56,091 nucleotides of DNA, taken from NCBI GenBank assembly GCA_964611275.1, contig CAZSZS010000117.1, forward strand, positions 1-56,091, read 5' to 3'. This document shows positions 1-56,091 of the stretch, in pieces. The notes beneath the pieces are model-generated. The model ran no database searches and was not told where the DNA came from. It saw nothing but the letters and a program-made list of their open reading frames with translations. Numbering within the stretch: position 1 is the stretch's first letter; each line of letters starts with the position of its first letter. The position numbers were made by a program, and so were the translations under genes. The DNA is from an uncultured Eubacteriales bacterium (lineage in GTDB: Bacteria > Acidobacteriota > Aminicenantia > Aminicenantales > Aminicenantaceae).

Positions 1-8
1 ATGTCATA

Positions 9-602
9 TTAAAAAAGATATTTAATAACCAAAAATCCTCCAAGAAGAAGGATAAAAAAGAGCACCGCAAACAAGTTGAAATACTTTTCAATGAAGGATT
101 TGATCCCCGGACCGAATCTTCTAAAAAGAGCGGCAACGGCAAAGAAACGTAAAGACCTGCTGATGGCGGAAGCTGTGATAAAAAGAGGAAGGTTCAGTTT
201 AAAGACACCCGAGGCAATAGTGAATATCTTGTAGGGGATAGGAGTGAAACCAGCGGCAAAAACATACCAGAATCCGCTTTTATTGTAATGGTAAAGGACA
301 TTTTGGAACGTAGTTTCTGTGAAGCCGGGTATATATCTATAGAAAAAACCGCTTGCAGATTCCCAGAAAAAATATCCAATGGCATAGCCTAGTACACCTC
401 CCATTATGGAAGCAAGAGAAGTGTAAAGGGCAAATCTCCAGGATTTTTTTATAGAACCCAGGCAGAGGGCTATGAGAAGAGGGTCAGGGGGGATTGGGAA
501 AAAGGAGCTTTCTGCCAGGGCAAGGAGAAATAAAGCAAGGGGCCCATAGGGAGTTTCAGCCCAGTGAAGGACCCAGTCATAAAGTTTTCTAAGAAAGTTC
601 AT
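9..602 (-). CDS. YqaA/DedA (VTT domain) family membrane protein
   Basis: AESSFFPIPPDPLL and GFTPIPYKIFTIASG motifs typical of YqaA/DedA; hydrophobic; overlaps the surE stop. Confidence 0.85.
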   Translation of the reverse strand: MNFLRKLYDWVLHWAETPYGPLALFLLALAESSFFPIPPDPLLIALCLGSIKKSWRFALYTSLASIMGGVLGYAIGYFFWESASGFFYRYIPGFTETTFQNVLYHYNKSGFWYVFAAGFTPIPYKIFTIASGVFKLNLPLFITASAISRSLRFFAVAALFRRFGPGIKSFIEKYFNLFAVLFFILLLGGFLVIKYLF

Positions 603-1383
603 ATTTTGTTTTCTGAATGAGCGATTTTAATTCTTTGCTTATTATGGTCTTGTGATCTGTCATATCTTTATGAAGTGGGGTTAGCGTTATGTATCCCTGT
701 TGTATGACATGGACATCACTGTTAGCGTCTCCGATAGCTTTAGGTGTCCCTGTTCCGATCCAGTAATAATCTCTTCCTCTGGGATCTTTTTTACATATGA
801 TCTCAGGATGGTATCTTTTCTGTCCCAGTTTTGATATTTTTACTCCTTTTACAGGAGGGGAGGGGATATTGATGTTTAATGTGATCCCTTCGGGAAGGGG
901 AGCGTCGATCAGCTGTTTTGACAGGGACATTATGAATTCTGCCGCAAATTCATAAGAAAAATTTCCATTCTTGTCAGGGAGCATTGAGACAGCCAGGGAG
1001 GGTATTCCCAGAAATGTTCCCTGTACCGCACCGGCGACCGTGCCCGAATAGGATGTGTCCTGTTGTCCCAGGTTTGGACCGGGATTCATTCCTGAAATAA
1101 TGAGGTCCGGTTTAAAGGGAAGAATATTTTGTACGGCGATGTAGATGCAGTCCGCAGGTGTGCCGGTTACAGCATATGTATTCGGGTCTATTTTCTTAAC
1201 CCGCAGAGGGTGATGCAAAGTCAACGCAAGAGAAGTTGCGCTTTTCTCGCTGTCCGGGGCAACGATGGTGACATCCGCTTCTCTCTTAAGTTTGTTTTTT
1301 AGGACCTGTATTCCCTCTGAATAAAATCCATCATCATTGGTCAAGAGTATCAATGGATGACTGTGTTTGTTTGTTGCCGTCAT
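589..1383 (-). CDS. surE: 5'/3'-nucleotidase SurE
   Basis: ILLTNDDG, GTPADC, SGMNPGPNLG and YSGTVAGA signature motifs. Confidence 0.95.
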   Translation of the reverse strand: MTATNKHSHPLILLTNDDGFYSEGIQVLKNKLKREADVTIVAPDSEKSATSLALTLHHPLRVKKIDPNTYAVTGTPADCIYIAVQNILPFKPDLIISGMNPGPNLGQQDTSYSGTVAGAVQGTFLGIPSLAVSMLPDKNGNFSYEFAAEFIMSLSKQLIDAPLPEGITLNINIPSPPVKGVKISKLGQKRYHPEIICKKDPRGRDYYWIGTGTPKAIGDANSDVHVIQQGYITLTPLHKDMTDHKTIISKELKSLIQKTKYELS

Positions 1384-1444
1384 TTTTTGAATAGTCCAGT
1401 TTTATTCTTGTCCCTTTGAATGGAGCGTGGTACCTTGTGTAAAG

Positions 1445-1521
1445 TGGTCGGGACGAGCGGATTTGAACCGCCGACCCCACGCACCCCAAGCGTGTGCGCT
1501 ACCAGGCTGCGCCACGTCCCG
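1445..1521 (-). tRNA. tRNA-Pro(GGG)
   Basis: Reverse complement CGGGACGTGGCGCAGCCTGGTAGCGCA-CACGC-TTGGGGT-GCGTG-GGGTCGGCGGTTCAAATCCGCTCGTCCCGACCA; cloverleaf, anticodon GGG, encoded CCA. Confidence 0.96.
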
Positions 1522-1583
1522 ACCCGGGCCATACATTATATCAGATAAGTGATTTTTTACAACCAGAGAAACAGACCTGAAAA

Positions 1584-1934
1584 TCACTTTTCAAGAGATT
1601 CCGAAAGGTTCACTAATTGTTCTTTTATTTTAAACAAAAGTTTTTTAAGACGTTCGGGATTCACAGGTACTGAACCTTTGATATTAAATTCATTTTCTAT
1701 TTTTCTTTTTGCACCGGCATGGGTGAGGCCTTTGTTTTCTATAAGGTCCCTTAATCGTTTTATTATTTGCAGGTCTTTTTCTCTGAAGATTTTTTTCCCC
1801 GCACCTGTCCGGCCTGAATTTAAAAAATAAAACTCTTTTTCCCATCTGTTTATAGTCTTGGGATTTATTTTCGTGATCCTTGTGATTTCGGATAGGGTGT
1901 AGACAATTTTATCCGGTTGATTGGATTTGTTCAT
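1584..1934 (-). CDS. MerR-family HTH transcriptional regulator
   Basis: YTLSEITRITKINPKTINRWEKEF HTH; merR-tRNA-Pro-surE order is familiar from Proteobacteria. ATG at 1934 preferred over TTG at 1943. Confidence 0.85.
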   Translation of the reverse strand: MNKSNQPDKIVYTLSEITRITKINPKTINRWEKEFYFLNSGRTGAGKKIFREKDLQIIKRLRDLIENKGLTHAGAKRKIENEFNIKGSVPVNPERLKKLLFKIKEQLVNLSESLEK

Positions 1935-2137
1935 TGTTGGCAAAGTAGTATTAACCCATCCTGATAAAATTTTAACCTTGTTCTTCTAACAACTTGGTAC
2001 ATTATCACGGATTAAAAACAAGGTCAATATTTACATATAATTTCTGCTTTAGAGACTGAATGCATGATCATTTGACAACTTAAGAAGACTGTACAATAAT
2101 AAAAAAGCCATATATATATAAGAGAGGAGGAGAAAAA

Positions 2138-2761
2138 ATGAAGAGATATTTTTTCATCTCTGTATTGAGCCTATTAAGCACTTTAATGATATCCAATATT
2201 ATGCTCGCCCAGAGATACTATAGGGATGCTTTGAGTGATGAGTATCTGTATGAATTGAATCTTACAGATGTGCAGATCAAAGCCATTAACAAGCTTGAAA
2301 TCCAACTCGAAAAAGAACTGACTCCTTTTCTAAGTGAACTCAGGAACCTATATATTGAACTGGATGAACTGGAATTACAGAGAAACCCTGACAGCAAAGA
2401 GACAGACAGATTGATTGAAAAAATCGAAGGTTTGGAGGATAAGGTCATTCAGAAGGAAGTCCAGCTTGAAAAAAAAATAAGAGATCTACTTACTGAAGAG
2501 CAGAAAGCTGTGTTTGATAACTACTATGGATATGAAGCCTATCTTGGGCCTGGGATGGGACGATTTGGCTATGGATTGTGCCCTTATCGTTATAGAGGAG
2601 GACTCGGATGGGGTCCTGCAAGAGGCGGACGGGGTTATTACGGATATGGTCGGTACAACGGTAGATTATACGGTAGATATGGATACGGCAGAGGGCTTGG
2701 TCGAGGCAGAGGGGGAAGATATTACGATTTTCGATTCCATAGAAGGCGGGGGATCTGGTAG
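2138..2761 (+). CDS. Exported Spy/CpxP/ZraP-like helical protein with Gly/Tyr/Arg-rich C-terminal tail
   Basis: Strong SD (GAGGAGG), signal peptide, LNLTDVQ and LLTEEQK (LTxxQ) motifs, low-complexity tail. Confidence 0.65.
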   Translation: MKRYFFISVLSLLSTLMISNIMLAQRYYRDALSDEYLYELNLTDVQIKAINKLEIQLEKELTPFLSELRNLYIELDELELQRNPDSKETDRLIEKIEGLEDKVIQKEVQLEKKIRDLLTEEQKAVFDNYYGYEAYLGPGMGRFGYGLCPYRYRGGLGWGPARGGRGYYGYGRYNGRLYGRYGYGRGLGRGRGGRYYDFRFHRRRGIW

Positions 2762-2776
2762 CTGGTCTCATCCCTA

Positions 2777-3730
2777 ATGCGGATCAGAATCCTCGGAGCT
2801 GAGTCTTTAGGAGTCCGTGGGTTGTGCTGTGTGGTTGAAACAGAGGACCGAAAGATTGTCATAGATCCGGGATTGGCGCTGGGATACAGGCGCCATGGGC
2901 TTCTTCCCCATCCTTTCCAGGTAGCTGTTGGGGAAAAGGTAAGAGAAAACATCATAAAAGAACTCAAGCACAGCTCGGACATTGTTATTAGCCATTTTCA
3001 CGGCGATCATGTTCCCCTTGTCGATGCGAATCCTTATCAACTCGATGCTAAGAAAGTTGCTGTCTCTTTTACCAACCCTTTTTTGTGGTGTAAGGGAGAA
3101 AAGGAAGCCTCTCTTTCCATGAGAAAACGAAGGAGCCAACTCTCAGATATGCTGGGACGTTCTTTTCCGGATGCAGAGGGAAAAAGTACCAGCCTCTTCC
3201 GGTTTTCAAAAGCTGTTTATCACGGCGAACCAGGAAGCCGGACAGGAAGAGTGATGATGACACGTATTGAGGATGATAGAGTCTTTGTCCATGCTTCCGA
3301 CATACAGCTGCTGCACAGCAGGGCAGTGTCTCAGATATTAGACTGGAAACCGGATACGGTATTGGTATCAGGGCCTCCTTTGTACCTCAAACACATGTCA
3401 AATGAGAAAAAACAACACGCACTGACCGAAGCTGTACGGCTATCCAAGGGAGTTGCTGTTCTGATTTTGGATCACCATATCCTTCGAAGCAACGAAGGAT
3501 ATGCCCTGCTTGAAAAGGTTGAATCAGAATCAGGAAACAAAGTCATATGTGCTGCTGAATTTATGGGGCGGAGGCCACTTTTGCTGGAAGCGAACAGGAA
3601 ATTATTATATAGGGAGATGCCTGTTCCGGATGGCTGGCATAGAGAATATGCAAAGAACAGAGTGGATACTTCCGAATATAGAGTATGGCGGGGATACGAT
3701 GTCGGCCAAAGTGGAAAATATGCCAACTAA
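2777..3730 (+). CDS. Metallo-beta-lactamase-fold hydrolase (UPF0282-like)
   Basis: GAESLGVRG N-terminus, IDPG, SHFHGDH (HxHxDH), ASDIQ, LDHH. Confidence 0.75.
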   Translation: MRIRILGAESLGVRGLCCVVETEDRKIVIDPGLALGYRRHGLLPHPFQVAVGEKVRENIIKELKHSSDIVISHFHGDHVPLVDANPYQLDAKKVAVSFTNPFLWCKGEKEASLSMRKRRSQLSDMLGRSFPDAEGKSTSLFRFSKAVYHGEPGSRTGRVMMTRIEDDRVFVHASDIQLLHSRAVSQILDWKPDTVLVSGPPLYLKHMSNEKKQHALTEAVRLSKGVAVLILDHHILRSNEGYALLEKVESESGNKVICAAEFMGRRPLLLEANRKLLYREMPVPDGWHREYAKNRVDTSEYRVWRGYDVGQSGKYAN

Positions 3731-5036
3731 AAAGAGGAAACACATTCCTTTAGCAGAGCGCATGAGGCCTAAAAGCCTTGACGGATTTTATGGTCAGGAG
3801 CACCTTATCGGAGAAGGCCAGATACTGACCCAGCTTATCAAGGCTGATAATTTGATTTCGCTTATTTTCTGGGGCCCTCCGGGTTCCGGAAAAACAACCC
3901 TCGGTGCCATCTTGGCTGACCATTTTGACCTTCCCTGTATGTTTTACAGTGCCGTCCTTTCAAGTATCAAAGAGATTAAAAAAGTGATGGAGCAAGCTGA
4001 GGAACACGGCAAATTATACAAACAGCCGACCATTCTTTTTATTGATGAGATTCATAGATTCAATAAAGCGCAACAGGCGGCCTTTCTCCCCTATGTTGAA
4101 AAAGGAGAGATTATTCTTTTTGGGTCGACCACTGAAAACCCCTCTTTTGAAGTGATCGCACCTCTACTGTCGCGGACTAAAGTGCTGAAGTTGAATGCAC
4201 TGGAGCCGGAGACGCTGAAAAAAATCTTGAACAATGCGTTAAAGGACAGAGAGAGAGGATTTGGAGAGAGAGCGATTCACATATTAGAAGAAGCCACGGA
4301 TGCCATAATCACATATGCTAACGGAGATGCGAGAAGGGCTCTGAATACTCTTGAGATCGCAGCCCATCTGGCCAAGGATGACAAGATAGATTTCGAGGCT
4401 GTCAAAGAAGCCCTGCAGCAGAGGATACTATTGTATGATAAAAAAGGAGAAGAGCATTTTAATATCATTTCTGCTTTACATAAAAGCTTGAGAAACAGTG
4501 ATGTGAATGCATCTCTCTATTGGCTGGCAAGAATGATAGTGGCTGGTGAGGACCCGATGTACATAGCGAGAAGGCTGGTCAGGTTTGCTTCGGAGGATGT
4601 GGGGCTTGCGGATAATAATGCTCTCAACATAGCTCTGAATGCCAGGGATGCCTTTGAATTTATCGGTTCTCCTGAAGGCGAACTTGCTTTAGCCCAGGCT
4701 GTCATTTATCTTGCCTCTGCCCCCAAGAGCAATAGTGTGTACAAAGCATTCGGCAAAGCTGTAAAAGATGTGGAGTCCTCTCCATTTGAACCAGTTCCCC
4801 TGCATTTAAGAAATCCTGTTTCTTCATTGATGAAAAAACAGGGTTATGGAAAGGATTATAAATACGCACATGACTTTAATGAGGCCACGACGGATATGGA
4901 AACAATGCCGGAAAATCTCAAAACCAGGGAGTACTACGAACCGGGCTCGATGGGTTTTGAAAAAGAAATGAAAAAAAGAATGGATTGGTGGAAGGAAATC
5001 AAAAAAAAGATGAAAGAGAGGAAAGAAACTGGTTGA
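3720..5036 (+). CDS. rarA: Replication-associated recombination protein A (AAA+ ATPase)
   Basis: PLAERMRP, GPPGSGKTT, FIDEIHRFNKAQQ, TTENPSF, ISALHKSLR, ASEDVG, VPLHLRN; start placed at ATG 3720 (3699 possible). Confidence 0.95.
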   Translation: MPTKKRKHIPLAERMRPKSLDGFYGQEHLIGEGQILTQLIKADNLISLIFWGPPGSGKTTLGAILADHFDLPCMFYSAVLSSIKEIKKVMEQAEEHGKLYKQPTILFIDEIHRFNKAQQAAFLPYVEKGEIILFGSTTENPSFEVIAPLLSRTKVLKLNALEPETLKKILNNALKDRERGFGERAIHILEEATDAIITYANGDARRALNTLEIAAHLAKDDKIDFEAVKEALQQRILLYDKKGEEHFNIISALHKSLRNSDVNASLYWLARMIVAGEDPMYIARRLVRFASEDVGLADNNALNIALNARDAFEFIGSPEGELALAQAVIYLASAPKSNSVYKAFGKAVKDVESSPFEPVPLHLRNPVSSLMKKQGYGKDYKYAHDFNEATTDMETMPENLKTREYYEPGSMGFEKEMKKRMDWWKEIKKKMKERKETG

Positions 5037-5047
5037 TCAGAATTTAT

Positions 5048-5218
5048 TTATTTTTCTTTGTTCTCCTTTATTAAATAATAGATTTCCCAGCTCAGCTCAT
5101 CGGCGAGACATCCTATACAGGATTTTTTCGTAGTGGCGATTTCTTCGTCTTTTATTTTTTCTTTTATGATATTTTTGACCAGTTTCCTGATTTTATAAAG
5201 CAAAATGTAGTTTATCAT
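5048..5218 (-). CDS. Small hypothetical protein (56 aa) with CxxC motif
   Basis: Manual translation MINYILLYKIRKLVKNIIKEKIKDEEIATTKKSCIGCLADELSWEIYYLIKENKEK*; fills the gap between rarA and 5344; below the ORF-track size cut-off. Confidence 0.65.
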   Translation of the reverse strand: MINYILLYKIRKLVKNIIKEKIKDEEIATTKKSCIGCLADELSWEIYYLIKENKEK

Positions 5219-5343
5219 TATCTTAGCCTGACATATTCCGGTCAGAAAGGAATAATAACAACTTGATCTGGTTTAGTAAAGTGAAGGTATGCAGCTCTTT
5301 TCTTTTGACAGCCCCATTGTTTTGTTATAATGATGAGGCATAA

Positions 5344-6474
5344 ATGATAGTAGAGAACAGGCTGGATTCGAATAGACTCATATCGGCAAGAGTGGTGTTT
5401 TGTTTGTTCTTGATCTATGCCCTGAGCTCCTGTTCTTTTCATAAAAAACCGGAGCCGGCTGTAGAACCTATTTTAGATTTTCCTTTAATACAAGAAAGCG
5501 ATGCCAGTATCGAAGGCGAGATAAACAGATTTATGACCAGGGGTGAGGACAGGGTGTATTTTTCATCCTCCAGAGGATGTTTGTACTGTATAGATGACCC
5601 AAAGCAGGGAACACAACGGCTGTTTTCATCAAAGAGCGATTTTGTTTCTCCGCCCTATGTAAACGGCGAATATATTTTTATTTATGACAGCAGGAACAAT
5701 ATATTTTGTATCCATAACAATGGGACATTGGCTTGGAAGGTCGGCATAGAAGAAAATATCTCCGGAGACATAGCCGTTTCTTCCGGAAAGATATTTTTTG
5801 GGACTGAGAACGGACGTTTTCTGTGCTTGGATGCTGATTCCGGCGAGTTCCTATGGGAAGTGAAAGCAGAAGGCCCCATTTATTCACGGCCTGCGGTTAT
5901 CAATGATATGATTGTGTTTGGATGCGATGACAAGAGATTGTATTTCTTGAACTTTGATGGGGGCATTATAAAGAAGCATGAAACAGGAGGTAAAATCAGA
6001 GGAGCCTTTGCTTACAGACAGGACCGGCTCTATTTCGGTTCTTATGACGGGTATTTTTACTGTATCAATGTGAATAAACAAAAGATCGAATGGAAAGTCA
6101 AAACCGGCGGTAAAGTCCAAGCTTTTCCGTTACTGTATGAAAAATGTGTTTTGTTTGCTTCCTGGGAAAATGTTCTTTACTGTTTGAATGCAAAGAACGG
6201 CACTGTTTTATGGTGGAGTCAAATTCCCGGCCGGTGTCTGTTTCCGTTAGAGGCCGTTGGGACCCGGTTATTTGTCACATCTTTTTCTTTAAAAATGAAG
6301 CGCTTTGATATCAAAACGGGTGAAGACAAAGGAGAATATGCCGTTAAAAATGAAATGAGTTCCAATCCGTTATGGTTCCGCGAGACTCTGCTTTTATCTG
6401 TTTATGATAAAGAAGAGGATATGAGCAAGATACTTTTTTTAATAATAAATAAAAAGCTGATAGAAAAAAAATAA
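5344..6474 (+). CDS. PQQ-like beta-propeller lipoprotein (BamB-like repeats)
   Basis: Lipobox LSSC; repeated LDADSGEFLWE / LNAKNGTVLWW Trp-docking repeats. Confidence 0.8.
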   Translation: MIVENRLDSNRLISARVVFCLFLIYALSSCSFHKKPEPAVEPILDFPLIQESDASIEGEINRFMTRGEDRVYFSSSRGCLYCIDDPKQGTQRLFSSKSDFVSPPYVNGEYIFIYDSRNNIFCIHNNGTLAWKVGIEENISGDIAVSSGKIFFGTENGRFLCLDADSGEFLWEVKAEGPIYSRPAVINDMIVFGCDDKRLYFLNFDGGIIKKHETGGKIRGAFAYRQDRLYFGSYDGYFYCINVNKQKIEWKVKTGGKVQAFPLLYEKCVLFASWENVLYCLNAKNGTVLWWSQIPGRCLFPLEAVGTRLFVTSFSLKMKRFDIKTGEDKGEYAVKNEMSSNPLWFRETLLLSVYDKEEDMSKILFLIINKKLIEKK

Positions 6475-6490
6475 GGAGAGGAGATTTAAT

Positions 6491-7036
6491 ATGAACAGGG
6501 AAGAAGCTTTTCAATTGGTTAAAGAACATCTTAAAAACAAAAATCTCATTAAACACTCTCTTGCTGTGGAAGCATGCATGAGAGCCCTTGCAGAAAGATT
6601 TGATGAGGATGTCGAGAAATGGGGGCTTGCCGGATTATTACATGATATCGATTATGAAATGACCGAAAAATCACCTGAAAAGCACGGGATCGAGGCCATG
6701 ACTATCTTAGAGGATCATGATTTAGGCCCTGATATTCTAAGGGCCATCAGGGCCCATTCGGGGATGGCGGAATGTGAATCCAAGATGGACTGGTCCATAT
6801 ATTCTGTGGACCCCTTAACAGGACTTATTGTTGCTGCCACCCTTATGCATCCCAGCAAAAAAATAAAAGAGGTTGATACGGATTTTGTCAAAAGAAGATA
6901 TAAAGAAAAAAGTTTTGCCAGGGGAGCCAAACGGGATATCATTGAAGAAATCAGGAATACAGGACTGGAACTGGATGAACTTGTTTCCATAAGCTTGAAA
7001 GCCATGCAGGATATTGATGATGAGCTCGGACTATAA
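6491..7036 (+). CDS. HD-domain (HDIG) phosphohydrolase
   Basis: KHSLAVE...GLLHDIDYE...H...H motifs; SD GGAGAGG. Confidence 0.85.
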   Translation: MNREEAFQLVKEHLKNKNLIKHSLAVEACMRALAERFDEDVEKWGLAGLLHDIDYEMTEKSPEKHGIEAMTILEDHDLGPDILRAIRAHSGMAECESKMDWSIYSVDPLTGLIVAATLMHPSKKIKEVDTDFVKRRYKEKSFARGAKRDIIEEIRNTGLELDELVSISLKAMQDIDDELGL

Positions 7037-7117
7037 AGCCGGGGACATCAATGAACAGGAAAAGCATCTCTTCTTGAACCTTTGATTCTTGATTGAAACA
7101 AACAGGAGATAGGGATT

Positions 7118-7348
7118 ATGACCAAAAGACTTTACCGACTGCAGAGCAGCAAAATGATCGGTGGTGTGTGTGCCGGAATATCAAGGTATTTTGATCTGGA
7201 TGTATCCCTCATTAGATTGATATTTGTTGGGCTTGCCTTGATCACTGCCTTGTTCCCCATGCTGTTGTTCTATATCATAGCCTGGATTATAATTCCTGCG
7301 GAGGAAGAAGTCATCCCCTCAAAAAAAAAGAAGGGATCATCAAAATAG
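7118..7348 (+). CDS. pspC: PspC domain protein
   Basis: KRLYR...IGGVCAGISRYF...RLIFV...YIIAWIIIP. Confidence 0.9.
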   Translation: MTKRLYRLQSSKMIGGVCAGISRYFDLDVSLIRLIFVGLALITALFPMLLFYIIAWIIIPAEEEVIPSKKKKGSSK

Positions 7349-7469
7349 CGGTCAGCGATTTAACAGGAACAGGCCAGACCTGATGTGCTGTTTGACTTCT
7401 TATGGCTTATTCGTTATTTTAATCATTATTCTGATTCAGAGTCATGGTTAGAGGAATGGAAAAAGACTG

Positions 7470-8150
7470 ATGAACCCAAAGAAAGATATCCCTTTTAATC
7501 ACATTGCCGTTGAAGGGATGATGAGGTCCGGAAAAAAAAGACTGGCTCAAGCATTATCTAAAGAAATCGGAGGAAAAGCTGTTTTTGACCAGCCGGATAA
7601 TCCGTACTTAAAAAGTTTTTATGAGGAGAAAGAAGGGGCGGCTTTTTTGGCCCAACTCGTTTTCCTTGTCAATAGATATCACCAACAGTCAGCTCTTTTA
7701 CAGAGGGATCTGTTCTCGGAACGGATCATATGTGATTATCTTTTTGAAAAGGACAAGATATACGCCTATCAGACTTTGTCGGATGAAGAATTGATAGTGT
7801 ATGAAAAAATATTCGGAATTTTTCACGAAAAGGTTGCCAAACCGGATTTGACCATTTATCTCCAAATATCTCTGGATACTGTTTTAGAGAGCATATCAAA
7901 GACCGGATCGGAAATGGAGAAAAATATCTCTGAAAAATATCTGGAAGATATGCTGGAGGCTTTTGACTATTTCTTTTTTAATTACCAGGCAACCCCTTTG
8001 TTGGTCGTTAAAGCGGATAATCTAGACTTTGAAAGAAGGGAAGAGGTAGAGGATATTGTTGACAAAGTCGCCCAAATTAAAAAAAATACTCTCTATTATG
8101 TTCCACTGGGTAAGCATACCCAGAAAAAAAAAGAGAAGACAGATAGATAA
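7470..8150 (+). CDS. Deoxynucleoside kinase-fold protein with degenerate P-loop
   Basis: IAVEG..., NPYLKSFY, QLVFLVNRY, DYLFEKD, PDLTIYLQ; Walker A reads GMMRSGKK. Confidence 0.8.
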   Translation: MNPKKDIPFNHIAVEGMMRSGKKRLAQALSKEIGGKAVFDQPDNPYLKSFYEEKEGAAFLAQLVFLVNRYHQQSALLQRDLFSERIICDYLFEKDKIYAYQTLSDEELIVYEKIFGIFHEKVAKPDLTIYLQISLDTVLESISKTGSEMEKNISEKYLEDMLEAFDYFFFNYQATPLLVVKADNLDFERREEVEDIVDKVAQIKKNTLYYVPLGKHTQKKKEKTDR

Positions 8151-8203
8151 GACTTTACCTCAATCCTGATAGGTAAAGGCAGGATGGGGAGAAAGGAAGA
8201 TGC

Positions 8204-9073
8204 ATGTCTGAAAAATTGAATCAAAGAATCATCGTTCCAGACCTGATCAAGAAAAAGCAAAAAAGAGAAAAGATCGTTGCTTTGACCGCCTATGATTTTC
8301 CCACAGCAAAGATAGTTGACCGTGCGGGAGTTGACATTGTGCTTGTGGGAGATTCCCTGGGAATGGTTGTCCTCGGCTATGCAGATACCATTCCGGTTAC
8401 TATGGATGAGATGATACACCATACAAAAGCAGTGAGCAGAGGCGTCAAAAGAGCCCTTGTGGTAGGGGATATGCCTTATATGAGTTTTCAGATCTCCAAA
8501 CAGGAAGCTGTCCGGAATGCTTTTCGTTTTGTAAAGGAAGCCGGCGCCAGAGCTGTCAAGATCGAAGGCGCTTCTCCTTATCGGTTGGAGATAATACACG
8601 CACTGATAGAAGCGGAAATCCCGGTTATGGGACATGTCGGATTAACTCCCCAGTCAATCAATCGAATAGGCAGTTTTAAAGTAAGGGGAAAGAATAAAGA
8701 GGAGGCTGATCAGATCATAGATCAGGCGAAAAAACTGGAAGAAGCGGGTGTTTTTTCAGTAATCCTTGAGTGTGTTCCATTGGAACTGGCTGAAGTCATC
8801 ACGGATAGGCTGAATATTCCCACCATAGGAATCGGAGCCGGACCTTTTTGTGATGGTCAGATCCTGGTTTTCCATGACCTGTTGGGATATTCAAACGGAT
8901 ATTTGCCTAAATATGTAAAGAAATATGTTGACCTGAATAAAATACTGATTGATGGAATCAGTCAATATGTAAAAGAGGTGAAAGGCAATACGTTTCCTAC
9001 GGATGCCTACTCCTATCATTCCAGGGAAATAGAAAAAGTCTTTCTTCAAGAAAAAGACAAAAAAACAAATTAG
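8204..9073 (+). CDS. panB: 3-methyl-2-oxobutanoate hydroxymethyltransferase
   Basis: LTAYD, LVGDSLG, VKIEG, GHVGLTPQS, IGIGAG, DGQILV. Confidence 0.97.
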   Translation: MSEKLNQRIIVPDLIKKKQKREKIVALTAYDFPTAKIVDRAGVDIVLVGDSLGMVVLGYADTIPVTMDEMIHHTKAVSRGVKRALVVGDMPYMSFQISKQEAVRNAFRFVKEAGARAVKIEGASPYRLEIIHALIEAEIPVMGHVGLTPQSINRIGSFKVRGKNKEEADQIIDQAKKLEEAGVFSVILECVPLELAEVITDRLNIPTIGIGAGPFCDGQILVFHDLLGYSNGYLPKYVKKYVDLNKILIDGISQYVKEVKGNTFPTDAYSYHSREIEKVFLQEKDKKTN

Positions 9074-9110
9074 GACATCAATGGTGTTTTGAAAGCCGCA
9101 GGAAACCGTC

Positions 9111-9953
9111 ATGAAAGTGATAGAAAGCATTGAACAAATGAAGAAGGAAATGCGAAGGCGCCGGGCTGAAGGGGACACCATAGGCTTTGTTCCCACTATG
9201 GGGTATTTACATGAGGGCCATTTAAGCCTTGTCAGGGAAGCGGTTAGCAGGACAGACTGTACCGTGGTGAGCGTGTATGTGAATCCCACTCAGTTCGGTC
9301 CTAATGAAGATTTTGAACAATATCCACGTGACCTGGACAAAGATGCAGGGATACTGGACGAGGAGGGAGCGAGTTACTTGTTCACTCCAAAAGACAGTGA
9401 AATATATCCGGAAGGTTACAAAACATATGTTGAAGTGCATGACCTTCAGGATGTGATGTGCGGTTCATCAAGGCCCGGTCATTTCAGAGGTGTTTGTACT
9501 GTGGTTTTGAAGCTGTTTCATATTGTGAGACCTGATAGCGCCTATTTTGGGCAAAAAGATGCCCAGCAGGCTGTTATTTTGAAAAAAATGGTCAGAGACC
9601 TCAATATGGATGTCGCCATATCAGTCCTTCCCATCGTCAGGGAACAGGACGGGGTGGCATTAAGTTCAAGAAACAGCCTTCTTAGGAAGGAAGAAAGGAA
9701 AGCCGCCAGATGTTTGTACAAAAGCCTTGGATTGGCTAGGGAGGCTCTTAGAAGAGGGAAGAGGAATTCAAGTGAGTTGATCAATTTAATGAAAGATGAG
9801 ATTGCAAAAGAAAAATCAGCAAAAATAGATTATATTGAAATTGTGAATAAAAACACCCTGGAATCAATGATGGAAATAAAGGAAGGAGATACGCTTATTG
9901 CTTTAGCTGTGTTTATAGGAAAAGTAAGATTGATAGATAATATGATTGTTTAG
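9111..9953 (+). CDS. panC: Pantoate-beta-alanine ligase
   Basis: VPTMGYLHEGH, VNPTQF, RPGHFRGV, FGQKDAQQ, ALSSRN, RLIDN. Confidence 0.97.
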   Translation: MKVIESIEQMKKEMRRRRAEGDTIGFVPTMGYLHEGHLSLVREAVSRTDCTVVSVYVNPTQFGPNEDFEQYPRDLDKDAGILDEEGASYLFTPKDSEIYPEGYKTYVEVHDLQDVMCGSSRPGHFRGVCTVVLKLFHIVRPDSAYFGQKDAQQAVILKKMVRDLNMDVAISVLPIVREQDGVALSSRNSLLRKEERKAARCLYKSLGLAREALRRGKRNSSELINLMKDEIAKEKSAKIDYIEIVNKNTLESMMEIKEGDTLIALAVFIGKVRLIDNMIV

Positions 9954-10014
9954 ACATGATCAATCACCATATGGTTTTTATGAAAGACCCAGGTAGATCT
10001 AAGGAGGCACAAGA

Positions 10015-10371
10015 ATGTTAAGGATCATGCTTAAATCCAAGATTCATAATGCAAGGGTCACAGAAAAGAATGTGAATTATCAGGGAAGTATTACTTTATC
10101 CAAAGATTTGATAAGAGAGGCAGAACTTTTTCCTTTTGAACAGGTCCATATATATAATATTTCGAATGGAGAAAGATTTATAACCTATGTGATACAGGAT
10201 GAAAAGAGGCCCGGGGTCGTGGGGCTGAACGGAGCTGCGGCTCATAAAGTCAGTATCGGGGATAAAATCATCATTGCCTCCTTTTCTCTAATGAGTGATG
10301 AAGAGGCAGATTTTTACAGGCCCAAAATACTGATCCTGGATAAAGATAATAAAATCAAAGAGGCCAAATAA
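10015..10371 (+). CDS. panD: Aspartate 1-decarboxylase
   Basis: MLKSKIH, YQG|SIT self-cleavage site, NGERFITY, NGAAA. Confidence 0.95.
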   Translation: MLRIMLKSKIHNARVTEKNVNYQGSITLSKDLIREAELFPFEQVHIYNISNGERFITYVIQDEKRPGVVGLNGAAAHKVSIGDKIIIASFSLMSDEEADFYRPKILILDKDNKIKEAK

Positions 10372-10414
10372 AAACCCTCGTTTTAATCCCGGTTATTCAC
10401 GAATAGAGTGTTAG

Positions 10415-10613
10415 CCTAATGAAATTCAGATATGGCCTGTGCTCCCTTCAGATTTTTAACGCCATTCTTCTTCATTTTTCTCGGCTCCTGCGTAACTCTC
10501 CCCGTCCGTGGGTCAGACATACTCGGAGCCCAGCTTTGCCGGGTATCCTCGAAAAGCCTCATCCGAAGGCTAAATCTTCAATGTCGCTTCAGCTACACCT
10601 GAATTTCGCTAGG
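10415..10613. repeat. Structured intergenic element A (~200 bp) closed by imperfect 22-bp terminal inverted repeats
   Basis: CCTAATGAAATTCAGATATGGC ... GCTACACCTGAATTTCGCTAGG; internal hairpins GGCTCC..GGAGCC and AGCCT..AGGCT; its left end recurs inverted at 38068-38098. Confidence 0.65.
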
Positions 10614-10657
10614 AATGCGCGTATCCTGTAAGATAATTAACATCATAATTCATCCCA

Positions 10658-10776
10658 ACTTTCAGGCAGGCTGGCTGGTTCTGAAGTCATCCGGAGGCGA
10701 GCGAGCCGAGGAATAAGGTGATTTTACTCGCGGGGAAAAATCAGCGGGCTGAAGAACCAGCTTGCCTGATGAAAGT
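10658..10776. repeat. Structured dispersed repeat B, copy 1 (119 bp)
   Basis: ACTTTCAGGCAGGCTGG...CCAGCTTGCCTGATGAAAGT terminal stem; near-identical to the reverse complement of 37921-38065. Confidence 0.85.
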
Positions 10777-10821
10777 TCGGAGCATAAATGTGTTATCGGT
10801 AGCTTTTATGAATGACCAGGA

Positions 10822-12285
10822 TCAGTCGAGGTGGTAGTTAGGCGCTTCCTTTGTAATGATGACATCGTGGACATGACTTTCCCTGACTCCTGCGGATGTG
10901 ATTTTAATGAATTTCGCTTTTTTCTGAAGCTCCTTTATACTGGAACATCCGGTGTAACCCATTCCTGCTCTCAATCCTCCCACCATCATGTGTATTATAT
11001 GAGAAACACTGCCTTTATTGGGAACACGGCCTTCTATTCCCTCAGGCACTAATTTGGATTTATTAGTTGAGTCTTGAAAATATCTGTCTCCGGTTCTTCC
11101 TTCCCGCATGGCTTCCAGAGAGCCCATGCCCCTGTATATTTTGTAAGAGCGTCCCTGATAAATAATCACTTCTCCCGGGGATTCATCAGTTCCGGCTAAG
11201 AGGTTGCCGATCATGACCGAATCAGCTCCGGCAACTATGGCTTTTGTGATGTCGCCTGAAAATTTTATTCCTCCATCTGCTATCAGTGGAATGTTATGCG
11301 CTTCTGTGACCTGAAAAACATTGGCAATTGCCGTTATTTGCGGGATACCGGCACCGGAGATGATTCGAGTCGTACAGATAGAACCGGGACCGACTCCGAC
11401 TTTCACGGCGTCCACATCGAGTTTTATGAGATCTTTGGCAGCTTCGGCTGTTCCTATATTGCCGGCTATCAGCTCTGCATCCGGAAACTTTTTTCTCAAT
11501 TTTTTAATCGTGTCCAGGACTTTCTTTGAGTGCCCGTGAGCTGTATCAATCACGAGCACATCGCTTTTCGCATGGATGAGTTCAGTGGCCCTTTCCATTG
11601 TGTTCTCAGCAGTTCCAATGGCAGCCCCCACTCTCAGCTGGCCAAGTTTATCCTTGCAGGCATTGGGGTATTTTATCCGCTTAAGGATGTCCTTGTACGT
11701 GATCAATCCTTTCAGATGGAATTTCTCGTTGACCATAAGGATTTTTTCGATTTTATGTTTGTGAAAAAGCCTTTTTGCCTCTTCAATGGAAGTGCCCAGA
11801 GGAACCGTAACCAGTTCCCTGGTCATTACTTTTTCTATGGGAAGATTGAGGCGTGTTTCAAACCTGATGTCCCGATTTGTAAGGATACCCATTAACTTGT
11901 TGTTCGCATCTGTTATGGGAAGTCCGGAGATCTGATATTTTTTCATGACTTCCTTGGCTTCGTAGATCTTATTCTGCGGCTTCATAGTAATGGGGTTGAC
12001 GATCATTCCGCTTTCATGACGTTTTACTTTATCTACCTCTTCGGCTTGCTTATCAATAGGCATATTTTTGTGTATGATCCCTATTCCTCCGTTTTGGGCC
12101 AGGGCAATAGCCATCTTGGATTCAGTTACAGTGTCCATCGCAGAGCTGATTACAGGCATGGATAGATCAATATTACGGCTTAATTTCGTTGTGACATCAG
12201 CCTCAGCCGGAAGAATGTTTGACTTTGCAGGCATTATCAGCACGTCGTCGAATGTCAGCCCTTTCAATATATCTTTATTCAACAT
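10822..12285 (-). CDS. guaB: IMP dehydrogenase
   Basis: LTFDDVL, CBS pair, [11 protein letters not shown] catalytic Cys, YRGMGS, PEGIEG. Confidence 0.98.
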
Positions 12286-12301
12286 TCTCTTTCTCCTTAT
12301 T

Positions 12302-14908
12302 TTATTTTTTTCTCTTGCCCTTTTTTCTCTTTTTAGGGATCACAGAGCGTGCCTTTTTGCCCTGTCTTGTCGGAGAACTCTGAGGTTTTTTATAGTAGAT
12401 CTCCTGTTCCTTTCTTTCCGGCATTTCCGTTTTTTCAACAGGCTGAAGTAAAAACAGATACTTTAGTGTTTCCTCTTCGATCCTATCCATCATTGATTGA
12501 AACATATCAAAGCTTTCTCTTTTATACTCGACAAGAGGATCTCTTTGTCCGTATCCTCTCAGGCCTATGCCTTCTTTTAAATGGTCCATGGCTAGCAAAT
12601 GGTCTTTCCACTGAGTATCAATCACTTGAAGCATTATGATTCTCTCGAATTCTCTCATCCTTTCTGGTGAGATTATTCTTTCTTTTTCTTCATAAATCTC
12701 ATTTAAGGCGTTTATTGTTTTTTCATGGAGTTCTTGGAAATTGATGGTTTTCCAGTCGATTTCCTGCTCGTCTACATCCAATCCGAACTGGGCCTTAATG
12801 GCGTTCGTGAAGCCTTCGATATTCCAATCGTCAGGGGAGTCGTTTTCGTTGGTGTTTGTATCCATTATCCAATCGACTATATTGACGCTGATTTCCTGTA
12901 TGAATTCCTTCATGTCTTTTCCATGAAGGATTTCCTTTCTTTGAGAGTAAATCGATTCTCTCTGTTTGTTCATCACATCATCGTATTCAAGCAGATGCTT
13001 TCGGATGGAAAAGTTGCGGCCTTCCACTTGTTTTTGCGCTCTTTCAATGGCTTTGGTGACCATGTTGTGTTCGATAGGGACTCCCTCTTCCATGCCGACT
13101 CTGGTCATAATCCCTGATATTTTTTCGCTTCCGAAAATGCGCATAAGGTCATCTTCAAGGGAAAGATAAAATCTGGATGAGCCTGGATCTCCTTGTCTCC
13201 CGCACCTTCCCCTTAATTGATTGTCTATTCTTCTGGCTTCGTGCCTTTCCGTACCCGTAACATGGAGCCCTCCGAGGGAGATAACTTTTTCCTTTTCGGG
13301 TTTAGTGATGGACAGTGCTTTTTGAAGTGCTTTTTGGTGCTCTTCCCCATCACTGTTTTCTTCATCCCCCTTTTTAATAAGGAAGTCTTCGGCTAGGGAC
13401 TCAGGATTCCCTCCCAATAAAATATCGACGCCTCTTCCTGCCATGTTTGTGGCAATGGTGACCGCACCCACTCTTCCGGCCTGGGCTATTATCTTTGCTT
13501 CTGATTCATGATATTTTGCGTTGAGGACATTGTGCTTGATGTGTTTTTGATTCAGAAGGGAACCGAGATATTCTGACTTTTCAATAGAAATGGTGCCCAC
13601 CAATACGGGCCTTCCCTTCTCATTGTTTTCTATGATCTCGTTGGCCACCGCATCCCATTTTTCTTTGGCTGTGCGGTAAATCAGGTCATCTAGCTCTTTT
13701 CTTATCAGAGGTTTATTAGTGGGGATTTCGACCACATCAAGGTCATACAGGGAATGAAACTCAGCTGCTTCTGTGGCCGCTGTTCCTGTCATTCCTGCCA
13801 ATTTATCGTACATTCTGAAATAATTTTGGAATGTTACAGAAGCAAGGGTCTGGTATTCAGCTTCAATCCGGACGTTTTCCTTTGCCTCTAATGCTTGATG
13901 CAAGCCATCACTGTACCGCCTTCCGGGCATGAGTCTCCCCGTAAATTCATCTACAATGATTACTTTTCCTTCTTTTATCATATAGTCAACGTCTTTTTTG
14001 AAGAGGTGATGGGCTTTCAGTGCTTGATTGATGGCATGAATCAAGTCCATGTGTTTGATGTCATACAGGTTATCTATTTGAAGGGACTTTTCTGCGTGCT
14101 CCACTCCTTCCTCTGTAAGAACAGCGGTTCTTGACTTTTCGTCTATTTGATAGTCTGTGGATTTATTCAGCCTTTTGACAATGTTGTTGATTTTGTAATA
14201 TATGGAGGTCGAATCTTCGGTGGGACCGGATATGATAAGGGGAGTCCTGGCTTCATCAATCAGAATACTGTCGACTTCGTCAAGAATGGCGAATTTATGT
14301 TCTTTTTGGACGATATCCGAAAGACGAAATTTCATATTATCTCTGAGATAGTCAAAACCGAATTCATTATTTGTTCCGTATGTAATATCTTTTTCATAGG
14401 CGCTTTGCCTGTCGATTTCGTTTATGTCATGCTGGATAACACCGACTTCTAAGCCTAAAGTTTTATAAATAGGCCCCATCCACTCCGAGTCCCTCTTGGC
14501 CAAATAATCATTGACCGTGACTATATGGACACTGCCTTTTTTTTCAAGTGCGTTAAGATAAGCGGGAAGAGTGGCTACAAGGGTTTTTCCTTCCCCTGTT
14601 TTCATCTCAGCTATTTTGCCCTGATGGAGAACCACTCCGCCAATAATTTGCACGTCAAAGTGCCTCATATTGACTTTTCTTTTTGCTGCTTCCCTTACAA
14701 CAGCAAAGGCTTCAAAGAGAATATCCTCTAAAGAGGCTCCGTTTTTTATTTTGTTTCTGAATTCGTTTGTTTTTTCTCTCAGCTGCTGGTCGCTCAGATT
14801 TACTATTTTCGGTTCGATCTCATTTACGGCCGTTACAAAAGGTCGGAGCTTTTTTATGTCTCTTTCTGTTTTCGTACCGAATATCTTGCTTAAGAGTGTG
14901 TTGAACAT
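12302..14908 (-). CDS. secA: Preprotein translocase ATPase SecA
   Basis: [46 protein letters not shown]; start at ATG 14908 or 14914. Confidence 0.98.
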
Positions 14909-15040
14909 TTGCATAATTTTTAACAAATATAGGGCTTGGTTGTCAATTAAAGTTGTAGTAATTTATTAGTTTAACCCCTTGAATTTTTTTCCTGTTTCTT
15001 TTATTATCACTAGTTAACTTTTTTAATACGGATAAATCAA

Positions 15041-15277
15041 ATGATGAGTTTAATAAATTCGCCCCGGGGAAAACACTTGAGAATCACCAATATTGCCGGG
15101 GGAACTGAAGTGCGAAGAAGGCTTTTCTCTTTGGGGATCCATAAAGATGATATCGTGGAGCTGGATTCCCGCAGTATGTTCAGAGGGCCTGTTCTTATAA
15201 GAAACAACACGTCAGGAACCTCTGTAGCCATTGGGAGAGGAATTGCCAGCAAAATCATGGTTAATATTGTTGAGTAG
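15041..15277 (+). CDS. feoA: Ferrous iron transport protein A
   Basis: RRRLFSLGI...GPV...VAIGRGIA; directly upstream of feoB. Confidence 0.9.
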   Translation: MMSLINSPRGKHLRITNIAGGTEVRRRLFSLGIHKDDIVELDSRSMFRGPVLIRNNTSGTSVAIGRGIASKIMVNIVE

Positions 15278-17213
15278 AAAAGAGGATATTCCTGATATAG
15301 TTTTCATTGGCCAGCCTAACTGCGGGAAAAGCACCCTCTTTAATTTTATCGCAGGGCTTAAAGCCGTCACATCGAATTTTCCGGGAACGACTGTCAAACA
15401 CACGCACAGTAAAGTCACTGTGGGGGGAAGGTTATTCAATATCATAGACCTGCCCGGGACTTATTCTCTCAATCCTGCGGATGAGGCAGAAAAGGTCGCT
15501 TTGACACATCTTTTCGTTGAAAAACCTGATCTGGTAATAAATGTTGTGGACGCTTCCATTCTCGGAAGAAGCCTTGAGATGACACTGGAACTGATGGAAC
15601 TAGAATATCCGATGGTTCTGGCATTGAATATGATGGATACGGTAGAAAAAAAGGGGATAGAAATAGATCCTGAAAAGCTGCAAAAAATACTGGGAATTCC
15701 TGTTATCCCCACTATAGCTTCTCATGGAAGAGGAGTCAAAGAACTGTTAGACAAAGCCATATCTTGTCTTGATGAATGCAGGAAACCAAAAAGACTGATC
15801 TGGTCCAAGGACGTGGAAGATAAAATTAAAGAAGTGGAAGAATTCATCCCTATTGAATTTAGATCCGTAGCCAATAGAAGATTCACGGCAATCAAATCCA
15901 TAGAACTGGACAGGCCGTCTTTTAACCGTATGATCGAGGAGATCAGCCTTCCGTTAAAGAACAGCATAGACAAGGCCAGGGATGAGCTTCAAAGGAATCA
16001 TGGTGTGCCGGCATATGAGGTCATTGCCGCTGAAAGGCATCACCTTGCCCTTAAATTATTTGAGGATTGCTGTAAGGTAACACGGAGGAAAAAGGCAAGC
16101 GTTGAAGAGAGAATTGATGATATCATTATGCATCCGTTCTGGGGTTATTTTATCTTGCTCGGTGTGTTCATCAGCTTTTTTCTGGTCATTTTTATCGTGG
16201 CAAGCCCGATAGAGGAGCTGCTTTTAGCTCCTTTAACCGCCTTGAGAGGCGTTTTATCCGACTTACTGGGAAAAGGGATCTTGTTTTATTTAGCAGATGG
16301 TCTCATACAGGGAATAGGAGGTGGAATAGCTATTGTGCTTCCTTATTTCATCCCATTGCTGCTGTTGATGTCCTTTCTTGAGGATATTGGATATTTATCC
16401 AGAGTCGGGTTCTTGATGGATACACTGATGCATAAGATAGGGCTTCATGGAAAATCTGTTTCGCCGTTTATGCTTGGTTTCGGATGCAATGTCCCGGCAG
16501 TCGTCTCAACCCGGATTCTTGAATCAAGGCGGGATAAAATCATCACCACGTTGTTGATTCCCTTCATTCCCTGTTCCGCAAGGACCACTATTATCCTTGC
16601 ATTGGTCGCTTTCTATTTAGGCCCATTATGGGCTGTGGGCTTTTATCTCTTCAATATGCTCCTAGTGGCTGTATTAGGAAGGGTGATCTCGCTGTTTTTT
16701 AAAACACATTCTCCGGGTCTTATCCTTGAGATACCTTCTTTAAAGATCCCTTCACTCTCGAATGTGCTTAAGAAAGTCTATTTTCAATTGAAGTCTTTTA
16801 TTGCATTTGCATGGCCTATTTTGATCGCGGGAAGTGTGGTTCTGGGCCTCCTTCAATTTTTTCATATAGACAGAACGATCAATATCGTCCTTTCACCGGT
16901 TGTCGAGCATGTTCTCGGGTTACCAGAAGAATTAGGAGTGACCTTGATCTTTGGTTTCTTAAGGAAAGAACTCTCTCTGATAATGATGCTTCAGGCTTTG
17001 GGAGTGAATTATAACCAGCTTTTAACGGTCGTATCTCAACAGCAGATCATTGTCTTTACCGTATTTCTCAGTTTTTTTATTCCTTGTCTGTCAACAGTTG
17101 CCATAATATGGAAAGAGATAGGAAGGAAATGGGCTTTTGTATCCATTCTATTGAACACTTCAGTGGCATTGCTTATCAGTTATATTGCCCGGCTCATATT
17201 CATAGGAATATGA
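15270..17213 (+). CDS. feoB: Ferrous iron transport protein B
   Basis: GQPNCGKST, NFPGTTV, DLPGTYSL, NMMD, GFGCNVPA, PCSAR; probable TTG start at 15270 overlapping the feoA stop. Confidence 0.95.
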   Translation: MSRKEDIPDIVFIGQPNCGKSTLFNFIAGLKAVTSNFPGTTVKHTHSKVTVGGRLFNIIDLPGTYSLNPADEAEKVALTHLFVEKPDLVINVVDASILGRSLEMTLELMELEYPMVLALNMMDTVEKKGIEIDPEKLQKILGIPVIPTIASHGRGVKELLDKAISCLDECRKPKRLIWSKDVEDKIKEVEEFIPIEFRSVANRRFTAIKSIELDRPSFNRMIEEISLPLKNSIDKARDELQRNHGVPAYEVIAAERHHLALKLFEDCCKVTRRKKASVEERIDDIIMHPFWGYFILLGVFISFFLVIFIVASPIEELLLAPLTALRGVLSDLLGKGILFYLADGLIQGIGGGIAIVLPYFIPLLLLMSFLEDIGYLSRVGFLMDTLMHKIGLHGKSVSPFMLGFGCNVPAVVSTRILESRRDKIITTLLIPFIPCSARTTIILALVAFYLGPLWAVGFYLFNMLLVAVLGRVISLFFKTHSPGLILEIPSLKIPSLSNVLKKVYFQLKSFIAFAWPILIAGSVVLGLLQFFHIDRTINIVLSPVVEHVLGLPEELGVTLIFGFLRKELSLIMMLQALGVNYNQLLTVVSQQQIIVFTVFLSFFIPCLSTVAIIWKEIGRKWAFVSILLNTSVALLISYIARLIFIGI

Positions 17214-17263
17214 AGGTGAGAGGGACTGTCAGAAAAAAAAGATTTGTAAACGGTTATTGAGCT

Positions 17264-18490
17264 TTACGTGACATGTTTTATTTTTTTTGAAAATTTCTGG
17301 TAGTCTCCAGAAGAATATATATCATCTATCTGTTCAAACAAGACATCAATTTCTCTCTTTTCATTATAAAAATGGGGACCTATACGGATAACATCTTCAT
17401 TTTCTGTGCGGCTTTTTCTAAAGTCCACCAGAATTTTTTTATGATCAAGGGCTTGTTTGACTTGAAAAGCAGAAGGGAGGTTGATTGAAACAGCTCCTCC
17501 TCTGAGCTCTTTTTTTAAGGGAGAATAAATCGAAAAATTTCGTTGTTGGGCTTTATTTATGATCCATTGAGTCATGGATGTGGATTTTTCCCTGATGTTT
17601 TTTATTCCTATGCTTGTTATAATATCAAGTCCAGCCGAAGCTGTGTAAAGACAGGCAATGGGTGGAGTTCCTGACATAAACCGGTAAGATCCCGAGGTGT
17701 ATTTTAAGTCAAGATCAAATTTGAAAGGATTCTCATGAGCCATCCACCCGGTGAGCGATGGTTGGATTTTTTCCGCTAGCTCTGGTCTGATATATAGAAA
17801 AGCATTACCGGGGCCGCCGCAGAGCCATTTGAGACATCCTCCGATATAAAAATCTATTCCTGTGTTTTTAAGATGAACAGGGATGATCCCCGGAGCGTGA
17901 TATCCGTCAATGACTGTCTTTGCGCCTGCTTGAGATGCTTTTTCAGTTATTGATCGGATATCCTGAATAAAAGAACTTTTAAAACACACATGGGAAGTGG
18001 CAACAAATAAAGTGGTATCATCTATCCTTTCTGTGATATTTTTTGTCTCCAAATAAGAGGGATTTTTGCTTTTTATTATCTCTAATTTCCATCCCATGAA
18101 TTCAGCTATTTTTGAGACAGCATATATTGAAGAAGGAAAATCCAGGTCAGTCATGATGATTCTGTCCCTTTTGGTGTCCTTATTGTTAAATTGTGTGGAC
18201 AGAGCCATCCAGTGAGAAATGGTTGCATTGGGCGTCATTGTGATGCTGTTTTTTTCTGCTTTTAAAAGTTTCTGGATCTTTGTGCTCGTTTTTTTTGATA
18301 GGTCCCACCATTCTTTTTGCCAGGCACTGACACCTTGTGTAGCCCATAAATGATAATAGCGTTCCAGTCGTGTTCTGACTTTTTTAGGAACAGCGCCCAG
18401 GGAATTACTGATCAGGTAAACACAGTTTTTAAGAATAGGGAATTGGTCTCTTATGGATTTAAAATCATTTTCATTTTTAAGGTCATACAT
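17264..18490 (-). CDS. Kynureninase-like class V PLP enzyme
   Basis: YLISNSLG, DFPS, DGYH, GGCLKWLCGGPG (PLP Lys), GWMAH, GTPPI. Confidence 0.75.
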   Translation of the reverse strand: MYDLKNENDFKSIRDQFPILKNCVYLISNSLGAVPKKVRTRLERYYHLWATQGVSAWQKEWWDLSKKTSTKIQKLLKAEKNSITMTPNATISHWMALSTQFNNKDTKRDRIIMTDLDFPSSIYAVSKIAEFMGWKLEIIKSKNPSYLETKNITERIDDTTLFVATSHVCFKSSFIQDIRSITEKASQAGAKTVIDGYHAPGIIPVHLKNTGIDFYIGGCLKWLCGGPGNAFLYIRPELAEKIQPSLTGWMAHENPFKFDLDLKYTSGSYRFMSGTPPIACLYTASAGLDIITSIGIKNIREKSTSMTQWIINKAQQRNFSIYSPLKKELRGGAVSINLPSAFQVKQALDHKKILVDFRKSRTENEDVIRIGPHFYNEKREIDVLFEQIDDIYSSGDYQKFSKKIKHVT

Positions 18491-18584
18491 AGTTGAAGGT
18501 CACTTCCATTTTTAAATAGATTATATTATATTTTTGTGTCTTCTTGAAATTTAAGACGGGATGGGGCTATAATTTAATGGGCCG

Positions 18585-20264
18585 ATGAAAGAAGTCCAGT
18601 TATTTGTTTATCCAAAGGCAAAAGATTCCTTTTCCTATGATTTTACAAAAAATAAAGTATCGATGGGGAGATCAAGCGGTAATGATATAGCTCTTTCCGA
18701 CCCTTTTAGTTCAGGATCTCATGCCCAGATAGAAAGGTCGGGGAATGACTTTATACTCAAAGACAATGACAGCAAAAACGGAACTTATTTAAACGGCGAG
18801 AAGATAAAATCTGAGGTAAAGTTAAAAGAAGGTGATGAGATCCTTATCGGTTCTACCAGGATTGTTTTCAATAAAAAACTATCCACAAATGTTGAGTTTA
18901 CAGATTCTCCTTCCTCTTCTGTAAATGTCAATACCATAATGCATCTTGAAGACATATTGAGGAAACCGGAAGTCAGCACTACCATAGAGGCCACAGAGAG
19001 GTCCTTTGATATTGAGAAGATCAAACAAGAACATAAATCTCTGTCTGTCATCAGTGAAGTAAGCAAAACTCTTGTTCTGCACAAACCTCTCAGCGAACTG
19101 TTAGAACATATAATGGATTTGATATGTGAGAACCTGCCTATGGATAGAGGAGTTCTTATGATTAAAGAGGGAAATCCTGTTCAGTTTATCCCAAAGGTCA
19201 TACGCGTCAACAATACCAGCCTGATGAACAAGAAGATAAACGTCAGCCAGAGTATTGTTGATATGGCTGTGAACAAACATTCTTCAATCTTAGTTTCTGA
19301 CGTTCAAGCGGATCCCAGGTTTAAAGCCCAGGAAAGCGTCATACGATTTAATATATGTTCAGCAATGTGTGTCCCTTTATGGAACAATAAGGAAATCATA
19401 GGGATCATATATTCGGACCGCATATCTTTGAGCAAGCAGTTCACTGAAGAGGACCTGAAACTTCTGACGCTGTTATCTAACCTGGCTGCTGTGAAGATCG
19501 AGAACTCAAGGTTGATCGACAAGTCAATAGAAAAAGAGAAAATGGAAAAGGAACTGGATCTGGCTGCTAAAATACAAAGAGATTTTCTTCCTAAAAAAGA
19601 CCCGGAAATAGAAGGATACCAGGTTTCAGGGATCAACATTCCCTGCCAGCAGGTTGGAGGAGACTATTACGATTACATTCAAATAGATGATGACCGTATC
19701 GGGATAACCATTGCTGATGTTTCCGGCAAAGGCGTGGGAGCCTCGTTATTAATGGCTTCTTTGAGAGCTTCCCTTTATTCGGAAGTAAGTAAAGATTCAA
19801 TGGCGGAGGACATGGCGTGCCGATTGAACGATTTTGTCAATAAAAGCTCGGCCATCAATTCATTCATCACGTTTTTCTTTTTAGAACTGAATAAAAGAAG
19901 CGGAGATTTTATATATGTCAATGCAGGCCACAACTCTCCTTTTCATATAGATAAAAAAGGCAGGATATCTTGTCTGGAAAGCTGTGGTCTAAGTTTGGGG
20001 ATGTTTCCCTCTGTCTCTTACGAAAAAAGAAAAGGGCATCTGGCTCCTGGAGATATCATTGTCTTTTATACGGACGGAATCACTGAGAGCCGAAATAAAA
20101 AGAATGAGGAGTTCGGGGAGAAAGGGCTGAGAGATTTTATTAAGAGCCAAAGAAAACAGGAACCATCAGAAATCATTGATAGATTGTTGAAACACCTTAA
20201 TGAATTCATAGGCGGAGCGGACAGGATGGATGATATGACCGCAGTGATTGTCAAAAAAGTATAA
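18585..20264 (+). CDS. FHA-GAF-SpoIIE/PP2C phosphatase
   Basis: FHA (GRS..SGSHA..SKNGT), GAF (SAMCVPL..GIIYSD), PP2C (VGGDYYD, ADVSGKG, NAGH, YTDGITE, DDMT). Confidence 0.9.
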   Translation: MKEVQLFVYPKAKDSFSYDFTKNKVSMGRSSGNDIALSDPFSSGSHAQIERSGNDFILKDNDSKNGTYLNGEKIKSEVKLKEGDEILIGSTRIVFNKKLSTNVEFTDSPSSSVNVNTIMHLEDILRKPEVSTTIEATERSFDIEKIKQEHKSLSVISEVSKTLVLHKPLSELLEHIMDLICENLPMDRGVLMIKEGNPVQFIPKVIRVNNTSLMNKKINVSQSIVDMAVNKHSSILVSDVQADPRFKAQESVIRFNICSAMCVPLWNNKEIIGIIYSDRISLSKQFTEEDLKLLTLLSNLAAVKIENSRLIDKSIEKEKMEKELDLAAKIQRDFLPKKDPEIEGYQVSGINIPCQQVGGDYYDYIQIDDDRIGITIADVSGKGVGASLLMASLRASLYSEVSKDSMAEDMACRLNDFVNKSSAINSFITFFFLELNKRSGDFIYVNAGHNSPFHIDKKGRISCLESCGLSLGMFPSVSYEKRKGHLAPGDIIVFYTDGITESRNKKNEEFGEKGLRDFIKSQRKQEPSEIIDRLLKHLNEFIGGADRMDDMTAVIVKKV

Positions 20265-20272
20265 GCTGGATT

Positions 20273-22066
20273 TCAAGGCTTGCTTTTTTTTAGGAATGAC
20301 TTTAGGTCTCCGGCTGCTTTTTTACCGATAATCTTGGCTATTTCGTTGACAGGGGCCTTAAAGATGTCTTTTGTGGTTCCATATTTCTCAAGGAGCGCTG
20401 ATTTGCGCTTGGGCCCTATTCCTGGAATTCCGTCCAGGTAAGACTCAAAACTCTTTTCCTTACGCCGCTTTCGGTGATAACTGATGGCAAAACGGTGTGC
20501 TTCGTCGCGGATGTGCTGGAGAAGTTTTAATGCGGATGATGTCCTGTCCAATTTAATTCCGTTTTTCATTGAATCCGTGAAAATAATTTCTTTTTTTTTC
20601 GCGATGGAGATAACAGGGATATTAGAGAGATTGAGGTTTTTGAGAATCTTTTGAGCTGCATTAAGCTGCCCTTTCCCGCCGTCTATAAGAATGAGTTCCG
20701 GGAGGGGAATATCGGATTCAGCTACTTTTTTATATCTTCTTAAGACTATTTCCTGGACACTGCGTATATCATCAGAACCTTCTACTGTCTTTATTCTAAA
20801 CTTCCTGTAATCTTTTTTAGAGGGCCTCCCATCCTTGAATACAACGACAGATCCGACAGATTCCTTTCCGCCTGTATTTGAAACATCGATCCCTTCTATA
20901 TTCTTTGGGAGCGAATCCAGATTGAAGAGCCGCTGCAGTTCCTTTAAGGGATTCGGTTTGATTGTTTTCTTTAAAAGGTTCATTTCAGCGTTTCGAACAG
21001 CCAGATCAACGATTTTTCTGTTGTTTCCTCTTTGGGGGATCTGTAACACTATGGCTTTTTTGCCTATATGGTTGAGTTTGTTCAGCAGCTGGTCTTTTTT
21101 TGCCGGCTCTAAAGGAACCAGTATTTCATCAGGGATATCGTTTTGACTTGAATAAAATTCCATTATCTGGTTGTGCAGGATTTTTTTATCATTAGTTTTT
21201 TTTGCACTGACGGTCCAGCTTGAAGACTCGATCACTTTTCCTTTTCGCATGAGAAAAACATAAAAGGCTGCGGTGTCCTGCTTTCTAAAAAATCCGAATA
21301 TATCTTTATCTTCCGCCTTGACAGAGATGAACTTTGGTTTGAGCCTTATTTGGTCCAAGGAGAGAATGAGATCTCTCAGTTGTTTGGCCTTTTCAAAATC
21401 ACGCTTTTCTGAAGCGTCGATCATTCTTGCTTTGAGTTTACTTTTAAGTTTTTCGGTTTTTCCTTCTAAAAAAAGAAGCGCACTGTTGACATTATCCCTG
21501 TAGTCAGATTCATTAATAAGGCCCACGCACGGAGCTGAACATTGGTTTATATCATATTCCAGGCAGGGCCGTTTTCTTTTTCCTGGAATGTCTTCCTTGC
21601 AGCTTCTTATTCCGAACCGTTTGTTTATGAGGTTTATCGCCTTTCGGGCCATTGAAGAGGGAGTGAACGGCCCGAAGTATCTTGCTCCGTCAGATTCTGT
21701 TCTGCGGCAGAGATAGATGGCTGGATATTTATCCTGAGCCGAGACTTTTATATATGGATAACTTTTATCATCTTTAAGCCTGAGATTGTATTTTGGTTGG
21801 TATTGTCTGATGAAGTTGTTTTCAAGAATAAAAGCCTCCCATTCAGAGTCAGTTACGATAAAGTCGATGGTGTATGTTTCATTTAAAATACCGTGGATCC
21901 TTGGGTCGGATGAGGAAGAGAAATAAGATTTTACACGTTCCTTAATGGAGCGGGCTTTCCCTATATATATGGTTTTACCGGTTTGGTTTTTAAAAAGATA
22001 TATCCCGGGTTTTAAAGGGAGTTTCTGAGATGTTTTCAACAGTCTTTGTTTTTTTTTGTCTTTCAT
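20273..22066 (-). CDS. uvrC: Excinuclease ABC subunit C
   Basis: PGIYLF..YIGKA GIY-YIG domain, IEGIDVS, LIDGGKGQL, IRDEAHRFA, HhH. Confidence 0.97.
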   Translation of the reverse strand: MKDKKKQRLLKTSQKLPLKPGIYLFKNQTGKTIYIGKARSIKERVKSYFSSSSDPRIHGILNETYTIDFIVTDSEWEAFILENNFIRQYQPKYNLRLKDDKSYPYIKVSAQDKYPAIYLCRRTESDGARYFGPFTPSSMARKAINLINKRFGIRSCKEDIPGKRKRPCLEYDINQCSAPCVGLINESDYRDNVNSALLFLEGKTEKLKSKLKARMIDASEKRDFEKAKQLRDLILSLDQIRLKPKFISVKAEDKDIFGFFRKQDTAAFYVFLMRKGKVIESSSWTVSAKKTNDKKILHNQIMEFYSSQNDIPDEILVPLEPAKKDQLLNKLNHIGKKAIVLQIPQRGNNRKIVDLAVRNAEMNLLKKTIKPNPLKELQRLFNLDSLPKNIEGIDVSNTGGKESVGSVVVFKDGRPSKKDYRKFRIKTVEGSDDIRSVQEIVLRRYKKVAESDIPLPELILIDGGKGQLNAAQKILKNLNLSNIPVISIAKKKEIIFTDSMKNGIKLDRTSSALKLLQHIRDEAHRFAISYHRKRRKEKSFESYLDGIPGIGPKRKSALLEKYGTTKDIFKAPVNEIAKIIGKKAAGDLKSFLKKSKP

Positions 22067-22067
22067 A

Positions 22068-24059
22068 TCACGTGTTTTTTACCTGAAATTTTTGAATTTC
22101 ATATAATTGGTCACGGTACTTGGCTGCTTTTTCGAATTCGAATCTTTCTGCTGCCCGGTTCATCTTATTTTCCAGTTCTTTTATCTTTTTTGCTATGATG
22201 CCCGGAGATATGTAGGGGAGCTTCTCCTCTGAAATTACCGGATACTGGAAGTAGTCTTTTTCATAAACGCTGTTCAGTATATCGTCAATGTTTTTCTTTA
22301 TGGATTTTGGGGTTATTTTATTCTTTTTGTTGTAGTTTTTTTGGATCCGGCGTCTTCTGTTCGTCTCATTGACCGCAAAGCGTATTGAGTCGGTCACAGA
22401 GTCTGCATAAAGGATCACTTTTCCTGACACATTTCTGGCAGCCCGGCCGAAAGTCTGGATGAGGGAAGTGGAGGAGCGGAGAAAGCCTTCCTTGTCTGCG
22501 TCCAGAACAGCTACCAGGGAGACTTCAGGAAGGTCTAACCCTTCCCTGAGAAGGTTTATTCCGACTAAAACATCGAATATGCCTCTTCGCAGGTCTCTTA
22601 GGATCTTGACTCTTTCCAGGGTGTCTATATCAGAATGGAGATATCGGACTCTTATTCCCAGGTCATGGTAGTATCTTGAGAGGTCTTCCGCCATTTTCTT
22701 GGTAAGGGTAGTGATAAGGACCCGTTCGTTTTTTTCCACTCTTTCTTTTATCTCTCCCATAAGGTCATCTATCTGTCCTTTGACGGGCCGGACTTGCACT
22801 TCAGGATCGATCAAGCCTGTAGGTCTGATGATTTGTTCTGTATAGATATTACGGGTTTTTTGAGATTCATATTCGCCGGGAGTGGCAGAAACATAGATAC
22901 GCTGCGAGACTTTTGACTCGAATTCCTCAAAGTTCAGCGGCCGGTTGTCAAGAGCGGATGGAAGCCTGAATCCATGGTCGATAAGAGTCTGTTTCCGGGA
23001 CCTGTCTCCGTTATACATTCCTCTCAATTGGGGTATGGTCACATGTGATTCATCAATTATGGTGATAAAATCAGAGGGAAAATAATCAAGGAGAGTAAAA
23101 GGAGCTTCCCCCGGGTTTCTTTGGCTGAGATAGAGTGAATAATTTTCAATACCCGGGCACCATCCCAGTTCAGAAAGCATCTCCAGGTCAAAGAGCGTCC
23201 TTTCTTCTATCCTGTTTGCTTCTATAATCTTGTCCTGTTTTTTGAAAAAATTAATCTGTTCCTTCAACTCTTCTTCGATTTTATTGATGGCGTATTCAAG
23301 GATGCTCTGGGGAGTCGAAAAAAAGGATTTGGGGTATATCAAAATCCTTTCAAACGAATCAAAAGTCGTTCCCCTTATGGGATCAATCAACAGAAGCTCT
23401 GTGATTTCCTGCTCATTTACCCTTATCCTGTAGGCATAATCTTCATAGGAAGGAAAAAGATCAATAATATCCCCTCTTACCCTGAATGTTCCCCTTTTGA
23501 ATTCACTTTCGTTTCTTTCATACTGGATATCAATAAGTTTTCTTAATAGCTTTTTTCTTGTGATCTCCTGTCCTGTTTGCAGGAGGAAACTCATGGAGTG
23601 GTATGTCTCCGGTGAGCCTATTCCATATATACAGGACACGGAAGCTACCACAATGACGTCCTTTCTTTGGAGAAGAGAGTTTGTGGCATGCATTCGAAGC
23701 CTTTCGATCTCTTCGTTTACCGTGGATTCTTTTGAGATGTATATGTTGGAACTGGGAATATAGGCTTCAGGCTGGTAGTAGTCATAGTAACTTACAAAGT
23801 ATTCCACTGAATTTTCAGGAAAGAAATTTTTGAATTCCTGATACAACTGAGCAGCCAGGGTTTTATTATGTGAGACAACAAGCACCGGCTTTTCCGCTTT
23901 TTCTATGACATTAGCAACGGTAAATGTCTTGCCTGAGCCCGTGACTCCCATAAGAACCTGGTGGTCGGCCTTTTTTTTCAAACCAAAGTAAAGATGGTCT
24001 ATGGCTTTGGGCTGGTCTCCCTTGGGTGAGTATTCTGATTTCAAATGGAAGCTTTTCAT
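22068..24059 (-). CDS. uvrB: Excinuclease ABC subunit B
   Basis: GDQP, GVTGSGKTFT, YFVSYYDYYQPEAY, DESHVT, GINLLREGLDLPEV, GRAARN. Confidence 0.98.
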   Translation of the reverse strand: MKSFHLKSEYSPKGDQPKAIDHLYFGLKKKADHQVLMGVTGSGKTFTVANVIEKAEKPVLVVSHNKTLAAQLYQEFKNFFPENSVEYFVSYYDYYQPEAYIPSSNIYISKESTVNEEIERLRMHATNSLLQRKDVIVVASVSCIYGIGSPETYHSMSFLLQTGQEITRKKLLRKLIDIQYERNESEFKRGTFRVRGDIIDLFPSYEDYAYRIRVNEQEITELLLIDPIRGTTFDSFERILIYPKSFFSTPQSILEYAINKIEEELKEQINFFKKQDKIIEANRIEERTLFDLEMLSELGWCPGIENYSLYLSQRNPGEAPFTLLDYFPSDFITIIDESHVTIPQLRGMYNGDRSRKQTLIDHGFRLPSALDNRPLNFEEFESKVSQRIYVSATPGEYESQKTRNIYTEQIIRPTGLIDPEVQVRPVKGQIDDLMGEIKERVEKNERVLITTLTKKMAEDLSRYYHDLGIRVRYLHSDIDTLERVKILRDLRRGIFDVLVGINLLREGLDLPEVSLVAVLDADKEGFLRSSTSLIQTFGRAARNVSGKVILYADSVTDSIRFAVNETNRRRRIQKNYNKKNKITPKSIKKNIDDILNSVYEKDYFQYPVISEEKLPYISPGIIAKKIKELENKMNRAAERFEFEKAAKYRDQLYEIQKFQVKNT

Positions 24060-24066
24060 AATATAA

Positions 24067-24075
24067 ATTATAACA
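24067..24075 (-). promoter_or_regulatory. Extended -10 (TGtTATAAT) 7 nt upstream of the uvrB ATG
   Basis: Minus strand reads CTGTTATAATTTATATTATG with no Shine-Dalgarno. Confidence 0.55.
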
Positions 24076-24147
24076 GAATGCCTGGAGAGTTACTAAAATC
24101 CTTCATCCATTAAGGAGATAACGCTTGTAGGAAAAGCCAAAAACTTA

Positions 24148-24177
24148 TTGACAATATCTTGGTATCACTTTTATAAT
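24148..24177 (+). promoter_or_regulatory. Sigma70-type promoter for the CsgG-like gene
   Basis: TTGACA-N18-TATAAT followed by SD AGGAGG. Confidence 0.65.
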
Positions 24178-24197
24178 CTAAATAAATAGGAGGAAAG

Positions 24198-24953
24198 ATG
24201 AAAAGATTTATTGGAGTGATTGGAATTTGTATGGTTCTTCTCTGGATTTGTTCGTGTCAACCGGCAATGACAACCAGAGTGACGAGCACGGGAGGCCCCT
24301 CCATAGACGAGGCTCAGGCTGAAGACTACAATGGTCCCAAAGCAAGACTTGCGGTCGGTGAATTCACAGACAAGACAGCCAAAGGCGGCGGGTCAGGTGG
24401 ATGGTTTAGTATGTTCGGAATGAATTGGGCTCAGATCGGAGATGGGATGAGAGATATGCTGACGACAGCTCTTTTCAATACGAACCGCTATATAGTACTT
24501 GAGAGAGAGCAGTTGGATACAGTTATGTCAGAACAGGACCTGGGAGCTACCGGTAGAATAAAACAGGGAACAGAGGCCAAAATCGGAGAAATATACGGAG
24601 CTGATTTAATCATCACAGCCGCTGTCACAGAATTTCAAGGAAGCCAGTCAGGAGTTGGTGGTGCTACCAGGGTTCTAGGTGTGAACCTGGGCGGAGGAAT
24701 GAAAAAGGGGCATGTTGCCATAGATATTCGCATTATCGATGCCAATACGTCTCAAATAGTGGCTGCCACAAGTGTGGAAGGCGATGCGAAAAGTTTTGGC
24801 TTGGGAGGAGCGACCAGAGTAGGCTCTCTTCCTATTGCCTTGGGAGGATTCAGCAAAACCCCAGTTGAAAAAGCTATCAGGGCATGCATCCAGGCTGCCG
24901 TTGATTATATTGTAACGAAGACACCGCAGTCTTATTACAGATACGACAGGTAG
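24198..24953 (+). CDS. CsgG/HfaB-family lipoprotein
   Basis: Lipobox ICSC; RLAVGEF, MLTTALFNTNRYIVLERE, GADLIITAAVTEF, IDIRIIDANT. Confidence 0.85.
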   Translation: MKRFIGVIGICMVLLWICSCQPAMTTRVTSTGGPSIDEAQAEDYNGPKARLAVGEFTDKTAKGGGSGGWFSMFGMNWAQIGDGMRDMLTTALFNTNRYIVLEREQLDTVMSEQDLGATGRIKQGTEAKIGEIYGADLIITAAVTEFQGSQSGVGGATRVLGVNLGGGMKKGHVAIDIRIIDANTSQIVAATSVEGDAKSFGLGGATRVGSLPIALGGFSKTPVEKAIRACIQAAVDYIVTKTPQSYYRYDR

Positions 24954-25023
24954 ACAGGCCTTTTGTGATGGCAGCCCTTTTTAAAGGGCGGAAAATCCGG
25001 ATTGGATTAAGGCATAGGAATAT

Positions 25024-25410
25024 TCAGTAAGAGGGCTGGATTGAAGAAAGCATTTTTACGCTTCCCTTGAATTTGGCGCCTTCCATTATTGAGATGCGGT
25101 AAGCCGTTATATTTCCTGTCATCTTTCCTTCTTTTGTTATAAAGACTTTACCTGAGGCATGTATGCTTCCTTCTGCTTTTCCTTTTATGGTGGCATTTTT
25201 TACCCTGATATCAGCTTTGACTGTGCTTCCCTGTGCTATGTAAAGAGAGTTGTTTTCAAGAAAGATTTTCCCAGTAAAACGACCGTTTATTATGAGATCT
25301 TCACTGCCCCTGATTTCTCCGTCAATAATAAGAGAGGCCCCAACCTTTGAGTTTTGTGTGTCGGTTGGATTCACAGGTTCTTTGGAAGTCTCATTTTCAT
25401 TCATTGACAT
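25024..25410 (-). CDS. Bactofilin (polymer-forming cytoskeletal protein)
   Basis: IDGEIRGSEDLIINGRFTGKI...GNI...ISIMEGAKFKGSVKM beta-helix repeats. Confidence 0.9.
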   Translation of the reverse strand: MSMNENETSKEPVNPTDTQNSKVGASLIIDGEIRGSEDLIINGRFTGKIFLENNSLYIAQGSTVKADIRVKNATIKGKAEGSIHASGKVFITKEGKMTGNITAYRISIMEGAKFKGSVKMLSSIQPSY

Positions 25411-25444
25411 GTTTTAACTCCTGGGCTTTGAGAATCAGGTAGTG

Positions 25445-25473
25445 ATTATAAAGGGGGTGTTTTTTTATGTCAA
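25445..25473 (-). promoter_or_regulatory. Consensus sigma70 promoter for bactofilin
   Basis: Minus strand TTGACA-N17-TATAAT, perfect consensus. Confidence 0.7.
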
Positions 25474-25554
25474 TAGGATTTCATTCAGATGTGGCTGGAG
25501 TATTTTTTTAAACGGGTTTAATTTTTTGCAGTAAAAAAGTATAATCATAAAAAA

Positions 25555-25627
25555 GCGGACATAGCTCAGCAGGTAGAGCACGAGCTTCCCAAGCTCGGGG
25601 TCGCGGGTTCAAATCCCGTTGTCCGCT
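25555..25627 (+). tRNA. tRNA-Gly(CCC)
   Basis: GCGGACATAGCTCAGCAGGTAGAGCA-CGAGC-TTCCCAA-GCTCG-GGGTCGCGGGTTCAAATCCCGTTGTCCGCT; CCA not encoded. Confidence 0.96.
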
Positions 25628-25666
25628 CTTTTTTTAAATCGCTGTCTATAAAAAATTTTTAGGAAG

Positions 25667-26470
25667 ATGACTGTGAACAAGTGGTTCCTTCTAGTTGAGA
25701 ACAAACCCGGGAAGGGTTCGTACAACATGGCTGTTGATGATTTTTTATTCGAGAGTCTGGGCAAGGAGCCGGTCACCTTTATAAGGTTTTACACATGGAA
25801 AAGGCCTACGGTATCTATCGGGTGCTCTCAGGACATCAGAGAGGTGCTGGATCTGGAATTTTGCCAAAAAAACAGGATAGACATCGTACGGAGAATAACC
25901 GGAGGAAAATTGGTGCTTCACCACAGAGAAGTGACGTACAGTGTGTGCTCTTCAGATGTGAATGTTTTTAGCCCTTCTCTGAGCCGGTCATACAGGAAGA
26001 TCTCAGAAGCCCTTATTGCGGGATTAAACAAATTGGATATTCCTGCTTATCTGGCAAGTGATGATAACCTGTCTTATTCCAGAAGCAGCCTTCCCTGTTT
26101 TTCATATCCGGCGAGAAATGAGGTCAAGGTAAAGGATAGGAAAATAGTCGGAAGCGCTCAAAAAAGAGCCGCGCATAAATTCATTCAGCATGGTTCTATC
26201 CCTCTTGAGAATGACGATCGGCTTCTTCAATCTGTGTCCTTGCTGGGTCAAAGAAATGAGGAAATCAGGATGATCACTGCTTCTCAGGCGGCAAACAGAA
26301 AAATTGATTTTTTCTTACTTGTGAAGAACCTCATTTTAGGGGTCCGAGAGTTTTTTGGTGTTGAGCTGTATCCCATGGGATTTTCGAAAAAGCAAAAGGA
26401 AATTATCCGAAGCATACAAAAGAACCGGCACGAAAACACAGATTGGATCTATAACAAAAAGATGCATTGA
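25667..26470 (+). CDS. Lipoate-protein ligase A / LipM-type octanoyltransferase family protein
   Basis: NMAVD, RFYTW, VRRITGGKLVLH, EVTYS, PCF, KIVGSAQ, QHGSI. Confidence 0.88.
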   Translation: MTVNKWFLLVENKPGKGSYNMAVDDFLFESLGKEPVTFIRFYTWKRPTVSIGCSQDIREVLDLEFCQKNRIDIVRRITGGKLVLHHREVTYSVCSSDVNVFSPSLSRSYRKISEALIAGLNKLDIPAYLASDDNLSYSRSSLPCFSYPARNEVKVKDRKIVGSAQKRAAHKFIQHGSIPLENDDRLLQSVSLLGQRNEEIRMITASQAANRKIDFFLLVKNLILGVREFFGVELYPMGFSKKQKEIIRSIQKNRHENTDWIYNKKMH

Positions 26471-26485
26471 TTTTCCATTTCTTTA

Positions 26486-27400
26486 GTGATACTATTCGAT
26501 TCAATGAACGAAGTTAGAGAACTTGCAAAAATCGAAGCTGACAAGCTTCCCCCTCTGGATACTATGCTCCTTGATGATCTGCATAACAGAGTGCTCCAAA
26601 ATTTTTATTTGGAACTTGGTCTGGGGCCGGTTCTTTATCTTATATCTCCATCCTTTACCGTATTGAATCCCACGCCCAATGAAACCATAAATGATTTCCT
26701 TTCCAAAAAAGAGGAGCTGCTGGAGTATATCAAAGAATTGATCGTACGCAACCTTGCTGTCTATTCTGTTCTGCTTGATGTGAACAGCTATTTCATCGAA
26801 CAGAACAGGTATTTGTTACTGGCCAGGCTCAGAGAAAAAGATTCGGGAGGCCGATGCTACGAAATCAAATTTTACACTCATTCTCCGAGAGAGATCTTGA
26901 CTAATTATAAAGACAAGATTTATATCGGACGTGATTTTATCGATCTATTCAACTTTAAAAGAAAATATTTCGGAGTGAAGGAATTACTCAAATCGCTGAA
27001 ACAACAGAATGAAGCTTTGCTGGACAAGGCGGAAGAAAAGTTAAAAAATCCGGGTAAATACAAGTCCTTTTTTCAAGAAATAAATGAATATTTGAATGAA
27101 ATGAAGAGTGAGAGCACTTTAATACTACAGTCACTCCCTCCTTACCTTGACCTTGGAAAGCTCAAGGGAGAGGATCTAATAGATATTAATTCGCAGTACA
27201 GGACTATCAATCATTATCTCATTGAATTGAGAGATGAGGTTTCCGAGTTTGAAAATGTTCTGTTTGTCAAAGAGGCCGAGTTTGTCCGCTATGTAACTAA
27301 ATATAAAAAAGACCTTGCCAACCTTATTTCCTATTTCAACATAAAGATCAATGGGTTTCTCACTGAAAGAATACATGCCTTGGCAAAAAAGGACTGGTAG
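26486..27400 (+). CDS. Hypothetical protein (helical/coiled-coil C-terminal half)
   Basis: Long ORF with host-like composition directly after the ligase gene; no motif recognised; start could be ATG 26504. Confidence 0.7.
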   Translation: MILFDSMNEVRELAKIEADKLPPLDTMLLDDLHNRVLQNFYLELGLGPVLYLISPSFTVLNPTPNETINDFLSKKEELLEYIKELIVRNLAVYSVLLDVNSYFIEQNRYLLLARLREKDSGGRCYEIKFYTHSPREILTNYKDKIYIGRDFIDLFNFKRKYFGVKELLKSLKQQNEALLDKAEEKLKNPGKYKSFFQEINEYLNEMKSESTLILQSLPPYLDLGKLKGEDLIDINSQYRTINHYLIELRDEVSEFENVLFVKEAEFVRYVTKYKKDLANLISYFNIKINGFLTERIHALAKKDW

Positions 27401-27404
27401 AGCC

Positions 27405-28712
27405 TTAAGACCTCTCTCTGACCAGAATATTCCCATAAGTTGTCACTAAGAGAACAGTGGGTTTTTCGCCTTCCTCTAAGAAAGCGTTGATTATAGAGAA
27501 TCCATTGCTTATTTGTTCTGTTCCTTTCTCGCTGAGTTCCCATTTTATTTGTCCGGATTTAGTCTGGACCTGCATGGGTATTTTTAATCCAGGCGGAAGA
27601 ATGAATTCTATTTCAGCGTACTTTCCTTTCACTGTTACCGGTTTGATGTTTTTATTTGCGGGAGAGAGGAATATTTTTCCGTGAGAAAAAGAGATGGCGG
27701 TACTGGATGAGAAATGGTCAAGTTTGATATTTCTGTATGAACTTGAGATGGATATGAGCTCTCCGAAGATGTTTTCACCTGTTATGTCCAGGCTTTCTCC
27801 TTCAATATCAATATTTCCGTATATGTCATTAAGAAGGATACGGCTGTATTTGTTATTTATGTCAAGATCCTTTTTAGCTCCAGATATATCAATGGGTGAA
27901 TTATCCGATCTGATTTTTGCCGACAGGATATTAGAAAGGTCAATTTTTTCATAGGAGTTTTCCGCTTCTATCTGACCCTTTATATTTCTTCCCTTTATCG
28001 GGCAGTGAAGGCCATCGATGGTGACATCCTGAGATAGTTCTGCCAGGTCTATACTCCCATATTTATTTTTTATGATCGTGCTGCCTTTTATATGTTCTAC
28101 CTGGATTCTTGAGCGGAGGCCGTTTATTTGGCAGTCTCCTCCGATGTTTCCTGCGAGAATGGGGTTATAAGAAGACTCAATACTCAGATTTTCCTGAATA
28201 TTTGAGACAGATACCTTTCCGTTTCGATTTGTGATCTTGACATTTTTGCCCCCATCCAATTCAACCAAGCCGTAAGAGTTGCTTATATCCAGATCCATAT
28301 CCTTTGGGATGTATATTTCCAGGTCAGACCTGATATTACCGCTTGACTGTTCCCCTCTTTCTGCGGATACCATGACTTTTTGTTCATCATGGGTGACAAG
28401 GATTTCTAGTTCATCAGCTATCTCTTTGGCTTTTTCCTCGGTACTGTGGCGGACCTTTTTTTCCATATATATGGATATTTCCTTTTCCTCTGTACTGTAG
28501 ATTTTCAGGTCTCCTTGCTGGTTTTTGATTTCCATCTGCATTGGAAAAGGAGAGCTTACTTTTTGGGCCGATTTAAAGGTGTAGGCATCATAATCAGAGA
28601 AGAACTCATCCCCCAAATCAATATACAGGTCCAGTTTTCCTGTCTGGGCATGGTAGAAGATGATCCCTGCAAAAATGATGACCAGCAAAAGTAAAATCTC
28701 TTTGAATTTCAT
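27405..28712 (-). CDS. DUF4097-type beta-strand-repeat membrane-anchored protein
   Basis: N-terminal TM helix, then repeated I.N.YG.I/V / NRNGKV.V beta-solenoid units. Confidence 0.8.
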   Translation of the reverse strand: MKFKEILLLLVIIFAGIIFYHAQTGKLDLYIDLGDEFFSDYDAYTFKSAQKVSSPFPMQMEIKNQQGDLKIYSTEEKEISIYMEKKVRHSTEEKAKEIADELEILVTHDEQKVMVSAERGEQSSGNIRSDLEIYIPKDMDLDISNSYGLVELDGGKNVKITNRNGKVSVSNIQENLSIESSYNPILAGNIGGDCQINGLRSRIQVEHIKGSTIIKNKYGSIDLAELSQDVTIDGLHCPIKGRNIKGQIEAENSYEKIDLSNILSAKIRSDNSPIDISGAKKDLDINNKYSRILLNDIYGNIDIEGESLDITGENIFGELISISSSYRNIKLDHFSSSTAISFSHGKIFLSPANKNIKPVTVKGKYAEIEFILPPGLKIPMQVQTKSGQIKWELSEKGTEQISNGFSIINAFLEEGEKPTVLLVTTYGNILVRERS

Positions 28713-28713
28713 T

Positions 28714-28914
28714 TTACGTTCCGGTCTTATCTTGGCTGCGCTCTTTTATCCCAAAGTAGAGTTTCCAGATCCCCCAGGCAATGATCACAAGAGGCCACAG
28801 CCTTGCGAAAGCATCCCAAATATCAATATTGATGTTATCAAGAAGGAATATAGCGCCTATGAGGACAAGTATGATTCCCCATGCCAGAGTGTCTTTTTTA
28901 TATTTTTTTGCCAT
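28714..28914 (-). CDS. Small LiaI/LiaF-like (DUF5668) membrane protein
   Basis: WGIILVLIGAIFLLDN...LWPLVIIAWG; SD AGGAG. Confidence 0.8.
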   Translation of the reverse strand: MAKKYKKDTLAWGIILVLIGAIFLLDNINIDIWDAFARLWPLVIIAWGIWKLYFGIKERSQDKTGT

Positions 28915-28931
28915 TTTTATCTCCTATAAGG

Positions 28932-29441
28932 TTATTTTTTCTCCCGGGATACATAATCCACTATGAACTTGAATCCGATGACAATAATGATGAGCGGCCA
29001 GAAGTCAAAGAGAGTATCATAATCAATGATTTGATAGTTTGCCAATAAAAGGATACCACCCAGTACTATGAGAACGAGACCCCAGAAAACGGAACCTGAT
29101 CTCACAGGTTCAGGGATCTCCTCAACAGCATGGGCGCTGTTTTCTATGTCTTTTCCCAGGAGGCCGAGGTTGATGAGTTTAGCTGTATGTACAGCATCAT
29201 AGATCTGATAAATACAAAATCCTGCCAGGCAGAGTGCTAAAAAGGGTTGCCCTCTTCCTGAGGTCTGAAGAGTAACGAGTCCGGAAAAGGCTAGGAAAAA
29301 GAATATAGCCTTTTTTACCTGCCCATTATAAAGAGCTCCGGTTCCAATAGGGAAAAAGAACGTCAGAATGCCGGCTAGGGCAGGAGATTTAGGTGTTCTT
29401 TCCACTACATATTTTTCTTCTTGTTCTTTTTTGTTATTCAT
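28932..29441 (-). CDS. Membrane protein, TM2-like N-terminus plus DUF5668 C-terminus
   Basis: KSPALAGIL..GTGALYNGQ and WGLVLIVLGGILLLAN..FWPL. Confidence 0.75.
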   Translation of the reverse strand: MNNKKEQEEKYVVERTPKSPALAGILTFFFPIGTGALYNGQVKKAIFFFLAFSGLVTLQTSGRGQPFLALCLAGFCIYQIYDAVHTAKLINLGLLGKDIENSAHAVEEIPEPVRSGSVFWGLVLIVLGGILLLANYQIIDYDTLFDFWPLIIIVIGFKFIVDYVSREKK

Positions 29442-29474
29442 TTAAATTCCTCCGTTTCTAAATTAATCATTAGG

Positions 29475-29966
29475 TCAATCATTTTTCTCCCAAAAAAAGT
29501 CAATGTTTTTTATGGAAAAAAGAATGCTTTCTTTGTATCCGGCCAGAGTATTGGTCAAAGATTCGGCTCTGGCGTATAGTCTTTCTGCTTTACTGTAACC
29601 TATATGAATGTGCTGGTTGATGTATTTATTTATTTGTTCTCTCTCAGGATTCAGTGAATAGAGCGAGATGACTGTGATAAGGACGGTTGCGGCGGCAAGT
29701 AAGGGTTGAAGCGCTGGCTTGAGAAGGAAATGAAAGCCAATTTTGGGTTTTTTAGTCGGTATTTTATAGAGTCTTTCCATAAGGGATGGACTCACATCGA
29801 TTTCCGGGATCTGAGCCAGGGAATCCCTCGCTTCTCTCATAGAAGAAAGAAGGCTCGAACATTTAGGGCATTTTTTTATATGGCCATCGACTAGAGCTTT
29901 TTTCTCCTGGCTCAATTCGTTTTCTAAATAAGGAGAAAGAAGTGTTTCAATTTGCCGGCATTTCAT
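29475..29966 (-). CDS. Zinc-finger (ZAS, zf-HC2) membrane anti-sigma factor
   Basis: MKC..LSPYLENEL...HIKKCPKC (HxxxCxxC), single TM helix; adjacent to ECF sigma. Confidence 0.9.
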   Translation of the reverse strand: MKCRQIETLLSPYLENELSQEKKALVDGHIKKCPKCSSLLSSMREARDSLAQIPEIDVSPSLMERLYKIPTKKPKIGFHFLLKPALQPLLAAATVLITVISLYSLNPEREQINKYINQHIHIGYSKAERLYARAESLTNTLAGYKESILFSIKNIDFFWEKND

Positions 29967-29967
29967 T

Positions 29968-30516
29968 TTAATTCTCCTTTTCCTCCTTTAATATTTTTGC
30001 CAGTTGGATGCGGCCGCGGTTGACCCTTGATTTCACAGTTCCCAGGGGAGAAGCCATTATTTCTGCGATGTCCTCATATTTTTTCCCTTGGATATCTCTG
30101 AGAATAAGAGCTATTCTCACATCAGCATTGAGTGAACTCATTCCTTTCCAGATTATTTTCTGGTTCTGTTTCTTGATGATAGTTTCTTCAGGATCTGTCT
30201 TGCCTTCCGAATCGAGCATGTGTTCATTGAAATCAGTTCGCTGTTTCTTTTCAAGTTTTGTTTTCCTGTAGTGGTCTATCAGGTAGTTGCGTGATAAAGT
30301 GGTGATCCAGGAACTAAAATTCCTGGAACAGTCATATTTATGGAGAGAGTTGTAGACCTTAATGAATATTTCCTGTGTCAGGTCTTCGGAGGTTTCATAC
30401 GAGCCCGTGAATTGATAGGCAAGATTGAATATTCTTTTTGAGTAGGTATCAATGAGCATTTTCCAAGACCTCTGGTTTCCGTCGATGCATTCTCTTATGA
30501 TTTCTTTTATTTTCAC
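29968..30516 (-). CDS. ECF sigma factor
   Basis: EDLTQEIFIKV, FSSWI..RNYLID, YEDIAEI..GTVKSRVNRGR. Confidence 0.93.
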   Translation of the reverse strand: MKIKEIIRECIDGNQRSWKMLIDTYSKRIFNLAYQFTGSYETSEDLTQEIFIKVYNSLHKYDCSRNFSSWITTLSRNYLIDHYRKTKLEKKQRTDFNEHMLDSEGKTDPEETIIKKQNQKIIWKGMSSLNADVRIALILRDIQGKKYEDIAEIMASPLGTVKSRVNRGRIQLAKILKEEKEN

Positions 30517-30530
30517 TTAACACACCTTAA

Positions 30531-30558
30531 TAGACGAAGATTTGGCTTGAAAAGTTCC
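30531..30558 (-). promoter_or_regulatory. ECF-type autoregulatory promoter
   Basis: Minus strand GGAACT-N16-CGTCTA, 14 nt upstream of the sigma GTG. Confidence 0.7.
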
Positions 30559-30581
30559 GCAGCAACCGGTGATGTTTTTTT

Positions 30582-30609
30582 ATTCTATGTGCTTCTACGA
30601 TTATGTCAA
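30582..30609 (-). promoter_or_regulatory. Sigma70-type promoter upstream of the ECF operon
   Basis: Minus strand TTGACA-N16-TAGAAT. Confidence 0.5.
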
Positions 30610-30771
30610 TGCGAAACAGTACGGGATCAAAGGATTCGGCGCAAAAAACGAAAATTCCTTGACTTGCAATAGTTAAATATGACAGGATAATTTTCTAGCC
30701 AAATTAGAGAAATGCAGGAATAAAAGATATGAATTTTTCTTTTCAATAATTTTTCCATATGGGAGGTTTAA

Positions 30772-31818
30772 ATGGAAGGAATTGTAGGCTACGGAGCCTA
30801 TATCCCGAGAAACCGGATTAAAGTGGAAGAGATAGCCAAAGTATGGGGAGCGGATGCCCCAAGCTACAAGAAAGGTCTGATGCTTGAGGAAAAGTCAGTC
30901 CCTTCGCCTGACCAGGACACCATAACCATGTCTGTCGAAGCATCTAAAAATGCACTAAAAAGAGCCGGGATCGATCCCGTTGATATCGGTGCTGTGTATA
31001 TTGGATCTGAGTCGCATCCTTATGCGGTCAAACCAAGCGGCACGGTTCTTGCTGAAGCGCTGGGAGCCACTCCGGAAGTCCATACAGCTGATTTTGAGTT
31101 TGCATGTAAGGCCGGGACCGAAGGTATGTTTGTGGCATTGAATCTCGTTAAGGCGGGCGTAGTTAAATACGGTCTTGGAGTCGGAGCAGATACTTCTCAA
31201 GGGGCCCCTGGTGATGCTTTGGAATACTCAGCAGCTGCAGGCGCTGCTGCCTTTATTTTTGGGAAAGACAAAGTGGTCGCAGAAGTCCTCGATACCTATG
31301 CTTATATGACGGATACACCTGATTTTTGGAGAAGGGAATACGAATACTACCCCCAGCACGGAGGCCGGTTCACTGGGGAACCTGCCTATTTTAAACATGT
31401 TATTGGAGCGGCAAAAGGAATTATGAATAAGGCGGGAATGCAGGCCGGTGATTTCAATTATGTGATATTCCACCAGCCCAACGGCAAATTTCCCTTTAAG
31501 GCAGGTAAAATTCTGGGTTTTTCCAGGCAGCAGATAGAACCAGGATGGCTGGTGAACAAGCTCGGGAACACGTATTCAGGTTCTTCTCCTTTGGGATTGA
31601 CAGCTACACTTGATATAGCAAAACCAGGTGATCATGTTCTATTGGTCTCATACGGTTCCGGCGCGGGAAGCGATGCGTTCATTCTAAAGGTCACTCCGAG
31701 GATCGATGAAGTGAGGGATCTAGCCCCTTTGACCAGAGAGATCCTGGACCATAACAAGAAATATCTTGAATACGGGGAATACGCAAAATTCAGAGAAAAA
31801 ATAAGGAAAGCAGAGTAG
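30772..31818 (+). CDS. Archaeal-type hydroxymethylglutaryl-CoA synthase
   Basis: GIVGYGAYIP, GSESHPYAVKP (Glu), DFEFACKAGT (catalytic Cys), DTPDFWRR, FHQPNGKFP (His), GNTYSGS, SYGSGAGSD. Confidence 0.9.
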   Translation: MEGIVGYGAYIPRNRIKVEEIAKVWGADAPSYKKGLMLEEKSVPSPDQDTITMSVEASKNALKRAGIDPVDIGAVYIGSESHPYAVKPSGTVLAEALGATPEVHTADFEFACKAGTEGMFVALNLVKAGVVKYGLGVGADTSQGAPGDALEYSAAAGAAAFIFGKDKVVAEVLDTYAYMTDTPDFWRREYEYYPQHGGRFTGEPAYFKHVIGAAKGIMNKAGMQAGDFNYVIFHQPNGKFPFKAGKILGFSRQQIEPGWLVNKLGNTYSGSSPLGLTATLDIAKPGDHVLLVSYGSGAGSDAFILKVTPRIDEVRDLAPLTREILDHNKKYLEYGEYAKFREKIRKAE

Positions 31819-31827
31819 GAGGATAAA

Positions 31828-32982
31828 ATGAGAGAAGTGGCGGTCATAGGAATCGGAATGACAAAATGGGGAGAGCTTTGGAATAAATCCCTGAGGGATA
31901 TTTATGTAGAAACAGCGTTGATGGCCATAGATGATGCAGCGGTCGAACATATTGACTCCATGTATATTGGGTCCATGTCATCGGGGATTTTCGTAGGACA
32001 GGAACATATTGCCTCCCTTCTTGCGGATTATTTGGGCTGCGCTCCTGTACCTTCAACAAGAGTGGAGACAGCCTGTGCCTCCGGGGGACTCGCGTTAAGA
32101 CTCGGATTTATGGAAGTAGCCAGCGGGATGAGTGATATCGTTCTGGTGAGCGGGGTCGAGAAGATGACAGATGTCGGAGGGGATGAGGCCACCTATGCGC
32201 TGGGTACTGCAGCTGACCAGGAGTATGAATGCTACCACGGGATCACGTTTCCGGGGCTTTATGCCCTGATGGCGGTGGCACATATGGATAAGTACGGAAC
32301 CACGAGAAAACAGCTGGCAGAGGTGGCGGTCAAGAACCACAGAAACGGCTCAAAGAATCCTCTTGCCCAGTTTCCTTTTGAAGTGACCGTTGATGATGTG
32401 TTGAATTCAGTCAAGGTAGCAGACCCGCTGAGGATACTGGACTGCTCTCCTATAACCGATGGAGCTGCAGCAGCCATAATATGCCCGATTGAACTCGCTA
32501 AGAAACTGAACAAACCCGTTGTTAAGATAACAGGAAGCGGTCATGCTACAGATGCCATAGCTATCAGCCAAAGAAAAGATATGACCTGGTTAGAGTCCAC
32601 CTATAAGGCAGGAAAAAGCGCGTATGAAATGGCTGGGAAAACTCCCGGTGATATTGATGTGTTTGAAGTCCATGATTGTTTCACTATCGCAGAGCTCTGC
32701 GTTATGGAGGCTCTGGGCGTGGTTGATAAGGGGAAAGCAGGGGAAGCTGTGGAAAGGGGCAGGACCGCAGTGGAAGGAGATATACCTGTTAATGCAAGCG
32801 GCGGTTTGAAATCAAAGGGACATCCGGTAGGAGCAACAGGAATTGCCCAGGTTGTGGAGATCGTCAAACAATTGAGAGAAGAATCAGGCGAAAGACAGGT
32901 CAAGGGAGCGCGCTTCGGACTCACTCAGAATATGGGTGGCAGTGGTGCGAGTACGGTCGTTCATATTTTTGAGAGAGAATAA
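31828..32982 (+). CDS. Archaeal-type (SCP2-like) acetoacetyl-CoA thiolase
   Basis: [10 protein letters not shown] (Cys), [37 protein letters not shown]. Confidence 0.9.
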
Positions 32983-32996
32983 GAAAGGAGAAAATA

Positions 32997-33392
32997 ATGT
33001 CAACACCTTCAAGATATTGGAGAGAGATACCTCAAAGGTATAGACTGGAAGCCAATAGTTGTACACAGTGCAGACAGAAGTTCTTTCCGCCGAGGCTTGT
33101 CTGCCCGGAATGCGGCTCTCGCGATTTGGTGAAAACAAAGATTGCGGAAAAAGGAAAAGTCATAAGCTATACAATAATTAGAGTCCCTCCCAGTCAGTTC
33201 AAAGACCAGGCTCCCTATGCTGTCGGAGTCGTGGAGCTGGATGACGGGGTCAAACTTATGGGGCAGATCGTTGATTGTGATTTTGAGGATTTGAAGCTGG
33301 GAAAAAGGGTCAAGATCGAGTTCAGAAAGCTTTTTAAAAATGGACATTCAGGGATACTGTGTTATGGATATAAGTTTGTTCCTGATTCATAA
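32997..33392 (+). CDS. DUF35 Zn-ribbon/OB-fold scaffold protein
   Basis: WREIPQRYRL, CTQC..FPPR..CPEC, GKVISYT, APY, YGYKF. Confidence 0.92.
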   Translation: MSTPSRYWREIPQRYRLEANSCTQCRQKFFPPRLVCPECGSRDLVKTKIAEKGKVISYTIIRVPPSQFKDQAPYAVGVVELDDGVKLMGQIVDCDFEDLKLGKRVKIEFRKLFKNGHSGILCYGYKFVPDS

Positions 33393-33459
33393 GAAAGGTT
33401 TAACAAAGCATTTAAAAAAGCCGTATCGATTATGATTTGATACACAAGGGGATAAGGGT

Positions 33460-35067
33460 ATGTTTAGAATCAAAAGCAAAATAGACACAAAAAGTCCTGA
33501 GTACAAAAAAAATTTAGAATACATGAAAAAACAGGTTGATGAGTACAGGAAAAATTTTACCCTAATAAAAAAAGGAGGCCCAGAGAAATACAGAAAGATT
33601 CACAAATCAAGAGGTAAATTATTAGCAAGAGAGCGGCTTGAAAGACTTTTTGACCGCAACACTCCTTTTTTGGAATTAAGCCCCATGGCCGCATATGGGA
33701 TGTATGATGACCAGGCCCCGGGAGCCAGCATGGTGACAGGGGTGGGAGTGGTCCATGGGCGGGAAGTGCTTGTGATTGCCAATGATGCGACTGTAAAAGG
33801 CGGAACCTATTTTCCCATGACCATAAAAAAGCATATAAGAGCCCAGGAAGTGGCTATGGAAAACCGTCTTCCCTGTATTTATTTGGTCGATTCCGGCGGA
33901 ATATTTCTTCCTCATCAGGCAGGGACTTTCCCGGATAAGGAGCACTTTGGACGCATTTTTTATAACCAAGCCCGGCTCTCTGCAATGGGGATCCCCCAGA
34001 TCTCCATCGTTATGGGTTCCTGTACCGCGGGGGGAGCTTATGTACCGGCCATGAGTGATGAGACAGTGATCGTCAAAGAACAGGGGACCATTTTTATAGG
34101 AGGACCCCCTCTGGTCAAAGCAGCCACTGGAGAAGAGGTGACGGATGAAGAGCTTGGAGGGGCAGATGTGCACTGCCGGATATCAGGGGTTTCTGATTAT
34201 TTTGCCCAGGATGACGAACATGCATTAAAGATTGCCAGAAATATTGTTGAGACACTCGATCCTTCAAAAAAATTCCCGCTTGACCGCAAGGAACCTGAGG
34301 AACCTTATTATGACCCAAATGAATTAATGGGGATCATTCCCAGGGATTTAAAAAAATCCTTTGATACAAGAGAGGTCATCGCCAGGATCGTCGACGGAAG
34401 CCGGTTTCAGGAATTTAAAGAAAAATACGGGATCACTCTTGTGTGCGGATTTGCGAGGATCATGGGTTATCCGGTGGGAATTGTTGCGAACAACGGAGTC
34501 CTTTTTTCTGAAAGTTCTTTGAAGGGTTCCCATTTCATAACCCTGTGTGCGTTGAGAAAGATCCCTTTGGTTTTCCTTCAAAACATAACCGGATTTATTG
34601 TTGGAAAACAGTATGAGCATGGAGGAATTGCCAAAGACGGAGCCAAGATGGTTCATGCGGTTGCTAATGCTGATGTGCCTAAATTTACCGTGATCATAGG
34701 TGGTTCCTATGGTGCGGGGAATTACGCTATGTGCGGAAGAGCTTATGACCCCCGTATTTTGTGGATGTGGCCGAACGCCAGAATCAGTGTGATGGGTGGA
34801 GAACAGGCAGCCAATGTACTGCTTACAGTGAAGGAAAAGCATTTTGAGAAAACGGGAAAAAAGATGACTGAAGCAGAAAAAAACAAGATCAAGCAGCCCA
34901 TTTTAGAGAAATACGAGCATGAGGGCAGCCCTTATTACAGTACGGCACGGTTATGGGATGATGGGATCATCGAGCCTTTAGATACCAGAGAAGCGCTGGC
35001 TCTTGGAATTTCCATGAGCTTGAACGAAACGATTCCTGACTACAAAGTGGGAATCTTCAGGATGTAA
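33460..35067 (+). CDS. 3-methylcrotonyl-CoA carboxylase carboxyltransferase (beta) subunit, LiuB/MccB-like
   Basis: [68 protein letters not shown]. Confidence 0.9.
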
Positions 35068-35068
35068 C

Positions 35069-35884
35069 ATGGTAGAAAAAGAATACGAAACAATCATCTG
35101 TAGAAAAGAAAAGCAGAAATTGTCTCTGACCTTAAACCGTCCAAAAGTACACAATGCCTTTAATTCAACCATGATTTCTGAGATGCTGGATGTCTTGAAA
35201 GCAATAAAAGATGATGCCTCTGTCAGAGTGATTGTGTTGACTGGAAAAGGGAAGTCATTTTGTGCGGGCGCGGATTTAAACTGGATGAGGGAGATCATCC
35301 ATTATTCTTATGACCAGAATCTTAAGGAATCGTTAGAAATAGCAGAACTTCTTCACACCATATACTCAGTTCCAAAACCTACTATAGCCCGCGTGAACGG
35401 TACTGCCATAGGAGGGGGGGTCGGCTTTCTTTCCGCCTGCGATATTGTTGTCGCGGCATCCACAGCCAAATTTGGTTTGAGTGAAGTGAAAATCGGGCTT
35501 ATTCCTGCTGCCATCTCTCCGTATGTAGTCAAAAGAATAGGGGAGTGCAAGGCTAGAGAGTATTTTCTGACAGGAGAGAGGATTTCAGCTGAGAAAGGCG
35601 AAAAAATCGGACTTGTGAACCGTGTTTGTTCTTATGAAAACCTTGATTCTGAGATAGAAAATATGGTCGAACGTCTTTTGTCTTCCGGCCCGGAGGCTAT
35701 GGCCAGCTGCAAAGAACTTCTTTTCAAGGTGCCTCAGATCTCACTGGAAGAGGCCAAGGAATATACAGCCAGAATGATCGCTAATCTCAGGGTCAGCGAT
35801 GAAGGGCAGGAAGGCATGACAGCTTTCTTGGAAAAGCGAAAGCCTTCTTGGATGTTTGGAAAAAAGGGAAAAAAGAATGTTTAA
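35069..35884 (+). CDS. Enoyl-CoA hydratase, methylglutaconyl-CoA hydratase (LiuC-like)
   Basis: LNRPKVHNAF, FCAGADLNWM, GGGVG, LSEVKIGLIPAAISPYV; sits between the MCC subunits as in liu operons. Confidence 0.85.
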   Translation: MVEKEYETIICRKEKQKLSLTLNRPKVHNAFNSTMISEMLDVLKAIKDDASVRVIVLTGKGKSFCAGADLNWMREIIHYSYDQNLKESLEIAELLHTIYSVPKPTIARVNGTAIGGGVGFLSACDIVVAASTAKFGLSEVKIGLIPAAISPYVVKRIGECKAREYFLTGERISAEKGEKIGLVNRVCSYENLDSEIENMVERLLSSGPEAMASCKELLFKVPQISLEEAKEYTARMIANLRVSDEGQEGMTAFLEKRKPSWMFGKKGKKNV

Positions 35885-37394
35885 AAAGATACTGATCGCA
35901 AACCGTGGAGAAATTGCGGTTCGAATCATCAGGGCCTGTCAGGAAATGGGTATTGCAACCGTGGCTGTTTATTCAGAAGCAGATAGAAAAAGTCTGCATG
36001 TACAGCTTGCAGACGAAGCAGTATGCATAGGACCGGCTCAAGCCGTTGACAGCTACCTTGATAGTGACAATGTTATCCATGCGGCCAAGGAGAAAAAAGC
36101 CGAGGCGATCCATCCCGGTTATGGTTTTCTTGCTGAGAATCCGTCTTTTTCCTTAAGGTGTGAAAAGGAAGGGATTATTTTTATAGGACCGAATTCAAGA
36201 GCCATGGATTTGGTGGGAGATAAGGTGCGTTCAAGACAGACCGTGGAAAAAGCAGGCGTCCCTATTATTCCCGGTATGAAATGTGTATTGGAAAATGTTT
36301 CTGAATATGAAAAAGAAGCCCGTACCATCGGCTATCCTATAATGATCAAAGCATCTGCCGGAGGAGGGGGCAAAGGCATGCGCATTATCCACTCTCATGA
36401 AAAGCTGAAAGCCGGACTTGAAGCCGGCATGAGAGAGGCGAAATCTGCCTTTGGTGACGAATCTGTCTATCTGGAAAAGTGCATTCAGGAGCCCCGCCAC
36501 GTCGAATTTCAGATACTGGCAGATAACTATGGGAACATTGTGCATCTTTTTGAGCGCGAATGCTCGATCCAGAGAAGGCATCAAAAAATCATTGAAGAAT
36601 CTCCATCTCCAGCTCTTGATCAAGACTTAAGGAATAAAATGGGGGATGTGGCCAAAAAAGTCATTCAAGCGACCGGATACAACAATGCCGGGACAGTTGA
36701 ATTCCTTCTTGATAAGGATAGAAATTTTTATTTCCTGGAAGTCAATGCAAGACTGCAGGTAGAACACCCTGTCACTGAACTGATCACGGGTTTGGATATT
36801 GTCCAGCATCAAATTTTGATTGCAGCCGGGGAAAAGCTCAAAATAAGACAGGACTCACTGAGTCAGAATGGGCATGCGATCGAGTGCAGGATATATGCTG
36901 AGGACCCGGAAAACAATTTTCTCCCTTCGTCAGGAAAAATATTGTTTTTAAACGAACCTTCAGGACCGGGCATCAGGCTCGACAGCGGTATCTACAGTGG
37001 GAGTGAAGTCCCCATTTACTATGATCCCATATTATCAAAGTTGATCGTCTGGGCGGAAAACAGAGGATTGGCCTGTAAAAGAATGATCCAGGCACTGGAC
37101 CATTATGTGATTTTAGGTGTTAAAACAAGCATTTCTTTTTTAAAAGAAGTCATCTCGAGCGCCAGGTTCAGAAGTGGAGATACAACCACTGGTTTTATTG
37201 AAAAACAGTTCAAAAATGGCTTTATCCTGAAGAAAGATGATAAAAACAGAGAAATCTCCCTTCTGGCGGCTGCTTTTTTGGAGCAAAGCAAAAAGTATGG
37301 TTCAGGAATAGGAAAAAAGGAACAGGGACAAGGCTCTCCATGGCAGACTTTGGGGAGATGGAGGCTTGGGAGGAGTGAGGAAAGTGGAACATGA
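35877..37394 (+). CDS. Biotin carboxylase subunit (MCC alpha N-terminal part)
   Basis: KILIANRGEIA, IHPGYGFLAEN, GGGGKGMR, RECSIQRRHQK, EVNARLQVEHPVTE, ECRIYAEDP; ATG at 35877. Confidence 0.93.
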   Translation: MFKKILIANRGEIAVRIIRACQEMGIATVAVYSEADRKSLHVQLADEAVCIGPAQAVDSYLDSDNVIHAAKEKKAEAIHPGYGFLAENPSFSLRCEKEGIIFIGPNSRAMDLVGDKVRSRQTVEKAGVPIIPGMKCVLENVSEYEKEARTIGYPIMIKASAGGGGKGMRIIHSHEKLKAGLEAGMREAKSAFGDESVYLEKCIQEPRHVEFQILADNYGNIVHLFERECSIQRRHQKIIEESPSPALDQDLRNKMGDVAKKVIQATGYNNAGTVEFLLDKDRNFYFLEVNARLQVEHPVTELITGLDIVQHQILIAAGEKLKIRQDSLSQNGHAIECRIYAEDPENNFLPSSGKILFLNEPSGPGIRLDSGIYSGSEVPIYYDPILSKLIVWAENRGLACKRMIQALDHYVILGVKTSISFLKEVISSARFRSGDTTTGFIEKQFKNGFILKKDDKNREISLLAAAFLEQSKKYGSGIGKKEQGQGSPWQTLGRWRLGRSEESGT

Positions 37395-37890
37395 ATTCGT
37401 TGTCGACAATAAGCTGTTGAAAATATTTCTTGAAAAAAAAGGCGATCAGTATGTTGTTGGTGTTGGTGATGATATATATACAGCAGACATCAAAAACTTA
37501 TCTCCCCGTATCATTTCCATCAAGATAGAAGATAAGGTCTACAGAGTATTTATTGCGCGAAGCAATGATGGATTTTACGTGCAGTGCAGAGGAGATCAGT
37601 ATTTCATCAAAGATTCAGACCAGGATGATAGTGAAGTGCAGGGCAGTGAAGAGAGGTCAAGAGAGGATATGTTGAATATCAAGTCTACCATGCCCGGGAA
37701 GGTCATAAAAATTGAAGTTGCCGAGAAACAGGAGGTAAGAGCGGGGCAGACTCTGGCTATTGTAGAAGCAATGAAAATGGAGAATGAGATCAAATGTTCG
37801 TTGAAAGGATTTGTGAAAAAGATATTTGCTTCCGAAGGCGACCTTGTTGATTCTGACAATCCTATAATGGAGCTAGAAGAAAAAAGTTAA
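37384..37890 (+). CDS. Biotin carboxyl carrier protein with N-terminal beta domain
   Basis: MPGKV...EAMKMENEI biotinylation motif; GTG at 37384 preceded by GAGGAGTGAGG. Confidence 0.9.
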   Translation: MEHEFVVDNKLLKIFLEKKGDQYVVGVGDDIYTADIKNLSPRIISIKIEDKVYRVFIARSNDGFYVQCRGDQYFIKDSDQDDSEVQGSEERSREDMLNIKSTMPGKVIKIEVAEKQEVRAGQTLAIVEAMKMENEIKCSLKGFVKKIFASEGDLVDSDNPIMELEEKS

Positions 37891-37920
37891 GATAAAATTC
37901 AAGGACAGTATGTATTTTTG

Positions 37921-38098
37921 ACTTACATCAGGCTGGAAAGTTCTTCAGCCCGCTGATTTTCCCCAGCGAGTAAAATCAGCTTATTCCTCGGCTCGCTCTC
38001 CTCTGTGAGGAACCATGCCAGCTCACCTCCGGATGACTTCAGAACCAGCCAGCCAGCCTGAAAGTCAGGAGCACAATCCATATCTGAATTTCTGAAGG
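37921..38098. repeat. Repeat B copy 2 (37921-38065, inverted, 26-bp insertion) plus the end of element A (38068-38098)
   Basis: Matches the reverse complement of 10658-10776 (e.g. GTTCTTCAGCCCGCTGATTTT, TTATTCCTCGGCTCGCTC, CCTCCGGATGACTTCAGAACCAGCCAGCC); GGAGCACAATCCATATCTGAATTTC matches the reverse complement of 10421-10445 with 2 mismatches. Confidence 0.85.
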
Positions 38099-38207
38099 TC
38101 AAGGAAGGGCGGGGTTTGCAAAAAGTAATGAATGTTTTCATAATAAGTGTATGAAAGACCGGGATAATGATTATTATTGATGCAACTTTTCTCGGTGTAG
38201 GCAAGTT

Positions 38208-38810
38208 ATGAATGATAAGAGAATGGACGATAAAAATTTAATCTTGTTGGTTCAACAAGGCGATGAAGAAGCTTTTGAAGAAATCATGTACAAATACAAG
38301 AATAAAATCGTTAATTTTCTCTACAATATGACAGGAGATTATGAAAAAGCTGTGGAGCTGTCTCAGGAAACATTCATAAGGGTTTATTATAAAGCTAAAA
38401 AGTACAAACCAAAGGCTCCTTTTTCTTCATGGCTTTTTACAATTGCATCGAATTTGGCAAAAACAGAGTTAAAGAAGATGAATAAACGAAGGAGTATTCC
38501 TTTGGATAATGTGTACAACAACAACCAGCAGGGATTATCAGAAACGGATGACTTTGAAATGAAAGAAAAAGCAAAAAGAATCAGAAGAGCGCTCAACACT
38601 CTTCATCAGCGCTACAGGATTCCGCTTGTTCTTAAAGATATAGAGGGTTTTTCTCAAGAGGAGATTGCTGTTATGTTAAAAAAGCCTGTCGGGACGATAA
38701 AAGCCCAGATAAGCAGGGGAAGACAATACCTTAAACAGGAAATAATAAAAAATGAATTTAATATGAACTTTAAAACAGAAGCTCAGGAGTTTGAAAATGA
38801 GAGAGCTTGA
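38208..38810 (+). CDS. ECF sigma factor
   Basis: GDEEAF, ELSQETFIRV, FSSWLFTIASN, EIA..LKKPVGTIKAQISRGR; start may be ATG 38223. Confidence 0.93.
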   Translation: MNDKRMDDKNLILLVQQGDEEAFEEIMYKYKNKIVNFLYNMTGDYEKAVELSQETFIRVYYKAKKYKPKAPFSSWLFTIASNLAKTELKKMNKRRSIPLDNVYNNNQQGLSETDDFEMKEKAKRIRRALNTLHQRYRIPLVLKDIEGFSQEEIAVMLKKPVGTIKAQISRGRQYLKQEIIKNEFNMNFKTEAQEFENERA

Positions 38811-39195
38811 TTTTTTAAAAAATTACGAGAGAGTGGAGGCTCCGGAATATTTCGAAAAAGGAGTCATGACCCTTTTATCACAGAGAAAAAAGAAAAAAGT
38901 AAAGAACCGCATCTTCCGTCTTTCATTGGCAGGGGCCGCATGTACCCTGGGTATTATGCTTTTGGTTTGCAACTTTTTTTTCTTTAATGGAAAAAGCATA
39001 CAGGAATTTACTGAAACCGATACGGAAAGAATTCAGGCCATGGAGGATTATTTCACTATTGGCCATGAAAGCAGAATCCCCATTACAGAAGCTGTTGATT
39101 ATTCGGGAGAGATCAAAAAGCAAACAAATCAGCCCTTAACTGTATATATATTAGAGCAGGTCTCAGAAAGCACCGATGCTAAAATCAAATTTTAG
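38797..39195 (+). CDS. Putative single-pass anti-sigma factor
   Basis: Overlaps the sigma stop; short cytoplasmic N-terminus, basic patch, TM helix, short periplasmic part. Confidence 0.65.
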   Translation: MRELDFLKNYERVEAPEYFEKGVMTLLSQRKKKKVKNRIFRLSLAGAACTLGIMLLVCNFFFFNGKSIQEFTETDTERIQAMEDYFTIGHESRIPITEAVDYSGEIKKQTNQPLTVYILEQVSESTDAKIKF

Positions 39196-39209
39196 GAGGT
39201 CTGTTTAAA

Positions 39210-40709
39210 ATGAACATCAATACAAAAAAATTACTAACCATGGTTTTTGTTGGAACAGTGACTGTATTTTTTACGTGCAGCGCAACCGGATATGGCCTGG
39301 ATAGCGCTATAGACGTCAAAGAATTAACTAAAAAAGTCGCCCCTTCGGTTGTTAGGGTGGAAGCTGTAAACGGTATGAGAAAAGTAGCAACCGGTGTGGT
39401 CATAGGGAAAGACGGATATATTGTCACGACCGCATTGGTTTCTCCTATCGGAACGAATATTTTTGTGAGAACTTCAAGCGGAGAGAAGTTCGAAGCAGAG
39501 TTTATTGGAATGGACCCGGTCACTCATATTGCTTTGGTTAAAGCTGAAGGCAGGAACTGGGATGAGATCGAATGGGGAGAAAAAGAGGAAGTTGATACAG
39601 GCTCATGGATCGGAGTCATCTCAATATCTCCTGAAGATTCTACGGCTGTAACAAGCGGTATAGTGAGTTCCGTAAGCCGGGATAGAATCCGTTTAAATGT
39701 GTGTTTGATGCCTGGTTCGAGCGGAAGTCCTGTTTTGAATGAAAAAGGCAGGATGGTCGGTTTAATCAGAGGTGTTTATTCGGGTCAGACAATGTTGGAT
39801 GTTATTAGGGATGATGATCCCAGAAGGAATATAGTCGGAGGAAGTCTTTCATTAAGCATTGTTGGAACGCCTGTCTCCGGCCTGGCCGTAGCTGTTCCGA
39901 TTGATGTTGTGAGGAAGGTGGCTACGGAGATCAGAGAAAAGGGGAAAGTCCAGAGAGGGTGGCTTGGAGTATCCATAATAGAAAATAGTAATGAAGAGAT
40001 AGAGGTCTATGACGTGGATGTAGACAGCCCTGCGGAAAAAGAAGGAATAAGAAAAGGAGATATTATTGTAGAATTTGACGGCGAAAAAGTAACCGGCTCC
40101 AATATACTGGCGCATGACATCATGATGCACAGGCCTGGTGATAAAGTGGAAATAGTGGTCAAAAGAGACAATAAAACAAAAAACTTTAACGTCGAGTTGA
40201 GCGAGTACTCGGAAAAAAATATAATGGCGGAATTCAAGGAAAAATATCCTCTTCTCTTTTCCCCCGATAAGTTCAGATTGGAAAAAATTACCAGACCTGA
40301 TGGTTGGTACTTTTCGCTCGTTGAAAAAGAAAGAAATCATATTGGTGTTTATCTCGAAGAGATCAACAGGGACCTTTCTGAGTATTTTGGAGTGAACAAG
40401 GGGACAGGTTTGCTGGTCACAAAAGTCGTCAAAGATGGGCCTGCAGAGAGAGCAGGGCTGCAGGTAGGTGATGTTATTATAAAGTCTGATGGAAAAAGAA
40501 TAGAAAAAATGAAAGAGCTGGAAGAAATAATCCAGAGAAAAAAGGAAGAGGAGAAGATCAGTCTTGAAGTTGTTCGGAATGCAAAAGTGAAAAAGATCGA
40601 GGTTGTTGTGGAGCGGGAAGAAAAAGATTTTCCTTTTTTGTCCGAAAACCTGGAAGTGAGCATCATAGAGAGGCCTTCCAGAGAAAAATCGAACAGTATC
40701 GGTGCATAG
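39210..40709 (+). CDS. HtrA/DegP-like protein with trypsin-fold domain and two PDZ domains, altered catalytic triad
   Basis: PSVVRV, ATGVVIGKDGYIVTTALV, GMDPVTHIALVK, PGSSGSP, RGWLGV, SPAEKEGIRKGD, GPAERAGLQVGD. Confidence 0.88.
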   Translation: MNINTKKLLTMVFVGTVTVFFTCSATGYGLDSAIDVKELTKKVAPSVVRVEAVNGMRKVATGVVIGKDGYIVTTALVSPIGTNIFVRTSSGEKFEAEFIGMDPVTHIALVKAEGRNWDEIEWGEKEEVDTGSWIGVISISPEDSTAVTSGIVSSVSRDRIRLNVCLMPGSSGSPVLNEKGRMVGLIRGVYSGQTMLDVIRDDDPRRNIVGGSLSLSIVGTPVSGLAVAVPIDVVRKVATEIREKGKVQRGWLGVSIIENSNEEIEVYDVDVDSPAEKEGIRKGDIIVEFDGEKVTGSNILAHDIMMHRPGDKVEIVVKRDNKTKNFNVELSEYSEKNIMAEFKEKYPLLFSPDKFRLEKITRPDGWYFSLVEKERNHIGVYLEEINRDLSEYFGVNKGTGLLVTKVVKDGPAERAGLQVGDVIIKSDGKRIEKMKELEEIIQRKKEEEKISLEVVRNAKVKKIEVVVEREEKDFPFLSENLEVSIIERPSREKSNSIGA

Positions 40710-40781
40710 AAGTCTAAGCTTGCTTTTGTGCTCAAATTTTCCCGGAGGCAGGAAGTTGATAAAATTTCTTGCCTCCTTTTT

Positions 40782-41384
40782 TTATCTTTTTTTTTGTTTT
40801 TTTTTCAATCCCAGCCATTCTTTTTGAATATCAGTAAATTTTTTTTCAGAAAGACGGGATTTTTCATACAATCCTTTTTGAATTCTCTGCCGGCATGCTT
40901 CATAGAGTATGATTCCGGCAGATACGGATAAATTAAGGCTCTGTGCCATACCAAACATGGGGATTTGAATAAGATGATCGGAAAGTTGTACAGCTTCTTT
41001 CGTGACTCCCTGTAATTCATTACCAAACACAATAGCTATGGGTTGGGTGTAGTCTACAGAAGTATAATCTGCCGCTTCAGGACCGAGATGCGTGCAGGCG
41101 ATTTTAAAACCCTGTTTTTTTAATAAGCTGAGACATTCCTTAGTGGAAGAGTAATGGTTGAATTTGATCCATTTTTCCGCCCTTGTAGATATCGACTCAT
41201 TTATTGGGAATGGCTCAGGTCTTGTATGTATGATATCCATAAAGAGGATCCCTGCAGCATCACATGTCCTTACTACGGCGCTGGCATTATGGGTATTGGT
41301 TATGTCTTCAAGTACGACTCTGAGGTCGGGCTGGCGCAGGCCCAGGACATCTTTGACTCGTTTTTTCCTCTTTTTAGTAGGCAT
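40782..41384 (-). CDS. trmH: tRNA (Gm18) 2'-O-methyltransferase, SpoU family
   Basis: HNASAVVRTCDA, VFGNE..G, IPMFGMAQSLNLSV. Confidence 0.88.
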   Translation of the reverse strand: MPTKKRKKRVKDVLGLRQPDLRVVLEDITNTHNASAVVRTCDAAGILFMDIIHTRPEPFPINESISTRAEKWIKFNHYSSTKECLSLLKKQGFKIACTHLGPEAADYTSVDYTQPIAIVFGNELQGVTKEAVQLSDHLIQIPMFGMAQSLNLSVSAGIILYEACRQRIQKGLYEKSRLSEKKFTDIQKEWLGLKKKQKKR

Positions 41385-41385
41385 T

Positions 41386-41934
41386 TCAAGTTATGATGAT
41401 TTTGATTATCAGAGCTGCCCAAAAAATCAGCACTCCGATGAAAGCTCTGTATTCTTTGTTGTTTAAATACAAGGACCATTTGAAAACCTTTTTTTCTTCA
41501 GATATTTGTGGTCTGAGTGAGGGCATTAACAGGGGGACTTGTTTGAATACTTGATATTCAGAGGGAAAAAGACTTTCCATTTTTTGTTTTTCTACGTCTA
41601 TGATGACAGGGTAAAATATGAGAAAGTAAAGACAAAAAATGCCAAAAACCCACCAGGAATGAGCTCCTGCTGTGACACCTATTCCTATAATAAGGTTACC
41701 AAAATAAAGAGGGTTTCTTGTGTACCTGTAGGGACCGGACATGGATAATTTTTCTTCTTTCTGGATATGGCCGCAGGCCCAGGTTCTTAAAAATAAACCA
41801 AGTAGTGAGATAAAAAAACCTATGATCACAGATCTGAAGGAAGGTCTGGACAGTATGATGGCTGCTGCAGCCGCTAGGGATCCTGTTCGGACTCTCCACC
41901 TGTAAATTGTTTTTTTAAATTCTGTTCTCTTCAT
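41386..41934 (-). CDS. Isoprenylcysteine carboxyl methyltransferase (ICMT/PEMT) family membrane methyltransferase
   Basis: LRTWACGHI.K...GPYRYTRNPLYFG; EKQ.M...F..EY..F..VP. Confidence 0.85.
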   Translation of the reverse strand: MKRTEFKKTIYRWRVRTGSLAAAAAIILSRPSFRSVIIGFFISLLGLFLRTWACGHIQKEEKLSMSGPYRYTRNPLYFGNLIIGIGVTAGAHSWWVFGIFCLYFLIFYPVIIDVEKQKMESLFPSEYQVFKQVPLLMPSLRPQISEEKKVFKWSLYLNNKEYRAFIGVLIFWAALIIKIIIT

Positions 41935-41937
41935 TAT

Positions 41938-42987
41938 TTATTTATCCAGTATCTCTTTACATAAATGAGCGACTTCGGAAGGCTTGATTCTCTTCAGGCA
42001 GTCCAGTTTATCACATGTATGCTTGTAACAGTAGCTGCAGTCAAGCTCGCGGAAAGCGACCTTGTCATTTTTGTTAAAAGGGCCGTTTCGATTCGGGTCC
42101 GTTGGGCCGAATATGCCAACGACAGGGGTGGAAAGGGCACAGGCCGCCTGAAGGGGGAAGGAGTCGCCGCTGACTACGAGGACTGATTTATGGATGAGGG
42201 CCAAGACTTCTTTTACGGACAGAAAAGGAACGGTCGCCACGCCTGTTTCTTTACTGATTTTGACAGCAGTCTGTTTTTCCTCGTCGTTTCCCCACAAAAT
42301 CAAAGGAGTGAGATTTTTTAGATCCAGCATTTTTATGAGCTTTATCCAGTGGTTCGGAAACCATCTTTTGCTCTGCCAAGCGCCTCCGATATTAAAAAGG
42401 GCCACATGTTTACTGATGTTGGTTCCATTTTTTTTTAGCTTATTCTGAGTGGATTCAAGTAGGCTTGGAGATATCCGAAGAGGGAAGTCCCATCGTTCCT
42501 CATGTATTCCCAGTAGGGAGAGCAGTTGTAAATTTTTACGGATGACATGCGTCTTTTCGGATACAGGTTTGAGATGATGGGTGTAGAAGAGTGAGGCAGC
42601 CGGTTCTTTTAAATTTTTTCTGTGAAAACCCATTCTTTTCTCAGCTTTTGATAAAAAGGATATCAATCCTGATTTAATAAGGCCCTGAAAGTCCAGTGTA
42701 ATGCTTTTTTTTTGCCGTATATTTGATTTGACTTCATTGAGGGTCGACCAAAAACCGCGGCTGTAGAGCGGTTTGTTTTTGATATCAATGGTTATGACCC
42801 GGTCCAGCCCTTCGACTAGATCTAAAATCTGTCCTGCTTTTTTTTCCGCAATCCAGGATATGTTCTTTTGAGGAAATGAGCTCCTTAAGACCGAATAAGC
42901 AGGAAGAGTGTGGATGACGTCACCCAGAGAGGAGAGCTTTATGATGCAGATATCCTTATATTCTGAAAATCTATTTTGTGTCTTCAT
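41938..42987 (-). CDS. waaC: LPS heptosyltransferase I (GT9)
   Basis: IKLSSLGDVIHTLP, DFQGLIKS, SKRW, VSGDS, IFGPT. Confidence 0.85.
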   Translation of the reverse strand: MKTQNRFSEYKDICIIKLSSLGDVIHTLPAYSVLRSSFPQKNISWIAEKKAGQILDLVEGLDRVITIDIKNKPLYSRGFWSTLNEVKSNIRQKKSITLDFQGLIKSGLISFLSKAEKRMGFHRKNLKEPAASLFYTHHLKPVSEKTHVIRKNLQLLSLLGIHEERWDFPLRISPSLLESTQNKLKKNGTNISKHVALFNIGGAWQSKRWFPNHWIKLIKMLDLKNLTPLILWGNDEEKQTAVKISKETGVATVPFLSVKEVLALIHKSVLVVSGDSFPLQAACALSTPVVGIFGPTDPNRNGPFNKNDKVAFRELDCSYCYKHTCDKLDCLKRIKPSEVAHLCKEILDK

Positions 42988-43459
42988 TCGTTTTGGGGTT
43001 GATTTCCATGATTATTTCAGATGTGGATTTGATTTTTGGCCCTCCCACTATGGCCACTTTCCCTCCGTAGCTGTTCACCACATCTTTCTCCGGAACCGTC
43101 TCTTCAGTATAGTCAGATCCTTTGGCATGTATGTCCGGTTTGAGAGAGAGTAGAATACGGGAAACATCACTTTCATGAAAAATGATGATATAGTCCACAC
43201 ATTCAAACGCAGACAATATCTCGGCTCTTTGGTTTTGGTTTAAAATAGGTCTTCCCGGGCCTTTAAGGCGGGTTACAGATGAATCACTGTTAAGAGCTGT
43301 CACCAGGATATCTCCTCTCATACGCGCGCCCCTGAGATATCTTATGTGTCCCGCATGTATGAGGTCAAAACATCCGTTGGCAAGGACCACGATTTTTCCC
43401 TCATTCTTATGTTTTGAAATGATTTGTTTGAGCTTCTTTAACGAGATTATTTTATTCAA
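42971..43459 (-). CDS. D-glycero-beta-D-manno-heptose 1-phosphate adenylyltransferase (HldC/RfaE2)
   Basis: NGCFDLIHAGH, NSDSSV..LKG..RPI, KGSDY, STS. Confidence 0.92.
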   Translation of the reverse strand: MNKIISLKKLKQIISKHKNEGKIVVLANGCFDLIHAGHIRYLRGARMRGDILVTALNSDSSVTRLKGPGRPILNQNQRAEILSAFECVDYIIIFHESDVSRILLSLKPDIHAKGSDYTEETVPEKDVVNSYGGKVAIVGGPKIKSTSEIIMEINPKTNEDTK

Positions 43460-44469
43460 TTTTTGGAAACGATCGCCTCCTTCAATTCTTCAATGGAAAC
43501 CATGGCCGTACCCTTTTTCATAACCACAATGCCCGCTGCATAATTAGCTATCAGTGCGGCATCCTCAAGTTCTGCGCCTGCGCTGAGAGCAAGGGTTAAC
43601 ACACTTATGACTGTGTCTCCAGCTCCTGTGACATCTACAATTTCATCCGTGCCGAAAATGTCTATATTACTAGACTTTTTGCCTTTTTGGAACAGCATCA
43701 TGCCTTTTGATCCTCTGGTTAGGAGTATGGAGTCACTTCCTGTCTTTTCCAGCAGCTTTTCTCCGGCTTTTTCGGGAGAGCCGATATCATCGTAGATATC
43801 TAAACCCAAAGCCTTTTTCGCCTCATTTTCATTAGGCGTTGAGACCGTTGTGTTTTTGAACTCGAGCAGCCTGAACCGGGAGTCCACCGCAACTGTAATC
43901 CCTGCTTGCCTGAACCGGGGGAGAACTTCATCATAGATATCTTTTTTGACAGTGAAATAGTTGTAATCAGATATTAGGACAGCATCAGCTTTATGTGATG
44001 AATGGATCAAGGCATTCAGAATGGAATCTTTGATCTTCTTTGTGTCCGGCACTTTACTTTCTTTGTCTATTCTTAGTATTTGCTGTTTAATGGTTGATTC
44101 CTCACCAGCCATTATCCTTGTTTTAGAAGGAGTGACATAATGCGCTTTCCTGATGAGATATTTTGAAGGAATTCCGTGATTTTCAATTATTTTGATCGCT
44201 TCTTTTCCTGATTTCTTTGTGCCCAATACTCCGACAGGGATTGGGGATGCTCCGAGGGATTTCAAATTCAAAAGGGAGTTACCTGCTCCGCCCAATGAAA
44301 ACAGATTGTTTTTGTAGGAAAGTATCAGCACGGGAGCTTCTCTTGAAATGCGGCGTGTATGACCATAAATATATTCATCAAGAAGGTAGTCTCCCCAGAC
44401 CACTATTTTTTTTCCGGAGAAATTGTCAATGATCTTGAGTAAATTTTTCTTTTTTTTGTTCAATGGCAT
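43456..44469 (-). CDS. D-glycero-beta-D-manno-heptose 7-phosphate kinase (HldA/RfaE1)
   Basis: GD..LDEY, RISREAPV, GGAGN, ISDY, TPNE.E, DVTGAGDTV. Confidence 0.92.
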   Translation of the reverse strand: MPLNKKKKNLLKIIDNFSGKKIVVWGDYLLDEYIYGHTRRISREAPVLILSYKNNLFSLGGAGNSLLNLKSLGASPIPVGVLGTKKSGKEAIKIIENHGIPSKYLIRKAHYVTPSKTRIMAGEESTIKQQILRIDKESKVPDTKKIKDSILNALIHSSHKADAVLISDYNYFTVKKDIYDEVLPRFRQAGITVAVDSRFRLLEFKNTTVSTPNENEAKKALGLDIYDDIGSPEKAGEKLLEKTGSDSILLTRGSKGMMLFQKGKKSSNIDIFGTDEIVDVTGAGDTVISVLTLALSAGAELEDAALIANYAAGIVVMKKGTAMVSIEELKEAIVSKN

Positions 44470-44558
44470 TCAGTCACATTTTTTTATCAGAATCCAGGGA
44501 AAAAAGCAAATCATAAGCAGGCTTCTATTATGATGAATCCTATCGAAAGCCTAGTGTT

Positions 44559-44587
44559 TTGACATTCTCTTTATATAATGATACAAT
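44559..44587 (+). promoter_or_regulatory. Sigma70-type promoter for the AsnB-like gene
   Basis: TTGACA-N17-TACAAT with a TG extension. Confidence 0.6.
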
Positions 44588-44692
44588 GAGTGTCATAAAT
44601 TATTGAAAATAAAGAAAATAGATATTTCTTAAGATCATTAAAGTATTTATTACAAAAAAATACATAAAAATGAGAGAGGAGAAGTTTTTATC

Positions 44693-46036
44693 ATGGCAGG
44701 AATTGCAGGTGTTGATAAGATCGGCAGAGAGAAAGAAGTCGGGGCTATGTTAGCAAAGATTTCTCACCGGGGAGGATATGGGAAAGAGGTCAAGCAGAAA
44801 AGAAACACGACTCTTGGGATCGTTTATCCAAAAGTCCAGGCTGACCATGCTGAAAGAGTCTGTAAAGGAATAGTGGCGGACGAAGCTGAAGACGGTCACT
44901 GTGCAGTGGCTAAGGCTGAAAACGGAGGAGTGACCTTGGAAAGGGATTTATTAGGTGTGGCTCCTTTGTATTATGGAAGAGGCGAGAATGAAGAGCTTTA
45001 CTTTGCCTCTGAGGTGAAAGCTTTATTGGGGATGAGCGGAGATATCCGGCAGGTCCCAAAGGGAAGTCGGTTTGACGGCCAAAAAACAGAGGAATATTTC
45101 AGCATCGAAAAAAACGGCCAGCTTGACGAAACCGCTGATGAGATAGCCAAAGGCTTGAAGGATAAGCTGACTGAATCTATAAAAAAACGGATAAAACTGG
45201 GAGGCAAAGTAGGAGCATGGCTTTCCGGAGGTCTTGACTCGAGCGCTCTGTCTGCTCTGGCAAAAAAATATTTTAATGGGTTACAGACATTTGCCGCCGG
45301 AGTCAAAGGAGCGCCTGACCTTGAGTTTGCAAGAGAAGTCGCCCGTTTCATAGATTCTAAACACCATGAAGTGATTATGAGCTTTGATGAATTGTTAAAG
45401 ATTTTGCCTGAGGTCATCTATCATCTGGAGTCATTCGATGCTCTTCTTATCCGTTCGACTCTAACGAATTATGTGGTTGCGCATAAAGCTTCGAATCATG
45501 TTGAAGCTGTCTTTTCAGGAGAAGGAGGAGATGAATTGTTCGCCGGTTACGAATACCTGAAAGAGATAGGTAAGGATAAGTTAAGAGAAGAGCTTATGGA
45601 TATAACAGGAAGACTGCATAACACAGCCCTGCAAAGAGTGGATCGAAGCGCTTCAGCACATGGCACAGTGGCTCATGTGGGTTTTTTGGATCCGGAAGTC
45701 GTTGATTATGCGATGAAAATTCCTGTCAAGTACAAGATACATAATGGTGTTGAAAAATGGATTCTGAGGAAGGCAATGGAAGGAGAGCTTCCTGAGAATG
45801 TTCTTCGCCGCAAAAAGGCCAAATTTTGGCAGGGAGCAGGAGTGACTGAGCTGATTTCTGATTATGCTGAGAAAGAAATTACAGATGAAGATTTTCAGAG
45901 AGAGAGAAAACTAAAAAACGGCTGGGTTTTGAATTCAAAAGAAGAGCTTCTTTATTATCGTTATTTTAAAGAGCATTTCGGTGAAATGGAAAACCTCTCA
46001 TGGATGGGAAGAACCAAAGGAGCTCCTGAAGTCTGA
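44693..46036 (+). CDS. Asparagine synthetase-related ATP-pyrophosphatase amide ligase lacking the N-terminal Cys
   Basis: MAGIAG start, HRG, RD.LGVAPLYY, FASEVKAL, WLSGGLDSS, SGEGGDELFAGY, LQRVDR, EKWILR. Confidence 0.85.
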   Translation: MAGIAGVDKIGREKEVGAMLAKISHRGGYGKEVKQKRNTTLGIVYPKVQADHAERVCKGIVADEAEDGHCAVAKAENGGVTLERDLLGVAPLYYGRGENEELYFASEVKALLGMSGDIRQVPKGSRFDGQKTEEYFSIEKNGQLDETADEIAKGLKDKLTESIKKRIKLGGKVGAWLSGGLDSSALSALAKKYFNGLQTFAAGVKGAPDLEFAREVARFIDSKHHEVIMSFDELLKILPEVIYHLESFDALLIRSTLTNYVVAHKASNHVEAVFSGEGGDELFAGYEYLKEIGKDKLREELMDITGRLHNTALQRVDRSASAHGTVAHVGFLDPEVVDYAMKIPVKYKIHNGVEKWILRKAMEGELPENVLRRKKAKFWQGAGVTELISDYAEKEITDEDFQRERKLKNGWVLNSKEELLYYRYFKEHFGEMENLSWMGRTKGAPEV

Positions 46037-46067
46037 TTCAATCAGTATCTTAAGAGAGCTGTTATAT

Positions 46068-46111
46068 GGGCGGATACGGCTTTGGCTAATCCGGTTAGAT
46101 TGTATCCACCC
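46068..46111. terminator. GC-rich hairpin between convergent genes (terminator or REP-like)
   Basis: GGGCGGATAC...GTATCCACCC stem extended by G-U pairs on the + strand. Confidence 0.4.
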
Positions 46112-46144
46112 TCCAGCCGGTCATAAACAAAGCCTGTTAAGGAT

Positions 46145-47413
46145 CTATTTGTTTTTGGATGGCTCATCTTTATCGGTGTCTTTCTTTTTGATTTTGATCG
46201 TCACTATATTCGTATCGGTTGCTCTTTGTATGTAAAGGGTGGAACCAGGAGCTTCAATGACCTCTCCTTTTTTGGGAATCCTGTTTAATTTGCTTATAGC
46301 ATATCCTCCTATTGTTTCGTAGTCTGCCTTGGGAATATGCAGTTGAAAGAGTTCATTGATTTCTTCAATACTCATCCTGGCATTTACTAGGATTGAGCCG
46401 TCCTTCTGGATCACATATTCGGGTTTGAATTCATCATATTCGTCTTCTATTTCACCCACCACTTCCTCCAAAATGTCTTCAATGGTCACAATGCCTTCTG
46501 TGCCTCCGAATTCGTCCACAATAATAGCGATGTTCACACCGCTGTTCTGCAGCTCTTTCAGGAGAACAGCTGCTTTTTTAGTAGGAGGGACATAATAGGC
46601 TTTCCGGATAAAATGTTTGATCTTTTTGCTCCCTTTTTCGCCAAGAATGTCAAAATTGTTCAGAATCCCGATGATTCTGTCTATTCTTTTTTGGAACACC
46701 GGGAGTCTTCTGTGCTTTGATTCCACAAAGAGAGAGACGGCATCTTTCACAGTCGCTCTAGCACTGATGGCTTTAACATCTATTAGGGGAACCATGATTT
46801 CAGAAACCTCTGTTTCAGAAAAATCAAGAAGCCGGTTGATCATTTGCCGCTCACTTTGCTTAACATCACTTTTGCCGTGCTTGAAGTTCATCATATGCTT
46901 CATTTCTTCTTTTGTTACAAAGGGAATTTTCTTGTCCTGATGTTTTCCCTTAGAAAGAGTCACAAAGACATTTGCGGTTTTGGCGAAGACCCAGACAACA
47001 GGAAAGAAAAGCAGTGAGAAAAAGCGAATCACATAGGATATCTTCGGGGTCAGTTGATTGGCAAGCTGTTGAAAAATGCTTTTGGGCACTATTTCTGCGA
47101 AGATCCAGTTTGTAAAGGCCATGACAATAATAGAGACTGGGATGCCGGGCGGGCCGAATAATTTGTAAAAAAGCGAGGCAGAAACAGTTGTGCTGGTAAT
47201 AACAGATAGATTTGTTCCCAAGAGAGTGGTGCCGAGTATACATTCAGGTTTTTTTAACAATTTCAAAGCAAGGGAAGAGGGCGGATGCCCTTTTTTAGAC
47301 AGATGTCTCAGTTGGATTTTATCAACGGAAACAAGTGCGATTTCCGAGCCGGAAAAGAAAGCCTCGCTTAAAACACACACAAGAATTATTAATATGTGAA
47401 TGGTAATAGACAT
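46145..47413 (-). CDS. CNNM/CorB (hemolysin-family) CBS-domain Mg2+ transporter, paralog 2
   Basis: [24 protein letters not shown] pair, [26 protein letters not shown], CorC domain. Confidence 0.88.
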
Positions 47414-48666
47414 TATCTTTTTTTTACGGTTATGGAATCAATCCTGTTTTTTGTGATTTTATCCACGGTGAATAACAAATTATTGTATTTTATTTTCATG
47501 TTTTCTTTAGGGAGCTCCCCAAACAATGTGAAAAGAAAACCTCCTATTGTTTCCATTTTTTTTGATTTTAAGTCAGCACCGATGAGTTGATTGAATTTAT
47601 CCAATGGCATGTTTGCTTTAATTCGAAATGTCGTACTGCTTATTTTTTGATGGTGCTTTTTTTCTTTTTCGTATTCATCAGAAATATCACCGAATATAAG
47701 TTCAAGCAGGTCCTCCATGGTCACAAGGCCCTGTATGCCACCGTACTCATCCAGGGCTATGGCAAAGGACATTTTTCTTCGCTGGAATGTTCTGAAAAGA
47801 TCGTCAGCTCTTTTATTTAAAGGGGTAAAATAGGGTTCTCTCAGGATTTTGATCAATGTTTTTTCTGATTCCTCTATTTCTTGTGTTTTCAATCCTATAA
47901 GATCCGTGGCAAATAAGATTCCAATGATATTATCACGGCTTTTTTTGTATACGGGCACTTTGGAGTAATGGCTTTGTTTTATTTTTTGAATCATTTCTGT
48001 TAAGGGCATTTCAAAGGGCAGACAGAAGAGATTGGAGTGAGGGGTCATCACTTCATCGATAGTGGTGTCTCCAAAATCAAATACTTTAAAAATATATTTT
48101 TTTTCAGAGTCGTCCAGAACTCCTTCTTTTTCGCTTTCCTCTACAATGGTTTTGACTATATCTTCCGTGAGGATGCTTTCCTTTCTTGACTGCTTTCTGA
48201 TAAAAATATTGACCACTTGGTCTGAAATTTTTTTGATAAGCCATCTCAGAGGCCTTATCATGGTTTCGAATATGGTTAAAGGGGTGATCACGAAGGAAGA
48301 GAATTTCTTATTGTTATAGATAGCTATTGTTTTGGGTGTGATCTCACCAAACAGAAGCAGTACGGGGAGAACGATTACGATATTGATCCACGGAGTATTC
48401 TGGCCGAATAGATGAATAATGATCCATGCGGAAAGAGAAGATAAAGCAATATTGACAAACTCATTTCCTAAAAGGATAGTGATGATCAAGCTTCGGGGGG
48501 AATTCAATAATTTACGTATTTTTATCCCTTTTTTCGGATTTTTCAGAACCATTTTTTCGATTTGGTAGTGAGACAGAGAGAAGAAAGCGGTCTCAGAGCC
48601 TGAAAAGAATGCGGATAGACAAAGGAGGATAAATAAAATTGAGAATTCTATATAGAGAGAAACCAT
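47413..48666 (-). CDS. CNNM/CorB (hemolysin-family) CBS-domain Mg2+ transporter, paralog 1
   Basis: FFSGSETAF, ILLGNEFVN, GEITPKT, DEYGGIQGLVTMEDLLE. Confidence 0.88.
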   Translation of the reverse strand: MVSLYIEFSILFILLCLSAFFSGSETAFFSLSHYQIEKMVLKNPKKGIKIRKLLNSPRSLIITILLGNEFVNIALSSLSAWIIIHLFGQNTPWINIVIVLPVLLLFGEITPKTIAIYNNKKFSSFVITPLTIFETMIRPLRWLIKKISDQVVNIFIRKQSRKESILTEDIVKTIVEESEKEGVLDDSEKKYIFKVFDFGDTTIDEVMTPHSNLFCLPFEMPLTEMIQKIKQSHYSKVPVYKKSRDNIIGILFATDLIGLKTQEIEESEKTLIKILREPYFTPLNKRADDLFRTFQRRKMSFAIALDEYGGIQGLVTMEDLLELIFGDISDEYEKEKKHHQKISSTTFRIKANMPLDKFNQLIGADLKSKKMETIGGFLFTLFGELPKENMKIKYNNLLFTVDKITKNRIDSITVKKR

Positions 48667-48932
48667 CCTGGGTTTATAGAGTCTTCATAAAAATTTTGAT
48701 TCCATATATTCTATCCCCTTAATATACCAAGTGAATCCGGATTGTCAAATCACAAATTCCTATTGAGTGATTGAATGAGCTGAGTTTTTTCTATGCTTGT
48801 CTTTTGAAAAAATCTTGCATATCGAAGAAAAGAAACTGATAATAGTAACAGTGACGTTTTATAGGAATACTTCAGGATAAGTATTTTTCTTTATATAATA
48901 GTGCTGGTAAACATAAGGAAACAGGAGTTGAA

Positions 48933-49355
48933 ATGGGCATTAAAATTGTGATCGTTGATGACGACAGGACGACTCTGGCTATAATGGAGAAGACATTGAT
49001 CATGAAGGGATTTTGGGTGTACAGCGCAAGGGACGGAGAAGAGGGATTTGAACTGATAAAAAAAGAGAAGCCGGCTTTAGTGATCAGTGATATGCTGATG
49101 CCCAAAATACACGGATTCGATTTATGCAAAAAAATAAAAAATTCTGATGAACATAAAAACACAAAAGTCATCTTGATGACAGCTGTCTACAAAAGTAATC
49201 TCGCACTTAAACACGAAGCAAAAGAATGCGGAGCGGAAGATATCATGAACAAACCATTGGATATGAATCTGATGCTCAACAAAATCTATACAATACTGGA
49301 TTTAAGCCAGGATGACCTGAAAAACAACAAGGATGGCATTGACTCCGAGGATTGA
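48933..49355 (+). CDS. Stand-alone response regulator receiver
   Basis: IVDDD, ISDMLMP (phosphoacceptor Asp), MTA, KP. Confidence 0.9.
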   Translation: MGIKIVIVDDDRTTLAIMEKTLIMKGFWVYSARDGEEGFELIKKEKPALVISDMLMPKIHGFDLCKKIKNSDEHKNTKVILMTAVYKSNLALKHEAKECGAEDIMNKPLDMNLMLNKIYTILDLSQDDLKNNKDGIDSED

Positions 49356-49447
49356 TCAGGCCGGGAAGCCATGAAATTCATACTTAAATACCCACTTGAT
49401 TAGGCATAAAACATAAAGCAAATAAGTTTTTTGTTGGAGGTGGTTTT

Positions 49448-49900
49448 TTGTATTTATATCTGATACAACACGGCAAGACAATACCAAAGGAAAAAGACCC
49501 GGAGCAGCCCCTCAGCATTCAGGGAAAGAAACACACAAAAAGGACCGCATCTTTTCTCAGGTCACATGGTTTTTTAGTGGAAGAGATCTGGCACAGCGAC
49601 AAACTGCGTGCCAAGCAGACAGCGGAAATAATCGGAAATAAACTGCTCTGTAAAAAAATAATAGAAAAAGAAGGCCTGGCCCCCCTCGATCCGGTCAAAA
49701 ATATCTCTGAAGAGATCCAGAAAGTTGATAAGATTCTCCTTATTACGGGGCATCTCCCTTTCCTGGAAAAACTGGCGTCGTTACTTCTCACCGGTTCTCA
49801 GAAGAAACTGACAATAAAGTTTCAAAATTCAGGTATAGTCTGCCTGGAGAAAGATGACAAATGGTCGCTGATATGGTCAGTTATCCCGGAACTCATCTAA
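49448..49900 (+). CDS. sixA: Phosphohistidine phosphatase SixA
   Basis: LYLIQHG, PLS..G, HS.KLRAKQTAE, GHLP; TTG start after GGAGGTGG. Confidence 0.82.
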   Translation: MYLYLIQHGKTIPKEKDPEQPLSIQGKKHTKRTASFLRSHGFLVEEIWHSDKLRAKQTAEIIGNKLLCKKIIEKEGLAPLDPVKNISEEIQKVDKILLITGHLPFLEKLASLLLTGSQKKLTIKFQNSGIVCLEKDDKWSLIWSVIPELI

Positions 49901-49928
49901 CCTGACCTCGACTTGTTAATAACCCGGG

Positions 49929-51704
49929 CTAATCTTTTTTCTGTTCGATCGGTTTTAATTTATTGTATTCAACAAGAAGTTTAAGCCACCAATCCGGATA
50001 TTTCAGTGCGTTTCTTTTTCTTTCTTTAACATCGTAATCCCAGAGGTGGTTGAATCTCACTAGAAGGGAATTACCGAGCTCCCACCAGGCATCAATAACC
50101 AGCTCCGCGTTATTGTTGCAGTAGTCAGTCAAAAACTTTGACGCCAGTGAAGGATCTTCGTTATAAAGCTTTTCCGCATATTCATCAATCAGGGGTGTCC
50201 TATCAACAGTTGTTTTCTCCCAATTCTGTTGATACTCTCTGACATCTTTTATGGCATGCGAATAAGCAACCTGTGTGTGGAAATCAACATAGTCAAACGC
50301 CCATCGTGCGGAATCTCTGTCAAACTTCCAGTGGTCTCCGATCTCAAAGGATCGGGGGATTCTGTTGATCCCTATATAAAACGGCATATAACAGGAGGTG
50401 TCCTGTGCACCGAAAGCAAGCCAGACAAGCCCTCCTATGGGATCCGGGAGCCAGTCCCTGCACTGGGTCACAGTAACATATTCAGCGCGGTTGACACTGA
50501 TAACTCGGGAGGTATTGTATCGTTTGCCCTCCAATTCGAATCCATAGGGAAGGTGATTGGGATTACTGAAAGCACCTCCCTGAAGCCCTCTGGCAGGATA
50601 ATAAGGAGTGTCTTCGAATTTATCTCTGGTCATCACCATCACGTCATATACAGAAAGCTTTTTATCAGGTTTAATAGAGAAGGGAAATTCCATATTTGGA
50701 GTATCGGGGCTGAAGTTTCTTGACGGGGCTGCCAGGTCAAAAAACCGCCACATACGGGCTCTGGATCCATTGCTGCTCTCAGCGCTGTGTTCAGAGGGGG
50801 AATACGTTTTCTTCCAGTTGAAAGATTTTCCGCTTTCAGGGTCATAAAAACCTTGATCCACTGCAAAGGAGATGACGTTCGGAGAAGCCATGAAATAGTC
50901 AGGATTCTCAAGATCGATTTCTCCGATTCGTGATTCATTGGGACACACACTCACATGGTCATCGGGAACTCTCTGAGCGCACCACACGGCTCCTGGTTTT
51001 CCGCTTTCCGGAGTCCAGAGAGGACCGACAGGCATGATCTCGAAAACCCAGATCTCATTTGGATCAGAAAGAGCCAGCATCTCACCCGTATCTGTGTAGC
51101 CGTATCCGTATTTTTCTCCAAGCTCGCCCATTATTTTCACAGCTTCGCGCGCTGTTTTGGCTCTTTCCATTGCAATCAAAGTCAGCATGGTGATATCGAA
51201 CTTTGCCGTAGAAGTGGGATTATTCATTTTTTCCCGGCATCCGATGGTCGATTCTCCCAGGGCAACCTGCTGGTCGTTCATATAACCAAAGGCGCCATGG
51301 ACATAAGAATAGGTATGGCTGACCTGCGGGATTTCAAGCCCTGTAAAGTCATCTTTATATTTCTCCCATTTGAGGCCCACATCCGGCTCCCAGGTTCTGA
51401 ATTGATTAATGTAGTATATTTTTCGCTTTGAGCCTGTTTCATAATCCGCAGCTGGGATGTACCGCCATGTCCAGTCACAGAGGCCGCAGTCACAGGTGTG
51501 TGTGCTCATAACAGAGCCGTCTGTCGAGGCATCCTTTCCGACAATAATAACCGTGCATCCGTCAGTAGGAATGATTCCTGATTTTGCTTTTTCACTGTTT
51601 TCTGAATGAGCCAAAGAAACAAAACACAGGAGAAGAAGCAAAGAAATCAAGCTCAGTTTTTTAAGATAAGTATCCTTTTTTCTCAATTTTTTCCTCCTTT
51701 TCAT
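49929..51704 (-). CDS. Exported C69-family (Ntn-hydrolase) dipeptidase
   Basis: Signal peptide, then CTVIIVGKDASTDGS with an Ntn Cys; MNDQQVALGEST, ERAKTAREAV, AQRVPDD; ATG at 51704. Confidence 0.85.
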   Translation of the reverse strand: MKRRKKLRKKDTYLKKLSLISLLLLLCFVSLAHSENSEKAKSGIIPTDGCTVIIVGKDASTDGSVMSTHTCDCGLCDWTWRYIPAADYETGSKRKIYYINQFRTWEPDVGLKWEKYKDDFTGLEIPQVSHTYSYVHGAFGYMNDQQVALGESTIGCREKMNNPTSTAKFDITMLTLIAMERAKTAREAVKIMGELGEKYGYGYTDTGEMLALSDPNEIWVFEIMPVGPLWTPESGKPGAVWCAQRVPDDHVSVCPNESRIGEIDLENPDYFMASPNVISFAVDQGFYDPESGKSFNWKKTYSPSEHSAESSNGSRARMWRFFDLAAPSRNFSPDTPNMEFPFSIKPDKKLSVYDVMVMTRDKFEDTPYYPARGLQGGAFSNPNHLPYGFELEGKRYNTSRVISVNRAEYVTVTQCRDWLPDPIGGLVWLAFGAQDTSCYMPFYIGINRIPRSFEIGDHWKFDRDSARWAFDYVDFHTQVAYSHAIKDVREYQQNWEKTTVDRTPLIDEYAEKLYNEDPSLASKFLTDYCNNNAELVIDAWWELGNSLLVRFNHLWDYDVKERKRNALKYPDWWLKLLVEYNKLKPIEQKKD

Positions 51705-51897
51705 AGTTGGAATGTGTTGTTTTGACAATGATCAGTCACTATGATATGTTTTTTTTAGCAAATGTTAAAGAAAAAAGCAATTTATCCGGAATCAAAATCT
51801 TTGAGTATTGTTTTCAATCAAATAAAAATGGCATTTGATTGAAAAATCTTTTTTCCTTTAGTCCCACGAAACCGCACTAGAGAAATGTTTTAAACTT

Positions 51898-53574
51898 ATG
51901 GATAACCATCGTTCTGATAAGCTCTTGCCTCCGTCTGTAGAAAAATCTTTTGAAGATCCATGGAATATATTGAACATAGACCTTGAAGCCCTTAAATCAA
52001 ATTATAATTTTCTCAGGAAAAAGGTCCCTAATAAATATCCTTTTTTTGCTGTTGTGAAAGCAGATGCCTACGGACATGGGATCAAGGAAACAGCTAAGGT
52101 CCTCTCTGAAGCAGGGTGCCGGCATTTTGCTGTGGAGTCGCCTCAGGAAGCGATCCGCATCCGCAACCAGGGCATTCAAGATGAGATTCTGCTTCTGAAT
52201 CCCATTCCTGACTGGATGGCGGAAATATCAGTCCGTCATGACCTGAGTGTTTCGGTGATACACCCTTCCATATTGGATCCGTTAGAAGAGGCTGCCAAAC
52301 AGATGGGAAATATGTGTGCGGTCCACCTCAATGTAAATGTCGGACTTCACAGACTTGGAATCCCTTCTTCCAAGCTGGTAACTGTGGCAGAAAAAGTCGT
52401 AGAAAAGCCTCATTTAAAATTTGAAGCTCTTTTCGGGCAGCCAAGAACCCCTGATACAGCCCTTAAGGCGTTCCGTAAATTAAAGGAAGGATATGAAAAG
52501 TTAAAAACGAAAAATTTACATCCTGATTACATTCACTTTGCAAACAGCACTGCCTTTCTCGCTCATCCGGAGACCAGAAGTGACGGGGTAAGGATCGGCA
52601 TATTACTCTACGGCGTTCAGCCCATGGAACAGTTCAGAGAAGGAGTTTATCCTATCGGGGTCAAACCGGTTATGAGTCTCAACTCAGAGGTGGTTCAGGT
52701 CAGAACTTTACCAAAGGGAAGTAAGATCGGATACCATTCCAATACAAAGACAGAAAAAGAAACCAGAATCGGGATTATCCCTGTTGGCTATTATCACGGA
52801 TTGAACCGGAAGATGACAAAAAATTCCTACGTACTTATCCGAGGGAAGAAGGCGTATTTCAAATCTGCGGTCTCCATGAATTCTTCTACTGTTGATCTGT
52901 CGAACATCCCTGATGCAAAAATAGGGGATAAAGTAACCCTTGTCGGAAACCAGGGGAAGGAAAGAATAAGCGTAAATGACCTGGCCGATCGTTCAGGCGC
53001 CATTGGCGCAGAAATTATGATGAGCTTTGGGAAAAGCATTATAAGGACCTATGACTTGTCCCATGAAGCTTGTAAGGTAAAGATTAAGTTAAAAAGAAAA
53101 AAAAGGGATGATATCGTCATCAGATATTCACGGACCATAAAAGAGCTTCCTGATTGGATCAGTTATAATGAGATAGCTGCCTTTTTAATGGACAACTTGA
53201 AGCCTGATGAGACATTAGCAGATAGAGTCAACACGGCATTGGATTACGCTCTTTCTTCCAATCCAAGGGGGACAGGATTTGTGATCCTGGCAACCGCAGG
53301 AAAAAGAATTTTGGGCGCTATCGTATGCGTGCGCACAGATACGGCAGGATTTATTCCTGAAAATATCATCGCCCATCTTTGTGTCCATACAGACCATCGA
53401 AAAAAAGGCATAGGCAAAAGGCTTCTCCAGGAGGCTGTTGCCTGTACGGATGGTCCGATCAAGATGCACTTAAAAAGAGACAATCCTGCGGCTGAATTGT
53501 TAAAGAAATTTGGATTTAAACAAGATTATTTGGAAATGCGGCTACAGAAAGGAGAACAACAATCTCATGAATGA
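51898..53574 (+). CDS. Alanine-racemase-fold PLP enzyme fused to a C-terminal GNAT acetyltransferase
   Basis: AVVKADAYGHG (PLP Lys54), HRLG, HFANS, VRIGILLYG, PVMSL, IGY; C-terminal GNAT VHTDHRKKGIGKRLL...NPAAELLKKFGF. Confidence 0.85.
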   Translation: MDNHRSDKLLPPSVEKSFEDPWNILNIDLEALKSNYNFLRKKVPNKYPFFAVVKADAYGHGIKETAKVLSEAGCRHFAVESPQEAIRIRNQGIQDEILLLNPIPDWMAEISVRHDLSVSVIHPSILDPLEEAAKQMGNMCAVHLNVNVGLHRLGIPSSKLVTVAEKVVEKPHLKFEALFGQPRTPDTALKAFRKLKEGYEKLKTKNLHPDYIHFANSTAFLAHPETRSDGVRIGILLYGVQPMEQFREGVYPIGVKPVMSLNSEVVQVRTLPKGSKIGYHSNTKTEKETRIGIIPVGYYHGLNRKMTKNSYVLIRGKKAYFKSAVSMNSSTVDLSNIPDAKIGDKVTLVGNQGKERISVNDLADRSGAIGAEIMMSFGKSIIRTYDLSHEACKVKIKLKRKKRDDIVIRYSRTIKELPDWISYNEIAAFLMDNLKPDETLADRVNTALDYALSSNPRGTGFVILATAGKRILGAIVCVRTDTAGFIPENIIAHLCVHTDHRKKGIGKRLLQEAVACTDGPIKMHLKRDNPAAELLKKFGFKQDYLEMRLQKGEQQSHE

Positions 53575-54643
53575 TTTAAAAGAAAAATATAAAAAGGACA
53601 ATATTGCATGGGACCAATGCGCTGAAATATATGAAAAACAGATTGTGAGCGGGCATCCTGAGATAAATGCGTTTGAAAATTTTGAGGAAGATTTTTTGGA
53701 TCGATTTTTACTTTATTTGATAGAAAAACAGGATCGCCCGGTGAAAATACTTGATTTGGGCTGCGGTTCGGGAAGGCTTCATATAAGGTATGGGGCCAAA
53801 ACAGTTGATAACGATGAAGCACAGGGATTTCCCAGGCTCAGGGACATCAAAAAAACACACCCTGAATTAGTTTATGACCCTCTGCTTAAAAAAGGCTTGG
53901 CCGAAGTTTGGGGCATTGATTTTTCATTGAAGATGATTGAACTGGCCGAGGCTAAGATCCGGGAGGCGCAGTTGGACAAAGTTCATACCGTTCCCTTGAC
54001 TTTGAAACAGGGATCAGCTTTTGAACTGGAAGAAGAACCGGACGAAGTGCTTCCCGTGGCTGTAAATCTCGTTAATTCCATCTGTGTGATGCAGGGTCCT
54101 GGAGGTGCGGTTGAATTGTTCAAATCCATGAGGAAAGCGGTTGAAAAAGCAGGAGGAATAGCCCTCATATCCAATTATCAGAGAGAATACATCGAACACT
54201 ACGGACTCGGACAGTATGAATCCACTCTGGACGTTTCAGGCCACCCAAAGTGGATGGTGCCTGATACCTATGCTTCGCCAGATTATCTGTTTATGCCCAA
54301 GCACTACATACGCTCTTTCACCCGGGATCCTGAACTTTATGTGGATGTCTATGATAAAAAAGGAATGTTAGTAAAAAAAGACCATGTTTTAAAAAGGGAA
54401 CCTGAACGCGTCAAACACGTAATAGATACGGGTCATATCCGTACCTGCACGGATTATGAATCAAATTGGTACAGCTTCAAAGAGATGGATGACTGGGTCA
54501 ATGCTCATTGGAAGGGAGGAGGGGAAACCTATCATTTCCAGACATCAGAGCTCGATATAATACGGGCTGAACCGGCTCAAATGTCCGTGCTTGATTCCGG
54601 ATCCCATCTCAAGGATCTTTTTTCTCGCTGGAAACTGATTTGA
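53567..54643 (+). CDS. Class I SAM-dependent methyltransferase (uncharacterised)
   Basis: WD..AE.YE, ILDLGCGSG motif I, GIDFS..MIELA motif II, QGSA; ATG 53567 with SD AAGGAG, overlapping the upstream stop. Confidence 0.82.
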   Translation: MNDLKEKYKKDNIAWDQCAEIYEKQIVSGHPEINAFENFEEDFLDRFLLYLIEKQDRPVKILDLGCGSGRLHIRYGAKTVDNDEAQGFPRLRDIKKTHPELVYDPLLKKGLAEVWGIDFSLKMIELAEAKIREAQLDKVHTVPLTLKQGSAFELEEEPDEVLPVAVNLVNSICVMQGPGGAVELFKSMRKAVEKAGGIALISNYQREYIEHYGLGQYESTLDVSGHPKWMVPDTYASPDYLFMPKHYIRSFTRDPELYVDVYDKKGMLVKKDHVLKREPERVKHVIDTGHIRTCTDYESNWYSFKEMDDWVNAHWKGGGETYHFQTSELDIIRAEPAQMSVLDSGSHLKDLFSRWKLI

Positions 54644-54647
54644 TTCC

Positions 54648-55244
54648 ATGAAACATCCCTGGATCCAATACGCTCTCATCCTTGCGTATTTTATCTATAT
54701 CTTTTTCAAAGGCATCCGCGCAAGTCCAGGGATATTGATGACAGTGATGATTTTTTAGTAGCCGGAAGAAATATCGGCTGGTTTTTTCTTCTCTGCACTA
54801 TGGGGGCCACCGTCATAGGAGGAGGAGCTTCCATAGGATCCATAGGCAGGACTTACGAGTGGGGGATTTTGATGCTTATGGTCTCTTCTGCCTGGTATAT
54901 ACATTTCATTTTCTCAGGGCTTTTTGTTGCCCCTTATTTCAGACTGGTCACTACATTCCTTGCCTTTCTTTTGTGAGAGACATTCTCTCCCGCCTATGCT
55001 ACCAGGTACTGCGTGGGAAAAGATATCAAAAACACAAAAAGAGGCTTAGTAGAGGCAGGCGCTTTTCTTGACGTTTTTTTCCCGGTTATCTTGTTTTATT
55101 ATTGCTTTGTATGCAAGACTGCATTTTCCCCAAATAGATTCGGAACAGGCTCTGCCTATGATCATATTGAGATTGAACAATCCTTTTGTCGGGGGACTGA
55201 TCATTGCAGCCCTGATGTGCGCGGTCATGTCTTCGGCTGATTCA
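54648..55244 (+). pseudogene. Frameshifted, internally deleted sodium:solute symporter (SSS family)
   Basis: Fragments in different frames: MKHPWIQYALILAYFIYIFFKGIR / KSRDIDDSDDFLVAGRNIGWFFLLCTMGATVIGGGASIG...APYFR / KDIKNTKRGL / EQALP...GLIIAALMCAVMSSADS. Confidence 0.85.
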
Positions 55245-55620
55245 AAGGCATTTTTTGACCTCAGAATGAGGTTCTCATGCACTTTTTTCGTATTTATGGG
55301 GCCCAAACACTCTTCATTTAAAAAACTTCCTTAAAACAGTGGTTTTGGGCGTAAAGCGGCAAGTTTTTTGACAAAAGAGGACCGGAATGAAAGTGCCGGC
55401 TGATGTCAGCAAAAGGGGGTTGATGATGGGAACCAAAAAGGTGGGGATTCTCTCCAGCCGGCCAAAAAGAATCGTACCTATTATAGCACAATTTTTAAAA
55501 AAGCAAACTTTTTTTTAATCTGATTTTCAAGAAAGTGAAAATCTTTCCCCATTTCTCCTGTGGCACCCACATTGAATATTGACCGGAGAAAAGGAAAATG
55601 TTTAAATAGAGGGCAAACCT

Positions 55621-55706
55621 GCCGGAGTGGCGAAATTGGCAGACGCGCTGGACTCAAAATCCAGTTCGGGGCGACTCGAGTGGGGGTTCGACTCCCCCCT
55701 CCGGCA
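55621..55706 (+). tRNA. tRNA-Leu(CAA)
   Basis: GCCGGAGTGGCGAAATTGGCAGACGCG-CTGGA-CTCAAAA-TCCAG, long variable arm, GGGGGTTCGACTCCCCC, CTCCGGCA; CCA not encoded. Confidence 0.96.
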
Positions 55707-55774
55707 CTCAGAATACCCCTTGTTTCCCCTGAAAAAGGAAGTTTTAGATTTAGTTTTCCTTTGTATTCTCCGAA

Positions 55775-56091
55775 CTATTCATTCCGCAGGCGGTCGGCCG
55801 GATTAGCAGTTGCAGCCCGGAAAGTCTGGTAGCTGACGGTCAACAGGGCGATAGCAAGGGCGGCCGTACCGGCGGTAATGAATACTCCAAGGCCTATACT
55901 CGTGTGATAGGAAAAGTTTTTCATCCACCGGTTCATGAAGAAAAATCCTAGCGGCCATGCGATGATGTTAGCCAGAACAATCAGGACGATAAACTCCCTG
56001 CTGAGGTTTCTCATGATACTCCAAATCGAAGCACCGAGTACTTTCCTTATAGCGACCTCCTTGGACCTCCGCGCCGCCATGAATGCAGCCA
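55775..56091 (-). CDS. ABC transporter permease (FtsX/MacB family), C-terminal part; gene starts beyond the window
   Basis: RSKEVAIRKVLGAS...EF..L...AN.IAWP...WM..F.Y...TVSYQT.RAA..NP...LRNE. Confidence 0.9.
   Translation of the reverse strand, partial: AAFMAARRSKEVAIRKVLGASIWSIMRNLSREFIVLIVLANIIAWPLGFFFMNRWMKNFSYHTSIGLGVFITAGTAALAIALLTVSYQTFRAATANPADRLRNE

Follow-up and report, generated by a model that had tools for sequence, protein, structure and literature searches.

The liuABCDE genes of Pseudomonas form a leucine/isovalerate utilisation cluster. The isovalerate cluster of Desulfococcus multivorans carries Mcc, EchA2 and HmgL, according to PMC5109826, and the AIB route of Myxococcus xanthus (MvaS, LiuC, AibA/AibB, AibC and AibR) is described as leading from HMG-CoA to isovaleryl-CoA (PMC5389471). 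HMG-CoA synthase (HMGS) also forms an archaeal complex with a thiolase and a DUF35 protein (6ESQ/6ET9), the 2018 report of which is cited in PMC12960953 and PMC13126070. PhlABC and SmaATase are presented as bacterial HMGS/ACAT/DUF35-like Friedel-Crafts acylases that no longer synthesise HMG-CoA (PMC12960953).

Here, we analysed a stretch of 56,091 nucleotides (the window) from the MAG of an uncultured sediment bacterium (Candidatus Aminicenantes; completeness 89.8%). In this window, a triad of HMGS, thiolase and DUF35 genes precedes genes for a 3-methylcrotonyl-CoA carboxylase (MCC) and a hydratase. An earlier note on this DNA held that the combination looked undescribed, and our literature search found no description of the combined block in print. 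Judged from the genes, we consider it about an even call that the block is one operon for leucine/isovalerate breakdown without HMG-CoA lyase, in which the synthase-thiolase complex would run in reverse.

The seven genes and their closest relatives

The seven plus-strand ORFs encode HMGS, thiolase, DUF35 protein, MCC beta (MCCB), crotonase, biotin carboxylase (BC) and biotin carboxyl carrier protein (BCCP), in this order (Table 1). Intergenic gaps of 9, 14, 67 and 1 bp separate them from 5' to 3', and the last two junctions overlap; the earlier description of seven co-oriented genes with gaps of 67 bp or less matches the coordinates of the ORF list exactly. The BC ORF (35856-37394) opens at a TTG at 35856 and its N-terminus reads MFKKILIANRGEIA; with the likely translation start, the ATG at 35877, the overlap with the hydratase gene is 8 bp. 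Upstream of HMGS, a consensus scan returned a single weak sigma-70-like site (30664-30691), and the scanned region held 11 consensus sites compared to 12.5 expected from shuffles, i.e. no excess. The same type of scan found no terminator-like site in the 67-bp gap (33393-33459). The hairpin behind BCCP, a consensus match whose tail CGCTGATTTT is a partial T run only, likely marks the end of the transcription unit.

Table 1 Features of the seven-gene block and its flanks (positions in the window).
Feature	Position	Strand	Basis
Probable operon promoter region	30517..30771	+	255-bp intergenic region between HMGS and a divergent ECF sigma factor gene; predicted from the ORF map
Archaeal-type HMG-CoA synthase (HMGS), 348 aa	30772..31818	+	TIGR00748 551 bits, cut-off 353; NF003274 540 bits
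SCP2-type acetoacetyl-CoA thiolase, 384 aa	31828..32982	+	NF004720 547 bits, cut-off 420
DUF35 protein, 131 aa	32997..33392	+	PF12172 (zf-ChsH2) and PF01796 (OB_ChsH2_C): zinc ribbon and OB fold
3-methylcrotonyl-CoA carboxylase carboxyltransferase (beta), 535 aa	33460..35067	+	PF01039 521 bits
Crotonase-family hydratase, 271 aa	35069..35884	+	PF00378 224 bits; candidate 3-methylglutaconyl-CoA hydratase (LiuC/AtuE type)
Biotin carboxylase (ATP-grasp)	35877..37394	+	TIGR00514 636 bits, cut-off 626.5; PF00289, PF02786, PF02785
Separate biotin carboxyl carrier protein (BCCP), at most 174 aa	37366..37890	+	PF00364 60 bits; EAMKME biotinylation motif
Terminator-like hairpin	37931..37950	+	41 bp 3' of BCCP stop; 7-bp stem, 4 GC pairs

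The three adjacent triad genes have the three chains of the archaeal complex as their best solved relatives, with 472 bits for HMGS (chain I, over residues 3-345), 373 bits for the thiolase and 111 bits for the DUF35 protein, where PhlB and ChsH2 homologues reach 52-67 bits. HMGS scores above the cut-off of the archaeal equivalog model, and the motifs GSESHPY, EFACKAG and FHQPNGKF, in which we place the catalytic Glu, Cys and His, are identical to those of the archaeal chain. The thiolase reaches 555 bits against NF053570, under the cut-off of 600, and in the archaeal complex DUF35 is the subunit that serves as scaffold. Unlike the archaeal complex, the window triad, which is known here from its genes, belongs to a bacterium lacking HMG-CoA reductase (HMGR) and mevalonate kinase, is joined in one operon to MCC and hydratase genes, and has a proposed flux opposite to the archaeal one. 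PhlABC and SmaATase, as characterised in their report (PMC12960953), share the three-protein architecture and the setting of MEP-route bacteria. They are nevertheless much less closely related (their HMGS-like chain gives 203-211 bits, archaeal HMGS 472), whereas the window HMGS keeps the motifs common to archaeal HMGS intact. The locus resembles AIB, as outlined in PMC5389471, in the genetic link of HMG-CoA synthase to the 3-methylglutaconyl-CoA branch and not to mevalonate alone. It differs in its archaeal-type synthase with thiolase and DUF35 (122 bits against the bacterial model TIGR01835, cut-off 360), in a complete ATP-dependent MCC in place of AibA/AibB, and in the proposed direction, which is the opposite.

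The carboxyltransferase (CT) scored 748 bits against human MCC beta, 745 against P. aeruginosa MCC beta and 476 against geranyl-CoA carboxylase beta, and less than 300 against the PCC and transcarboxylase chains in the PDB. Its top single PDB match (9tps, 760 bits) was entered there as the beta subunit of a propionyl-CoA carboxylase; the MCC beta call denotes the best match among chains named for a substrate-specific carboxylase. The crotonase stays under the cut-off of every specific model, the nearest in NCBIfam being PRK07468 (282 bits, cut-off 350) and PRK05674, a gamma-carboxygeranoyl-CoA hydratase (274 bits, cut-off 426), and its 60 best PDB matches include no solved methylglutaconyl-CoA hydratase. 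Its assignment rests on position, since proteins of 43-48% identity hold the same slot in canonical liu clusters. Within the same phylum, such clusters (Acidobacteriota G212, G288, G143 and G260) read MCCB-hydratase-BC/BCCP-lyase. They are collinear and homologous to the window genes, with 65-67% identity for MCCB and 49-51% for BC in addition to that of the hydratase. In contrast to them, neither the window cluster nor its genome contains HMG-CoA lyase, and the 5' end is taken by the triad. BC and BCCP are encoded separately and not as a single alpha subunit, and the window copy has no dehydrogenase.

Fate of HMG-CoA in the genome and its relatives

The window had been noted to lack both lyase and isovaleryl-CoA dehydrogenase; correspondingly, genome-wide searches for lyase and acyl-CoA dehydrogenase gave no match on its contig (C117) and Pfam scans of the window ORFs gave none. 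For the dehydrogenase this does not extend to the whole genome, which encodes three acyl-CoA dehydrogenases elsewhere, one of them 61-63% identical to those inside such blocks in other bacteria. They are nearest to the butyryl-CoA-dehydrogenase type (376 bits for 7szv and 362 for 5ol2, compared to about 233 for isovaleryl-CoA dehydrogenase), and enzymes of this type work reductively in many fermenters. The genome further encodes four POR-family 2-oxoacid:ferredoxin oxidoreductases and EtfAB, which adjoins plsX-fabG-fabF. ETF:quinone oxidoreductase (PF05187) was not found in it, and two marginal matches (about 24 bits, not above the cut-off; G016 and G032) occurred among the 41 order genomes.

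Searches for liuE and hmgR gave nothing in the source genome and in nearly all of its relatives, among them three closed genomes, G025, G027 and G039. The HMGL-like family PF00682 (lyase/LeuA) is missing from the source genome and the three closed ones and present in 7 of the 41 order genomes, and CitE-like PF03328 had no match in the source genome, G002 and G039. Neither the source genome nor the closed relatives yielded LeuA or IlvD. For HMGR (PF00368), the source genome, the three closed genomes and the class-level families sampled gave no match, and the only two among the order genomes were weak (53-54 bits), leaving 39 of 41 without any. In the source genome, GHMP kinases are limited to IspE and sugar-kinase-like proteins, with a top score of 82 bits against the mevalonate kinase model (cut-off 163), and IspE together with IspH shows the MEP route. 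These results speak against the first of two options raised in the earlier note, in which HMG-CoA would collect carbon from both acetyl-CoA and leucine for mevalonate-derived isoprenoids. Some eukaryotes and haloarchaea are known to pass leucine carbon on to mevalonate, and HMGR does occur in some block carriers, namely in three of the 22 of the phylum sample and, among genomes from other phyla, in two of five (both Zixibacteria); there the block could feed mevalonate. For the source genome this option is close to refuted, and as an account of the block we regard it as highly improbable.

As no enzyme known to use HMG-CoA was found in the genome, the triad complex is probably reversed and would split HMG-CoA to three acetyl-CoA. 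That the triad stands in for the lyase and consumes HMG-CoA is the reading we rank first, on the basis of gene content and with evenly balanced confidence; the earlier note had not weighed it. In this scheme, leucine would be converted to isovaleryl-CoA by a transaminase and one of the four oxidoreductases, or isovaleryl-CoA would arise from free isovalerate, and an acyl-CoA dehydrogenase encoded outside the block would yield 3-methylcrotonyl-CoA. The block MCC (CT, BC and BCCP) would carboxylate this at the expense of ATP to 3-methylglutaconyl-CoA, and the crotonase would hydrate the product to HMG-CoA. Finally, the reversed HMGS/thiolase/DUF35 complex would convert HMG-CoA and two CoA to three acetyl-CoA, with acetoacetyl-CoA as channelled intermediate. 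We infer here which way the flux runs, that the synthase step is reversible, that the three proteins form a complex, and which dehydrogenase takes part.

Alternatively, both halves may make HMG-CoA for an unrecognised sink, which could be a reductase or lyase of a new family, a hydrolase, or a secondary metabolite with a 3-methylglutaryl or HMG group. HMG-CoA formation is the proven direction of both halves, the MAG is incomplete, and 3-methylglutaryl groups exist in natural products, as reported in PMC9636800. However, the closed genomes likewise have neither reductase nor lyase, the 80 loci surveyed below show no recurrent neighbour of the block that would be a candidate sink, and an HMGS identity of 68-87% across phyla suggests core metabolism and not a lineage-specific product. 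Taken together, we consider such a sink very unlikely.

Conservation and neighbours of the block

Orthologues of HMGS and of MCCB were each present in 31 of the 41 order genomes, both in 30 and neither in 9. In all 30 genomes with both, the two genes lie on one contig and one strand, with MCCB 1.6-2.0 kb downstream. The linkage of the two halves, which the earlier note had proposed to follow by a synteny survey, is thus borne out by the same order in these relatives and in several phyla, which supports a functional link between them, and the seven-gene arrangement is not a product of chance. Among 80 loci from Aminicenantes, Zixibacteria, Ignavibacteria, Coatesbacteria, Glassbacteria, Eisenbacteria, Elusimicrobiota and others, 42 had a same-strand MCCB-clade CT, five LiuC and BC with another CT, three LiuC only and 11 neither, while 19 were too short to tell. 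The ATP-grasp BC was present in every block of this survey whose DNA extends to that position.

An acyl-CoA dehydrogenase gene lies near the block in 14 of the 80 loci, and in two closed genomes, G039 and G027, it directly follows BCCP. Other neighbours are BCKDH E1 with Lpd (L065), a B12 acyl-CoA mutase (L028 and L031), and thiolase with 3-hydroxyacyl-CoA dehydrogenase (L029, L060 and L081; in L037, the thiolase alone was scanned). In G027 and G039, a GctAB-like CoA-transferase pair is divergent from HMGS and scores 239/215 bits to 1POI compared to 102/76 to AibA/B. As judged by these assignments, the block neighbours in other lineages are of catabolic types, and those scanned included no fatty-acid-synthesis genes and no AibC-type reductase.

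In a phylum sample of 301 genomes, 96 carried an MCCB-clade CT, with HMGS within 12 kb in 20 and on another contig in two. In these 22 genomes, no lyase lies within 12 kb and none anywhere reaches 300 bits. A lyase-like gene of 246-300 bits occurs elsewhere in 7 of about 20-22 block genomes, which counts against the lyase-free reading. By comparison, 50 of the 71 MCCB genomes without HMGS have a lyase, within 12 kb in 41 and with at least 300 bits elsewhere in nine; as related genomes are not independent, all these counts overstate the support. Triad and lyase are mutually exclusive in their distribution, an exclusion that would also be expected if the route ran anabolically.

Direction of the route

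The second option of the earlier note was such an anabolic route, with the biotin enzyme acting as decarboxylase. Here, the triad would make HMG-CoA from three acetyl-CoA, the crotonase would dehydrate it, the biotin enzyme would decarboxylate the product, possibly regaining ATP, and acyl-CoA dehydrogenase with ETF would yield isovaleryl-CoA as iso-fatty acid primer or, once a 2-oxoacid:ferredoxin oxidoreductase has carboxylated it reductively, leucine. The forward reaction is the sole proven direction of the archaeal complex, and the Bcd-type dehydrogenases, the missing ETF-QO and the position of EtfAB are in line with this route. With no LeuA or IlvD detected, the cell would benefit from another supply of leucine carbon, and AIB, according to PMC5389471, shows that conversion of HMG-CoA to isovaleryl-CoA is real. 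However, block-less order genomes also have no LeuA, so that the block does not track leucine auxotrophy, and with IlvD missing too, valine and isoleucine have to be imported in any case.

The retained BC also argues against this route, as it fits carboxylation better than plain decarboxylation. The decarboxylating biotin enzymes known to us have no ATP-grasp BC subunit, and cellular ATP/ADP ratios would strongly favour carboxylation. Myxococcus uses AibA/AibB to decarboxylate 3-methylglutaconyl-CoA, as stated in PMC5389471, which suggests that its own MCC is not used for this step; the AibA/AibB type (PF01144) has no match in the source genome, and the pairs in G027 and G039 are GctAB-like, not AibAB-like. 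Together with the catabolic-cluster gene order and the neighbours in other lineages (BCKDH, CoA-transferases, mutases and beta-oxidation genes), this disfavours the option, which we consider unlikely.

The block might also work as a reversible hub, catabolic with plentiful leucine or isovalerate and anabolic under a shortage of branched primers. For the triad, the net reaction is expected to be close to equilibrium, as the exergonic HMG-CoA synthase step offsets the +25 kJ/mol of the thiolase step, hydratase and ETF-linked dehydrogenase are reversible enzymes, and one gene set would suit both directions. An ATP-dependent carboxylase is, however, probably one-way in cells, a second, decarboxylating enzyme was not found in the source genome and no direction switch was seen. 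We therefore regard this hub as distinctly unlikely.

The last step of HMG-CoA synthase is a thioester hydrolysis, and to our knowledge its net reversal has never been demonstrated in a cell, which speaks against lyase-free breakdown by this complex. In Desulfurella and Thermosulfidibacter, citrate synthase runs reversed as part of the reversed oxidative TCA cycle; it too is a Claisen-condensing enzyme whose forward step ends in thioester hydrolysis and which is reversed in vivo upon product removal. This offers a precedent in principle, though an analogy only, as enzyme family and pathway differ. Thiolytic cleavage of acetoacetyl-CoA is given as favourable by about 25 kJ/mol in PMC13126070, and in a channelling complex it could draw the synthase step in its unfavourable reverse direction. 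As the lyase route frees acetoacetate, the reversed triad would keep one more thioester and may thereby yield up to one more ATP per leucine.

Composition of the seven-gene block

The earlier note had described seven co-oriented genes, encoding an HMG-CoA synthase (HMGS), a thiolase and a DUF35 protein (together the triad) and then an MCC half made up of the carboxyltransferase MCCB, a crotonase-family hydratase, a biotin carboxylase (BC) and a biotin carrier (BCCP), and an ORF map bore this arrangement out (see table). The thiolase and DUF35 genes adjoin that of HMGS with gaps of 9 and 14 bp, 67 bp separate DUF35 from MCCB, and the remaining genes follow after 1 bp and two short overlaps. A terminator-like hairpin lies 3' of BCCP, and the terminator scan found no such site in the 67-bp gap. 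The promoter scan was uninformative (11 sigma-70-like sites, 12.5 expected). The run search listed no RNA sequencing run matching the window; half or more of the words sampled from the stretch occurred in four DNA runs, which come from salt marsh and sediment metagenomes.

The closest PDB relatives of HMGS, thiolase and DUF35 were three chains of 6ESQ/6ET9, with 472 (HMGS, chain I of 6ESQ), 373 and 111 bits, respectively. These entries represent the thiolase/HMGCS/DUF35 complex of Methanothermococcus thermolithotrophicus. The triad proteins appear to be homologues of this archaeal complex and, by their likeness to 6ESQ, may form a joint channelling complex. The triad architecture is shared with the PhlABC/SmaATase acylases, but these are distant and have lost HMG-CoA synthesis, as stated in an excerpt of PMC12960953.

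The carboxyltransferase scored 745-748 bits against MCC beta subunits, 476 against the geranyl-CoA carboxylase beta subunit and below 300 against PCC; its top single match was 9tps (760 bits), a chain deposited as the beta subunit of propionyl-CoA carboxylase. By sequence it is an MCC beta subunit of the kind found in liu-type clusters, with predicted specificity. The biotin carboxylase and biotin carrier of such clusters are present as two separate genes rather than as one alpha subunit. The crotonase was nearest to AtuE/LiuC-type models, yet stayed under the cut-offs of PRK07468 and PRK05674, and its 60 best PDB matches included no methylglutaconyl-CoA hydratase of solved structure. Its hydratase role is therefore assigned from gene position.

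An ECF sigma module lies on either side of the operon. In six Aminicenantes loci (L014, L015, L017, L020, L023 and L024), BCCP is likewise followed by three ORFs similar in length to those of the downstream module, compared by size only. Upstream of the operon is a lipoate/biotin-ligase-family gene, and another member of its Pfam family interrupts the triad at locus L043.

Coordinates and assignments of features in the window and in compared loci and genomes
Feature	Location	Strand	Assignment or remark
panB, panC, panD	window 8204-10371	+	clustered
Lipoate/biotin-ligase-family gene	window 25667-26470	+	4 kb upstream of operon
Upstream ECF sigma module	window 28932-30516	-	divergent; sigma factor, zf-HC2 anti-sigma factor, LiaF-like membrane protein
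Seven-gene block	window 30772-37890	+	seven genes, in the order of the next seven lines
HMGS		+	archaeal equivalog family; TIGR00748, 551 bits (cut-off 353)
Thiolase		+	SCP2-type; NF004720, 547 bits (cut-off 420)
DUF35 protein		+	zinc ribbon and OB fold; PF12172, PF01796
Carboxyltransferase (MCCB)		+	535 aa
Hydratase (crotonase)		+	
BC		+	TIGR00514, 636 bits (cut-off 626.5)
BCCP		+	PF00364; EAMKME motif present
Terminator-like hairpin	window 37931-37950		
Downstream ECF sigma module	window 38208-40709	+	sigma factor, 134-aa protein without family, HtrA protease with two PDZ domains
Lipoate/biotin-ligase-family gene	L043 2594-3376		between HMGS and thiolase
Acyl-CoA mutase large subunit	L031 6720-8789		with B12-binding subunit
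Acyl-CoA mutase large subunit	L028 17229-18896		
AtuA-family protein	L058 9692-11518		adjoins triad
AtuA-family protein	L073 8489-9853		adjoins triad
AtuA-family protein	L082 9966-11801		between DUF35 and MCCB
CoA-transferase pair	G039:C1, L114 5910-7648	-	divergent from HMGS; 319 and 260 aa
CoA-transferase pair	G027:C1, L115 ~6014-7635	-	divergent from HMGS
plsX, fabG, fabF, EtfB, EtfA	G000:C20, L109 2037-7558	+	EtfB and EtfA directly 3' of the other three
Reductase match (Zixibacteria)	G042:C1 888864-889979		open frame of 822 aa
Reductase match (Zixibacteria)	G045:C1 343893-345008		open frame of 782 aa

Linkage of triad and MCC half across genomes

The two halves, for which the earlier note had also considered separate locations in relatives with liuA and liuE elsewhere, proved to be linked. 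HMGS orthologues (76-97% identity) occur in 31 of 41 genomes of the order and MCCB likewise in 31, both genes being missing in nine. In all 30 genomes with both, they share contig and strand, MCCB starting 1.6-2.0 kb after the HMGS stop; in the two one-sided genomes (G010 and G031) contig ends cut the locus. Beyond the order, scanned with one genome per species, HMGS was found at 68-87% identity in Aminicenantes, Zixibacteria, Ignavibacteria, Eisenbacteria, Coatesbacteria, Glassbacteria, Planctomycetota, Myxococcia, Elusimicrobiota and others, and by estimate it is encoded on about 4000 stretches stored in the genome collection. Among 80 kept loci, 42 carry a carboxyltransferase of the MCCB clade on the HMGS strand (40 downstream, 2 upstream), five a hydratase and biotin carboxylase with a different carboxyltransferase (33-36% identical), and three the hydratase alone; 19 are uninformative, having less than 6 kb of downstream DNA, and 11 have neither gene despite at least 6 kb.

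From the phylum, 301 genomes were sampled evenly and searched with HMGS, MCCB, a lyase model and a reductase model, and the places of the matches were cross-tabulated; as related genomes are not independent, the counts are a pattern rather than a statistic. An MCCB-clade carboxyltransferase (at least 55% identity) is present in 96 genomes, 20 of which have HMGS within 12 kb of MCCB, two on another contig and three only an HMGS of 50-54% identity. None of the 22 genomes with MCCB and HMGS has an HMG-CoA lyase within 12 kb, or one of at least 300 bits anywhere, and seven have a lyase-like gene of 246-300 bits on another contig. Among the 71 genomes with MCCB and without HMGS, by comparison, the lyase lies within 12 kb of MCCB in 41 (40 of 70 without G069, which is flagged unpublished); nine have a lyase of at least 300 bits elsewhere, seven a low-scoring one only, and 14 none.

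Canonical clusters (G212, G288, G143 and G260) run MCCB-hydratase-BC/BCCP and then directly into the lyase, and their MCCBs are 65-67% identical to the one here. Gene order and identity thus make the MCC half a homologue of ordinary catabolic liu clusters, which share this half but include a lyase; the anaerobic isovalerate cluster of Desulfococcus multivorans likewise contains HmgL, according to part of PMC5109826. As judged by sequence, the block is distinguished from canonical liu clusters by a triad at its 5' end where these have a lyase at the 3' end.

Two further clades occur in the phylum, one of HMGS, at 50-54% identity and in 14 of the 301 genomes, and one of the carboxyltransferase, at 46-51% identity and common in families f33 and f40. 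In f33, an HMGS of 65-68% and a carboxyltransferase of 47-51% identity lie on different contigs.

Sources and consumers of HMG-CoA in the host genome

The window is contig C117, one of 218 in a 3.16-Mb MAG (G000) that is 89.8% complete and whose nearest titled relatives are Candidatus Aminicenantes. As the MAG is incomplete, key searches were extended to 40 related genomes of the order, among which G025, G027 and G039 are single-contig genomes.

The archaeal complex consists of the same proteins as the triad but differs in pathway context, as it supplies HMG-CoA to the reductase of the mevalonate route. A genome-wide profile search found no HMG-CoA reductase (PF00368) in G000, and two weak matches among the 41 genomes of the order. 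No true mevalonate kinase was found in G000, the top score of 82 bits (cut-off 163) coming from a sugar-kinase-like protein; IspE and IspH of the MEP route are present. The first option of the earlier note, that leucine and acetyl-CoA are both funnelled into HMG-CoA for isoprenoids, requires the reductase, and we consider it extremely improbable. In the phylum sample, the reductase is present in 6 of 52 genomes with HMGS and 3 of 22 with the block; in other phyla, it is present in 2 of 5 genomes that carry block or triad. HMGS is uncoupled from mevalonate in the majority of carriers, and without exception in the class-level relatives sampled. In two Zixibacteria genomes, the open frames with the reductase matches are about twice as long as usual, which suggests a fusion.

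The HMGL-like family (PF00682) had no match in G000, thus neither HMG-CoA lyase nor LeuA, in a search that was positive in 14 of 14 known genomes as control. It matched in 7 of 41 genomes of the order and in none of the three closed ones, and the specific lyase model NF004283 also gave no match in G000. Following a case from M. tuberculosis, where a CitE-like lyase acts on HMG-CoA (described in part of PMC6689899), we checked CitE-like proteins (PF03328) as hidden lyases; none was found in G000 or its relatives G002 and G039, ruling this candidate out there, while G025 and G027 have one.

Leucine biosynthesis as the purpose of the block ranks low: IlvD is also missing, and block-less relatives lack LeuA as well. 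With IlvD found neither in G000 nor in four relatives, the 2-oxoisovalerate for PanB, encoded in the panBCD cluster of the window, must derive from valine or else be made by reductive carboxylation of isobutyryl-CoA.

Direction of the route

The reading that fits most observations, and which we hold to be evenly balanced between right and wrong, is a lyase-free catabolism of leucine or isovalerate with the triad running in reverse. ATP-driven MCC and the hydratase would push carbon into HMG-CoA, which the HMGS/thiolase/DUF35 complex would convert to three acetyl-CoA. In the condensing direction, the thiolase step costs about 25 kJ/mol, as given in an excerpt of PMC13126070, and is hence favourable in cleavage. 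Within a channelling complex, thiolase cleavage could draw the synthase step into reverse. Compared to the lyase, which releases free acetoacetate, the triad route would save one thioester and so yield up to one more ATP. A precedent in principle is the citrate synthase that runs backwards in the reversed oxidative TCA cycle; for HMG-CoA synthase, we know of no demonstrated reversal.

In the more far-reaching version proposed below, isovaleryl-CoA would be oxidized by a confurcating Bcd/Etf-type reaction driven by ferredoxin that is reduced at the 2-oxoisocaproate step. G000 encodes four POR-family 2-oxoacid:ferredoxin oxidoreductases and EtfAB. The window contains no isovaleryl-CoA dehydrogenase (IVD) or other acyl-CoA dehydrogenase (ACAD); three ACADs are encoded elsewhere in G000, none of which passes a specific model. 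One of them (contig C213) is 61-63% identical to the block-linked ACADs of loci L059, L066 and L085 and, by PDB comparison, nearer to butyryl-CoA dehydrogenase (Bcd) than to IVD. ACADs are present in 14 of the 80 loci, among others directly 5' of HMGS (L031, L043), directly 3' of BCCP (L027, L039) or within the block (L059, L066, L077, L079, L085), and one follows BCCP immediately in the closed genomes G039 and G027. Against the catabolic reading, the dehydrogenases are Bcd-like, the hydratase scores under the specific cut-offs, seven block genomes have the low-scoring lyase-like gene, and ETF-QO (PF05187) was not found in G000, with only two marginal matches (G016, G032) among the 41 genomes of the order.

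The mutual exclusion of triad and lyase is also expected of an anabolic block. Such a block, the second option of the earlier note, would run from HMG-CoA to methylcrotonyl-CoA via reversed MCC and supply iso-branched lipid primers. It has a real precedent in the Myxococcus AIB pathway, which employs MvaS, LiuC, AibA/AibB and AibC and decarboxylates 3-methylglutaconyl-CoA with AibA/AibB, as far as described in part of PMC5389471; Myxococcus probably does not use its own MCC for this step. The pathway shares intermediates with the block but differs in the decarboxylation and reduction enzymes. CoA-transferase family PF01144, matched in 8 of 41 genomes of the order, has no member in G000, which rules out an AibAB-like decarboxylase there, and the block retains an ATP-grasp subunit that a decarboxylase would not need. 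Among the scanned block neighbours we saw no fatty-acid-synthesis genes, no AibC-like reductase and no AibR. We consider the anabolic direction unlikely. A hub working in both directions appears improbable, and passage of HMG-CoA to an unknown sink very improbable.

Returning to the catabolic direction, we tentatively propose, at somewhat less than even confidence, that the triad acts as an 'HMG-CoA thiolase', a reversed channelled Claisen machine that replaces the lyase, together with ferredoxin-driven isovaleryl-CoA oxidation, and that this is widespread in uncultured sediment phyla. New would be a cluster for leucine catabolism whose last enzyme has been replaced by a non-orthologous one; literature searches, largely confined to main texts outside the subscription journals, turned up no account of the block or of HMG-CoA synthase working in reverse. 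If true, many uncultured anaerobic phyla would end the breakdown of leucine and isovalerate unlike the textbook route and conserve more energy, with roughly doubled ATP from these substrates in energy-starved anaerobes. It would join reversed citrate synthase as a second natural example of a condensing synthase that works in cleavage, explain why an 'archaeal' HMGS is kept at 68-87% identity in bacteria with MEP isoprenoids, and revise reconstructions in which such genomes are credited with 'incomplete leucine degradation' or a 'partial mevalonate pathway'. The hypothesis is directly testable with three recombinant proteins.

Further genes recur beside the block in other loci. BCKDH E1 and lipoamide dehydrogenase lie beside it in L065, and a canonical thiolase with 3-hydroxyacyl-CoA dehydrogenase in L029, L060 and L081 (in L037 the scan covered the thiolase alone). 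The large subunit of a B12-dependent acyl-CoA mutase of the methylmalonyl-CoA-mutase family, found in L031 and L028, could be an isobutyryl- or pivalyl/isovaleryl-CoA mutase. The two-subunit CoA-transferases of G039 and G027, absent from G000, are GctAB-like: the G039 pair scored 239 and 215 bits against glutaconate CoA-transferase (1POI), and the pair only 102 and 76 bits against the AibA/AibB decarboxylase. Such a pair may serve to activate isovalerate or some other free acid; G039 also has a gene resembling butyryl-CoA:acetate CoA-transferase close by. Proteins of the AtuA family (acyclic terpene utilisation, function unknown) adjoin the triad in three loci.

For the ACADs, EtfAB and oxidoreductases of G000, the gene surroundings were informative in two cases. 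The position of EtfB and EtfA behind plsX, fabG and fabF is an unusual site for an electron-transfer flavoprotein, and FabH is encoded one gene beyond a 2-oxoacid oxidoreductase, on the opposite strand.
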